From assembly GCF_028641065.1 (NCBI RefSeq), contig NC_073407.1, positions 19,034,001-19,098,000 on the forward strand: 64,000 bases of DNA, written 5' to 3'. Shown in pieces: positions 1 to 64,000 of this stretch (within the stretch, counting starts at the first letter, position 1; the number at the start of each line of letters is the position of its first letter). This DNA is from Leucoraja erinacea. Its lineage: Eukaryota. The translations under genes were made by a program, and so were the position numbers. A model generated the notes under the pieces. That model made no database searches and had not been told where the DNA came from. It saw only the letters and a list, made by a program, of their open reading frames with translations.

Positions 1-1539
1 CAGGACAGAGATTGTTATTACTTAGTCCTGTTTGCCTGTAGGTTACAGTGAAATGTTAGCATTTGCACTATCCAGCTTTAATTTAGTCTGACATTTGAGA
101 TTGTTGTAACACTAAATGGTCAGAACTGGGAGTTTGTATAAAGCATTGGACATTAATCTAAAGGCTTGACATTTTTCTGAGCTGGTAGATTTTAATTTCC
201 CTTGATTTTACGATCGGTTGTTTTACAGACTGAGTGCTGTTCCCTTTTACTGTTGTTGATTGAGCTATCTGCCTCCGTAAACCGAGTGCTGATGTAAGAC
301 TTCACACAGATTCTAAACAATGTGCTAATATCTTTATGGAAACTTATTGTTCTTCAAGTTTTTACCAATATACTGATGTTATGATCCAAAATTCACTATG
401 TGAGTGGGTTGATGAAACCTGATTCCACAAATCATTAATAATTGGTGGATTTCTATTTCAACTATTTGACAAAGAACTCTTAAATATTATGAGGGAATTT
501 AGATTTCTTGTTAAAGTAAGACTCAGACGAGTTGTAATTTGTTGCTAGATCTGCTGAATATGTTGATCAGCAAGTTTTACATTATAGGTAGTTCCCTAAC
601 CTTTCTATGAGAGTTCTTTGCTCACTTAACAGTGGTCCCATTTCCCTGTGAATTAAGTTTTTTTTTAATGCAGATGCTAGAAATCTGAAATAAAACCAAA
701 AACTGCTAGAAATACTCAGCAGGTCTGGCAGCATAGAACTGAAACTCTGAAATGTTCTGACAAAGGATCTTGGACCTTAAACTTTAACTCTCTCTCTCTC
801 TTTCCACAGATGTTGCCTGATTTGAGTTTTTCTAGCATTTTCTGCATTTAGTACCATTTCCCCGCTCTTTCCCTGTAGCCGAGAAATGTTATGCATTTTT
901 CAGTTATTTAAACCATTCCTTTTGAAACTTACTATGGAATTTAGTTTCACCAACCCTTTCAGGCAAATAATTTTAGATTAAAAGAATTCAATGCATAAAG
1001 ACACCTCCTCTCAACTCTGAAATAAAAGCAAAAATTCTGCAAATGTTCAGGATGTGAGGAACAACCTATGAAAGGAGAAACAGAAGTGACATTTGCAGGT
1101 GAAGGTTCTCTTTCCACAGGTGCTGCCTGACCTGCAGTGTTTCCAACATTTTCTACTGTTTTACAGATTTCCAGCATCTTTTTATCCAATACCTGAAATA
1201 CAGTGCCAGATTTGATAGAATGTATATCTTTCCCCAATACCTTGTTAAAAGTGCACAAACTGAGATTATTTTGAACACCAAGATTATATAATGTGTATTG
1301 TAACATTTGATTTATTGTATGCATTGAATATTTAAGTAGCGGATGATTGTGACGATTATCAACTCCAGTAAAGCAGTTTATGCTTCATTCCTTTCTGCTG
1401 GTTTACATGGACGCTTCTACCCAGCTCAGTATATCCTCAACAGTCAGCCAAGCAAAGAAATACTTGTTTTTTTTTCTTAATTCTTCATTTTTTTGGTTCC
1501 ATTACATTACCTTTTGCCTTTGCCTTGAATTTTATTTAA

Positions 1540-1683
<144 letters not shown>

Positions 1684-3049
1684 TAGTTTCCTCTATTTTC
1701 AGTCTCTGTCTTCTATTGTGCCATACCTTGTGGGTTGTACAGTTCCGCTTGAAGAACATTTTCAAAAGAATTGAATCTGGATGTTGAGTAGCTCAATGCA
1801 GACCTGATGACAGTGGTATGGGGTTCAGTTTATTTTGAATATTTTTTCCTTAACTGGCCTCCCAGTTCAGTGCATAGGAATGTTAAAAGATATATTCATA
1901 ACGGTAAAGAAAGTGTTGTGTTGCTGAGCAGTGCAATCAATGTAGAAAGATGACTAATGGGCATAAAGTCATGATTTTGATTTGAGCAAATAACTGGGCC
2001 AGTTAATAAAGGCCCAACCGTATGTGACTAGGAATGGAACAAACACTCAGTTTTGTCTTGGGATTTGGAGGAATTCTTGCCTCCTCCAAATGTATTATCC
2101 TTACAGAGGTATTATTCAATATAAGAGATTTGTTTTTTTTATCAATATTGCATAAGGAAGGAACCAAAGGGGGGAGAAACTCATTATTTGACGTTCGTGC
2201 AATACAAAGGCATTGGTTGCTCCCATATTTAAAACATCAGAAATTTCAATAGATTCAGATTCCAAAGGTGAATTGTATCCTTTATCCACCAACGGCACCT
2301 GCAATATAGGCCTTGATGGTAGTGGGGCTGATACTGATTCATAAAATCCTATTCTAAAAGGAATGCATTTTGCTCATTGTGCGGCTAAAACAATTAATTT
2401 AATTAAGTCAGCGAGTTCAAATTATAAAGGATGACCAGATGAAGACACATATGGTGAAGTAAATAGAAGGCATTTGCTGCAGTGAATTCTTCAAAGGTTT
2501 TACTGCAGTGACCTTCATTATTAATCTTTAAAATAATGCTGACTTATTTTGCAGATGGGTATACTAGAGTTAATGATTGATTCCTCTTTTTTTTTTCTTT
2601 TAATTTATTTTTATGGTATAACCTTTCCATGTCCTATGTAGATCCTGACTCGTCATCTTTTGTGTTATTGCATCAGTTTTATTTTAAAGAAACAATTTCC
2701 ATTCCCCTGAGCAGTTGCTTGGTGTCTATTTGAGATTTGTGTTGGTTAATACCAGATTAGAGTTTTAAACTATATATATATGCTTGGATAATGAGCTCAA
2801 TCTGCCCATCCCCTATCATGTTGGAGCATTAAAGTCAGCAGAAGGGTGAAACTGTTATGATCTGGGTGTAATCTAGAACAGGTCATCTGTACGTAACCGG
2901 TGGAGTCGGTAGATTTGGCCAGCCAAGTCTAGGGATTTGGGCATTGCATCATGAATTTCTAATAAGGCTGGCAGTTATTGCTCTATCAACTCCTCGCAGG
3001 AGAAAAACATATTTATTTTTAATCAACTCTGTAGGAATTATAAAGAGCG

Positions 3050-3390
3050 AGGTTGGACTGACTTGGATTGTTTTCTCTGGAATGCCAGAGGTTGAGGGAA
3101 GACCTGATAGAAGTATATCAAATTATGGGACATAAATAGGGTGGACAGTCTGAACCTTCCCAGGGTGGAATTGCAAAGATTAGAGGACAGAACTTAAAGG
3201 AGATATACGGGGCAACTTTTTTTACACAGAGGGAGGTGGATACCTGGAACGTGCTGCCAAGGATAGTGGTGTAGGCATAGTGGTATTGTGTGCAGGCAAA
3301 TAAAATTAGTGTATCTTGGCATCATGTTCTGCGTGGATCTTGTGGGCCAAGGGGTTTTATCTTGTGCTGCAGAAAAGTACTTGTCTCTGT
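3050..3390 (+). mobile_element. Old CR1 3' fragment
   Basis: Degenerate gaggttgagggaagacctgatagaagt and tttttacacagagggaggtg CR1 motifs. Confidence 0.7.
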
Positions 3391-3542
3391 TCTAATTACA
3401 AGGTATAAGGATTTATACGCATTTTCAACCATCATTTCTTCCTCCTGAGATCCTCATCACCACAGGAGGAGGCCTTTAGCCATTTCTTTTCATTTTGAAT
3501 GATATCAAGAAATACCTGGGAGCATCAGGTACTGCCTAATAA

Positions 3543-3935
<393 letters not shown>

Positions 3936-5200
3936 TGAGACCACGGAACATTATACGTACAGTTTGATTTGAAGAATGTTAATGTTATGATCTGTAATCC
4001 ATTCTGTCCTTATTACATTTTTCAAACTCCACACTGTACAGTCTTAGATATGTGTTTGTCCCAGATCAGAAAATGTTTGTCTGAAGTCTTGTGTTCATGT
4101 AAACAATCTCTAAATGGGTTTTTATACCATTCAATATTTTCTTATCTGCTAATATATTCATATTTTGCAACATTCGGCTATATGGCAATTTCTTCATATT
4201 GGATTTTCTAACTGACTAAATGTGGGTTTATTGATTCGGTCTTAAGGGCACTCTACTCCACTCAAGTTGTTTCATTAGGATCACATATTCCTTCAACTAA
4301 AGCAGTGCCATTCTATTACATTTTTTCTCCCACTTGATGATTCATTTTATTTTAACCAAAAGATGGTTTCAATCAATAGCCGCGCGGGGCATGGTTGGAT
4401 CAACAAGATTCGCCGTTTGCTCAATTTTGCCTGCCTAATTTGACTCAGCGGCAGCAGCAGCAGCAGGTCCTGTCCCATCCACTGACCACCAGAGCTCCTC
4501 GTTGCGGCCCCAACGACAACGGAAACCCGACGAGAAAAGGTCTGGTTTCAGGTGCTATGTCACCTATATAAAAATCTGCAGAAACCCGTCCTTGCAGAGA
4601 AGGGAGGCAAGTTGATTTTTCATTTCAACAAGCTGGGTTGAAATCTAACCCATATTGATCGAATCAAACTTGTCTCTCTCGACTGCAAAAGTCCTCCGTA
4701 GAATGAATTTGTGGAATCTGCACGTCTTATTAATGATCAACTGTGCCTCCACACAATCTATTACTAATTGATAACAAATTTGCACCCTTCTCCAAGATAC
4801 AGTAATTGCTATGATATGAGTATGAGCAGAGAAGAAAGTACTTGAATCTTTATCCAAACTATTATATAAGACTTGCAAAAATTGTTCAAAAATGTGGAAA
4901 TAAATAGTAAGGAGGTCATCAGCATTGTTTTTTTCAATCATGGATTTATAAAACAATGCTTCATAAGTGCACTTACTTACCTTTGACTAACTTTATTTTT
5001 GAGTGAGCCACAAAATATTTTGCAATCAATGGGAATAAAATAATAATATGAATTCTGATCTGGGATGGGGAAAAGGCCATAGAAACTCTAACTTCAGTTG
5101 TCTTAATAGCTTACTGGGAAATGCTTGGTTTGGTATTAGGCTAAACTGATCATGAAGGTATTGGATTTGTTTTTGCACTGAACCAGCAAGCCTCTGCTGA

Positions 5201-5417
5201 AGATAGACACAAAAAGCTGGAGTAACTCAGCGGGGCAGGCAGCATCTCTGGAGAGAAGGAATGGGTGACGTTTCGGGTCGAGACCCTTCTTCAGTCTTGC
5301 CCTAAAATGTCACCCATTCCTTCTCTCCAGAGATGAAACCTGTCCCACTAAGTTACTCCAGCTTTTTGTGTTTATCTTCAGTTTAAAACAGCATCTGCAG
5401 TTCCTTCCTACACATAA
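5201..5417. mobile_element. Palindromic Penelope-related short element with intact hammerhead core (-) at 5267-5294
   Basis: Minus strand reads CUGAAGA A GGGU CUCG ACCC GAAA CGUC. Inverted arms are present. TSD-like cctctgctga / cctctcctga at 5191-5200 and 5418-5427. Confidence 0.78.
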
Positions 5418-5578
5418 CCTCTCCTGAGGCAGTTATGTGGATACTGCAATTGACCTTGTGGCCAACTGCTGCATAGGGAAATCATAGTTTATGCTCCTGA
5501 TCATATAGATGCCCCTGGAAAAAAGCACTAGTGCACTTGTTGGGCATCCACTGGACTGACTTTCAGTGATTTGCTTAA

Positions 5579-5923
<345 letters not shown>

Positions 5924-6829
5924 TAAATGTCACCACAAGTAAATGTCTCGCACAAAAAAAAAAAACTGGAGGAACTCGTAGGGCTGAGGGGTGCATGTGC
6001 ATGTATGCGTGTCTGCAGAATTTCAGCTTTTGCAATATCTTGCTGTATCTACCTCATCTAAGTAGCTATTTGTTAGCAGCCATAATAGCAGTCGGACATT
6101 AAAATAATAATCAATTTAGAAACTGCCTCCTTTCTAGAAGGCTACTTTTTTGTTGCTTACTTTTAGTATGAGACTGATATGACTAAGTTCATTAGAAATG
6201 CAAAATTCTATTTAAATGTCTCTGTTGATCTGCTCAATTTATGCTCAACAGCATGACTAATGCAACTGCGGAGAGCCTGGCACAATAATGGTCATGTGCC
6301 TTGGCTTCTGCTGAGGGTGACCACAATGATGTGTGGTCCTTTGATGAGACGATTGTGGAAATATGCAGATTCAACAGTTGCCAAATTTTATATTCTTTTA
6401 TTCTCAATAAGGCCACGCAAGTAAATCATCTTGAAGAAATTACTGACAGCAGAATTACTCATTATATCCACGAGTTCATTACATCTTAGCTTGTTAGTTA
6501 AATGTCATCCTTGTAGTCTTTTACATTTCCTTTTTAAATATGAATCCAGTCACTTTTAAATGATTGTATGGTTCCAGTCGACATGTAACACACCAAACAT
6601 CAGCAATCTCTAATATCTTAGTGAATCCCAAAAGAATTAAAGGCAAACTGAATAGATTGTATAGATGTTATAATCTGAAATGTGCTACCAAAAGAATGGA
6701 TTTGATTCAGTAATAACTTTCATAAGGAATTGGAAAAGAAACTTGGAAGGAGAAAGCATTTTCAACATTAAAAGGGAAGGATGAGGGGTGCTGCAACTAA
6801 TTGTTTAATTGAATGTGTAATTAAAAAGT

Positions 6830-9800
6830 TCAGGTATAAGTTCAGGACGGATTGCATCTTAACAGGTGGGGGACCAGTATTCTGGCAGGCAGGTTTGCCA
6901 CTGCTAGACGGGTGGTTTTAAACGGAATAAGGGGGGTGGGGTGTCAAATGACATAGTTGAGTATGGAGTTAAAGGGAAAGGGTTTCTTAAATGTGTGAGC
7001 GGAGAGACAGAGGGGTGTAAAATGAGGGTAGAAGCAATAGGTAGCAAGGTGAAAAGTAAAAGACAAATCCAGGGCAAAAATCAAAAAGGGCCACTTTTCA
7101 ACATGATTGTATAAGGGGTAAGAGTGTTGTAAAAACAAGCCTGAAGGCTTTGTGTATAGGTGGATGAGTTGAATGTGCAGATGGCTATTAATGACTATGA
7201 TATAGTTGGGATCACGGAGACATGGCTCCAGGGTGACCAAGGCTGGGAGCTGAACATCCAGGGGTATTCAATATTCAGGAAGGATAGACAGAAAGGGAAA
7301 GGAGGTGGGGTAGCGTTGCTGGTTAGAGAGCAGATTAACGCAATAGAAAGGAAGGACATTAGCTTGGAGGATGTGGAATCGCTATGGGTAGATTACAACT
7401 AGTGGGAGTTGTGTACAGGCCACCTGACAGTAGTAGCGGAGTTGGGGATGGCATCAAACAGGAAATTAAAAATGTGTGCAACAAAGGTAAAACAGTTATA
7501 ATGGGTGACTTCAATCTACATATAGATTTGGTGAATCAAATTGGCAAGGGTGCTGAGGAAGAGGTTTTCTTGGAATGTATGCAGGATAGTTTTCTAAACC
7601 AACATGTAGAAGAACCAACGAGAGAGCAGGCTATTCTCGATTGGGTATTGAGTAATGAGGAAGGGTTAGTTAGCAGTCTTGTTGTGCGTGGCCCCTTGGG
7701 CAAGAGTGACCATAATATGGTTGAATTCTTCAATAGGATGGAGAGTGACATTGTTAATTCAGAAACAAGGGTCATGAACTTAAAGAAAGGTAACTTTGAG
7801 GGTATGAGACGTGAATGGGCCAAGATAGACTGGCAATTGATTCTTAATGAGTTGACGGTGGATATGCAATGGAAGGCATTTAAAGACTGCATGGATGAAC
7901 TACAACAATTGTTCATCCCAGTTTGGCAAAAAATAAATCGGGGAAGGTAGTGCATCCGTGGATAACAAGGGAAATCAGGGATAGTATCAAAACAAAAGAT
8001 GAAGCGTACAAATTAGCCAGAAAAAGCAGCCTACCAGAGGACTGGGAGAAATTCAGAGTCCAGCAGAGGAGGACAAAAGGCTTAATTAGGAAAGGGAAAA
8101 TAGATTATGAAAGAAAACTGGCAGGGAACATAAAAACGGACTGCAAAAGCTTTTATAGATATGTGAAGCGAAAAAGATGAGTTAAAACAAATGTAGTCAG
8201 AAACAGGTGAATTGATCATGGGCAACAAGGACATGGCAGACCAATTGAATAACTACTTTGGTTCTGTCTTCACTAAGGAAGACATAAATAATCTGCCGGA
8301 AATAGCAGGGGACCGGGGTCAAATGAGATGGAGGAACTGAGTGAAATCCAGGTTAGCCGGGAAGTGGTGTTAGGTAAATTGAATGGATTAAAGGCCGATA
8401 AATCCCCAGGGCCAGATAGGCTGAATCCCAGAGTACTTAAGGAAGTAGCTCCAGAAATAGTGGATGCATTAGTGATAATTTTTCAAAACTCTTTAGATTC
8501 TGGAGTAGTTCCTGAGGATTGGAGGGTAGCTAGTGTAACCCCACTTTTTAAAAAGGGAGGGAGAGAGAAAACTGGGAATTACAGACCAGTTAGTCTAATG
8601 TCGGTAATGTGGAAACTGCTAGAATCAGTTATTAAAGATGGGATAGCAGCACATTTGGAAAGTGGTGAAATCATTGGACAAAGTCAGCATGGATTTATGA
8701 AAGGTAAATCATGTCTGACGAGTCTTATAGAATTTTTCGAGGATGTAACTAGTAGAGTGGATAAGGGAGAACCAGTGGATGTGTTATATCTGGACTTTCA
8801 GAAGGCTTTCGACAAGGTCCCACATAAGAGATTAGTATACAAACTTAAAGCACACGGTATTGGGGGTTCAGTATTGATGTGGATAGAGAACTGGCTGGCA
8901 GACGGGAAGCAAAGAGTAGAAGTAAACGGGTCCTTTTCACAATGGAAGGCAGTGACTAGTGGGGTACCGCAAGGCTCAGTGCTGGGACCCCAGCTATTTA
9001 CGATATATATTAATGATTTGGACGAGGGAATTGAATGCAACATCTCCAAATTTGCGGATGACACGAAGCTGGGGGGCAGTATTAGCTGTGTGGAGGATGC
9101 TAGGAGGCTGCAAGGTGACTTGGATAGGCTGGGTGAGTGGGCAAATGCATGGCAGATGCAGTATAATGTGGATAAATGTGAGGTTATCCACTTTGGTGGC
9201 AAAAACAGGAAAGTAGACTATTATCTGAATGGTGGCCGATTAGGAAAGGGGGAGATGCAACGAGACCTGGGTGTCATGGTACACCAGTCATTAAAAGTAG
9301 GCATGCAGGTGCAGCAGGCAGTGAAGAAGGCGAATGGTATGTTAGCATTCATAGCAAAAGGATTTGAGTATAGGAGCAGGGAGGTTCTACTGCAGTTGTA
9401 CAGGGTCTTGGTGAGACCACACCTGGAGTATTGCGTACAGTTTTGGTCTCCTAATCTGAGGAAGGACATTCTTGCCATAGAGGGAGTACAGAGAAGGTTC
9501 ACCAGACTGATTCCTGGGATGTCAGGACTTTCATATGAAGAAAGACTGGATAGACTCGGTTTGTACTCGCTAGAATTTAGAAGATTGAGGGGGGATCTTA
9601 TAGAAACTTACAAAATTCTTAAGGGGTTGGACAGGCTAGATGCAGGAAGATTGTTCCCGATGTTGGGGAAGTCCAGAACAAGGGGTCACAGTTTAAGGAT
9701 AAAGGGGAAATCTTTTAGGACCGAGATGAGGAAAACATTTTTCACACAGAGAGTGGTGAAACTCTGGAATTCTCTGCCACAGAAAGTAGTTGAGGCTAAT

Positions 9801-9981
9801 TCATTGGCTATATTTAAGAGGGAGTTAGATGTGGCCCTTGTGGCTAAAGGGATTAGGGGGTATGGAGAGAAGGCAGGTACAGGATACTGAGTTGGATGAT
9901 CAGCCATGATCATATTGAATGGCGGTGCAGGCTCGAAGGGCCGAAGTGGCCTACTCCTGCATCTATTTTCTATATTTCTAT
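6830..9981 (+). mobile_element. 5'-truncated CR1-clade LINE (end of ORF1, frameshifted APE endonuclease, open RT segment, 3' tail) in a FAM102A intron
   Basis: ORF1 end DGLHLNRWGTSILAGRF; APE motifs GITETWL, GDFN and SDH; 520-aa RT ORF 8328-9890 with SGVPQGSVLGP and KFADD; (tttctat)n-type tail. Confidence 0.95.
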
Positions 9982-12003
9982 AATGGTCAAACAGGCATCC
10001 TATATTTCAAAAGTTTGATTATTTCATTCAGAGTGTGTCACGTATATCAATGTGCCAATCAATGGTAACAATCTTACACTGCTTGTCCTTTCCAAATATT
10101 TCACAGATTTTGTGACCCTTCAGTTGATGTTGAACATTTTTCCCCATCCCTAAACCAACACATCAATTGCAAACCTATATGCATGAACACTTAACACCTG
10201 CTTCAAAAACTTGTCAATGTACTCGTACTATCTCTGGCCACCTTACCCAGAATTTCCTGGCACTCAACCACTCATGTTCCCCAATCTTGAGAAAGTTATT
10301 TTACTACTGTTTCCTTTACTCTATCCAGAGATTTTCATTTTCCTTTATGCTAACTTCTTATTCTCAACAGGACCACACTAGTAAATCATCTTGAAAAAAT
10401 TACAACACAAGCAGAATTGTTCATTACTTCAAAGAGTTCATTACATCTCTCTGGGGTTAGAACTAATTGCACATTCTTGTTTTATTTTATATTTTCTTTT
10501 CAATTCAGACAACATTTGAGAAAGATACTCCATACATACCAACGCTACGCAATTGATTTTATTTTCATGCTGTGAAAACACAAGTTTTTCTTTCCAAATC
10601 TTTACTGACAATTCCTGAATAGTCTCTCGAAATTTTATTAATTTCATCCCTAAATGGATTAGATGTTCTGACATACAGGAGATGATTTCCTAGTATATCC
10701 TGACTAAACAGTAGTACAACATTTGCCGCTCTGTAAATCCTTGTCACAATTTTGCTAGAATTTTTAGAAAATGATGATTATTGTCTCTTATCTTACCCCA
10801 CTTCTTTAACATTTGGATTGCAGGCTGCTAAAAATATATAATTTCTTAGTACAGAATGCTAACTTTCAAAGTGAAGGAAACAAATGATCATAAACATCAC
10901 CATGGTGATCACAAGTATCTTCACTGTTTTACTGGTTTTGAAACTAGCCATTTTCTGGTGATGTGGTACTCACGAACATGAATGCAGTTGATTAGAAGTT
11001 CAGGTTTTTGCAACATCTACTGTTGCCATTTTGAATGAACAAATTCTCCAGTAAAAATTAATGAAGACCAATTTGATTCAATCATGATGTTCTTAATTGG
11101 CAAACACATTTTTCCTGACACGACTACAGCAGTGACGGATCTATAAACATTTAGATCTTTAACCATGTTTCAAGTCAGAAGATTGTGTTTAGAAGACAAA
11201 ATCTATAATTTTGCTGCCGAGTATTTCATCTTGAACCTTGTATGCTCAGTTCAAATACCATATATTTAATTTCAGTGAAATCTGGGTGATTTTTATCATA
11301 GTGCACTCTGGTGCAATTTAATTTCACTCCTTTATAATATTCCATTGTTATTGACACAGGGGTGTCCTGTACAAATATGAATAATATGACATGACAAGTG
11401 ATGTTAATTTGTTTAGAAACAAAGGAGGACCAAAATGTTTCCATTTCTTCAGAGATTGCAGTCCATAATCTGGAAAACCAAACTGAATGTACCTGCTGAA
11501 ACACTGCTCGAGTCAAATGGAACTTCAGTGCGGCAGTAATGCAAATAAGGCAACTGACATATTTGTTTGAGGGAGTAAAGACTAAACTATCAGTTTTAAC
11601 CTGTTTGCTACGCAATGGAAAATATATTCTGTGTATTTTTTATTTGATTTTTAAATATTAGCAGAGACCAATTATAGTAAAGGAAATAAAATGGTTGGAA
11701 CTGTATCCATGTTTATGTTTTAAAAAAAAATAAATAAGAACACTTGCCTATTTTCCTAAGTTTGATAAAACAGCAATTGTTTGACCTAGACAAGTTCGAG
11801 ACAAGCTGACCTTTCATCCATGCTTCTTAGCACAATATTTTTAAAGTAAAAAAAACAGCATTCTCAGGATTCTTAGTGCCAGTGATAAAACGTGTGTTAG
11901 AGCCATGGGGCAGAGTATACAGCTGCCTGTCAGAGATATCTAATTAGTTATGTGACCCTGCTTTTTGTTTCTTTTTTCTGATCTACAGTATTTTACATTT
12001 TAT

Positions 12004-12098
12004 GTCTGAAGAAGGTTTTCGGCCCGAAACGTTGCCCGTTTCCTTCGCTCCATAGATGCTGTTGCATCCGCTGAGTTTCTCCAGCATTTCTGTGTACC
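12004..12098 (+). mobile_element. Single-arm copy of the hammerhead-bearing element
   Basis: ctgaagaaggttttcggcccgaaacgtt; TSD ttttacattttat at 11991-12003 and 12099-12111. Confidence 0.75.
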
Positions 12099-12960
12099 TT
12101 TTACATTTTATATATTTGTTCAAACCCTTTTTGAAAATTACCATAATCTTCTTCAATCATGCTTTGATGAATAGCATCATCAAAGCTCCCTGCGTGGAAA
12201 CTTTTTCACTCATTCCTATAAAGCTCCCAATAAAATTTGCAAACATTTTCTAAACATTCTGTAAACGCACTGTGAAGAGCAAGTGATCTAAGCTATTTGA
12301 AATAAAGTTTTTGAAAAAACCTTATACTTTGATTAAAATATTGAATTACAAATTTTTAACGTTCAAGAACTTTTGACTTAAACTTTTTTAACGTTGTGTT
12401 TTTCTTTCTTTCTATTGTTCCCTGGTTCTCTCCTTTTTCAGCAATGAAGTGTGTTTATAATTTTATAGAAAAATGCCTTTTGACAAAGGTTTAATTTAGT
12501 AGATATAGTATTTAATTGAATTAACTTTTAATTCAAGGTTCAGTTGCCGCGTTCAACAGGATCAGGCATATGTCAAAAAGCCCTATTTGAGGGAGAACAG
12601 TATTTTCCTATTTCTCAACAAATTTGATCATACAGCAATTAATGATTTCTTTCCTTGTTATTTTTGAAAAGTTCTACATAAGTGGTTGCTGTGGTTACGT
12701 GAAATTCAGCAATCACTGCAGAGCACTGGAGCAGGTGTGGGCGGGTAGCCGTCGGTCGACATGGACTGGATGGGCCGGAAGGCCTGATTCCATGCTGTAT
12801 CTCTAAACTAAACTAAGATCATAATCCACTGTGGCTTCTGATATGCTAAACTCTAATCTGAAAATGAGAATTATCATCAATAACATTAGCAGTTTTTTTT
12901 AATGGTGCTTTTAAGTTTCTTTTCTGCAACATGTTAATGTTTTCTACAATTCATTTTCAG

Positions 12961-13030
12961 ACAGTAATCTAAGGTTGTTTGTGAGTAGAGATGGAACCAC
13001 AGCACTCAGTGGCATTCAGCTGGGAAACAG
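12961..13030 (+). CDS. FAM102A: FAM102A/EEIG1 coding exon ([24 protein letters not shown])
   Basis: ttttcag acceptor and gtgagt donor. Matches recalled [24 protein letters not shown], and the phase is consistent. Confidence 0.93.
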
Positions 13031-13861
13031 GTGAGTTTTATTTATAGATGTATGATCAGTGAACATAGTTGATAGGCCCTATATAATAACCAAATGATCT
13101 TAAAGCTTAGATATCTAGTCTGCATTTTTTCCCCTAAAATGATCTTTTAGTACTTACCTTAAAAAATAATTTGTCTTCGATTGTATGACTAGCCTTTAGC
13201 TTTGCCTTGAGCCTGTTTCGAAAAAAATATTTTGGAGACACATTATTGATCCTTTAAAACTGCAATTGTTTTAATGTAATATATTATTGCAGGAACAGAA
13301 GTGAAGCTTGAGGACACAGGTGATCCTGTTAGTAAAATAAATCCTCGATATAATGAATCATTGGGGGGGGGATAATGCTGTCTGTTATTGGCAATTATCC
13401 GCTAGAACCGAGTAAAAGGGGTAAATATTAACTAGTTTAACCCAAGGCCAGGTGGGAAGAAACGTGGTGTCAAGGGATGTGGGGGTTAAACGAGCAGGAA
13501 TTCACAGGCCGGGGAGCCACAGAGACTCCGGCCCCACACGCACTGCGGCAGGGATGGGCCCGGTACTCACACTCCCTGCATGCTGCAATGCTCTTCAAGA
13601 GTGTTTTACTGCTCACTCTCTCCCCACTGACACCTATCCACTGCCCAACACCCACACTGCATTATAAATTTGACAAAGGTTTAATTGTTTGTGGGTGCCC
13701 AACACCCACAAACAGCCACCACGGACACAAGCCTCAATCTGCTACACCTGAAATCCATTATAAATTTGCTCATGCTCCATAATAGCTTTTGGTTAATGGA
13801 AATCTATGTTTTTAGTCTGTATTCTGCATTGAGGAATAAGCAAATGTTCCTTTCTTTGCAG

Positions 13862-13907
13862 GGTGTCAGCAGGTATCTTTGAGCCTGTTGTTATCGAGAG
13901 CCGTTGA
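13862..13907 (+). CDS. FAM102A: FAM102A/EEIG1 terminal coding exon (RVSAGIFEPVVIESR-stop)
   Basis: tttctttgcag acceptor and TGA at 13905-13907. Matches the recalled C-terminus RVSSGVYEPVVIESH. Confidence 0.92.
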
Positions 13908-16900
13908 GAAGCTTGAGAGTCATTCTGAATCTACTAACCACTTTCCATTCAAGCTCCTTGTCTACTGCACATATAATCTTCTCACCAGATCATGCCGCCC
14001 ACCTACACAGCTGGACTGGAGGAAGAGGGTGGCTGTTTCCATCCAATAGCCCCAAGTTTTGGCAGATGTTGATTCTCACTGCATTGGAGTGATAGGCAAT
14101 TGGTTTTATGTTGCAAAATTTACTGAACCAATGCTGGGATTGAATTTTAGGTAAAACACACTTTTGACTTTGAAAATTTATTTCAGAAATCCTTTTAAAC
14201 ACAATATTTAGATATCAATGCCATCTGGTTGTGATCAGTTGAAAAGGGGACAGATTTTTTATGAGATGCTGTGGCATTATTTCATGTCAGACCAGAGCGT
14301 GTATAAAAGATCTCTCTCCTGCAAAAATCTGCAGACCAAGGTTGTGAATTAAGCATGTTAGCCCATGAAACATTCTGTGATATTAAGAAAAAAAATGCTC
14401 TTAAATGTCTTTAAAGATCTTAATTGTGTTTACCGCAAACTTCAGTGCGTGGCAGGACTGCTAGTGAACAAACTAGATTGTGATTTTGATCACAAGAAAA
14501 GCACACAAGTTTTCCTATAATTTTAAGAATTCCAATACCATCATTTTTCATATCAGAACCAGGCATCTGGGAAAAATTGAGCTATGTTTCATGATAAGCA
14601 TAGCAATCCAATCCCAAATAAAACTCTGATCATTCCAATTCCAAATCAATGAGTCAACCATGACGCCATTAAGGCATGCTTACAATACTGTGAAGTCTTT
14701 GCACTGAGTATTTGAGTACCCTTTGGGTGTTGGATTTCTCCTGAAATCAAGTTATAGGATGTTACTTTGTTTTGTTCAGTCAAGATTTTATTCACGTCTC
14801 CTGATGCTTTTTATGCTCGGCAGCGACTCAGCAACTTTGTGCAGCTAATATTTCTTTTAATAATGTATGTTAAAGGAGTACATTTCTTTTTAGACAGGGA
14901 GCAAGTTCATTTATCTTAATTTTTATTTTAAATCTATGGTGCAGGGGAATAAACATGAATCGTGTGTTTTAGCCTGTACATAATGAACACTTGAAGGACA
15001 ATAGCTGGTTTGAAATGTTCAAGGAAAAAAATTACACGTAAGTGGCATCTAGTGTAATTACAATAACTTTATCAGAAAGAGTTATGGATATATTCTGCAG
15101 AGATGAGAAGTGGATCATTGAACTAGGCACCTATCCCTGATATTGGCTTTGAATTACACCCACTGTCCATAAAACTACAGGCGATCCTTGCTTTGCAGAT
15201 GTTTTCTAAAACCACATTATATTTTGAGCACAAGCTGCTGTTTTAAAATGGAGATTGTCCTCAGCCCTTTGGTAAGTGTCCTTTATTACAGGCTTTTGCT
15301 TGCTTAAAGCAAAGGTTTCTTTCCAAATGAAAATTTATTTTCCAGAATCGATTCTGGGCCTGTCAAATGAAATAAACAACCCTTTGACCCCAAGAGTTTA
15401 ACCCCAAGTTTAAGTTAGATATCTGCTGCACAGCATTAATAACTGTTTTCCTTACAACATTGCTACTGGAACACTCCATTCTTGCCAGTGCCAAGATCTA
15501 GTGATGAATATTACATGTTCCAGTTCTACTGTACATTACCCATTATCTATTGCTCATCTCTGGCTAACTGTGAGTTAAGTATTCAAATTGTCCAGAACTT
15601 GGACTTTGCAGTTCTGAGCCAGTTTGCTGCCATCAGCGTTGTTGCCTCTGATGGAACAAATTACTCCAATCATTTATGCCTAGAAGCTTTTGCTCTTTTG
15701 TGATGTCATTTTCTGCTTCTAAATATCTTGGCATTGGTTAGCTATGCACTTTGAGGATTTTAACATTTTCTGCACCATCCACGTCGTCTTGCTATTGCAT
15801 GTCACCTTTGAATATTGTGGCTTGATTGACGTACTGTGAATGGTTAACTTGTACACGATCTGTATCTGTGGTATATTGAGGCCTAGAACACAAAGCTGCA
15901 ATGAATAATGTCCTGATTTTTGTACTGTTTTAATAACTGTTCTGTAACAACTAGTATAAACAAAAACTTTAGCTTGTTATCTATGAATGCATAGTAAAAA
16001 ATAACAATTTTTACCTGCTGGGGCATATTTAGGTAACATAGGCAGCAGGTTCACAGTTGATTAAATGTACTTTCTAAGTCAGCATATTTGTTTAAATAAT
16101 CTTTTTGGAACAATAGTTTAGCCACAGCAAAGGTTCTCATAGCCGTAAAATAATGCCTATTTGGCCAGCATGCGTATATAATTAAGGTTAAAAAAAAAAT
16201 ATGGTGTCATTTGAACATGGTGTTTCTGCTGGTTGTGATGAGGAAACACAGCCACCATTTCAAGTTCCACCCCAAAAAAATTGGCTTCTAGATTTTCACA
16301 TTCCAGGGTGAGGTTGAGCATGCTTACACAAAGAGTGAAGAGTAGTAGTCATTTATTTCCATCTTCCCACAAATCTGTTACTGCTGAGATTGAGAATTGC
16401 TGTCACATGAGAGCATGTTTGTACTGTGCACCTTTAAGCCAGGAATCTTTTGGTGATTAACCAAACTTGTTGATCACAACACACTTGAGCTAATGAGCTG
16501 AATTCAATTTTGAGGCACGAGTGAAAGAAGAATCAACCACCTAAAGCTTGTGGAATGGTTTTAGGAACCCCCTTTTACTAAACAAAATTATTAAAGAAAA
16601 TGTTCATCAGTGGTTACTGGTGCATTTTGTACATCCATTTCTGTAACTTCAGGCTTTAATTGCTTCATTTAGTTCAGGTTTGTGGTTTTTTTAACAGAGA
16701 AAAGGAACAAGTTTGGTATTAGTGCCAAGGCATGTTTAGAACCCCTGTTACTTGGATGATTAAAGTGCATACTCGCAGCTATTTACCTATTTTGTACTTT
16801 GGTACTATTTGTTCTTGAGCTGACCCCGATCTCCATTGCTCCTCCTCCCCTGGTCCAAGTCCTTCCCTCCAATCCATCCACCTTGCATTTTAACATTCTC

Positions 16901-17179
16901 AGTATGCATAATTCATGATTTTAGGCTAATTGCTGCAGCAGTGGTCTGTCTGAAACTCTTGAAGGGAGGTGTTTGTATTAATCCTCCTGTTTCAAAGTAA
17001 CAACGTTCTTCCATGCCACACACAATATAGAGCAATAACTGCCACAGATGTTTAATATTACCATAAAAGTGTGTTTTACAAGTACACTCCATACTAATTA
17101 TTTTTGTGTCAGTTTTCTTTTGGGATCTGGATGATGCAGGCAAGTCCAGTAATTATTTCCTTTTATAGCTCTTCAGAAG

Positions 17180-18400
17180 CTGTTGAAGGGCAGCTGTCCT
17201 GAACAAACAATGCATCTTAGTGAAGCTATTCCCACACCGCTGTTAGTGAAGGAATCTCGGGAATTAGACCCCTCAATGATAGAACAATGACGTTTTCCCC
17301 AATCAAGAAGGTGTGTAACTTGAAGGGGAACATGCAAGTCATAGTATTGCCATGCACTTGCTGCCCTTATTCTTTTTGGTAGAGTTTGTAGATTTGGGAG
17401 ATGCAGTTGGAACAGCCAAGGCAAGTAATTGCATTGTATTTTGTAGATTGTTACACCATGCAGCCACTGTCTGCTGGTAGCAAAATAATATTAAGGATGG
17501 AGGATAGGTTATGAATCAATGGATGGTGTTGAACTTGCAAGTTGTTGGATCTGCCCTCCTGTAAAGGAGAGTATTCCATCTATGTGCCTTGTTGATGGTG
17601 GAAAGGCTTTGGATTATCAGAAAATGGATAATTTGCTGCAGAATATCCAGCATCTGACCAGCTCTTGTGGCCTCAGATTTTATGTTGCTGGGCCAGTTGC
17701 TTTTCTGGTCATTGGTGATTTGGAAGATGTTGGCGGTAGAGGACTCAGTGAATATAATGCCCATGAATGTTAAGGAGAAATGGTTAGACTCCCTTGTCGT
17801 AGGTCACTGCAATGTGAAACATGAATGTTACTCGCCACTTATCAGTCCATGTCTGAATGTTATCTAGGTCTTAACTGTGTGTGTGTTTAATTTGCTGGTC
17901 ATGAATGAAAAGGGACATTTTGCAGTCATCAGCAAACATCGCCGCTTCCTTCTTTATAATGGAAAGAAGGCCATTGATAAAACAGCTAAAAATTTGCGGG
18001 CCTAGAACATGGCTCTATGGAGTGTAGCGATGCCCTGAACTTCACCAACCACAACCATCTTCCTTGATGCAGGGTATCACTCCATCCATTGGAGTTCTTT
18101 TTCTTCCTTGGCGTCATGCACTTCAGTTATACTAGGTTCCCTTGATGTTACATTTGGTAACATGTAACAATGTTAGGGCAGTTGCTCTCACTTATGGAAT
18201 TCAACTGTGGTGGCCATGCTACAATTTAATAGCCAAGTAGTCCTGGTGAAATGCAACCTGGCCATTGGTGTGCATATTATTGGTAAGTGAATACCTCTTG
18301 ATAGCATCATCGTCAACATCTTCCATCACTGTGTTGTTGATTAAGAGTAGACAGATTGTGTGATAAATTGCCAGATTGGAATTCTCCATATGTTGTCAAC
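17180..18400 (-). mobile_element. Highly degenerate antisense LINE (CR1/L2 group) remnant
   Basis: RT-like remnants on the minus strand (e.g. tcagcaaacat, FAD-like). Boundaries are approximate. Confidence 0.45.
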
Positions 18401-21400
18401 AGGATCTGGGAAATGTTACCAGATAAATGCCTGTGTCGTGACAGTTCTGATGGGCGTGAAGTGCAGCCAGCTTATAAATGTATGTTCAATAAAAGCTCTA
18501 GATTTGATACCCAATATTTTCTTCTGACAAAATTATAGTGAAAAAAATTTAATTGTGCATCAAATAAAAAATAGTTAAATACTTTTAAATAGTTAACTAC
18601 TGGTAGTTATTTGTTTTCTTTAAGTTTTACTTGTTCAAGGTGGTCACCAGCATCAACATTTGTTCTATTTTACAATGCTTGTCCACAAAATGGCCAGCAA
18701 TTTCAAACCGATTATTTCAGGATTTGATCTCTCTACCATTGAAGTTATTGCATTGTGACACATGTCTAGATATAAATGTTAAACTAAGTTCTAAGTTTTT
18801 AAAATACCTTTTGAATGTTGGATCAGGATCCTACAGTACACATTGGACAGGCAAACTGTTATTATACCTTATAAAATAGAAAATCTTTTGTGTAACTCCT
18901 TATGCACCAAAGTAATCACTTGAGTAAGTATGTGTGTTTACCTAATATACAACCCTTTCCCAGTGGATTATTTTATTAAGACTTAATCAGTTAATTAACT
19001 TAATAAACTTTTTGGGTGATATTGAAATCCAAATATTTTCCGCATTAAAAACACCCACAAATCAAAGTTTCAAATTAGCAAACTTATATTGTGTTTCAAT
19101 CACACGGAATATTGGAGATTAAGGTGTTCTGTTAATCAAAGTTTAAAGTAAATTATTTTCAAATGAAACATTTTTTTTCAAGCACTTTTTCTTGTTCTAC
19201 TTCCTGTTTTCGGAGGTAGGATCACAAATTAATGTAGGGCTCGCTGAATGAGGTAACTTTAATTTGTACAGTTTGAATGCATAAATTCCAAACTACATTG
19301 TCACTCACTTTACACAACAAAGTGCTGAAGGAACTCAGCAGGTCAGGCAGCATCTGAAGAGGGAATGGACAGACAATGTTTCAAGTCGGTTCTCTGCTTC
19401 AGACCCGAACTGATATGTCATCTGTCTGCTCCCTGGCCCACTGAGTTCCTCCAACATTTTGTGTTTTACTCAAGATTCCAGCATCTGCAGTTCCTCGTGT
19501 CTCCTTGTCACTGACTGAGCTCTGCTTATTCTGTGGCTTGACATTGCTTATAAAATACCCAATTATATTCAACCAAAGCAAACTATGGATAGCTGATGTG
19601 ATCAAACAACATTGTTTCATCAAATGTAGTTTTGAGTCTTTTGAATATATATCTTTGAACCCTCCTAGCCTTTTCATTCCTTTTTTTTCCTGGTTTGGTT
19701 TTGTTTCTTGATTGAGGAGCTGGTGGATGAGGTTTTTCCCTTCCTTCATCTTCCTCTATGCCATAGTATCATTGAAGTATTAAGCCACCTCCAAGATCAT
19801 TTTGTAAGTGATCACGTAAACTAGGGATTAAGAAGGGCAGATCTAAAATGCAGTCGCCACAATGGAAATTGCATTTACTTACAATACTACATAATAACCA
19901 TAACTTTAAAGGGAAGGCAGGACATTTTGATTAGAATAATGCAAGGCATCGGGTTTCTTGTTAATGAAGGGACTGTAATGCACCAACAAATGTGAGTTCC
20001 AAAAGACCACTATTGACTTGAAGAAACTTTGCTTTTGTAGGGTATGGCCTGAGTTTGCTTTATTCAGTCCATGATTAAGATACTGTATTAGCTATTCATC
20101 CATTTTAGAGCTCAGGTATACTACTTTACCAACTTATTTTTGCCAATCAACGTTGATGACTTTTTTCTTAATTAACTGTTAAGTGATTGCTTTTGTTTGT
20201 GAAACTGTCCAATTTTGACCACTGTTGTAGGAACTCTTTTTTTAAAAAAAGATGTTTCTGAGAAGTGTTTTTGCCATGTATCGCAGTACTTGCAACTAGC
20301 AGGCTAGTTGTGTTGTTTTCTTTTGCCATGATGAGTGGATTGCCCAAAATCACGGCACCACCCATCTATGTGTATGAAATTTAAAAAATGTTTAAACATT
20401 GCATTTAAGTGTTGATTATGTTTCTAATTTTCTTTTATAAAAAGTCAGCTTTTTGTTAGTATTACAGTGAATTGAGAACTGTTGTGACTTCCTCTGATTA
20501 AAAGATTTGGATAGTGGAGTGCCATCTAGCCACACTGATGAAGCCTGTCTCTGGCTAGACAGGATATTGATGAATTGTTCAGAAGCTGTTCTGGCCTATA
20601 TTAATTACCTTGGTATATTCCCAGCAGTCAGCAAAATATAAAAAAAATATTTCAAAGGTTTTATAGACCACCTTAAGATATTGCAGCAACATTTGACACA
20701 ATTGATTAAAGTCAGTGTTGGTTGCAGTTAATTGCACTAGTTGTACAACGCCTTCCATGGTTGGTTTGATGATGAATCAATCGAAGCTATTGTGCACTGT
20801 CCAGTCTTAAATCATTTGTTGTATATTCTAATGTGGATTGAGACGGGATGGGTAGTTGAAAAGAATGAGATTTAAATAATAAATCCAAATCTAACTTAAA
20901 GCCATAACCCCTTTTGATTCTGAAATGTTCCCATACCTCCACTTGTTCTTTCCCTCTTTGAAGATGGGCTGCAATGATGAATGGATAGCAAGGTTATGAT
21001 GTTTCATGTCACATAATAAATAGTTGTCTATCTATAATGCATCCCAGTATTTTCTACTTGAATCTTTTCCAAATGATTAAAAGCTAAGAACAAGAAGTGA
21101 CCATACTTCATACTAAACGCAGAACACAAAATACTGGAGTAACTCAACAGGTCAGGCAGCAACTCTGGAGGACATGGATAAGTGAAGTTTTGGGTCAGGA
21201 CCATATTTCAGTTTGGGACCCTTCTTCAGTTAGCTAAACGTTGACTATCCATGACCTCCAGAGATGCTGCCTGACCCACTGAGTTACTTTAGTACTGTCT
21301 TCTGCACAAGATTCCAGCATCTGCAGTATATTGTGCTTCATAATAAAGATTTATTTTAATTGCAATTTGTTTCAAACTAATTTATGCAACTCGTGTTGCT

Positions 21401-23741
21401 AATTGTGTGCTGGTGGGAGGGAGATGTTTTGAACTGAGATTCTACGTTTCTTTAGCAAATAAACAATTAAAGTAATTGGAAGTAGAGGAAAGAATATTTA
21501 ATTGTTAAGGGACTTGAGTTAAATTTCCTGTGCATTTTTTTGTAAATCAAATGCAGCTAAATCCATTCAAGCTTCAGAGTTAACTGAGAACTCACCAGCT
21601 AATAGCTGTAAAATGGCTTGGTTCACATGCGTTCCACTTTCAGAATGAGAAGGAAGTAAAGGAAGAATTGAAATCTACTGTGCGCTTCATGAATCATTGC
21701 TATCTGTTTTCTGGAGGCTTCATAGTTCTTTAAAGGCGTAGAATAAGTTTACTGATTACTTCACAAATTGTGCTGTGACTGTTTTGTTTCCAAAGCTGGT
21801 TATGCAGTGTACTGCTTTATATTGATCATCTAAACATTATTAGTTACTTCCCCGGTAAATTTAACTTGTTCCTGAATTTTCTCAAGGTTTGTTTGTGGCA
21901 TTTCTATACTACATGGAAAAGGGGTGGGGTCGTTTGCTAATTCTAAAAGTAATTACTAGCAATCGATCTTAAAATTTGCCTGCTTTCAAATGTCATGTAT
22001 GTTTTTAACTCTTTTTATTCATTAAATGCCAACCCTAAATGGACAGCTGAATGTGACCTTTAACTGGATAGCACGTTAAATAGACTGAAATAAATTACTT
22101 TTATCAACCTCTTTTAATCAGCTCTTTGTTGAGGCCAAATAATGTGTGGCTAACTGGCACTCCACTTGTCGTAAGCAATTTTGTATGTTTCTGAAGGGGA
22201 TTTGAAGCTATGCATTGGGAGTCCAGGCTCTTCAATAGATGGATTTAACATTTTCTGAAATGACCTAACTGTCAACTAAAGTTGAATAATGACAAAATAT
22301 TTTTATGATTTTGTTAATAAAAAGTGGAATAGAATGTATTCAAAATGATATACAGTATTTAGACACTTATTTTTGTGATTCAATGGAGGTTGGTGTACAG
22401 GTTTCTTAAGTGCCCAGAGGATGTGGAATTTATAGAAATGTTTATCAGCTGAAATATTGTATAACATTTAAATATGTTTAGAATGCACAATGGTTAAAGA
22501 AAATTGTATTAAGGTTATTTGTTTCATATTTTAAAATGTAACTATAGGACAGTATCATGTAATACTGTGTTTTCTGGGAAATGATATTGGGTACCTGTAT
22601 TAACAATAAAAGCTGTTATTTTGTGTTTAGCATAAAGAGTTTTTATTTTATGAACAATGTAAAATATGGGTTTTCATTGCACTCTACCCAATTTGAGTGA
22701 TGTGCAAAGTGGGTATATTAAGGAATAATTATTGTTTCACTACTTCCTTGGCTCCTGTTATGGTTCTGCAGACCTATTCACTTGCCTAAATGGTCAACTC
22801 TCACGCAAGACAACATGGTCTGAATTGGCAGTATGCTCATCTGCTGGATGGCATCACAGGTCACTTGTTACCATCGTAACAACAGAGGACCTTGGAGAGG
22901 TTCCTACACTAACTCCAACTATTTCCGTATTTTTGAAACTTAATGACAGTTGTTAGCTCATAACATTGTCTGCAAATGGCAAATTCAGCATACATGAGGG
23001 AGTTGATTCCTTAAAGTATAGCTTTGAACATATCAGGTTATACATTCAACCCTTTGAGGCACTGATAGTGTTCAACAAATAACTAGACAGTGAATACTTT
23101 CAAAAGTTTTTAAGAAGCTCCAAACATATCATAGAATATTACAGCTTTAGAGCACATTCAGTGTGCCATGACCACACTATAAAGCTACAGTAAAGCTAGC
23201 CAATTTGTAATCCTTCAAAGATCTTGCCCATCCAGTAACATTTCAAAGGATTGTAGAAATAATATGAATTTGAAAATAAAAATTCCTGAACAGCCATTTT
23301 TTGAATGTATTCACTGGGTCATTCATTCAGGGTTCTGGATCATCAATTGATTAAAATAGTAATTGTACTCTCAAATTCTTACAACACATTGGATGAATTT
23401 CTATCATTGATTTGTGAATTCATAAGCAATAAATATTCTACTCCCAACCTCGTGTTAAAATGTTTAACTCCCAAAGTGTTGGTTTTAACAAGAAGTCCCC
23501 GGAAACCATTTGCCAGAACCTCAGCACAAAGATTTTGGAAATAATTGATGCACCATCATGAGTTATTTTGCTTTAAATCTATGGGGAAATATGCTTTAGT
23601 TTGCCTTTCAAAGCTGTTGAGCTAATTTCTATAAAATAACACCACATTTTAAATACATTCGATCTGAATAAGGAAGGAAAAATGAAATCTGAATGTTTTG
23701 CAGCAAATACTGTGTGTGTGTGTATTGCAGATCAAAAGAAG

Positions 23742-23890
23742 CTAATCTGGTATATTGCTTAATCGGTTATGTCTCTGTCTTGTGCTCTTTCTTCTTTTCA
23801 CACACGCAAAGCACAAGCTTAACCAGATGTTTTCCTTGGGAATAATTTCGATGCCATTCGGAGTTCTGACTGGATCGAATGCACACAAGC
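23742..23890 (-). CDS. CD-M6PR/ATG27-like protein, terminal coding exon (GLCAFDPVRTPNGIEIIPKENIWLSLCFACVKRRK...NIPD-stop)
   Basis: ttttctcag acceptor, in frame with exon 2. Carries the G-x-E-x-x-P-x4-W tail motif as in CD-MPR (GMEQFPHLAFW). The spliced CDS is 795 nt, or 264 aa. Confidence 0.82.
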
Positions 23891-24589
23891 CTGAGAAAAT
23901 AACCAGAGAGACTTCAGATTCCTCACTTCCATGTTGCCATAAACAAATAGTTATTTGATGGTTCAAGGGATTTAGCAGCTTAAGGGATCATGTGCACCAA
24001 AAAAACTATATTGTTTGTAGTATCTTGTTAGCAACAAGGTCCAACAGCATTTAAAATGAATCAGAATGGCTTAAGGTATGTTATGTTCCTTAAGCCAAAA
24101 TAGAGATAACTTAATTGGTTTGAAACATGATAAATTGCCAAATTATCTGTTTTAGTGGAGGGATAAATATCAGTCTGGACAACAAACATGTTCCTGCACT
24201 TATTTGAATTGGTTAAACGGCTCGGACCATTCAACACTATTTCAGTACACTGAGCTGTCACCCACCCCACTCCCCACCGCCGAATGAGTCTTCACTTTAC
24301 CAAGGCAGTATATTAATTGATAATTGTAATCATGCTTCATCTTATGCTTATTGATCTATAATGTTTTGTGGTACCAAAATACCTTACTTTAAGTTCTTGG
24401 GTTTAAATCATTTGCCGATCTTCCCCTTCCACCGCATATCTCTCTCAACACGTGAAATTCCACTATAAAGTTATGTTTGGCTGCTTGTAAATTAACCCCG
24501 CCCCACCACTGTCCCATCCTTGACCCGCAACTGATGCTGTCCCTTCTATCGTCCACTGTTCCCTTTAATGTAAAGCAAGTTTACAGGGC

Positions 24590-24850
24590 TTGTAGAAATA
24601 AGCCCTTTGGCCCATTGAGTCCACGCTGACCATCAATCACCCATTCACACTAGTTCTATGTTATCCCACTTTCTCATCCACTCACTTCACACGGAGGGCA
24701 ATTTACAGAGGCCGATTAAACTACAGTTCAGCGTGTCTTTGGGAGGAAACCGGATCACCCAGAGGAAACAAGCTGTCACAGGAAGAATGTGCATACTCCA
24801 CACAGACTGCATCTGAGGTCAGGATCTAACCCAGGTCTCTAACCAGCTGT
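24590..24850 (-). mobile_element. HE1-type V-SINE (older copy) in the MRH-gene intron
   Basis: Similar to 45084-45380. Confidence 0.7.
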
Positions 24851-25088
24851 CAACATCTCAAATCGTATTAATAATCGAGATCCCATGCTTTGCAGTTCCT
24901 TTGTAACGTTTTTGCACCTCTACTCCTTTAGCCCTTCCTTGAACATCACTAAAAGTTTTGATTTAACTTTTGGTCACCCCCTCTGCTTTTCCTTAATTTT
25001 TCTCCTGTAGTTTTGATGATTTTTGTGAATCGCATTAGGACCTCTATGTTTAAAAATGCTGCTTGAATGAAAGCTACCATTAACCCAC

Positions 25089-25304
25089 CAAACAAGAAGT
25101 AGGCTGTAATAGTTATGCTGAACACCACTAAGATGATGGTTCCTGGACCCACATCGGTAGGCTTGCAGCTGTTGGGGCAGGCACAAGGGCTATCGATAGA
25201 AATCCATAACACATCGGGATTCTCTGGTTCTTGAGAGGGAGTCACTGAGCGACTGGAGCTGCAAATGTATCGAACCACTGTCTGCCGTGAACTGCTGGGT
25301 GATG
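25089..25304 (-). CDS. CD-M6PR/ATG27-like protein, coding exon 2 (ASPSSSRQTVVRYIC...IDSPCACPNSC...GTIILVVFSITITAYFLF; end of luminal domain plus TM helix)
   Basis: ccttacag acceptor and G|gtgggt donor; 216 nt, phase 1 to 1. The DSxxAC motif followed by a TM helix resembles CD-MPR/ATG27. Confidence 0.85.
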
Positions 25305-25370
25305 CTGTAAGGTATAAAGAGAATTAAAACTATGCACTGCAAGTAAGCAAAGCAACAAAAATAATTTACA

Positions 25371-25564
25371 AGGTACACAAAAATGCTGGAGAAACTCAGC
25401 GGGTGCAGCAGCATCTATGGAGCGAAGGAAATAGGTGATGTTTCGGGCCGAAACCCTTCTTCAGACCTATTTCCTTCGCTCCTTAGATGCTGCTGCACCC
25501 GCTGAGTTTCTCCAGCATTTTTGTGTACCTTCGATCTTCCAGCATCTGCAGTTCCTTGTTGAAC
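25371..25564. mobile_element. Palindromic Penelope-related short element with central hammerhead core
   Basis: 66-bp inverted arms 25371-25436 and 25465-25530 (1 mismatch) around the core 25437-25464. TSD aaaataatttaca at 25358-25370 and 25565-25577. Confidence 0.8.
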
Positions 25565-25630
25565 AAAATAATTTACAGTTGTTGGTACCTTTTGATCGGT
25601 GAAATAAGCCAAAACACTTCAAACATTAAA

Positions 25631-25930
25631 GCTCTCTTATACCTGCATTTAGGAGGCAATTAAACACACCTGAGCAATTACAAACGGCTGTGAAGCCATG
25701 TGTCCCAAACATTATGGTGCCCTGAAATGGGGGGGGGGGGGGGGGACTATGTATAAACACAGCTGTAATTTCTACATGGTGAAACCAAAATGTATAAAAA
25801 TATTAAAATCTGACAATGTACACTTCTACCACATGTGATTTTTTTTTTCTATTACAAATCTCAAATTGTGGTGTACAGAGGCAAATAAATAAATGATGGG
25901 TCTTTGTCCCAAACATTATGGAGGGCACTG
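25631..25930 (-). mobile_element. Solo terminal fragment (one TIR) of the same Tc1 family
   Basis: Closely matches 36724-37030. Confidence 0.9.
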
Positions 25931-26766
25931 TGTATTTAACAGGCAAAGGCACTTCACAGTAGAGTTATCAAACACAATTTGACAACAAGTTACACTAGAA
26001 ACAGTTTGTCGTAGCTTATTTGATGTGGTAGGTTTTAAACTCGAGAGTCAGAAATTTGAGGGAATTTTCTACTTGGGGGGGGGGGGAGTGTTAGCTTTGT
26101 GTTGTTGCTGATACAAGAGATGCTATAATCTTGGCATATTTCATTTAATTCCTCCCAGGCTGCACTTGCCCTCCTTTCATATTTCTTCAATGCATAATAA
26201 ATGTTTACACGAGCACAAATTCCCTTAAGTCTGAAGAAAGGTCCTGATCTGAGACATCACCCATCTATGTTCTGATGTTGCCTGGCCTGCTGAGTTACTC
26301 CAGCACTTTGTGACTTTTTTTTGTAAATCAGCATCTATATTTCCTTGTTTGTGCAAACCTCTTCAGTTTTTTATATGGTCTCTTAAACTTGACTAATACT
26401 TGACCCAAATACAAAGTGTTGTGGGAACTTGGTGGGTCAGGTAGCATCTGTGGAGGGAATGGCAGACAACGTTGCAGGTCCGGATGCCCCTTCAGATTGG
26501 TGAGGAGCCCTGACCTGAAATATCGCCTGTCCGTTCCCTCCACAGATGCTGCCCGACTGACTGAGATCCCCCATCACTTTGTGTTTCACTCACGATTCCA
26601 ACATTTGCAGTTCCTTGTGTCCCCATTTAACTAATACCTGTTGATGTTAGAACATTAGGAACAAGAACAGACCCACAAGCTCCATCCATCCAGCTTTACA
26701 AGTTTAGTTTTCAAAACTTATTCATGGATCCTTCACATAAAATGTTTAAAAATTGAGAAATCTTAC

Positions 26767-27196
26767 CTGAATAGGTGACAGTGAGAATTTTTGACTTGTT
26801 ATCATAATTGAACTCATTCAGCTTGTGCCTCCCATAGTTGTGAAAATTCACATTCTCTCTCCCTTGGGCTTGGTATCTGAAGATCAGGCAAACAGCCACA
26901 TCCGAACAGTCAGAAGCAAACATGAAAGGTTCACTAAATGGACGACAAGGGCTAAATGAGTAAAGAATATTAAGATCAGAATCCCCAGGCGAACTAGTTG
27001 TAAGAGATTTATCCCTTGCCAGAAATCCATTATCGTCACCCACTGCTGCTAGATTAATTACTCCTGATCCATCCTTCATTATGCATTTGCAGGAATTCAG
27101 CTTAATGCATTCTGATCTCTGGGAGAAAGAGGGAGAAGACTGTAATATCAGCAGCAAGTATAGCCAGCTGAAAGTCCCAACCCCTGTACTCTGCAT
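26767..27196 (-). CDS. Uncharacterised CD-M6PR/ATG27-like (MRH-domain) type I membrane protein, coding exon 1 (signal peptide plus N-terminal luminal domain)
   Basis: ATG at 27196 (the ORF track start at 27223 is a TTG). Hydrophobic signal peptide followed by Cys-rich CIKLNSCKC...YSFSPC...AVC. G|gtaaga donor at 26766, phase 1. Confidence 0.85.
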
Positions 27197-29239
27197 CTTG
27201 GAGAGGAATTCGTCACGATGCAACTATGTTTAAAATGATGCCACAGTGAGGAGTGTATTTATTTGAAGTCGGCAACTAAAAGGACACTCTTTGCAGTCGT
27301 TCATTGGTACAGAAATTGTAGTAGCTAAGTGAAATCATCAGGTTAGTGCAACCCTCCACAGCTGATTGGTATAACACTGTCTCTTTTATTGATCAAGGTA
27401 AAATTCCACAGATTTAAAATTGTTATTTTCAAGTTCCTACTTTGCTCATTCTCTCTACCCCTTGCAGCCCTATAAACATCTGAGATGTCTGCACTCTGAT
27501 TTTAGGTACATCTTCAAATTTAATCAATTAACCCATTAATGACCCTGTATTTAGCTGCGTAGTTTCCAAACTGGAGTTCCTTCCCTCTCCATGAAGAAAT
27601 TCTTTAAAACTACCTCGAGAGTCGAGTGATTGTCATATGTACTGCCAACTGACAAATTAATTTCTTACCTGCAGCTTAAAAAGCCCATTAGCACCACACA
27701 AATAAATATATAATAATCAATAAATTAATAACAGTAGTAGGTAACCATAACAGTGCAAAACAGATGTCCATAGTGCACCATTTGAAGTGGTCAGCTGGAA
27801 CTAATAATGACTACACTGTGACTGAGACTGGTGCAAAACAGTGCTGGAATGACTCAGCAGGCCGGGCAGCATCTGTGGATGGAAAGTGAGCAATGTACAA
27901 CATATTGGGAAGCTAATAGGTTGGAGACTTCTTTATCTCTGACGTTCACTAAAGTGCAGAGCATAGCAAAATGTAAAGTTGAAAGTGAATAAACTGAGTT
28001 ATAATCTTAAATATTATAAATAGCCACAGGAAAGAGTTCAATGATAATGATAGGTGATAGTCATGTCAAGAACAAGTCTCATTTGAAATAAGTAGCTGCA
28101 GTTCGAGGAAATTAGATTCGGAACTGGTGAACTGGAATCTGAACTTTGGGTACTGCAATGTATCAGAGGGGAAGAAAATTCATTGAGCAACTCTTTCATT
28201 GCAGGTTGTGTATTGTAGATTCTGATTATCTATTGTAGATTTGGTCAATGAACAGGAACAGAACGTTTGACTATGGGTGAAAAAATTACGAGGAACCAGA
28301 TGGCAACAGTAGAACCATGTCTCCCCAGAGCAGTTACAAACAATCTGCTGGAGGAAATCAGCAGCTCAAGCACCATCTGCGGATCGAAAGGAAATGGTGA
28401 AACGTTTCGGTTTAAAACCCTGCACCGGGAACTTTGACCATTTCCTTTCCATCCACGGATGTTGCTCGACCTGCTGAGTTCCTCCAGCAGATTGTTTTGT
28501 TGCTCCAGATTACAGCATCTGCAGTCTCTTGTGAGCGCACAGTTGTTTGTCACTCAAACTTACTGTGAAATTCTATCATGTTATGATTGTTATTCCCCAG
28601 AGAATATTTATACTTATCCAATAGATATAAGGTTGTAGCAGTTTGCGTGAACAAGGATTAGCAAAATGACCACGGCATCAAGATACTCAGAAAAGCGACT
28701 CAATTTTGTCAACACAATTTTGTTGAAGAGAAATTATGTTTGACCAAATTGTTTGACTTCTTTGTTAGCAAAGAGGAACCAATTTAAATGCACTTGAATT
28801 TCCAAAAGACATTAGATAATGTGCCAAGTTAAAGATTATCACAGAAAATAAAAGTTTATAGAATAGGAAGTAATGTTATCATGAATAGTTAATAGGAATC
28901 TAGGCACAAATGGATCATCTTCTGGCATGCTGCCGAGATTGATGCTGGGGCTTCAGATGTTGTTTGCTATTTATACGAATGACTTGGCGAAGGCGTGGAG
29001 TGATTACTAAATATGCTGATGATAGAAAGAAGTTAGTTGTGAAGAGGGATAAGAGTGATTTAGGAGCATGGATCATTTAAAGAGAAATCTGGTAGGCATG
29101 ATGAATAATATTCTGATAAAACTGGATAGAGAAGCAAAAGGACAATAAAAGATAGAATAACTCAGCAGATTAAGCAGCATCTCTGGGGAACATGGATAGG
29201 TGATGTTTTGGGTCGAGACCCTGAGTGTCATTGTGTGTC

Positions 29240-30135
29240 AGTGTGGAAACAGGCCCTTCAGCTGAACGTGCCCACGCCACATGTCCCATCTACGCTAGTC
29301 CCACCTGCCTGCAGTTGGCCCATATCCCACTAAACATGTACCTGTCTAAATGTATCTTAAACGTCGTGATAGTCCCTGCCTCAACTACCTCCTCCCGCAG
29401 CTCGTTACATATTCACATTGTGTTTTTTGATTTTGTGTCTTTGGAACGATTTCTATCTTTAATTTGTATATTGATGATGTCCTTATTATTTATTTTTCTC
29501 CGACTATATGTTTTTTTCTCTTCTGTTAATCTTTGTAAGGTGTCTTTGAGATTTGAAAGGTGCCTGAAAATAAAATTTGTATTATTATACTCCATATAAA
29601 ATTCTTAAAGGAGTGGACAGGCTAGATGCAGTAAACATTTTCCTGTTATTGGGGAAGTCCAGAACCAGGAGTCACAGTTTAACAATGGGTAGGTCATTTA
29701 GAAATGAATGAGATGAGGAAAAAAAAATCACCCAGAGTTGTGAATCTGTGGAATTCTCTGCCACAGAACAGTGAAGGCCAATGCTTTCAAGAGTTAGGTT
29801 TAGCTCTTCGGACTAAAGGAATCAAGGGATATGGGGGGGAAAGCAGGAATAGGGTACTGATTTTGGATGATCATATTGAATGGTGGTGCTGGTTCGAATG
29901 GCCTACTCCTGCACCTATTTTTCCATGTTTCTACCTACCACCCTTTGTGTGAAAAAGTTACCCATCAGGTTTCTATTAGATCTAACCCCCCTCCCTCACC
30001 TTAAACCTATGGTTTTCGATTCCCCTACTCTGGGCAAGAGGCTCTGTCTGCATCGACCCAATCTATTCCTCTCATGATGTTATACACCTTAATAAGACCA
30101 CCCCTTATCGTCCTGCGCTCCAAGGAATAGACTCC
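29240..30135. mobile_element. Nested CR1 remnants: antisense CR1 3' end interrupted by an AT-rich tail and a sense CR1 3' fragment (about 29595-29930)
   Basis: ggaaacaggcccttc...ctcaactacctc (-) resumes at about 29935; the middle part matches 9610-9980. Confidence 0.7.
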
Positions 30136-30259
30136 TTCTTATCTGCAAAGCGTGGAGGAACGTGAAACAAAATTCTAGCATATGCAGATCCTTATGCCAA
30201 CAGGTTTTGGAACTTTGATTTCAATCCCTGCTAACAACACACAGTAATGTGGAGCAGAG

Positions 30260-30640
30260 GTGGTGGGGGGGGGGAGGGGAGGCTGGGCCATGACATCAGC
30301 TGCATTCCAGGGGCTGAGCCACGTCACCAGCTGCTCGCTGTCATTACCACAGTCCGCCAGCAGTGGGCGCTGTGGGACGCGCATGCGCTCTGTCCGGCTC
30401 CGGCGGGTGAAGGAATGGCTGAGCGGGCGAGCCCGGGCAGTCTGGGTGATTATACACCGGCCCGCTGACTGTACCACGTGATGCGGGGCTGACTGACTGA
30501 GGGGCCAAACTGGAAGCTTCTCCCGGAAGCTGCCGGGCGGGAGCGGGAGGCGCGGCCCACGTGACCCGGAAGTTGACGGCTCGCTGCGCAAGGTGGTGAC
30601 CATGGTGAGTGAGAGGCGCTCAGACCGGCGGCGACTCCAG
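30260..30640. promoter_or_regulatory. CpG-island promoter of DPM2 (possibly bidirectional)
   Basis: CpG-rich stretch in AT-rich DNA. NRF1 palindrome GCGCATGCGC 30379-30388; ETS/GABP CCGGAAGC 30523-30530 and CCGGAAGT 30566-30573; CACGTG E-boxes at 30475 and 30558; CCACGTCA 30319-30326. Confidence 0.8.
30602..30604 (+). CDS. DPM2: DPM2 coding exon 1 (ATG only)
   Basis: gaccATG|gtgagt in the CpG island: good Kozak context, canonical donor, and in frame with exon 2. Confidence 0.85.
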
Positions 30641-30649
30641 TCCCATCTC

Positions 30650-31515
30650 CCATCTCCCAACCCCAGCCCCTGCTCCAGCTCCAGTCCCCAGCCCCAGTCC
30701 CCAGCCCCCAGTCCCCAGCTTCAGCTCCAGCCTACACCTGGCCCCCAGCCCCAGTCCCCCAGTCCCAGCCCCAGCCCCAGTCCCCAGCCCCAGCCCCAGC
30801 CCCAGCTCCCAACCCCCAGCCCCTGCTCCAGCTCCAGTCCCCAGCTCCCAGTCTCCAGTCCCCAGTCCCAGCCCCCAGCTTCAGCCCCAGTCCCGGCTCC
30901 AGCCCCAGCCCAGCCCCCCGGCCCCCAGTCCCCAGCTCCAGCCTCCAGCCCCCCCCCCAGTCCCCCCAGCCCCCAGTCCCAGTCCCCAGTCCCCAGCCCC
31001 AGTCCCCAGCCTCCAGCCCCAGTTCCCCCAGTCCCCAGCCCCCAGCCCCCAGTCCCCAGCCCCAGTCCCCAGCCCCAGTCCCCCCCCAGCCTCCAGTCCC
31101 CAGTCCCCAGCCCCAGTCCCCCAGTCCCCAGCCTCCAGCCCCCAGTCCCCAGCCCCAGTCCCCAGTCCCCAGCCTCCAGCCCCCAGTCCCCAGCCCCAGT
31201 CCCCCAGTCCCCCCAGTCCCCAGCCCCCAGTCCCCCCAGCCCCAGTCCCAGCCCCCAGCCCCCTCCCCAGTCCCAGCCCCAGCCCCCAGCCCCCCCCCCC
31301 AGCCCCCCCAGCTCCAGTCCCCCCCCAGTCCCCAGTCCCCCAGTCCCCCCCCAGGCCCCAGTCCCCACCCCCCCCAGTCCCCAGTCCCCCCCAGTCCCCA
31401 GTCCCCAGCCCCAGTCCCCAGTCCCCAGCCCCTAGTCCCCAGTCCCCAGTCTCCCAGCCCCAGCCCCCCCAGCCCCCAGCTCCAGCTCCAGCCTACACCT
31501 GGCCCCCAGCCCACG
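30650..31515. repeat. C-rich degenerate (CCCCAG/CCCCAGT)n tandem array at the start of DPM2 intron 1
   Basis: About 860 bp of imperfect 6-7-mers. A 30-nt direct repeat cagctccagcctacacctggcccccagccc occurs at 30722-30751 and 31483-31512. Confidence 0.95.
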
Positions 31516-32161
31516 GTCCACACCCGGCCCGAACCCACACCCTCTCCTCCCCCGGACCGCCCGCCCCCCACAGTGATTTGCTCAGTCTGATTCCGACCTG
31601 AGCAAGCGACGCCGTGGAAGATGAGTCCGTCCGTCGTTCAGTCCGCCAGGCAGTCCCCGCCCTTTTCACACATTACATGCTCTGTACCCATCCGGTATCT
31701 CTAGTCTCTTTTCTCCTGACCCTCGGTCTGAAGAAGGGTCTCAGCAGGAAGAAACAGTGTCACACTAAAACATGGGATGAATTCATCCAGATCTGAAGAA
31801 GGGTCTCGACCCGAAATGTGACCCATTCCTTCTCTCCAGAGATGCTGCCTGTCCCGCTTAGTTACTCCCAGCATTTTGTGTCTACGGTTTAAACCAGTCT
31901 CTGCAATTCCTTCCTCCACAGTCCCCCCCCCCCCCCCCCCCCCCCCGGTCTACATCCCCCTCACCCCCTGGTCAACACCCTACCCCCTACCCCACACCGA
32001 AGGTAAACACAAAATGCTGGAGTAACTCAGCGGGCCAGGCAGCATCTCTGGGGAGAAGGAATGGGTGGTGTTTCGGGTCGAGACCCATCTTCAGACTGAG
32101 AGTCAGGGGGAAGGGAGACTTGAGATATGGAAGGGTAAGGTGCAAAAACTACAGATCAAAC

Positions 32162-32890
32162 CTTGTGGGGCCCGTGTGTCGCTCACTACCATGTCCGAGA
32201 CACAATTCTGTAGCCTGACAAATTGTGGTCGTCCAATCAAATAGTTACTGATCCAGGACACCAATGGAACATCCACACACATCTTTGTCAGTTTGCTCCC
32301 TAGCAGTGCAGGCCGGATGGTGTTAAAAGCACTAGAGAAGTAAAAAAAAAAAACATTACTCTCACAGTGCTTCCCAGCTTATCCAGGTAAGCATAGGAAC
32401 GGTGGAGCAGGTCGATGATGGTGCCCTCAACCCCCATCTTTGTTTGGTAAACGAACTGCAGGGGGTCCAGGTCTGGTTTAACCAAGGGTTGTAGGTGAGT
32501 GAGCACCAGCCTCTCCAGTGACTTCATGATGTGTGAAGTCGGCACCACCAGTCTATAGTCATTGGAGGAGCTGGGACGTGTCCTCTTTGGTACAGGAACC
32601 AGGCAGGATGTCTTCCATATCACAGGAACCCTCTCCAGGCTCAGGATGAAGATATGCTGGTGTACTCCGCACAACTGGCTGGCACACGCCTTGATTATCC
32701 TAGGGCTGACATCATCGGGACCCATGGCTTTGCCTGGGCGGTGTCTGCTCAGCTCTTTCCTCGTCTGCTCAGCCTTGATGGTCAGGTGCAACAAATAAAG
32801 GGCAGAGGAAGTGGACCCTTTGGATTGGGGGGAGAGTGATTCTTGATGATATTTCCAGCCTTCCTGATACAATTCCCTGTTCCCCCCCCC
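32162..32890 (-). mobile_element. Rex1/Babar-type LINE RT fragment in DPM2 intron 1
   Basis: KAMGPDDV...WKTSCLVPVPK...NDYRLV...MKSLERLV...LDPLQF...VRVMFF remnant. Confidence 0.85.
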
Positions 32891-33239
32891 TTATCCATAA
32901 TGTCTGTGATGCCCTCTGTCACTTTGACAGTTAGTGCCTTTTTGCCAACTGTCTCATCTTTACTATGGACTTCATTTCCATCTATACTTCCGTCCACACT
33001 AGAATGGCCTGAGGAGCTTTCACTTTCTCCTTTAACGGTTAATCCAGCTTCCCTCCAAGATTATCCTCATTTGTGTAACTGAGCTAATTTTTACATTCAA
33101 CAGCTTCTTCAATTCATTCGTTTTCTGTGTATCAAAGGTGTAGCAGTGTGAATCTGCTTGGTCTGTAGATAAATGGATCATAGATACAGCAAATAAGCTG
33201 CCCTCCCCCCCTACCCCCCCTTGTCCTTGCCAATCATCA

Positions 33240-33495
33240 AGCACCCATTGTTACACTAATCCCATTTTACTTTCCCCACGTTCCCATTAACTCTCCACAG
33301 ATTCTACCACAAGCTAGGGGCAATTTGATGGCCAATTAATTTAGCAACACATTTGGGATGTAGGGAAAATTGAGGCACTCAAAAAAAACCCATGCAGTAC
33401 GGGGAAAATGTGCAAATTCCACACACAGAGCTCCAGAGGTCAGGATTGAGTTTGTGTTACTCGTGCTGTGAGGCAGCAATTCTACTTGCTGCACC
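33240..33495 (-). mobile_element. HE1-type V-SINE (degenerate)
   Basis: ggccaattaa...gtgcaaattccacac...gaggtcaggattga remnants. Confidence 0.6.
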
Positions 33496-33925
33496 ATTAT
33501 TTTAAAATGTGACTATTCAATTACAATATTCATACTTAACACTGTGACAGAGCTTGCTTGATATTTCTATGAAGTGCCTCGGAATATTTTATCGCCAATA
33601 AATTTGAGGTATAAAGATTAGCAAATGGGGAAAAAAAATCCAGAAAAATTGTCAAGTCAATCTAACTCAGTGTTTTTAATATATCTAACTGAGTTATATA
33701 AAGAGTCAGAGAGGAAATGGCAAAGATTAGAAGGCATAGGGAATGTTTAAAGGAGATGTGCAAGACAATTTTTATTTTGTGGGTGCTTGGCACGCGCTGC
33801 GAAGGGTGATGGTGGAGGCAGATACGATAGTGACATTTCAGAGGCTTTTAGACAGGCACATGGATATGCAGGGAATGAAGGGCTATGAATCACATGCAGA
33901 CAGAGATGAGATTAGTTTACCTTGG

Positions 33926-34383
33926 TATACCGCCGGCCCGCGGCCAACTTCTACCGTGGGCGCGGCATGGACTTACTATCACCCCTGGAGGGGAGCTTTG
34001 ACCGCCGGCCCTGCAGTCTGCAGTGCTTCTGGCTGCGGCGCGGCGGGAACTTTAAATCTTCGACCGCCGGCCTGCGGCCTACACCATCCTGAAGCCGCGG
34101 TCTCCGGTGGGGAAGAGCCGATCCTGGACTTACCTTGACTTTGTCTCTTACCATCTGGACGCCCGCAGCAACAGCTGCGGAGATGGAGGTCCCGACCACG
34201 GGGGAAAATGGAGGAGGACTGGCCAATTTCTGTGCCTTCCACTACGGTGATGAATGCTGTGGTGGATGTTTGTGTAAATTTTTTATTGTGGTGGTGTGTT
34301 CTTTATTATTGTACCGCTGCTGGCAAATTCATTTCTCTTGCACTTTATGTGCAATGTGACGAATAAAACTGATTGATTGATTG
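33926..34383 (+). mobile_element. GC-rich SINE-like or non-autonomous insert with (TGAT)n tail, interrupting a CR1 3' fragment
   Basis: CpG-rich body with internal repeats, ending aataaaactgattgattgattga. CR1 3' sequence lies on both sides. Confidence 0.55.
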
Positions 34384-35004
34384 ATGTCCAGCATAGACAT
34401 TGTGGACTGAAGAGCTTGTTGTGCTGTACAGTTCTGTGTCTTAAACTGGACAGTGAATAATGTTGTGCAACTGGGACAGATTGCCACATCGGCAGCAATT
34501 ATCAGTGAGCCCACGGAGGCTGTTGCAGGAAATCAGAATGTCAAAGAGTGAAATGGTCTACACCATGAGGTGTTTCTATAGGTGCATCCATTCTGTGTTT
34601 TATTAGAAACCAGGAATGCTCAATGCATATTCAAGCAAATGTTCATTTGCAAGACCCCTCTTCTTCCATTAAAAAATATCTAAACTAAATTTGAAGGAAT
34701 TGATTCTGTATTACACTTGTGAGTAATCCCTCCAGTTAGGGTATTGCATATTAGATGCACTTTTTGTTTGAATACATGGCCAGCGGGCTGTTGATAACAC
34801 ATGTGTAAAATGTTGTGTATTTTATTGCACTAAGGCTGTGACATTTGGAGCAGTCAGTGAGTTTGCTGGAAAGTTACATGTCCCTCTGAAGAAGCCGATA
34901 CTTGTGTAGGCATTGACTTGACTTTGACAACTATGTAGTGCAGCAGAGATGACAGAACTATGTTTGTCTTGTTTACCAAATTTCTCTCTTTCTCTCCCTC
35001 TCAG

Positions 35005-35094
35005 GCTACAGGAGTAGACCAACTAGTCGGGATGGGACTAGTGGGCTTCAGCTTGCTACTTTTCTCGTACTACACTATATGGGTCATTGTGTTG
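35005..35094 (+). CDS. DPM2: DPM2 exon 2 ([30 protein letters not shown])
   Basis: Long polypyrimidine tract plus cag acceptor, and gtgagt donor. Matches recalled DPM2 [30 protein letters not shown]. Confidence 0.95.
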
Positions 35095-35221
35095 GTGAGT
35101 ATCGATTTTTAAAATGTAGATGTATTAACTTAAGTAATGTTGACATAATGCTTATATTACTGATTTAGTCATCCAAATACACAAATTAATCCTTATTTAC
35201 TCTCGGGATATGGGTGTTGCT

Positions 35222-35355
35222 TCTTCTTTCGTGTGGCGTGCACAGCTTAAAGTTGTAGGACAACTTGTTCTATTTGATCTTGCGTTTGTACACATCAAGT
35301 TGATTGCATTAGTCGAAACAGGGTGGACCACGTGAAGGTTGCAATCTTCCACCCC
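35222..35355 (-). mobile_element. Short non-autonomous retroposon headed by the HDV-like ribozyme, with (GAA)n tail
   Basis: 12-bp TSD atgggtgttgct at 35210-35221 and 35356-35367. The 3' end reads GAAAGAAGAA on the minus strand. Internal hairpin AAGTTGT-CCT-ACAACTT. Confidence 0.8.
35302..35355 (-). ncRNA. Minimal HDV/CPEB3-like self-cleaving ribozyme fold (54 nt)
   Basis: Minus strand reads GGGGUGG AA GAUUGCA ACC UUCACGU GGU CCACCCU GUUUCGA CUAA UGCAAUC. P1 is 7 bp with a G1.U wobble, P2 is 7 bp, P3 is 3 bp, L3 is UUCACGU, and J4/2 CUAA places the candidate catalytic C at 35312. Confidence 0.85.
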
Positions 35356-35422
35356 ATGGGTGTTGCTAACCCACATTTACCCATACCGAGTTATTGTCTT
35401 TCTGTACGTGATTTAGAAACTA

Positions 35423-37030
35423 CAGTGCCCTCCGTAATGTTTGGGACAAAGACCCATCAATTATTTATTTGTACAATTTGAGATTTGTAATTTAAAAAAA
35501 TCATATGTGGTTAAAGTGCACGTTGTCAGAATTTAATAAAGGCCATTTTTATACATTTTGCTTTCACCATGTAGAAATTAAAGCAGCGTTGAAACATAGT
35601 CTCCTATTTCAGGGCACTATAATATTTGGGTTACAGCAATGTCATGTAAATGAAAGTAATCATGTTTAATATTTTGTTGCATATCCTTTGCATGCATTGA
35701 CTGCTTGAAGTCTGCGATTCATGGACATCACCAGCTGCTGGGTGCCTTCTCTGGTGATGCTCTGCCAGGCCTGTATTGCAGCCATCGTTAGCTTATGCTT
35801 GGTTTGAGGGGCTCATTCCCTTCAGTTTTCTCTTCAGCATATAAAAGGCATGCTCAATTGGTTCAGATCGTGTGATTGACTTGGCCATTCAAGAATTGAG
35901 CATTTTTTAGTTTTGAAAAACTCCTTTGTTGCTTTAGCAGTATGTTTGGGATCATTGTCATTGCCGGCCAATGAGTTTTGAGGCATTTGTTTGAACTTGA
36001 GCAGATAGGATGTGTCTTCTTCAGAATTCATTATGCTCCATCAGCAGTTGTATCATCAATGACGATAAGTGAGCCAGTACCTTCAGCAGCCACACATATC
36101 CAGGCCATAACACCCCCACCACCATGTTTCACAGATGAGGTGGTATGCTTTGGATCTTGGGCAGTTCCTTCTCTCCTCCATACTTTGCTCTTGCCATCAC
36201 TCTGATATAAGTTAATCTTCGTCTCATCTGTCCGCAAGAATCTGTGATTCTCTGTGGTTGCTCTTTTAAGTACTTCTTGGCAAACTGTAATCTGGATATC
36301 TTATTTTTGCAGCTAACCAATGGTTTGCATCTTGCAGTAAAGGCTTTGTATTTCTGTTCATAAAGTCTTCTGCAGACAGTGGTCATTGACAAATCCACAC
36401 CTGACTCCCGAAGAGTGTTTCTGGTCTGTCGGACAGGTATTTTTTCTTTATTATAGAGAGAATTCTTCTATCGTCAGCTGTGGAGATCTTTCTTGGCCTG
36501 CCAGTCCCTTTGCGATTAGTAAGCTCACCAATGCTCTCTTCTTAATGATGTTCCAAACAGTTGATTTTGGTAAGCCTAAGGTTTGGCTGATGTCTCTAAC
36601 TGTTTTATTCTTGTTTGTCAGTTTCATAATGGTTTTTTTGACTTTCATTGGCACAACTTTGGTCCTCATGTTGATAAACAGCAATAAAAGTTTCCAAAGG
36701 TGATGGAAAGACTAGGTGCTGAGAGCTCTGTTATATCTGCATTAAGGAGGCAATTCAACACACCTGAGCAATTCCAAAGACCTGTGAAGCCGTGTGTCCC
36801 AAACATTATGGTGCCCTGAAATGGGGGGGGGGGGGGGGGGACTATGTATAAACACAGCTGTAATTTCTACATGGTGAAATCAAAATGTATAAAAATACCC
36901 TTTAATAAAATCTGACAATGTGCACTTTAACCACATGTGATTTTTTTTCTGTTACAAATCTCAAATTGTGGAGTACAGAGGCAAATAACTAAATGATGGA
37001 TCTTTGTCCCAAACATTACGGAGAGGGCTG
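35423..37030 (-). mobile_element. Tc1/mariner (IR/DR-type) DNA transposon with defective transposase in DPM2 intron 2
   Basis: TA-flanked ~210-bp TIRs (cagtgccctccgtaatgtttgggacaaa) with internal direct repeats. HTH ISQTLGLPKSTVWNII, TDETKI, DNDPKH and WPSQSxDLN are split by frameshifts. Confidence 0.95.
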
Positions 37031-37497
37031 TAGTCCACATGGCAGTCAAGAGTACGTTGTGCAGCATGAATGGATGAAAATGGCAGACTTCTTCCCCATT
37101 GTGCTTCCGTAACAATCCAACACGTTTGTGTATAATTTACCAATGCCATTTTTTATTTTTCAAACATTACAACCTATTTTTTAATTTATTTGCATTGCAG
37201 TTATTCACTCAAGGCAAAAGGAAATTATGTTGATTGTATGCCCACTTTTCATATCCTCAGAACTTCACGAAATATTCCACTGCTATTTATCAAGCACATA
37301 GATTATTGGAATACACAAATCAAAAATCCTTAGAAATAATCAGGAAATAATATCAGACACGAGTAATTTGAGGCTCTGACCTAAGAATAATAATTTTGTT
37401 GTGCCTGTTTCTCCCCTTTCAGAGATCTGCTCCAAATGACTTTTCGCACTTTATCTTACTTTAAACCTGCTGATCAAATTAATTATTGTGTTTGCAG

Positions 37498-37600
37498 CCA
37501 TTTGTGGATGGTAGACATATTCTTCACAGCTATTTCTTGCCACGAGAATATGCCGTGATCTTGCCCGCTGTTGCTGGTCTGCTCCTGGTTTTATTAGTGG
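37498..37600 (+). CDS. DPM2: DPM2 exon 3 ([35 protein letters not shown])
   Basis: tttgcag acceptor, gtaagt donor, and the YFLPRxYA motif of DPM2. Confidence 0.95.
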
Positions 37601-38365
37601 GTAAGTGCTCAGATTTCTCCCTCTCATTGCGTAGTACTTGTTTCAATATAATTTCTGCCCGTCACTTAATTACTCTGACTTCTTTAGTTAACTGACGCTA
37701 ACTATACTTCAAAGTACTTTACTGAAGTACTTTGCAGCATTCCTTTGCTTCCCCTTTGTCATAGTAGCAACATTATAAACCTTTAAAATTGATACCATTT
37801 GTCCTTGCAGAAATATACATTTGATTAAATTAATAAAAAAAATCTAATAAGAGTCATACAGCACGGAAACAGGTCCTTCCACCAAACTGATCTATGCCAA
37901 CCAAGATGCCCATTTAAGTTAGTCCCATAGATATCTACCGCTGCTGAACAATACTCCTCAATTGATTTTCCTAGTCAATTTTAGTTTAACTGTCCTCATG
38001 ACAATTTTGAATACTGATTTCAGATCCAGGTTTCTCATCCTCAAACTGAAATTTAAATTCTACCATAAATGACCACTCTTTCCTGGGTAGAACACAAAGT
38101 TCCGGAATAGCTCGGTGGGTCAGGCAGCATCTCTGCAGAACATGTGTTGGCAACGCTTTAAGCTTGAAACCCTTCTTCAGACGGATACCTTGTTCTACTC
38201 TTTCCAGGATGATTCTTTACTGTGGGATCATCAGTTGGTTACCTGCAAGGTTCATGCTCTATTTAAACTCTCAAGGCCTCTGTTCATAGTTTTTAAAAGC
38301 CTGTTGGCCTTAATGGCATGTTTCTATTTTCAAGTTGACAATATCCTGTTATCTTCTCATTCCAG

Positions 38366-38424
38366 GAACATTTATTGCCATAGTTATGTGGAAAAACAGA
38401 AAGCCTACAAAGAAAACAGATTAA
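38366..38424 (+). CDS. DPM2: DPM2 terminal exon (GTFIAIVMWKNRKPTKKTD-stop)
   Basis: ttccag acceptor. Gives an 84-aa total with a C-terminal KKxx ER-retrieval motif. AATAAA at 38526-38531. Confidence 0.92.
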
Positions 38425-41400
38425 ACAGGACTCAAATAAGAACTGCAAGATTACTTCATTGTCAGCATGTCCAGGTCAGAAAACAGATTAACCAGAGGAT
38501 TAAAATACAGAAGGCAAAATAACAGAATAAACCTGCTTCATTGGTGGTTATAAGATACTGTCACATGCTGTTTTTTGGGCATCTGCACTACTATCTTAAT
38601 ACCTGATTCATGTCTGCAATGGTATTCCTCTGGTGCCAGTTCTGGGCATTGTGTTCCCTGGTATTAGCTGTTTAATGCCACTGTGAAACGTAAACATTTT
38701 GTTTTGTCAAAGAGAAAATCATATAAACTAAACAAAAATGTTTTTTCCAAAATTTAAGTGCTGTTTGGACTTGTCAATATATCATTCAAAAGACAATTTG
38801 AAATACCATTTGACTAAAAAATGCTTTACATTGGTGAGGATAACAAATGGACTGTTCCTACAGGTTGAAGATCTTTAATTCATGAGAAGCATGCATCTGT
38901 TCTGAAGATCATATGACCATGTTTCTAATCTTAAATATGGCTGCAAAATTGAAGTTTTGACGTTTACCACAGACAAATATACAATGAAAGAAACAGGGCA
39001 ACTTTTCACGCCTTTAGAAAAATACTTTTGAGAATAATCTTGCAGCTACAGTATATTTCAGGTAATAGATCACAAAGGGATGGATGTAATGTATATCCAA
39101 TAGCAAGCTACAAATTGCATAATCCGTAAACCTTCTGTTTGAAGTGTGGGGAAGAGAGAGAAAGACATACCCATTCCTGGATATATCAGAAATATGTTTG
39201 ATGCATCAATTTCTTGTATAAAATGACCAATTTATCAATAATTATGGAAATCCAAGGACCATTTTTAAACCTGGCATTTCAGTTTTCTGGAGTGCTCTCT
39301 GCACAGTGGTGAGCTTTTCAAACATTAATTTCTCATGATATGGGTTGGCATCTATTATTAATCCCGAGGTTACCTTTGAAAAGGTGATAGACCTCTGCCA
39401 TAAACACGTATTCTACTGTGGTGCAGTCAGTAGGACAATTCCAGGACCTTAGTAGTGTGAAATCGAATGAGTGGAAGAAAATATCTAAGATGCAATAGTG
39501 TATTACCTGTATCATCTGCTGTTGATCGTGTCCCATGTAGTCCAAAGCTCTTAGAGTTTTAGGAGATGGAGGCATCGGGTTTCAACGCGCTGCTGAAGAA
39601 GTCTTGTTACAATGGAACCTGAGAACAATACATACCTCTTTCAGAGCGGACCGGGAGTGAATGGACTACTGGTCAAACATGCTGCTTCATCCTGAATGGT
39701 GTTTCTCTCCATGCTGTGTATGAAGTAAAATCAGAGCCTGACTCTGCTTTATTATGTGGAACTGCAACAGCAGAGTGGTAATTGTTTTGCAAAGTAATCG
39801 TGGGAGTATTACTAGTAACTTGGTTTAATCTTACAGTGTTTTAGAAATAACTTGAATTGCGGGAGAGTTATGCTGAAAATGTTTTTTGTTGATCACAAAC
39901 ACGTTTTGCATCATAAATTGACATAATGGAAACAGATATACAGGAATCATATTACTAAATTTAAATCTGCCTGCATTTAGTCTTTTTTTACAGCTGATTG
40001 AAGAAGCCTTAAATCCAGTTGCAGTATTTTAAATATTTTATGCACTTAAAGAAGAAAAATAAAATCATTTCAAAATTAAGGACAAGGATGTTCATTTTGT
40101 TGTAAAATTAGAGTTTTTTTTCATGTTGTATCAATTAGAAAAATTTAATGAAACATCTGAATTTTAAATGGAAAATATTCTCTGTGGAATCTGTTTTCAT
40201 TGAAGTTCAGCAACACAACTTTCTTTGTCCAGATCAACAGGAACTTACATGAGCCCATCTCTGTGGGATATGCTGAACCACTCTTAGTTTGGCTCACTCT
40301 CTTCACTCTTCCTGTTACATAAATTCCATCAGCTTTCTTGATTACGTTTGTTATCATCCATGAGATTTTAGTGATCCATCTCTGTGACCATGACTTTTTC
40401 CCCATCTCTATGGTTTTTAGTTTTTGACCATTTAGAATGTACGTCACCTCATTTAGGTCCCGTCTTACTGTATTGAACGTTGTGGTTTATTTATCTAGCA
40501 GTTTTCCACCCTTTGCCCTGCAACTGCAACACACCCGCTTTATTAATGTCGAGATTAAATCCCGTCATCCAAGCCCCAATTTTGTTGCGATAAGTTAACA
40601 GGCCGGACTGCTTATTGAACGTTGGTTTCTTTGTTTTTAAACACTTCTGAACTTTTTTTATGCAATGCGTTTCCATTTACCTTGTAGTTATTCATATGTC
40701 ACTTATGGTGTTAACCCTGGCATTTAGTAAATCATCAGAGAACTTTGTGATACATTCACATCTCAGCGGGGCCAACAACTCGGCTATTCCTTGCGTGAGC
40801 TTTTAAAATATTTGTTTATTCTTAATATATTTTCTCCCTGGAGATTCGTTGCTGTGTATGGTTGCAAATTGCTACAAGTTTACTGTAAATGTGGAAAGTG
40901 TTAATACCTGTTGTGGTTGAAGCTGTTTTATTTACTTCAGTTATAGCGTGCTGCAGCTGGTTTGATTAAGATCAGTATGTTATGGAAATTTATTATTAGA
41001 AGTATTGGACTCAATTATAGCCTTGGTTCTATTGTTTCACTGGAGAGTGGGTTTGCTGTAAACTTTTCTGATTGCTGAGATAAGTGACATGCACTCGCAT
41101 GAGACAATGGAAATGTCTTATTAGTTTGGGTAACATGTATATTGAAATTGTTCAAACTTGGGCTAAACCATACTAAGGACAATGTGCATGTCTTGTCTTT
41201 ATAATGTGAGCAGCAATTGTTACCAGAATCAAGGACATATAACTAATTGAAAAGATTGGAAAATTGTGGTTGAGTTGTGGGATAATGGGTTTGAGACCTT
41301 TGATCATGATATGGTAGTTATAAAGGGGAGATCAAAACTGGTGACTATAAGATTAGGATAATGCAGGGTTACTTAATTATGCATAGAATAATGGGAAATC

Positions 41401-43296
41401 AGAACTCGCTGGAACAGGACTCAACAAAATATTGGGGTGATTAGCAAAACTGGCAGTAATGGTTAATTAGATAAGTACGAAAGGAAAAAAGCAATAGAGG
41501 AACAAGTTAATAGTGAGTTTAAGCGTTAAGAGGATATTATACATCAGCATAGAACATTTGGATTGAATTGTTTGTTTCAGTTTGTATTTTATAATTTCAC
41601 CCTGTCAGATTACCTGAAGTCACAGTAATGGCATGGCTCTAATTCTGCATTTGGATGTGCTGAACTGGGCTTGCACTGTGAAGTGCCAGAAAATAAAGTA
41701 TTTTTAGTTTTGATGTTTCTTCTGTCTTTATTTTTCCAGTGTCTTTCTCTTCGAATGTGAAACATTGTCATAAACACAATTTGTCACAGATCTTGTATGA
41801 TCAAAGTTTGGAATGATCACCCAGGTGAAATTCTAAATTCAATTTCAAGGATTATCATGTTCGACATTAATCCTTGTTTAGCACCAGCTTGTTTATTACA
41901 AACACCCAAAACCAAAAGATGAACCTGTATATGGTGGAGTCTCTCAGGACGAAAGGTAATCCCTAGCTCTGTTATAATTTAATTTTCATGCTGGAAAAGA
42001 CAGCATTTATTTTGTGCTGCATTCAAGTGTGACTACTTTATGATTGTAGTTTGTGTAGAGATGCTCCAATAATGATAATCGGTAGGGAATTTCAAGATTT
42101 TAACTCGGTAAAAACGGCATCTGCCCAGACTTCCAAAAACATTCAATGGCTGTTATATGCCATTTTATCAAAATTATATTCTGTTTGTCCTCGGACTGCC
42201 GCTCTCACCCAATGATACCAAGATTCCTTTGGGTCTGATATATATTGACCCTTACAGCAAGTTGCACACACCAAGTTCAGACTTTTCTCTGATCCACATC
42301 CCATTATTAACCACCTTGCCAATTTGTCATTCCTCAGGGGGAAAAGCCACAAAATAGAGAGAAATTCAATGAAAGGATGACTAATTTTACCAATGATTTA
42401 CATGAATCATTTTTAGAGTTGTGGTGAAAATGTAAGAAATTTCAAAAGAGACTGGAAGTAGGAAATATAATATATTTTAAATTATTGTCTGGTTCTCAAA
42501 TATTTAAGGCTATAAACGGAATACTATCTTGCAAAGTACACATGTCATCTCCTAGCAACCTTATGTGAGTTATTAATATTTAATAGTTTTGCTGATGCTA
42601 TTGTGGCTTAGCTTTGCCAAAACATAGACAGCCGATGATCAGTGTAAAATACATCCTGCATGCTTATTGACGTTGAGAAGGAAGGAGACTTCATTCTTAA
42701 ACAATGTTCAACCAAGAAAACAGGTTCCCTTGCTGCCATTAAGGAGATTATCATGCTCTGTGACTCGGAGAAGGGAACAGTTTTTTCGCTTTGGATAGTA
42801 GACTTTCTTTCAGAGAGATCACCCTGATGGAAAGCAGAGAGATTTGAAGTCAACATTTTTTTTTCTGGATCAATATGAAGAGGGACAGTGTTACCACATC
42901 AACAGAAACCGAATGCAGCAATGAAGAAATGTGGATGTTACTGATAACAGCCCTAGCAAGCTGGGAGATGGTCTAGCACTTATTGAGAGGTTTGGATATA
43001 CTTGCATATGACAAACTGAAGCAATGGAAAAGATTCTTGTCTTCATGTTTCTATGTTACATTCAAGGTGTTAGTCAAACACAGAATGTGATTCCTGCCAT
43101 GTCAAGCATTCAGAAGGAAATTTAGAAGGAAGGATGTCTGAAGAAGGGTCCCGCATGTCACCCATCCTTTTCCTCCAGAGATGCTGCCTGACCCTCTGAG
43201 TTGCTCCAGCACATTGTGTCTAACCCAGGTGTAAAAAAACTTGCCCTGCACACCTCCTTTGGGGAGAGCATTTAGCCCATGTTATCCGTGCCACGT

Positions 43297-43406
43297 CGAT
43301 CGCGTAGGCCAAGGCTGACTGAGCACAAGTGTTCAGCGAAACTATCACCCAGTTTACACTTGGTCTCGCTGATGTATAGGAGCCTACACCGAGAACAACC
43401 GATACA
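43297..43406 (-). mobile_element. Penelope-like GIY-YIG endonuclease fragment
   Basis: Minus strand translates as CIGCSRCRLLYISETKCKLGDSFAEHL, matching the PLE CxxC...YIGET...R..EH pattern in degraded form. Confidence 0.7.
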
Positions 43407-43705
43407 GTTCACAGCTTAAGGATAAGGGGGAAATCCTTTAAAACCGAGATGAGAAGAACCTTTTTCACACAAAGAGTGGTGAATCTCTGGAACTCTCTGC
43501 CGCAGAGGGTAGTCGAGGCACAGTTCATTGGCTATATTTAAGAGGGAGTTAGATGTGGCCCTTGTGGCCAAGGGGATCAGGGGGTATGGAGAGAAGGCAG
43601 GTACGGGGGATACTGAGTTGGATGATCAGCCATGATCATATTGAATGGCGGTGCAGGCTCGAAGGGCCGAATGGCCTACTCCTGCACCTAATTTCTATGT
43701 TTCAT
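43407..43705 (+). mobile_element. CR1 3' fragment (same subfamily as 6830-9981)
   Basis: Closely matches 9687-9981. Confidence 0.88.
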
Positions 43706-43859
43706 AGTATCACCAAAACCGAGAAGTTCAAAAGATAAATTCGAGATTACCGATTATGTGATGTGTTAATTGGTGCTGTTCAAGGCTGGTTTCTACCATC
43801 AGATTTCACTGATTGAATTGCACTCTACCAAAATCCTTAACTTCCACTTCAATCCAAGT

Positions 43860-44490
43860 ATGTATATTTTTGTCACGTGTGCGTAGGTGCAGTGAAAGCT
43901 TTGTTTTGCATGCTACCCAAACAGACCAGATAATACTATACATAAATACAATTATGTCAAACCCATATCCAATAGGTAGAGCAAAGGTGAAGATACTGTG
44001 CAGAATATAGTTCACAGCATTGTAGCGCAGTAGTTCCATAGACAAAGTCAAATGTCTGCAATGGATTAGAGGTGAATTAGACAGCACTCTAACTTTTGGA
44101 AGAATCTTTCAGAAGCATGATAAAAGGGAAAGAAGCTGTTCCTGAGTGGTGGTGCACGGTTTAAAGCATCTGTACCTTCTGCCGGATGGCAGCAGAGAGA
44201 ACAAGGGAATGTTTGGGGTGGTACAAGTCTTTGATTTGGGTTGCTGCTTTTCTGAGGCTGTGTGAAGTATAGATGGAGTCAATGGTGGAGGGTCTGGTCT
44301 GATTGGACTGGTCTGCATCTCCAACTCTGCAGTGTCTTGCAGTTTTTGATCAGAGCTATTCCAAAACCAAGTTGTGATGCACCCCAATAGTATGCATTCT
44401 ATGTGGCATCTAGACGTTTGTAAGAGGTATTGGAGGCATACCACATTTTCTCAGACCTAAGGAAGAAGAGGAGTAGGTGTGTCTTCATGG
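43860..44490 (-). mobile_element. Degenerate Rex1-like LINE 3' end
   Basis: RCHIECILLGCITTWF and LFSLLPSGRRYR remnants, typical of the Rex1 ORF C-terminus. Confidence 0.65.
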
Positions 44491-45083
44491 CTGTTACGTC
44501 AAGTACAATTTTTTGCTCTGCATATACTTCATACTACTACTTCCATTGGAATAGGAGCCAATGTTGTTTCAATGAGTGTAGATAGGCATGTTAGGACCAG
44601 AGATAAACAAAAAATCAAAATGCTAGCCTGATTTAACATTAACAGGACCACATGTGCCTGACGGCAAATTTAGCATGTAATAGAATAAAAATCAAGCAAT
44701 TGCATTATAACCCTTTTGTCTATTACATTAAGTATGAATGTTAGTGGACAATTAAACAGCTGACAGAAGAGAGAAACTCCAAGCACATTCTCATAGGTAG
44801 AAAAAAATGCTGGAGAAACTCAGCGGGTGAGGCAGCATCTATGAAGTGAAGGAATAGGTGACGTCGAGACCCTTCTTCAAAGTCTCATTCTCATCCTCGT
44901 CGTCAATAAAGACAGCAAAAAGTTATACAAAGAGTGTAGTAATGTGATGGAATATTCTGTATTTTGAATGCAATTGATGAATAACAGTTAATTATATTTT
45001 ATTTTTCAATAATGTGTCATGGGATTTAGGTCATGCTTATCCAAACAGAAACTTTAGTAATGGGCCCAAGATTACCACTCACT

Positions 45084-45380
45084 TTAGTTTAGTTTAGAGA
45101 TATAGCGTGGAAACAGGCCCTTCAGCCCACCGGGTCCATGCACACCAACACTATCCGACACACAGGGACAATTTACATTTATACCAAGCCAATTAACCTA
45201 CAAACCTGTGCGTCTTTGGAGTGTGGGAGGAAACCAAAGATCTCGGAGAAAACTCACTCGGTCACGGGGAGAACGTACAAACTCAGTGCAGCCAGCACCC
45301 GTAGTCAGGATCGAACCCGAGTCCCCGGAGCTGCAAGCATGTAAGGCAGAAACTCTACCGCTGCTCCATCGTGGTCTCCC
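45084..45380 (-). mobile_element. HE1-type V-SINE
   Basis: Antisense gggttcgatcctgactacgggtgct head and (ctaaa)n tail. Confidence 0.85.
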
Positions 45381-47159
45381 TGTTTTTAATTGTCTTTAAC
45401 TATCCTGGCAATTTCTCCAGTATGTGACCAGGCTACAATAGGCAGCACCATGAAAAATTATCATTCTTTCAGAAACCATTTGTTTATTTACTCAATGACA
45501 TCAAAGCTAACAGTGGCAAATGAAACCACTTGGTCCGTGCCAATGTTTACGTTTCACATCAGCTCATATTTCATAATATAACTCCTATCCTTTCCCTCAA
45601 CATTAAGATGTATATTGAGCTTCCTCTTACATATTTTTGTAAATTGCCTCATAGAGTGATACAATGTGGAAACAGGCCCTTCGGCCCTACTTGCCCACAC
45701 TGGCCAACATATCCCAGCTATACTAGTCCCACCTGCCAGCATTTGATCCATATCCCTCCAAACCTGTCCTATCCATGTACCTGTCTAACTGCTTCTTAAA
45801 TGTTGGGATAGTCCCTGCCTCAACTATCTCCTCTGGCAGCTTGTTCCATATATCCACTACCCTTTATGTGAAAAAGTTACCCCTCAGATTCCTATTAAAT
45901 CTTAAACCTATGTCCTCTGGTCCCCAATTCACCGACTCTGGGCAAGAGACTCTGTGCCTCAATCCAGTTTACATTATGCATATTTAGTACAGTTGAAACT
46001 GACCGACTGGCATGTGTGCTACTATCCAGCAGTGTCATCGGTTGCTGTGGCTGGGTTGTTTCATGCTGCTTGCGTTCAGTCCCTAGTAAGGCAGTTCTCG
46101 GCACAGCAGAAATTCTGGGTTCTCTTCATACAGGAAGACCATTGTCCATTCCTGGCAGCCTTGAAATCATTTCCTTGATAACCAGCTATTGCTCCTGGAA
46201 TGTTGAGTGCTGAGATTAGTCCTTCTGAAAACGGAGACAAAACAACATATCGACAGTTTTAAAAGAGTGATGGTGAGAGTTAAAGGCATGCATGTTCCTG
46301 GTAGAGTAAGGAATCCTAGATAAAGAGAGAAATTGAGGCCCTGGTCAGGAAAAGAGGCAGGTAGGCAGCAGGGATCAAGTGTATCCCTGGAGGAGTTGAG
46401 AGGACTGAGGGACTAAGAAGAAAATCAGGAGGGCATAAAGGGGGCAGGAGATAATTCTGACTGATGAAATTAAGGAGAAGCCGAAGATATTTTATGTACA
46501 TTAAGGGAAATAGGATAACTAGAGAGAGAATAGGACCTCTCAGAAACCAAAGCAGTCATCTGTGGAGCTGCAGGAGATGGAAAAGGTCCTCAATGAGTAT
46601 TTCTCCTGTTTTTACCTTGGAGGAGCCAGTACACCACCGATTTTCCAGCACACTTGTTTCCAGGATTGCCGGTATATCCATTTTGCCAGACCAACAGACG
46701 TCACGTAAAAATAATTTGGCAAGTACAGGTACAGCAGTATCTGCAGCTCCTTGTATCTCTGTTTGATTTGGCGCTTGGTTACCGGCCCAAACCCTAACAA
46801 GTAAGTGTTGCATTCGGGTATCATTTAGAAACAACTCCAGTTGCAAATTGAATTCAATTTCTGAGAGACTCTTCAAGCACTAGTTTACTGGCAAAATACA
46901 AAAGCATCCTGCTGCCTTGATTTGAGCTCAGTGCGCTCGGCACAACCCAAAGACCTGTAGACAACGAGGAGACGAGGACGCAGCACCGGGACTTAGCCAC
47001 AGGTTTCTGGATCTAGTTGGTGACCACAGTGGCATGTGGAGAGATAAGCCTACAGTGGTAAATTTTATCTTAGATACTGCCAGTGGTCTTGTCTCATTCA
47101 TTCTCTGCAAACGGGACAGTCTGATGCCTGACAGGCACTAAATCACCATTGACCATTTT

Positions 47160-47635
47160 TACGAGGATATTGCCAGGACTAGAGGGTGTGAGCTATAGGG
47201 AGAGGTTGAGTAGGCCGAATCCCTATTCAATGGAGCGTAGGAGGATGAGGGGAGATCTTATAGAGGTATACAAAATCATGAGAGGAATAGATTGGGTAGA
47301 TACACACAGATGCACAGTCTTTTATCCAGAGTAGAGGAATCGAGGACCAGAGGACATAGGTTCAAGGTGAAGGGGGAAAGATTTAATAGGAATCCGAGGG
47401 TAACCTTTTCACAGAGAGGGTGGTGGGTGTATTGAACAAGCTGCCAGAGGAGGTAGTTGAGGCTGGGACTATCCCATCGTTTAAGAAACAGTTGGACAGG
47501 TACATGGATAGGACAGGTTTGGAGGGTTATGGACCAAGCGTAGGCAAATGGGGACTAGGGTAGCTGGGACATTGTTCGCCGGTGTGGATGAGTTGGGCTG
47601 AAGGGCCTGTTTCCACACTGTATCACACTATGACA
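47160..47635 (+). mobile_element. CR1 3' fragment
   Basis: ERRRMRGDLIEVYKIMRG-type C-terminal ORF2 remnant and gaagggcctgtttcc 3' UTR. Confidence 0.85.
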
Positions 47636-47864
47636 ATCATTCAAGATTAAAATACTGAATAGTAATTACGGATCTGCACTTTAGCAGCTGGGATCAATCC
47701 TAGGTAAAAGCCCCCTTGGTTAAATCGTTAGACATGGGTGTGGTGGCAGATGATTGGTGGGTGGCTAATGTTCTAAACACCAATACTCGTGCTATTTAAC
47801 AATATTCCACTATTCAAATTTTTGCAACAAAATGGACAATGTTACATTTTTTCCACATAATCCA

Positions 47865-49656
47865 TATATAACGAGGGATAAAATTGGTCCATTAGAGAGA
47901 GAGAGTGGACAGTTATCTGCAGAGCCAAAAGAGATGGGGGAGATATTGAACAATGTATTTTCTTCGGTATTCACCAAGGAGAAGGATATTGAATTATGTG
48001 AGGTAAGGGAAACAAGTAGAGTAGCTATGGATACTATGCGATTCAAAGAAAAAGAAGTACTGACACTTATGAAAAATATAAAAGTGGATAAGTCTCCAGG
48101 TCCTGACAGGATATTCCCTAGGACATTGAGGGAAGTTAGTGTAGAAATAGCAGGGGCTATGACATAAATATTTCAAATGTCATTAGAAACGGGAATAGTG
48201 CCCGAGGATTGGCATACTGCGCATGTTCCATTGTTTAAAAAGGGTTCTAAGAGTAAACCTAGCAATTATAGACCTGTTAGTTTGACTTCAGCAGTGGGCA
48301 AATTAATGGAAAAGATACTTAGAGATAATATATATAAGCATCTGGATAAACAGGGTCTGATTAGGAACAGTCAACATGGATTTGTGCCTGGAAGGTCATG
48401 TTTGACTAATCTTGAATTTTTTGAAGAGGTTACTAGGGAAATTGACGAGGGTAAAGCAGTGGATGTTGTCTATATGGACTTTATTAAGGCCTTTGACAAG
48501 GTTCCTCATGGAAGGTTGGTTAAGAAGGTTCAATTGTTGGGTATTAATGCAGGAGTAGCAAGATGGATTCAACAGTGGCTGAATGGGAGATGCCAGAGAG
48601 TAATGGTGGATGGTTGTTTGTCAGGTTGGAGGCAGGTGACTAGTGGGGTGCCTCAGGGATCTGTGTTGGGTCCACTGTTGTTTGTCATGTACATCAATAA
48701 TCTGGATGATGGTGTGGTAAATTGGATTAGTAAGTATGCAGATGATACTAAGATAGATGGTGTTGTGGATAATGAAGTAGATTTCCAAAGTCTACAGAGA
48801 GATTTAGGCCATTTGGAAGAATGGGCTGAAAGATGGCAGATGGAGTTTAATGCTAATAAGTGTGAGGTGCTACATCTTGGCAGGCAAATCAAAATAGGAC
48901 GTACATGGTAAATGGTAGCGAATTGAGGAATGCAGTTGAACAGAGGAATCTAGGAATAACTGCATAGTTCCCTGAAGGTGGAATCTCATGTAGATAGGGT
49001 GATAAAGAAAGCTTTTGGTATGCTAGCCTTTATAAATCAGAGCATTGAGTATAGAAGTTGGGATGTAATGTTAAAATTGTACAAGGCATTGGTGAGACCA
49101 ATTCTGGAGTATGGTGTACAATTTTGGTCGCCCAATTAAATGAAGGATGTCAACAAAATAGAGAGAGTACAGAGGAGATTTACGAGAATGTTGCCTGGGT
49201 TTCAGCAACTAAGTTACAGAGAAAGGTTGAATAAGGTCTTTATTCTTTGGAGCGCAGAAGGTTAAGGGGGGACTTGATAGAGGTCTTTAAAATGATGAGA
49301 GGGATAGACAGAGTTGACGTGGATAAGCTTTTCCCATTGAGAGTAGGGAAGATTCAAACACGAGGACATGACTTGAGAATTAAGGGACAGAAGTTTAGGG
49401 GTAACATGAGGGGGAACTTCTTTACTCAGAGAGTGGTAGCTGTGTGGAATGAGCTTCCAGTGGAAGTGGTGGAGGCAGGTTCGATTTTATCATTTAAAAA
49501 TAAATTGGATAGGTATATGGATGGGAAAGGAATGGAGGGTTATGGTCTGAGTGCAGGTAGATGGGACTAGGGGAAAATAAGTGTTCGGCACGGACTTGTA
49601 GGGCCAAGATGGCCTGTTTCCGTGCTGTAATTGTTATATGGTTGTATGGTTATATG
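47865..49656 (+). mobile_element. 5'-truncated CR1 LINE (disrupted RT plus 3' UTR), second subfamily
   Basis: KSPGPD, NYRPVSLTS, GVPQGSVLGP and YADD motifs split by stops and frameshifts; (ttatatgg)n tail. Confidence 0.93.
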
Positions 49657-51088
49657 CTATGTTCTAGCCCATTCACTTAAACTGTCTATATCCCATTGAA
49701 GACACAAGAGACTGCCGGTGCTGGAGTGTTGAGCATAAAACTAAGTACTGGCGAATCTCTGCAGGTCTGGTAGCATCTGTGGAGGGAAATGGAGAAGAGA
49801 CGTTTCGCATCTGAAAAAGGGGCCTGACCCGAAACATCGACTGTCTATTCCATCCACAGATGCTGCCTGATCCACTGAGTTCCTCCAGTACTTGTTTTTT
49901 TTTTTTGTGTATCCCCTGAAGTCTTCTGGCATCCTTCTCAGAGCCCACACTGCCACCCAGCTTTGCATCATTAGCCATCATGGATACATTACTCTTGATA
50001 TCTTCCTCTAAATTCTTGATGTACATGGTGAACAGCTGGTGCTCCCTTGGGGCTCCCAAACTAAATATAACCCATTTACAGTATTCCCACTCTATTTTCT
50101 CAATTCCCAATTCATGCCATATGTTGCCCCCAATGTTGTGTGCTTTAATATTGTTAAATAACTTCTTTCACAACACCTACTTGAAGACCTTCTGAAAGTG
50201 CAAACATAACACACTATTAGTTCATCTTAAAGCAGCATTTCAATCTCAAAAAATATTTTTGTGAAACATAATCTTCCTTTTAAAAAAAATATCTTAACTC
50301 TGCCCAAATCCAGTTATTTTCCAAGTGCTATATTATCACATCCTCAATAATGAATTCCAGCATTTTCCCTATCACTGATGTTGCACTATTCTCCGTCACT
50401 GACAGCAGTGGATGCTCATTCCATGAGTTCGTTGAAGACTGAGATTTGAAGATGAGATTGATGGATTTTTAGAATGCAGGGGATGTGAAGACAAGGTTGA
50501 GGAACAAGATCTGCCCTGACCTTGAATGATGAAGTAGGTTCAAAGAATGTTATGACCAGCATCTATTTGTATTTCTTAGACTTTCTTATGTTTTAATTGT
50601 TGATCATTTTCCAGAGATGTGTTATAGTAAAAATATTATTGCATTTGAATAAGTATTTGGGATAGCAGTCTCTTTTTTTTTTTTAAACTACTTTTGATGA
50701 AAGATTATTTGGCTTTCATGTATGACATTAATCATCCCACCTCCCCCTGCCTGCTACCCCCCACCTTATTCCCTCAAAATATCACAGTCATTCCTGCAGA
50801 TGCAAGTGACAGAAATATTGTATGCTGTCACAGTCATGCAAGTGCATTTTTCTTTCACCCATTGATTTGACCCGGCACAGATAGACAAAGATTTTATGAC
50901 CTTTCATCGTTCTTGGGTGAACTATAGGCAAAGCTAGGGATTAAGTAATGTGAAAATGAAGTTGAGACTAAATAGTACATCAGCTGTGATTTTACTGATT
51001 GGCAGAGCAAGCTTGATGATCTATTTCCCCCTGTATAATATCACTGTATCCCTAAGTTCTTTGGCACCAGTACATTACAACACCATTT

Positions 51089-51447
51089 GGGCAGCACAGC
51101 AGTGCAATTTGTAGAGCCGTAGCTTCCCAGTGCCAGAGACCCAGGTTCAATCCTGACCTCGGGTGCTGTGTGTGTGGAATTGTCACATTCTTCCTGTGAT
51201 CGTGTGTGTTTCCAAACACATCACAAAGACGTGCGAGTTTGTAGGTTAATTGGCCTCTGTAAATTGCTCCCTGTGTGTTGCTGGCTGGTGGAATCTGGGG
51301 GGAATTTATAACAATATGGAGAGCATAAAGTTGGATTAGATTACTTTTGGATTAGTGTAAATGGGTGGTAGGTGGTCAGTGGGGACTCGGGGGGGGGGGG
51401 GGGGGGGGGGGGGCAAATTGCCTGTTTCCATGCTGTGTTTATCTCTG
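51089..51447 (+). mobile_element. HE1-type tRNA-derived V-SINE
   Basis: tRNA-like head with B-box ggttcaatcc, central domain gtaggttaattggc, and CR1-like tail cctgtttccatgctgt. Confidence 0.8.
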
Positions 51448-51507
51448 TTCGTGTTCAACCTGTATGACTGTCTTTATATACCTGTAAAAACATCCCCTAT
51501 ACTGTTC

Positions 51508-54090
51508 TTTTTTTTTATTTTTTTTTAATATTTATTTTATTAGAAGTAAGCACAGTCATATGGCACCAAAGTTAATATATATTTTCATAATAAATTTTAT
51601 TTACAACTTCATTTTTTTTTTACATTAAAAAAAGATTAAAATAAGAAAAAGAAGTTAGATAGTAAAGGATAGAAAGATGTGAAATATATAGTGTGTGAAG
51701 AAAGAAAACGAGTAAATGAAGAAAGTTGAAAATAGTGAAAAGAAAAGGAGATCATTATTTATAGTCTTGACCAACCCCTCCAGTCCTGAAACAGTTATTT
51801 TTTACAATTGTGTTTGCACCATATGATTCCAAAAAAACGACGAATGGAGTCGTTCGCTGGGTCTGATTTATCCATTAGGAGGAATCGCATTTCCTCAAGA
51901 TGAGCGGTGTCCAACATACTTGCAATCCACACAGCGTTGGTATTGATGTACCCTTCCAATATTTAAGTATTAATTTTTTTGCTATTATTAAACCATAATT
52001 AAGGAATAGATTTTGAGACGCGTTCAATTTATTCCATCTTCCATTACACCATCATTCAGTATTAGGTTCCATTTTGTCTTGAATAATTTTGTAAGTATTT
52101 CAAAAATATCATTCCAAATCTATAAAGTTTTAGCAGGAAACTAAGGAGTGTGTTATAGTTGCCTTTTGGGCTAGACATTTATCACAAGTGGCGGATATAT
52201 TTGGATAAAATTTGTTCAATCTTGTTTTTGAATAATATAATCTATGTACAATTTTAAATTGTATTAGATTATGTCTTACATTAATTGAACATTTGTGAAT
52301 ATATATCAGGTATTTTTCCCATTTAACCTTCGTAATTTTTATCATTAATTCCCGTTCCCACTCTTCTCTAAGTACCTCTGTCGATGGTAGGTCTATATTT
52401 AGAATACTATTATATAAATAGGATATTAATTTTTGGATATTAATTTTTGTTACTTTTTGATATCCTTGTATATATTTTTTCACAAAGTCGCAAATCTGAA
52501 GATATTTAAAATATGGGTTGTTTTTCAATTTAAATTTTAATTGTAGTTGTTGGAATGATAGTAGGTTTCCTATTTCGTACATATCCCTGATCCTTCTAAT
52601 TCCGAGACTTTCCCATTGGTTATATGTCTTATCAATAAGAGAGTTTAAATAAAGGGTTATTCGCAATTGGCATTAACAGTGATAGATTTCTTAATTTTAA
52701 AGATAATTTTATTTGTTTCCAAATTCTTATTGTACCATATATAATTGGGTTCTTCTTATATATTGGGGTTATTCAGTGGGGGGGGGGGAAAAGAGGATCG
52801 TTCCTATATTACAAGGATGACAATCCTCCTTCTCCATTTTTATCCTGTTTCATGCAATAAATCTTTTATGCTGAAAGTCCCCCCGACCTCTTTTGGTTTA
52901 CATAATGATTCTATGTGATTATAGTCCCAAATATCTTGTAATAGAGTCCCCATTTTGGTATATATACCGGTATGACTGAAATTAAGTATTTGTGGTAAGA
53001 AGATCTTGCATTTATTCTCTAATGATAAGGGAAGTTTTCCAAATTTAACCGTGTATTAAGCAAGGTATGAAATTAGCTTGAATAATGCTTTATATTTTTA
53101 GTAATCTGAATACCCAAATATTTAAATTTTTCTGTTGCGATTAATTTTTTAAGGGGAACTTCAGTAAGTGTGTAGGTTCTTGAGGTTTTAATGTCATGAT
53201 TTCGCTTTTGTTCCAGTTTATTCTATATCCAGAAAAAGACCCAAATATTAAGTTTAATAAATTTGTATGCTCGTTTGTGACTTTGTAATATATAAAAGTA
53301 TATTTTATAATGAGATTTTATTCTTTGAGTCCCTAGCCCAGAATATTCACCTATACTTTCAGCCCATAAGGGCAAATAGCAGGGGTGATGCACTGCCTAT
53401 TACCCCTTGATAGTTGAAATTTTTTGAGAAACATGTATTAGTTAAAATTCTTTCGGTTTATCCTATAATAACATGTTATAAAATTCTCTCCATGTTAAAT
53501 TTTTGTAGTACTTTATATGTATTGCCACTCTACCTGATCAAAGCTTTCTCTGCATCCAAAGAAATAATTGATATATCTTCTTCCTCTACTTTATGCGAGT
53601 ACTTATATTAAACAGGCGTCTCAGATTATTAAATGAGTCATCTTTTAGGTATAAACCCCGTTTGATCAGGGTTTATCAGTTTACTAATATATTTGCTTAA
53701 TCTACTTGCTAAAATCTTTGCTAAAATTTTCTGATCTGTATTTAAAAGTGATATAGCTCTGTACTATCTTCTAAATCTTTATCGGGAATAAGCCATAGTT
53801 GAAAGTTTGTTTTCTTTAAAAGCATGGGAGTATAAATTAAATAAAACTGAAATTTTTTTATAAAATTCATTATTAAAAACCATCCGTGTCTTACCATTTT
53901 TCAACGATTTTATTGTTTCAATTTCTTTGATTGTAATTGAGCGGCCTAGTTCCTCTTGTTCCAAAGGGTCCAGTATTGGAAGATTACAGTTATCTAGAAA
54001 TTTTTTTATTTACTATCTTCTATTTTAATTTTAGATGTATATAAGTTTTGGTAAAATTGGGCAATCTATTCTAATATCTTTAGGTAGTAG
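51508..54090 (-). mobile_element. Degenerate L1-clade LINE (ORF2 RT and C-terminal CCHC region, poly-A tail)
   Basis: QFKIVHRLY...CDKC...THSLVSC zinc-knuckle region, RT remnants at 53000-53960, and poly-T at 51508-51530. Confidence 0.85.
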
Positions 54091-54099
54091 TGACTGAAA

Positions 54100-55374
54100 G
54101 AGGGACTTAAGAAAGGGCAATCTTGTATACTAGGCTAATATTGCTAAGCATCTTCTCTTTTCCTTTGGGTCCCAAATGGAATATCATCACACGGGAGGGC
54201 TGGTCCCGCACACTTGACCCCCTGAGTTTGTCCAGAATATTAAGCCAGCTTCTCCACCAGATTTTCAAAACATATTGGTGGCCAGTGAGTTAATGATAGC
54301 AGCAGCAACTGGGTGGGAGGGGGGGGGGGCAATCTAGAATATACTAGGGGGACCGGGAGCATGGGAGGGCTGGGCCACCAATTTCAATAATTCAAATTCA
54401 AGTGCAGTTTCATACCATTTCAAGCAGGGTGCAAAGCCACTAAAGACAGCGAGTTGTGACCTCTCCCTCCTCCATCTTGCAGAAACTGAGCCACGCCCAC
54501 ACATCTGGGTTGTATAGTCCCTCCTCCCCTCCCACCAGAAGGGGCATGGCCTTCATGGCATGATTGACAGGAGAGAGAATCTCAACATTTTTAAAACCGT
54601 AATAACTCTTTTATTTTTCATTGATGGGGAAAATCCTCAACACCTGATGAGCGGAGGGGGACTCTGAGTAAGATGGCCAAAAATCACAGCCTTTTTTCTA
54701 AAAACAATATAAAGTGCAAACAAGAAGTGGTCAAAATTAGACTTAATTATATAGAAGGCAGGGCAACTTTAATTAGGCACGGCAACTTTAATTAGGAAAG
54801 GCAACTTTAATTAGGCAAGACAACTTTAATTAGGCAACACAGCTTTAGCATTGCCAAACCAAAGGCAACACAGCTTTAGCATTTCCAAATTATATTTTCA
54901 AACCACATTAAGGGCACTGACAGGTCAGTAAAACCACTCACAGTTTAGTAGACATGTGTTCAGTGTTATTCACAGCTCAGACTGAGAGACGTCACAATGT
55001 GGTGGGTGGACACGATGGCTCGGCGGCCTCCCTCCCTCCCACAGCACGGTGCTCCCTCCTCACCGCCCCTCCCCATCTCCCACACACTTCCCATCGCGGA
55101 CCAAATATGATTTGAAAGTAATAGGGCCAACTCTCAACACCGTGGTAAAGGAATTCAATCCCACTTACAGACCAGCTTCTAAAGTTATTCAAAGTCATTC
55201 TCCAACTTCACATTCATGACAACAGCTCAGAAACCACAGAGACTTCAATGCACACAGTTCTGAAGTTTGCTCCGAGTAAGGGAAGGACCAAAATTGCAAA
55301 GCCATAAAGTTATCCCTTCCACCCCACACCTCCCCCTCTCCCCCAACCCCCCAATGGGTCTGCACTTGGTCTAG
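54100..55374 (+). mobile_element. Possible non-autonomous Helitron-like element with internal minisatellite
   Basis: Ends gggtctgcacttggtCTAG|t after a weak hairpin. Internal tandem (ggcaactttaattagg)x4 at 54760-54835. The 5' boundary is uncertain. Confidence 0.4.
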
Positions 55375-57369
55375 TTTTTATTAAAACTATTGAAGGTGGC
55401 AAAAGCCTGAATGAATGGGTACAGTGAATGCAACAGGGAGAGCAAATGGGAATTTAAAAATAGGCAGAAATCTCTAGTTTATTTGATGAGTTGAATATCA
55501 TAAACATAAGATACCTATGATTTTTTTAGATATTCTCATCTTCTGGAACTGCTGCCATATTTTAAATCTATACCATCTGTTTTTTTTTGTGCATACAGTT
55601 TCCACAGTAGAGCAAAAAAAACAATCAAACTAAGGCTTCTGAATGACAACCTAACAAACAGATGTTTCTAAAGACCTGTTGCTCTGATTTAATCAGATTG
55701 ATTAACCTGGTTTAGATTATAAGATGATTTAGTTGCATCAAACCAATTTTGTAAATAAGATTGTTGCTGGTGAATGTACTCAGACTGATTATACCACGTG
55801 TGACAATGCCAAGAGTACCTCATGCTGTTCATCCACATTTGCTTGTCCAGTGTATTTGACCATTCAGATGTCAATACAGGTGGATTTTAATGTCTTATAT
55901 ATGCCACAGGTTAAAAGAAGAGAGAAATCCTAAAGTGACAAGAGGAAGAGGGACATGTATTGATGCTGCTAGTTTTCAATGCATTTACATGACAAATGAC
56001 TTTCCTCTGCAATCTAAAAACAGGTATGTAGAAAGAATTAGCAATGTTCTGCATGGAGAAGACTTGCATTATGGATAACAACATTAGCTTTTGGTATGGA
56101 ACCATTTGTATGGGTTGTGTGGAAAACAGAGCAGTAAGTTGGTTAGGTTGTGTCTCAAAAGCCCTAGTTTGATTTTTTTTGTACTTTACTTTAGAAACTG
56201 CTTGCTCAAAAATCATAGGGCACACATTTAAAACATTGGGCAAAAAGACCAGAGGAAAGATTAAATTATTTTAAGTGCAGAATATGAAATGGAGCGCCTA
56301 AAAAGGCAATGGAAACATAGGCAGCAGTAACATGTAACATGGAATTAGTTAGGCTGGTAAAGGATTGTTTTACAGAGCTATGGGGGAATGTGATAGTAAT
56401 AATATTTGGAAACTAAGCAACTTTGCTTTGTATTCAAATTCCTCATTGTATCAGAATAAGAGAATGGGACCAGGTTGAGTTACAATGACAAACAGCATTC
56501 TATTCTCTGATGTGATGTATGGCTTTAACTTCAGTAACTTGGGAACCGTGTGGTTTGTTTCTTATGATTCATTACCAACCCCTCTAGAATTTTCTATTTC
56601 AGATCTAGCACACAGCATTATCCTAAAGACCAGTCTTTAATTACTAGAAACTGTTAGACCAGTAATGGAAGTAATTTTTCCATCCTAAACATTACACTGC
56701 AGCTAAGATTGATTTAATTCTATTCTCACACACAGAGGCATTGAGAACAATGAGCTATTTTATTCTTTGTTTTCTTTGGGCATGTTGTTATTTGTTACTA
56801 AATATATTGGAGATGGGAATAAAAGCCTGGTGGAATGAGTGGGGGTCATTGGAACAGGAATGTCAGAATATCAGATTCAGATTCAAACTTTCTTGTCATC
56901 GTGCAGTGTACAGTACAGAGACAACAAAATGCAGTTAGCATCTCCCTAGAAGAGTGACATAGAATATGAGCAATAAATAAATATATTTACATGCATACAG
57001 TCGTCAATAATAGAGTTGTAAATCTTTGTGTTTATTCCGGTTTAATCTGACGATTTTTGTTAATATCCACTAGTGAACACTGTGGAAAATATGAGGTACT
57101 TATGAACTGTTTTACATGCCCTAGATATTAAGGAAGTCAAAGGATATGATGTTAATGCAAGTGAAGGCTCAGTGTCTGCTTGGAATAATAGAGCAGTCAT
57201 GAGGGGGCAAATGGCTTCCTCTTGCTTCTATTATTGAATGGTCTGTTTTATTCTGATAGTGAGATTATGGACATGAAAATCTAGCTGGGTTAAAAGAGTG
57301 AGCAAAAATCTGGCAAATTGAGTATATTGTGGGAAAATGTAAAATTATACATGTTTGCATGAATATTGC

Positions 57370-58970
57370 AGCCTGTTGGTCCACAATATCTGTGCCAATA
57401 ATGATGACCAGTTACACTAATTTCCTCTGCCTGCGTTATGATCCTTATCCCTCCATATCCATGTTCCTATCAAAAAGCCTCTTAAATGCCACTGTCTTAT
57501 CTGCTTACACTACCACCCCTGGCAACATGTTCCCGGCAAAAAATCTCCACATATCTATTTTACATTTTCCCCCTCTGACCTTAAAGCTGTGCCCTCTCTA
57601 CCTTATTTATGTTTGTGATAATTTTGTAAATTATATCAAGTGTCCTCTCAACCTCCAATGCTCCAGAGAAAACAATCCAAGTTTTCCAATCTCTTCTTAT
57701 AGCTAATATCGTCCATTCAGGCAGCATTCTGGTAAACCTCTTCTGCATTCTCACCAAAGCCTCCACATCCTTTCTGTGTGAGAAACAGTGCTGGAGGAAC
57801 TCAAAACATTAGGCAGTATCTGTGGAGGTAATGGACGGACATTGTTTCAGGTTGGGACAATTCTTCAATCTAAAGAAGAGTCTTGAACCGAAATGTGGTC
57901 TATCCATTCCCTCCACGGATGTTGCCTGACCTGCCAAGTTCCTCCAGCGCTTTTTTTTTGCTCATGATTCCAGCATCTGCAGTTTCTTGTGCCTACACCC
58001 TCCCTGTAGTGGGGCGACCAGAACTACACACAATACAAATGCGGTCCAACCAAAGGTTGACAAAGCTGTAAAGTGTGACACCTCACACTTGCTTGGATTA
58101 AACTACATCTGCCATTCATCTACCCATACCTGAAACTGATCTACATCCTGCAGCGTTTATACCCTTGGGTTAGCCGTTCTGAATCAAAACTACCATGTCA
58201 TCATGGATCCCATGCATTTTAATCTTCTGGATCAACCTACCTTGAGGGACTTGGCTAACATACATGTATGTGGACAATATCCGCTGCTCCACCTCATCAA
58301 TCACCGTGTGACACCCACTCAAAAACTCAATCAGGTTAGTAAGTCATGACCTGCCACAGACAAAACCATGCGAGCTGTTCTTAATTATCCCATTCTCTTC
58401 CAAATGTGAGTAAATGTATTGAAACATATTGACTTTAGATGAGAGATTGTAGGGCTCCAGAGTGCTAAGGGGTATAGTGCATGATTTGCACAAAAAAAAT
58501 GCCTGTATGCAGATACAGTAAGTAACCTGGAATGTTAGGGATTACGGATTGTTATTGTTCATTGTTACGGGAAATGAATACAAATGTAGGGCCTTCTGTT
58601 TCAGTTATGTAGAACCATGATGAAACCGTGTCTGCAATACTGATCCTATTCAAAGATATTCCTGTCATGGAATCAGGTCAATAAAGGTTCACTGTACAAA
58701 TACCTTGAATGGACAGGTTAACCTAAAAGGACAGGGTTGGTTACAGGCGGTTTGTATCTGCTTGAATCTAAAAGAGTGAGAGGGGTCTTCACTGAAACAT
58801 AATATCCTGAGGGGTGTTGACAGCTGCATGTAGAACAGCTGTTTTCTTTGGGGGGAGGATCTATAATTAGGGGCTGAGATTACAGCCAGAGCAGACATGA
58901 TTTTATTGAATGGCAGAGCAGTCATGAGGGTCTATTCCTAGTCCTGCTCCTCCTTCATTTGTTCTAGCTC
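57370..58970. mobile_element. Cluster of old CR1 remnants on both strands with an inserted palindromic element (57780-57995)
   Basis: QKRFTRMLP-like remnant on the minus strand; degenerate RT and 3'-end motifs. Confidence 0.6.
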
Positions 58971-60297
58971 CCAGATAGTTCACTTATATTTCCCTCTTGT
59001 TATTCAGCCACTTGATTTAAAGATCATAATGATGAATTAATGATGAATTGGTTCCAATTTGGAGAAATAGCAAGAGTAGTGAGGCTTTGAAAAGATTTCG
59101 AACAAATTACTTAGGACAACATTTTATATCCAATATATTACTTTAAGGGTCGCTGTTGTTAGGCAGGCAGCTAATATACCTGCAGCTCAGTCCCACAAAC
59201 AACTGTAAAGTGGAGACACTTGCTGAATATGCTGGGTTACCAAAAATGATATACATTGGTGGAGTAACTCATCATTCGGGCAGCATCTCTAGAGAACATG
59301 AATAGGTAACGTTTTGTGTTGGGACCCTTCATCAGACTGTAAGGTAATAGTTATCTAAATTCAAAATTTGCCTTCTGCCATTGTCAGATTTTGTGTGTAA
59401 AATGGCTGTCACTTTCCTGAATTTAAACAGGGCGTAGATTTCAAAAAATCAAAATGCAGTGACATCTGGAAATCTGAGATAAAAACAATGGGTCTACACA
59501 CTTGTGGAACAGTCCATGCTAGCTGAATTAGTGTGGTGTGCAAGGAGTGTGAAGGAGGAGATGGTACTGTTTTTGCCGTCAGGCTACCAAGAAGAATATG
59601 TTTTCTTCAGATCCTGTTTAATTTAAGGACTACCTTATTCACATGTTTGGATTCTGTAATCATAAGAGTTGGGAGGTGAGGATAGTTGGGATATGGTGGG
59701 AGGGCTGAGACTAGGGGGTGGTTGAGTGCCAGGGAGATGAGTAGATTTGGGATGGAAGAGGGGGTAGAGAGAATGGAGGATCCTGGATGGGACATCATAT
59801 ATCATAATCACAATCCTCGGAAGCGAACTTCAGTTATGTGGAAAGAGTACAGTGCCAAGTTTCTTTAAAGCAACTTGAATGGTTGCTCTACTGTTGTGAG
59901 TGTTGTCAGCCTCAAGGTCCAACTCCCAGGCAACTAGAATCAAACAGTGAAGGTCAAGGGGCCACTTATTAGAAGTATTCAGAATCCTGAAGACTTTTGT
60001 CAGCGTGTGGAAAACAAAAATGTTTCTATGGGGAAGAGTATCAATATCCAGTGGACACGGAGTGAAAATAGTTAGCGATAGGACAAAATGGAGATGTGAA
60101 TGTTTTAATGTACAAAGTTGTTGTGATGTGAAATGAATCATCTCAAGGGCTGAGGAATCAAATTCTATGGTAACGTTCAAAAGAACTGGATATATATCAG
60201 GAGCGGAAAAAATTTGTAAGGTTTATAAAGGAAGAGTGTGAAGGTTTGTCCTTTAATTACCGACTGTGTGCTTTGATGTGGTATGATTATATAAGTA

Positions 60298-60520
60298 ACA
60301 TAGAAACGCAGAAAATAGGTGCAGGAGTAGGCCATTCGGCCCTTCGAGCCTGTACCGCCATTCAATATGATCATGGCTGATCATCCAACTCGGTATCCCA
60401 TCCCTGCCTTCTCTCCATACCCCCTGATCCCTTTAGCCACAAGGGCCACATCTAACTCCCTCTTAATTATAGCCAATGAACTGGCCTCAACTACCTTCTG
60501 TGGCAGAGAGTTCCAGAGAA
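60298..60520 (-). mobile_element. CR1 3' fragment (same subfamily as 6830-9981), antisense
   Basis: Reverse complement of about 9765-9981. Confidence 0.88.
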
Positions 60521-62612
60521 TTCATAAGGACACTATTGAGGGAATTCTGATGTTGTGTGAAGTGGGATGTAAATGTTCTTTGCATTGGACACTGGCCTCT
60601 GCCTCCCAGTCACAGCTGGAGATGGAAATGCGGAACTGGAGTAAGGATTTCCAGGCTTGGCTGTAACAAGCACATCTGTCACGTTGACACTCGTTGTTGT
60701 GATGTAGGGGTATTTTTCTGCTCGATGTTTTGTTGGAAGACACCTGCAGCACTGAAAGAAATGGGTGCATGAAGTTACCAGGCAACACCATTGTTTATTG
60801 CCGAGCGAGTGCATGATTATAAGGTGTAGTGAGAACGCAGGAATCAGCTGCAATGCTGTCAATATTCACGCTGCTGACTGGAGCTTTTTATTCTGGCACA
60901 GTCTGAAAACCCTGCCCTGCACCATTCCATTCATGCATGACGCAAAATCTTATCTTTTAATTTTTTTTAATGTACATGGTCAGAAAAACAGGGGTTTTTA
61001 AAAAATCAATAAAAGGGATAAATATTTTTTAAAGATCTAGTTTCGGAGGCTGCAAATGAGCAAACGTTCAGCAGCCTGAAATCTGGCCACCCCTGCTAGA
61101 ATTTAAATAAAGGTTCAGCCCACGAGCTCTTGATCCAGCAGCTAATAGTGATGGATTTTTGTGTCTGCAAGTTTGAGTGGTACAGGCATAGCCTGGAATG
61201 AACAGTTATCTTGTACTCGGAGAAACTGCACTGAAGACCTTACGGTCTGACGAGCTCCAGGCTCAAGAGAGATTAACTAGCAAGGAAGATGCCAGAAAGG
61301 AGAGTCATTATCAACTCAGCCCAGCCCTTGGGAGCTTAGAGAAATAACCGTGTTAATCAGATCAGATCAAGACCGACTCCCGTCAACATCTTGCACTATG
61401 GCCGAAGAGGTAAGCAAAATTAATTGAAAACTGTCAAATCTCTGAATATCTTGAAAATATTATAGAATTTTTAATTATTTACTATTGAATAAACATAATA
61501 AGAATACATTTGGTTTGGTAGCCAAACTTACACTTTTCATTTATAACATTTAAGTGTGGCAGGAGTCTGTTACTTGAAGATGCAAGGAAATCAATTCACA
61601 GATTTTTGCACAAATATTCCAATCCTGCTTTGCAGAGCAATGCGTTTACTTCACTGCAGATGTTGTTTGATTTGTGTGTAAAATAATCTCATTTTGAAAG
61701 CTTCCAGAACTTCAAGTTAGAACTACAAAATAACGCGGTGAACAATACATTTGGGCAATGTTTCAAAAGTAACTCCTAACTGGGCACATTGACAGCTGTG
61801 TGGAAGCACAGAGGTTAGGTTACGGGGCGAGCAGTAGAATCCTGGACTAATAATCCAGGGGAATGAGGTTAATCTAATCATGATACTGAGGATTTTAAAT
61901 TCAAGTAATTAAATAAATCAAGAATCAAAGTTAGTTTCAGTAACCAAAACCTTGAAAATACCAGACTGTCTTAAAACCCATCTAGTTCGCTCAGGAGTTG
62001 AAATGTGCCAACCTTACTCAGATTGGCCAATGTTTCAAGACCCGCCAACCTGGTTGATGTCTGAAGAAGGGTCCTGACCAGGAGCATCGTCTGAATATTC
62101 CCTCCATGGATGCTGGCTGACCTGCTGAGTTCCTCCAGCACTTTGTCTTTTGGTTGATGCCTGATTGCATCCTGTGTTTGGGGCAGCTAGGGATGGATAA
62201 TAAACGCTGAGGTTTCCAGCGGTATCCACATTCTGTGAATAATCATTTTTAAAAAGGGAGAAGGAAGAAAAATGAAATTGGGAATTGCGATTAGTTCTAT
62301 CAATTAAAAATCATTATTACGGCATAGGCTGTTACTTTTGATGTTATATAAAGTTTAACGGATAGGTGTATAATTACATAATATCAGAAATTCACCATTT
62401 AGTCCAATTGACTACACCCAGTGTTTTGGATCAGTTTGCTCTCTCCCAATTCATTTCTAATTTAACAGCAAGTCCCATTTATTTATTTCTCCTTCGTGTG
62501 GTTATCAAGCTTTTAGTTAAATGTCTAAGTGCTAATGGTTTCTCTCCTACAGCTTTTTGTGGGGCAAGTTTCAAATCCTTGCCAGCCTCCAAGTGAACTT
62601 CCTTCTGAATTA

Positions 62613-62747
62613 ACTCAGCGGGTGCAGCAGCACCTATGGAGCGAAGGAAATAGGTCCTTCGCTCCATAGATGCTGCTGCACCCGCTGAGTTTCTCCAGCA
62701 TTTTTGTGTACCTTCGATTTTCCAGCATCTGCAGTTCCTTCTTGAAC
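62613..62747. mobile_element. Palindromic element copy lacking the hammerhead core
   Basis: Arms match 25371-25564; 16-bp TSD acttccttctgaatta at 62597-62612 and 62748-62763. Confidence 0.78.
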
Positions 62748-63415
62748 ACTTCCTTCTGAATTATCCAGGTTCTGTAAGAAGAAAGAAGCAGCTCAATGGG
62801 CTGGAAGACCTTTCTCTGTTCCCATGTTGTGCCTTTCTTGTTGCATTTTCCCTCATCTACAATCAATCACAAGCAGTGTATTTATGATCAGTTTCACTTA
62901 CTATTAATTACTGAGCCTAAGTAATGCACAAATAGAGGTTCCATTGGCCTATCTGTCTATCATCCCATCTGGCTATGATAACATTGCTTTTAGGAAGGCA
63001 TTACTGGATTTTGGCTCCGTTTGCGTATAGAGGAGACCTATCTAGTTGTTGCTAGATTATATATTGAAATGCTTCCTGATACCAGCAATGACCTCGGCAA
63101 TGGCAAGTTTGTATCTGTGCTGTAAAATTGTCACTTATTCTGAAATTTTACGGAATTAACCTCTGTCATTCCATTTAATAGTTAACATTCTCATCATTTC
63201 AAAACTAAAATGAATTTTTAGGCCGCGATTTTACCCGATAGAAGAAGAAAAATTGGATCTTAAATCAACCAGCAATGATTGAATGGAATAAGCCTTGTAT
63301 CACTCCTGTTAATATGTTCCTTCAGAAAGCTCTTTCTCATTTACTTCCTTTCAATGAAATGAAGAATCTGAATTTTCCAAAACCCTTTCCTCACAACAAT
63401 TCTCTGACACCAGAG

Positions 63416-63761
63416 TTACAGAGTTGACGTGGAAAAGCTTTTCCCACTGAGAGTAGGGAAGATTCAAACAAGGGGACATGACATGAGAATTAAGGGACTG
63501 AAGTTTAGGGGTAACATGAGGGGGAACTTCTTTATTCAGAGAGTGGTGGCTGTGTGGAATGAGCTTCCAGTGAAGGTGGTGGAGGCAGGTTCGTTTTTAT
63601 CATTTAAAAATAAATTGAATAGTTATATGGATGGGAAGGGAATGGAGGGTTATGGTCTGAGTGCAGGTATATGGGACTAGGGGAGATTATGTGTTCGGCA
63701 CGGACTAGAAGGGTCGAGATGGCCTGTTTCCGTGCTGTAATTGTTATATGGTTATATGGTT
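63416..63761 (+). mobile_element. CR1 3' fragment, same subfamily as 47865-49656
   Basis: Highly similar to 49310-49656; TSD acaccagag at 63407-63415 and 63762-63770. Confidence 0.9.
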
Positions 63762-64000
63762 ACACCAGAGAGGACTTTCTCTGGATTGCTTCCCTTTACG
63801 TGGTTCCCTCCACTAGGCATAAAAACCAGCACTGGATGGCAGACCCAGGCACCGTGTTGTGTGATCATGAAAGTACCCGGTTTATTCAATGCTGATTTGG
63901 CAACTTTCTGAATAGATATACTTTTTGGCTGCGTAATATTTTTATTTGAGCAAATTAAATTTCAAATGTGGTTCAAGTCAAGTCACTTTTATTGTAGATA

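Follow-up and report, generated by a model that had tools for sequence, protein, structure and literature searches.

What kind of protein does the uncharacterised gene LOC129712034 of Leucoraja erinacea encode, and can it still bind sugar? A preliminary description of the 64-kb window (the whole stretch of DNA analysed, 64,000 nucleotides) had proposed a divergent CD-M6PR/ATG27-like receptor with a partly kept mannose-binding site, encoded between FAM102A and DPM2. The gene lies on the minus strand, and its three coding exons sum to 795 nt, or 264 codons and a stop:

26767..27196, minus strand: coding exon 1 (430 nt; codons 1-143 plus 1 nt), putative signal peptide (about residues 1-25) and N-terminal half of the MRH domain, with L104 (Gln site, 26885-26887), R107, H124 and sequon N133
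25305..26766, minus strand: intron 1 (phase 1, GT-AG; donor CAG/GTAAGA, acceptor TACAG), with many dispersed repeats
25089..25304, minus strand: coding exon 2 (216 nt), C-terminal MRH strands, CxCPxxC clamp and transmembrane helix (about 197-216), with R150 (Arg site, 25285-25287), E171 and L176 (Tyr site, 25207-25209)
23891..25088, minus strand: intron 2 (phase 1, GT-AG; donor TTG/GTGGGT, acceptor TCTCAG)
23742..23890, minus strand: coding exon 3 (149 nt), cytosolic tail, basic stretch and stop, with C218, G228-x4-P233-x4-W238 and a predicted helix carrying C242 and C245
23426..23741, minus strand: probable 3′ UTR (signal from contigs X1 and X3 and run X23; lower bound approximate)

The three-exon structure proposed earlier was borne out: both introns are GT-AG and phase 1, the translation is identical to RefSeq XP_055516149.1 (264/264 residues), and every motif quoted was found in its place. 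The Amblyraja protein XP_032904610.1 differs at 1 residue, and tblastn with the skate protein inside the window returned the three exons and nothing else. Contigs assembled from read runs, which are probably RNA although none is recorded as such, break at the exon edges. Contig X1 ends at 26767 and continues with 109 unmatched nt, with another stretch at 23426-23637; X3 ends at 26766, followed by 36 unmatched nt, spans exon 2 at 25088-25304, followed by 41 unmatched nt, and covers exon 3 and its 3′ side at 23441-23891. The stranded run X23 gave a low minus-strand signal over the probable 3′ UTR. Read depth over the gene is low, and the two splice joints are absent from the 15 joints listed (there are 885 more) in a comparison at 88% likeness that was swamped by repeats. 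The GT-AG exons, the RefSeq identity and the contig breaks confirm that the gene is real.

The protein has 10 luminal cysteines, one sequon (N133-K-S), a single hydrophobic segment (approximately residues 197-216) and a tail in which a basic stretch accompanies Cys 218, 242 and 245. A signal peptide is suggested by modest hydropathy and by a helix predicted at 8-19, and hydropathy together with the model indicates a type I membrane protein carrying one MRH domain. The AlphaFold2 model of the luminal part (pLDDT 86) adopts the MRH fold, the superfamily being defined by a flattened beta-barrel of nine strands and about 150 residues whose disulfides are conserved. Foldseek with this model retrieved CI-MPR domain 8 (E 1.6e-5) and CD-MPR (E 8.4e-5). 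Structure comparison (VIA) gave Z 13.2 for 2v5o (rmsd 2.6, 128 aligned) and Z 10.7 for CD-MPR (rmsd 3.3, 126 aligned); unrelated folds reached at most Z 4.6, and all 21 chains at Z of at least 5 were MRH proteins. An 89-sequence profile matched CI-MPR in the PDB at E 3e-73; a 10-sequence vertebrate profile found no PDB match, and single exons gave neither a PDB match nor a Pfam match above cut-off. The best Pfam family was ATG27 (PF09451; 30.6 bits, cut-off 27), which 3/7 orthologues scored also pass. Man-6-P_recep (PF02157) is passed by 0/7, the Amblyraja protein scoring 18.4 bits against a cut-off of 25.4. The ESM Atlas held no structure for the skate protein, and searching it by features yielded nothing but ATG27/M6PR clusters. 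A two-copy prediction of residues 27-193 made without an alignment scored 0.08 (mark 0.32), which weighs neither way. The model, the fold searches and the profile match place the protein in the MRH superfamily and, with the ATG27 score, uphold the receptor fold first proposed.

In a tree made by a quick method, the vertebrate members (sharks, ray-finned fishes, frogs and marsupials) form a well-supported clade that lies within the invertebrate ATG27-like proteins, and its weakly supported sister (SH-aLRT 90) is an amphioxus protein. These invertebrate proteins are the closest sequence relatives, with single-domain forms down to E 1e-30 in a deep search that ranked them above CD-MPR, and no CD-MPR-type tail occurs among 291 proteins that include the best 150 matches of that search. 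Judged by sequence, the skate protein appears nearer to the old invertebrate ATG27-like family than to CD-MPR, contrary to the original proposal. Most of the alignment (85/89 members) matches Pfam ATG27, and that family is broad. The invertebrate proteins (amphioxus, brachiopod, molluscs, spider and sponge; single- or multi-MRH, unnamed in databases) share with the skate protein the cysteine scaffold, the DGSG motif and the G-x4-P-x4-W tail.

Over 100 database clusters contain near full-length members, the species ranging from chimaera to marsupials. The suggestion that the gene was possibly lost in mammals does not stand as worded, because six marsupial species carry it; no placental, bird or reptile appears among the matches listed, and loss in those three groups is suggested. 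Some 70 positions are conserved at 85% or more across the vertebrate members, a teleost-heavy set (95/124 rows), and the sequon lies in the same loop in 119/123. Several residues are nearly confined to the vertebrate clade when compared with the other rows: H124 (100% versus 4%), R107 (94% versus 4%), N127 (92% versus 1%), F58 (93% versus 0%) and C242 (98% versus 0%). Luminal identity of the skate protein to frogs and ray-finned fishes is 43-49%. The gene model and the ATG27 domain call are already public; the clade-wide site loss, the distribution and the ancestry are new. A search of the main texts of openly accessible papers, six LOC identifiers included, found no description of the gene.

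We next consider the sugar-binding site. The register comes from a profile alignment to CI-MPR, in which the Gln site falls at C103+1, the Arg site at C158-8 and the Tyr site at C186-10. Applied by eye to the CI-MPR lectin domains 3 and 5, these offsets return Q/R/Y, and the end points of the structural alignments are consistent with them (model 187 = 1q25 432 = 3k41 154). The skate protein has L104/R150/E171/L176 in place of Gln-Arg-Glu-Tyr, so that the proposed changes of Gln to Leu104 and Tyr to Leu176 hold in the register of CI-MPR domain 3. Arg and Glu, which had been described as kept (Glu as probably so), are in register in the skate, but this does not extend to the clade: Arg occurs in 2/117 vertebrate members and Glu near its expected place in 16/117, and the other cartilaginous fishes have Leu at the Arg site (8/8). 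Arg150, taken earlier for a retained lectin residue (RQTVVRYIC), is instead a skate peculiarity. Gln is found in 0/117 vertebrate members, all of which have L/V/F/I/M, and Tyr in 0/117, with Leu in 112; the non-teleost subset agrees (Gln 0/29, Tyr 0/29). Among 74 non-vertebrate relatives, Gln is present in 38, Arg in 38, Tyr in 47 and all three in 27. The vertebrate clade therefore lacks the Gln-Arg-Glu-Tyr quartet of P-type and mannose-binding MRH lectins, and the site is lost clade-wide and not half-altered. An Arg one residue later (C158-7), present in about 10/29 non-teleost rows, could reach the sugar site. The loop-C/loop-D disulfide of CI-MPR domain 3 has no counterpart in the skate protein. 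Since the four residues are described as needed for the MRH sugar site (PMC9388126), we infer from the published need for Gln, Arg and Tyr that the protein binds neither mannose nor mannose-6-phosphate.

What the replacement means is less specific. Read by eye from the profile alignment, CI-MPR domains 1, 2, 4 and 13 are also hydrophobic at the Gln site, and aliphatic residues at sugar-site positions are common in CI-MPR domains without a known ligand (domains 2 and 4 were read), so the pattern marks the protein as a non-lectin but is no proof of a protein binder. Orthologues differ in the length and sequence of the loops that surround the canonical pocket, and the pocket may therefore simply be filled in.

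The cytosolic tail differs from that of CD-MPR, which carries a Phe-Trp pair and palmitoylated cysteines. Across the vertebrate clade the Trp is kept and the Phe is lost, with Phe before Trp in 3/118 vertebrate members versus 62/74 other rows; G228, P233 and W238 are near-invariant in vertebrate and other rows alike. A cysteine cluster, WCxxC, is present in 110/118 vertebrate members and was gained relative to the invertebrate proteins; its palmitoylation is putative. CD-MPR is further described with DxxLL (GGA) and YxxPhi signals in its tail (PMC5297682). Neither DxxLL nor any Tyr is present in the skate tail, and DxxLL occurs in 1/118 members of the clade. The earlier statement that sorting motifs of both kinds are missing is correct for the skate; as regards the tyrosine motif it also holds for the cartilaginous fishes (0/8) but not for the family, where a distal YxxPhi is found in 42/118, so that the route may differ between lineages. 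Invertebrate relatives have a C-terminal YxxPhi in 65/74, replaced in the vertebrate clade along with Q/R/Y and Phe-Trp. CD-MPR does share with the skate protein a signal peptide (putative in the skate), a single MRH domain, one transmembrane helix and a short tail; it forms a homodimer through its luminal domain (PMC7481795). Unlike it, the skate protein has extra N-terminal CxxxxxCxC and C-terminal CxCPxxC cysteines.

The gene is flanked by two plus-strand neighbours:

30602..38419 (end approximate), plus strand: DPM2, divergent from the skate gene; exons 30602-30604 (ATG only, ATG/GT), 35005-35094, 37498-37600 and a candidate last exon from 38366
12960..22630, plus strand: neighbour taken as FAM102A, convergent with the skate gene; last coding exons near 12960-13025 and 13860-13907

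DPM2 was confirmed by Pfam PF07297 (exons 35005-35094 and 37498-37600). For the other flank the placement is less firm: we take the gene to be FAM102A from its motifs, Pfam found no match in two of its stretches, and plus-strand transcript signal to about 22630 is read as its long 3′ UTR. The passages on fam102a synteny in the meagre genome paper (PMC9871315) do not mention the skate gene. 'Head-to-head' describes the DPM2 pair only loosely, in that the genes are divergent but their ATGs lie 3.4 kb apart; no shared start was seen, and the idea that the skate gene is linked in function to DPM2 was dropped for want of support.

From the gene structure, the fold, the clade and the clade-wide substitution of aliphatic residues or Pro for Gln, Arg and Tyr, the explanation we favour, with about an even chance of being right, is that the gene encodes a conserved type I membrane glycoprotein of jawed vertebrates that has a single MRH domain, stems from the old animal ATG27/MPR-like family and acts as a non-lectin receptor or escort for a protein ligand. 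The MRH domain would have been retained as a protein-binding module, capturing a secreted or membrane protein in the Golgi or endosome lumen or at the cell surface through the clade-specific invariant residues G57-F58-L59, R107, H124, N127, Y131 and H155. In this reading these would form one binding surface, and the histidines might permit ligand release at acid pH. The tail helix may lie on the membrane, S-acylated at the cysteine cluster. Lacking a GGA-type DxxLL and the Phe-Trp pair and, like the other cartilaginous fishes, any YxxPhi, the skate protein would stay outside the CD-MPR cycling route, at the surface or in the Golgi, or travel with a partner. There is precedent for a non-lectin MRH domain in CI-MPR domain 11, which binds IGF2 in a hydrophobic pocket formed by Tyr1542, Phe1567 and Leu1629 (PMC6949491). 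Drosophila LERP and Trichomonas MPR-like proteins likewise miss most M6P-binding residues (PMC8717582), but they have five MRH domains and YxxPhi or dileucine signals, compared with one domain and neither motif in the skate.

A narrower version, that this is a third vertebrate MPR-type receptor for an insulin/IGF-family peptide or for lysosomal enzymes without M6P, its pocket independently made hydrophobic like that of IGF2R domain 11, and kept from sharks to marsupials but lost in placentals after its task had passed to another receptor, we consider improbable. The skate protein shares its fold with the non-lectin domains of CI-MPR/IGF2R (Z 10.0-13.2) at 12-18% identity as a single domain, and domain 11 has Phe and Leu at the Gln and Tyr sites, where the skate protein is hydrophobic too. 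However, its residues there are aliphatic and not aromatic, the pocket aromatics of domain 11 are unmatched, and other non-lectin domains carry similar replacements; the idea of a domain 11 mimic was downgraded because of the hydrophobic Gln sites in domains 1, 2, 4 and 13.

In a reading that we regard as unlikely, the protein is a tail-driven trafficking accessory like yeast Atg27, with the MRH domain as a stable spacer and the transmembrane segment and acylated tail partnering another membrane protein. ATG27 is the best Pfam family, G228, P233 and W238 are near-invariant throughout, and in Atg27, which has the same architecture, the MRH domain is described as dispensable for autophagy while the tail binds Atg9, the protein being located in Atg9 vesicles (bioRxiv 10.1101/2025.11.06.685569); the likeness lies in architecture and a broad Pfam family and implies neither orthology nor an Atg9 role. 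Conservation cuts both ways: cartilaginous fishes keep transmembrane segment and tail (72-85%) better than lumen (60-67%), but in comparisons with bony fishes, frogs and marsupials the order is reversed (lumen 39-49%, tail 28-38%), and the polar luminal residues H124, R107 and N127 are fixed in the vertebrate clade only. Those same residues, with E128 or the Arg at C158-7, would serve a lectin of changed specificity for a non-mannose glycan or glycolipid, which we regard as rather doubtful. No MRH domain is known to bind sugar without Q/R/E/Y, nearly every member has an aliphatic residue or Pro at the three strand positions that contact the sugar by hydrogen bonds, and the domain 3 disulfide is without counterpart; descent from relatives that often keep Q/R/Y, the conserved polar and basic residues, and the tuning of MRH specificity by loops (PMC9388126) speak for it.

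Two further readings have little to recommend them. That the gene is a relic of little function, drifting to loss, is quite improbable: the stem (1.42) and marsupial (1.24) branches are long, the matches listed include no placental, bird or reptile, and read depth is low, but near full-length members persist from chimaera to marsupials with some 70 well-conserved positions and the sequon in place. Least probable is a duplicate of CD-MPR that keeps half of its mannose site and is tied to DPM2 by a shared promoter. Arg150 and Glu171 are in register, transmembrane segment and tail weakly match Man-6-P_recep (E 0.0012), and a GC-rich stretch (near 30,000-30,600) lies between the divergent genes; the orthologue counts at the Arg site have largely refuted it already, and the sub-threshold Man-6-P_recep score, the higher rank of invertebrate ATG27-like proteins and the distance between the ATGs also count against it.

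The literature describes two P-type lectins in vertebrates (PMC7481795). The skate-type protein adds a third molecule of receptor shape, with a single MRH domain; it is conserved in jawed vertebrates as far as marsupials and unnamed in every database record seen, its sugar site removed throughout the vertebrate clade and often kept in invertebrate relatives. If it does bind protein cargo, as in the explanation we favour, it would provide a way to study sorting without M6P or the clearance of growth factors in animals other than placental mammals. The family includes zebrafish LOC110440004 and Xenopus LOC116406742 and LOC108704496, which makes this directly testable.

The MRH gene (LOC129712034) is read from the minus strand in three coding exons:

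27196-26767, minus strand: exon 1, followed by a GT-AG intron
25304-25089, minus strand: exon 2, with GT-AG introns on either side
23890-23742, minus strand: exon 3, the last coding exon

The structure is as the preliminary description had it, with both GT-AG introns in phase 1 and a coding length of 795 nt that gives 264 aa. Since an uncharacterised Leucoraja erinacea model, RefSeq XP_055516149.1, is identical to the product at 264/264 residues, the gene model is an existing public annotation that carries no name; the Amblyraja radiata model differs by one residue.

For transcript evidence, four sequencing runs were aligned to positions 20000-30625. A contig of run X1, guessed to be RNA, matches from 26953 to 26767 with one mismatch; the match breaks off exactly at the donor of exon 1, leaving 109 letters of the contig unmatched. 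In run X3, which comes from a relative and is flagged 'probably DNA', one match ends at 26766 with 36 letters left over, a second covers exon 2 (25088-25304, 41 letters left over), a third spans exon 3 and downstream sequence (23441-23891), and a fourth (23862-24660) enters intron 2 unspliced, at a depth of 15 versus 38-46 on the exons. Run X23 (stranded polyA, from a relative, about 6% read) covers exons 2-3 and the 3′ UTR at a depth of 0.4-1.3, with minus-strand RNA polarity, and shows no signal on exon 1. In the junction check that had been proposed, contigs break at the exon edges, and the splice joints were absent among the 15 joints listed, where repeats dominate. Splicing of the MRH gene is therefore supported by contig break points rather than listed junction reads. 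Intron 1 also holds a repeat-derived cassette (25670-25721, minus strand) matching a 17-aa insert of Amblyraja isoform X1 (protein P0015); the piece bounded by AG and GT is 52 nt in the window and would shift the frame, and the element has two further copies within the window.

The skate protein belongs to the MRH superfamily and to Pfam ATG27, where it scores 30.6 bits against a cut-off of 27; for Pfam Man-6-P_recep the Amblyraja protein reaches 18.4 bits, below the cut-off of 25.4. The MRH fold was found on modelling, as anticipated. AlphaFold2 (89-row alignment, mean pLDDT 86) modelled the luminal domain as all-beta, followed by a TM helix (197-218) and then by a hairpin and a helix in the tail. 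The best Foldseek matches were CI-MPR domain 8 (E 1.6e-5) and CD-MPR (E 8.4e-5). A wider structural search returned IGF2R domains 11-14 (Z 13.2, rmsd 2.6, 128 aligned), CD-MPR (Z 10.7), and GNPTG, OS-9 and glucosidase II beta (Z 7-8); all 21 chains with Z of at least 5 were MRH proteins, the next chain having Z 4.6. Two cyprinoid orthologues in UniRef (P0176, P0230) are auto-named 'ZP domain-containing protein', for which the MRH fold gives no support.

Homologues occur in sharks, rays, chimaera, bichirs, gar, bowfin, paddlefish and many teleosts including zebrafish, and among tetrapods in frogs, including Xenopus, and marsupials. The suggestion that the gene was possibly lost in mammals does not hold, as it is present in six marsupial species: a bilby query gave 17 matches, comprising 7 entries from these species and then frogs and fishes. 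A word-based, 24-row profile search gave 188 matches, and among the 120 listed there was no placental, monotreme, bird or reptile protein, nor any from lungfish, coelacanth, salamander or cyclostome. In the marsupial orthologues (P0039, P0183-P0188), whose branch is long (1.24), neither the DGSG motif nor the GFL loop survives, and tammar isoform P0187 is without about 22 domain residues.

A deep search (447 matches, top 150 listed) extends into single- and multi-domain proteins. From these, 75 rows were used, eight of them identified by organism (three amphioxus, Lingula, Ruditapes, Babylonia, Oedothorax and Oscarella). A quick ML tree of 92 rows, built without CD-MPR, groups the 17 vertebrate rows in a single clade (SH-aLRT 100, stem 1.42), whose weak sister is an amphioxus protein (SH-aLRT 90). 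Invertebrate relatives P0044, P0045, P0073, P0074 and P0080 carry 2-5 tandem copies of the MRH unit, several of which appear to keep Q/R/Y, and they include amphioxus forms with a TM segment and a C-terminal tyrosine motif; these proteins are possibly an independent route to a multi-domain MPR.

According to PMC9388126, the mannose site of MRH lectins requires the side chains of four conserved residues (Gln, Arg, Glu and Tyr). When the profile is aligned to CI-MPR, these sites fall at C103+1 (Gln), C158-8 (Arg), about C186-15 (Glu) and C186-10 (Tyr), offsets being from the skate anchor cysteines. Structural end points agree, and the rule, read by eye, gives Q, R and Y in lectin domains 3 and 5 of CI-MPR. 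The skate residues are L104, R150, E171 and L176, as had been read manually. The vertebrate alignment had 124 rows (118 of the 120 listed profile matches, with a better isoform substituted in two cases, and four further rows; 95 teleost), of which seven were dropped for a missing anchor cysteine. In the 117 scored, the Gln site never holds Gln (Leu 79, Val 33, Phe 2, Ile 2, Met 1) and the Tyr site never Tyr (Leu 112). The view that R and probably E are kept does not hold across the clade: Arg occurs in 2/117 rows (Pro 69, Leu 22, Ala 12), skate and bilby, the latter in a register shifted by a two-residue gap, all eight other cartilaginous fishes have Leu, and Glu lies within four positions of its site in 16/117. 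Two points count against this: in about 10 of the 29 non-teleost rows an Arg stands one residue further on, and the alignment is teleost-heavy. The 74 scorable rows outside the vertebrate clade have Gln in 38, Arg in 38, Tyr in 47 and all three in 27; in the amphioxus sister these three positions hold Met, Arg and Val. These counts put the site in the wider family and its loss on the vertebrate stem or earlier.

Among the residues near-fixed in vertebrates and rare in other rows are F58, L59, R107, H124, N127, H155 (Arg in skate) and L176 in the lumen, and C218, E234, C239 and C242 at the TM end and tail; 119/123 vertebrate rows have a sequon in the 130-138 loop. In the CD-MPR tail, a Phe-Trp pair and palmitoylation have a role. 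Of the vertebrate tails, 118 have the Gly and Trp anchors; in three of these Phe precedes the Trp, versus 62/74 other rows, and WCxxC is present in 110. Sorting signals described for MPR tails are YxxPhi, dileucine and DxxLL (PMC5297682). DxxLL and [DE]xxxL[LI] each occur in 1/118 vertebrate tails; a tyrosine motif, said earlier to be missing along with DxxLL, is indeed absent from the eight cartilaginous fishes, but distal YxxPhi is found in 42/118 tails across the clade. A terminal YxxPhi is present in 65/74 non-vertebrate rows.

The MRH gene is real, unnamed and widely conserved; we found no account of it in the open-access literature, and subscription papers and supplements could mention it. 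That it encodes a conserved MRH membrane protein without the canonical sugar site is very probable, and much firmer than any mechanism. The likeliest reading, to which we give about an even chance, is that the product is a non-lectin receptor or escort: the MRH domain would serve a putative protein ligand rather than a sugar, and the predicted acylated tail would hug the membrane and follow a trafficking route unlike that of CD-MPR. Precedents are IGF2R domain 11, described as binding IGF2 in a hydrophobic pocket (PMC6949491), and LERP and the Trichomonas MPRs, described as missing most M6P residues (PMC8717582). With domain 11 the skate protein shares a hydrophobic residue at the Gln site, yet since other CI-MPR domains are likewise hydrophobic there, this likeness is unspecific.

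An unlikely alternative to the receptor or escort reading is an accessory driven by its tail in the manner of yeast Atg27, where the MRH domain is reported as dispensable for autophagy (bioRxiv 10.1101/2025.11.06.685569), and a lectin with a new specificity is decidedly doubtful. We consider a decaying relic very improbable, and hardly credit a CD-MPR duplicate that is half intact and linked to DPM2. The skate protein shares the build of CD-MPR but lacks the P-type lectin signature and the CD-MPR tail sorting signals. No CD-MPR-type tail occurred among the 291 proteins gathered.

DPM2 lies on the plus strand, with two exons above the Pfam PF07297 cut-off; its first exon (ATG|GT, 30602-30604) is 3.4 kb from the ATG of the MRH gene. 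The plus-strand gene on the left, for which Pfam gave no confirmation, we take from its motifs to be FAM102A. Plus-strand transcript signal extends to about 22630; over the range covered (20000-22630) it suggests that the FAM102A 3′ UTR runs from 13907 for as much as about 8.7 kb and stops about 800 bp short of the 3′ end of the MRH gene, to which it is convergent. The earlier statement that FAM102A and DPM2 are neighbours in human agrees with a GWAS variant placed between them at 9q34.11 (PMC7955727). DPM2 intron 1 begins with an 830-bp C-rich tandem array (30661-31493; 13-mer and 7-mer periods, about 63 and 116 copies), whose long Pro/Ser/Gln-rich and Gly/Trp-rich open frames are probably spurious. 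Going by motifs, 36034-36711 (minus) in DPM2 intron 2 presumably holds broken Tc1/mariner-like transposase fragments, and 6950-9890, 47770-49570 and 63400-63680 (plus) and 32100-32890 (minus) are presumably LINE reverse-transcriptase/endonuclease fragments, the first with a 532-aa open stretch at 8292-9887.
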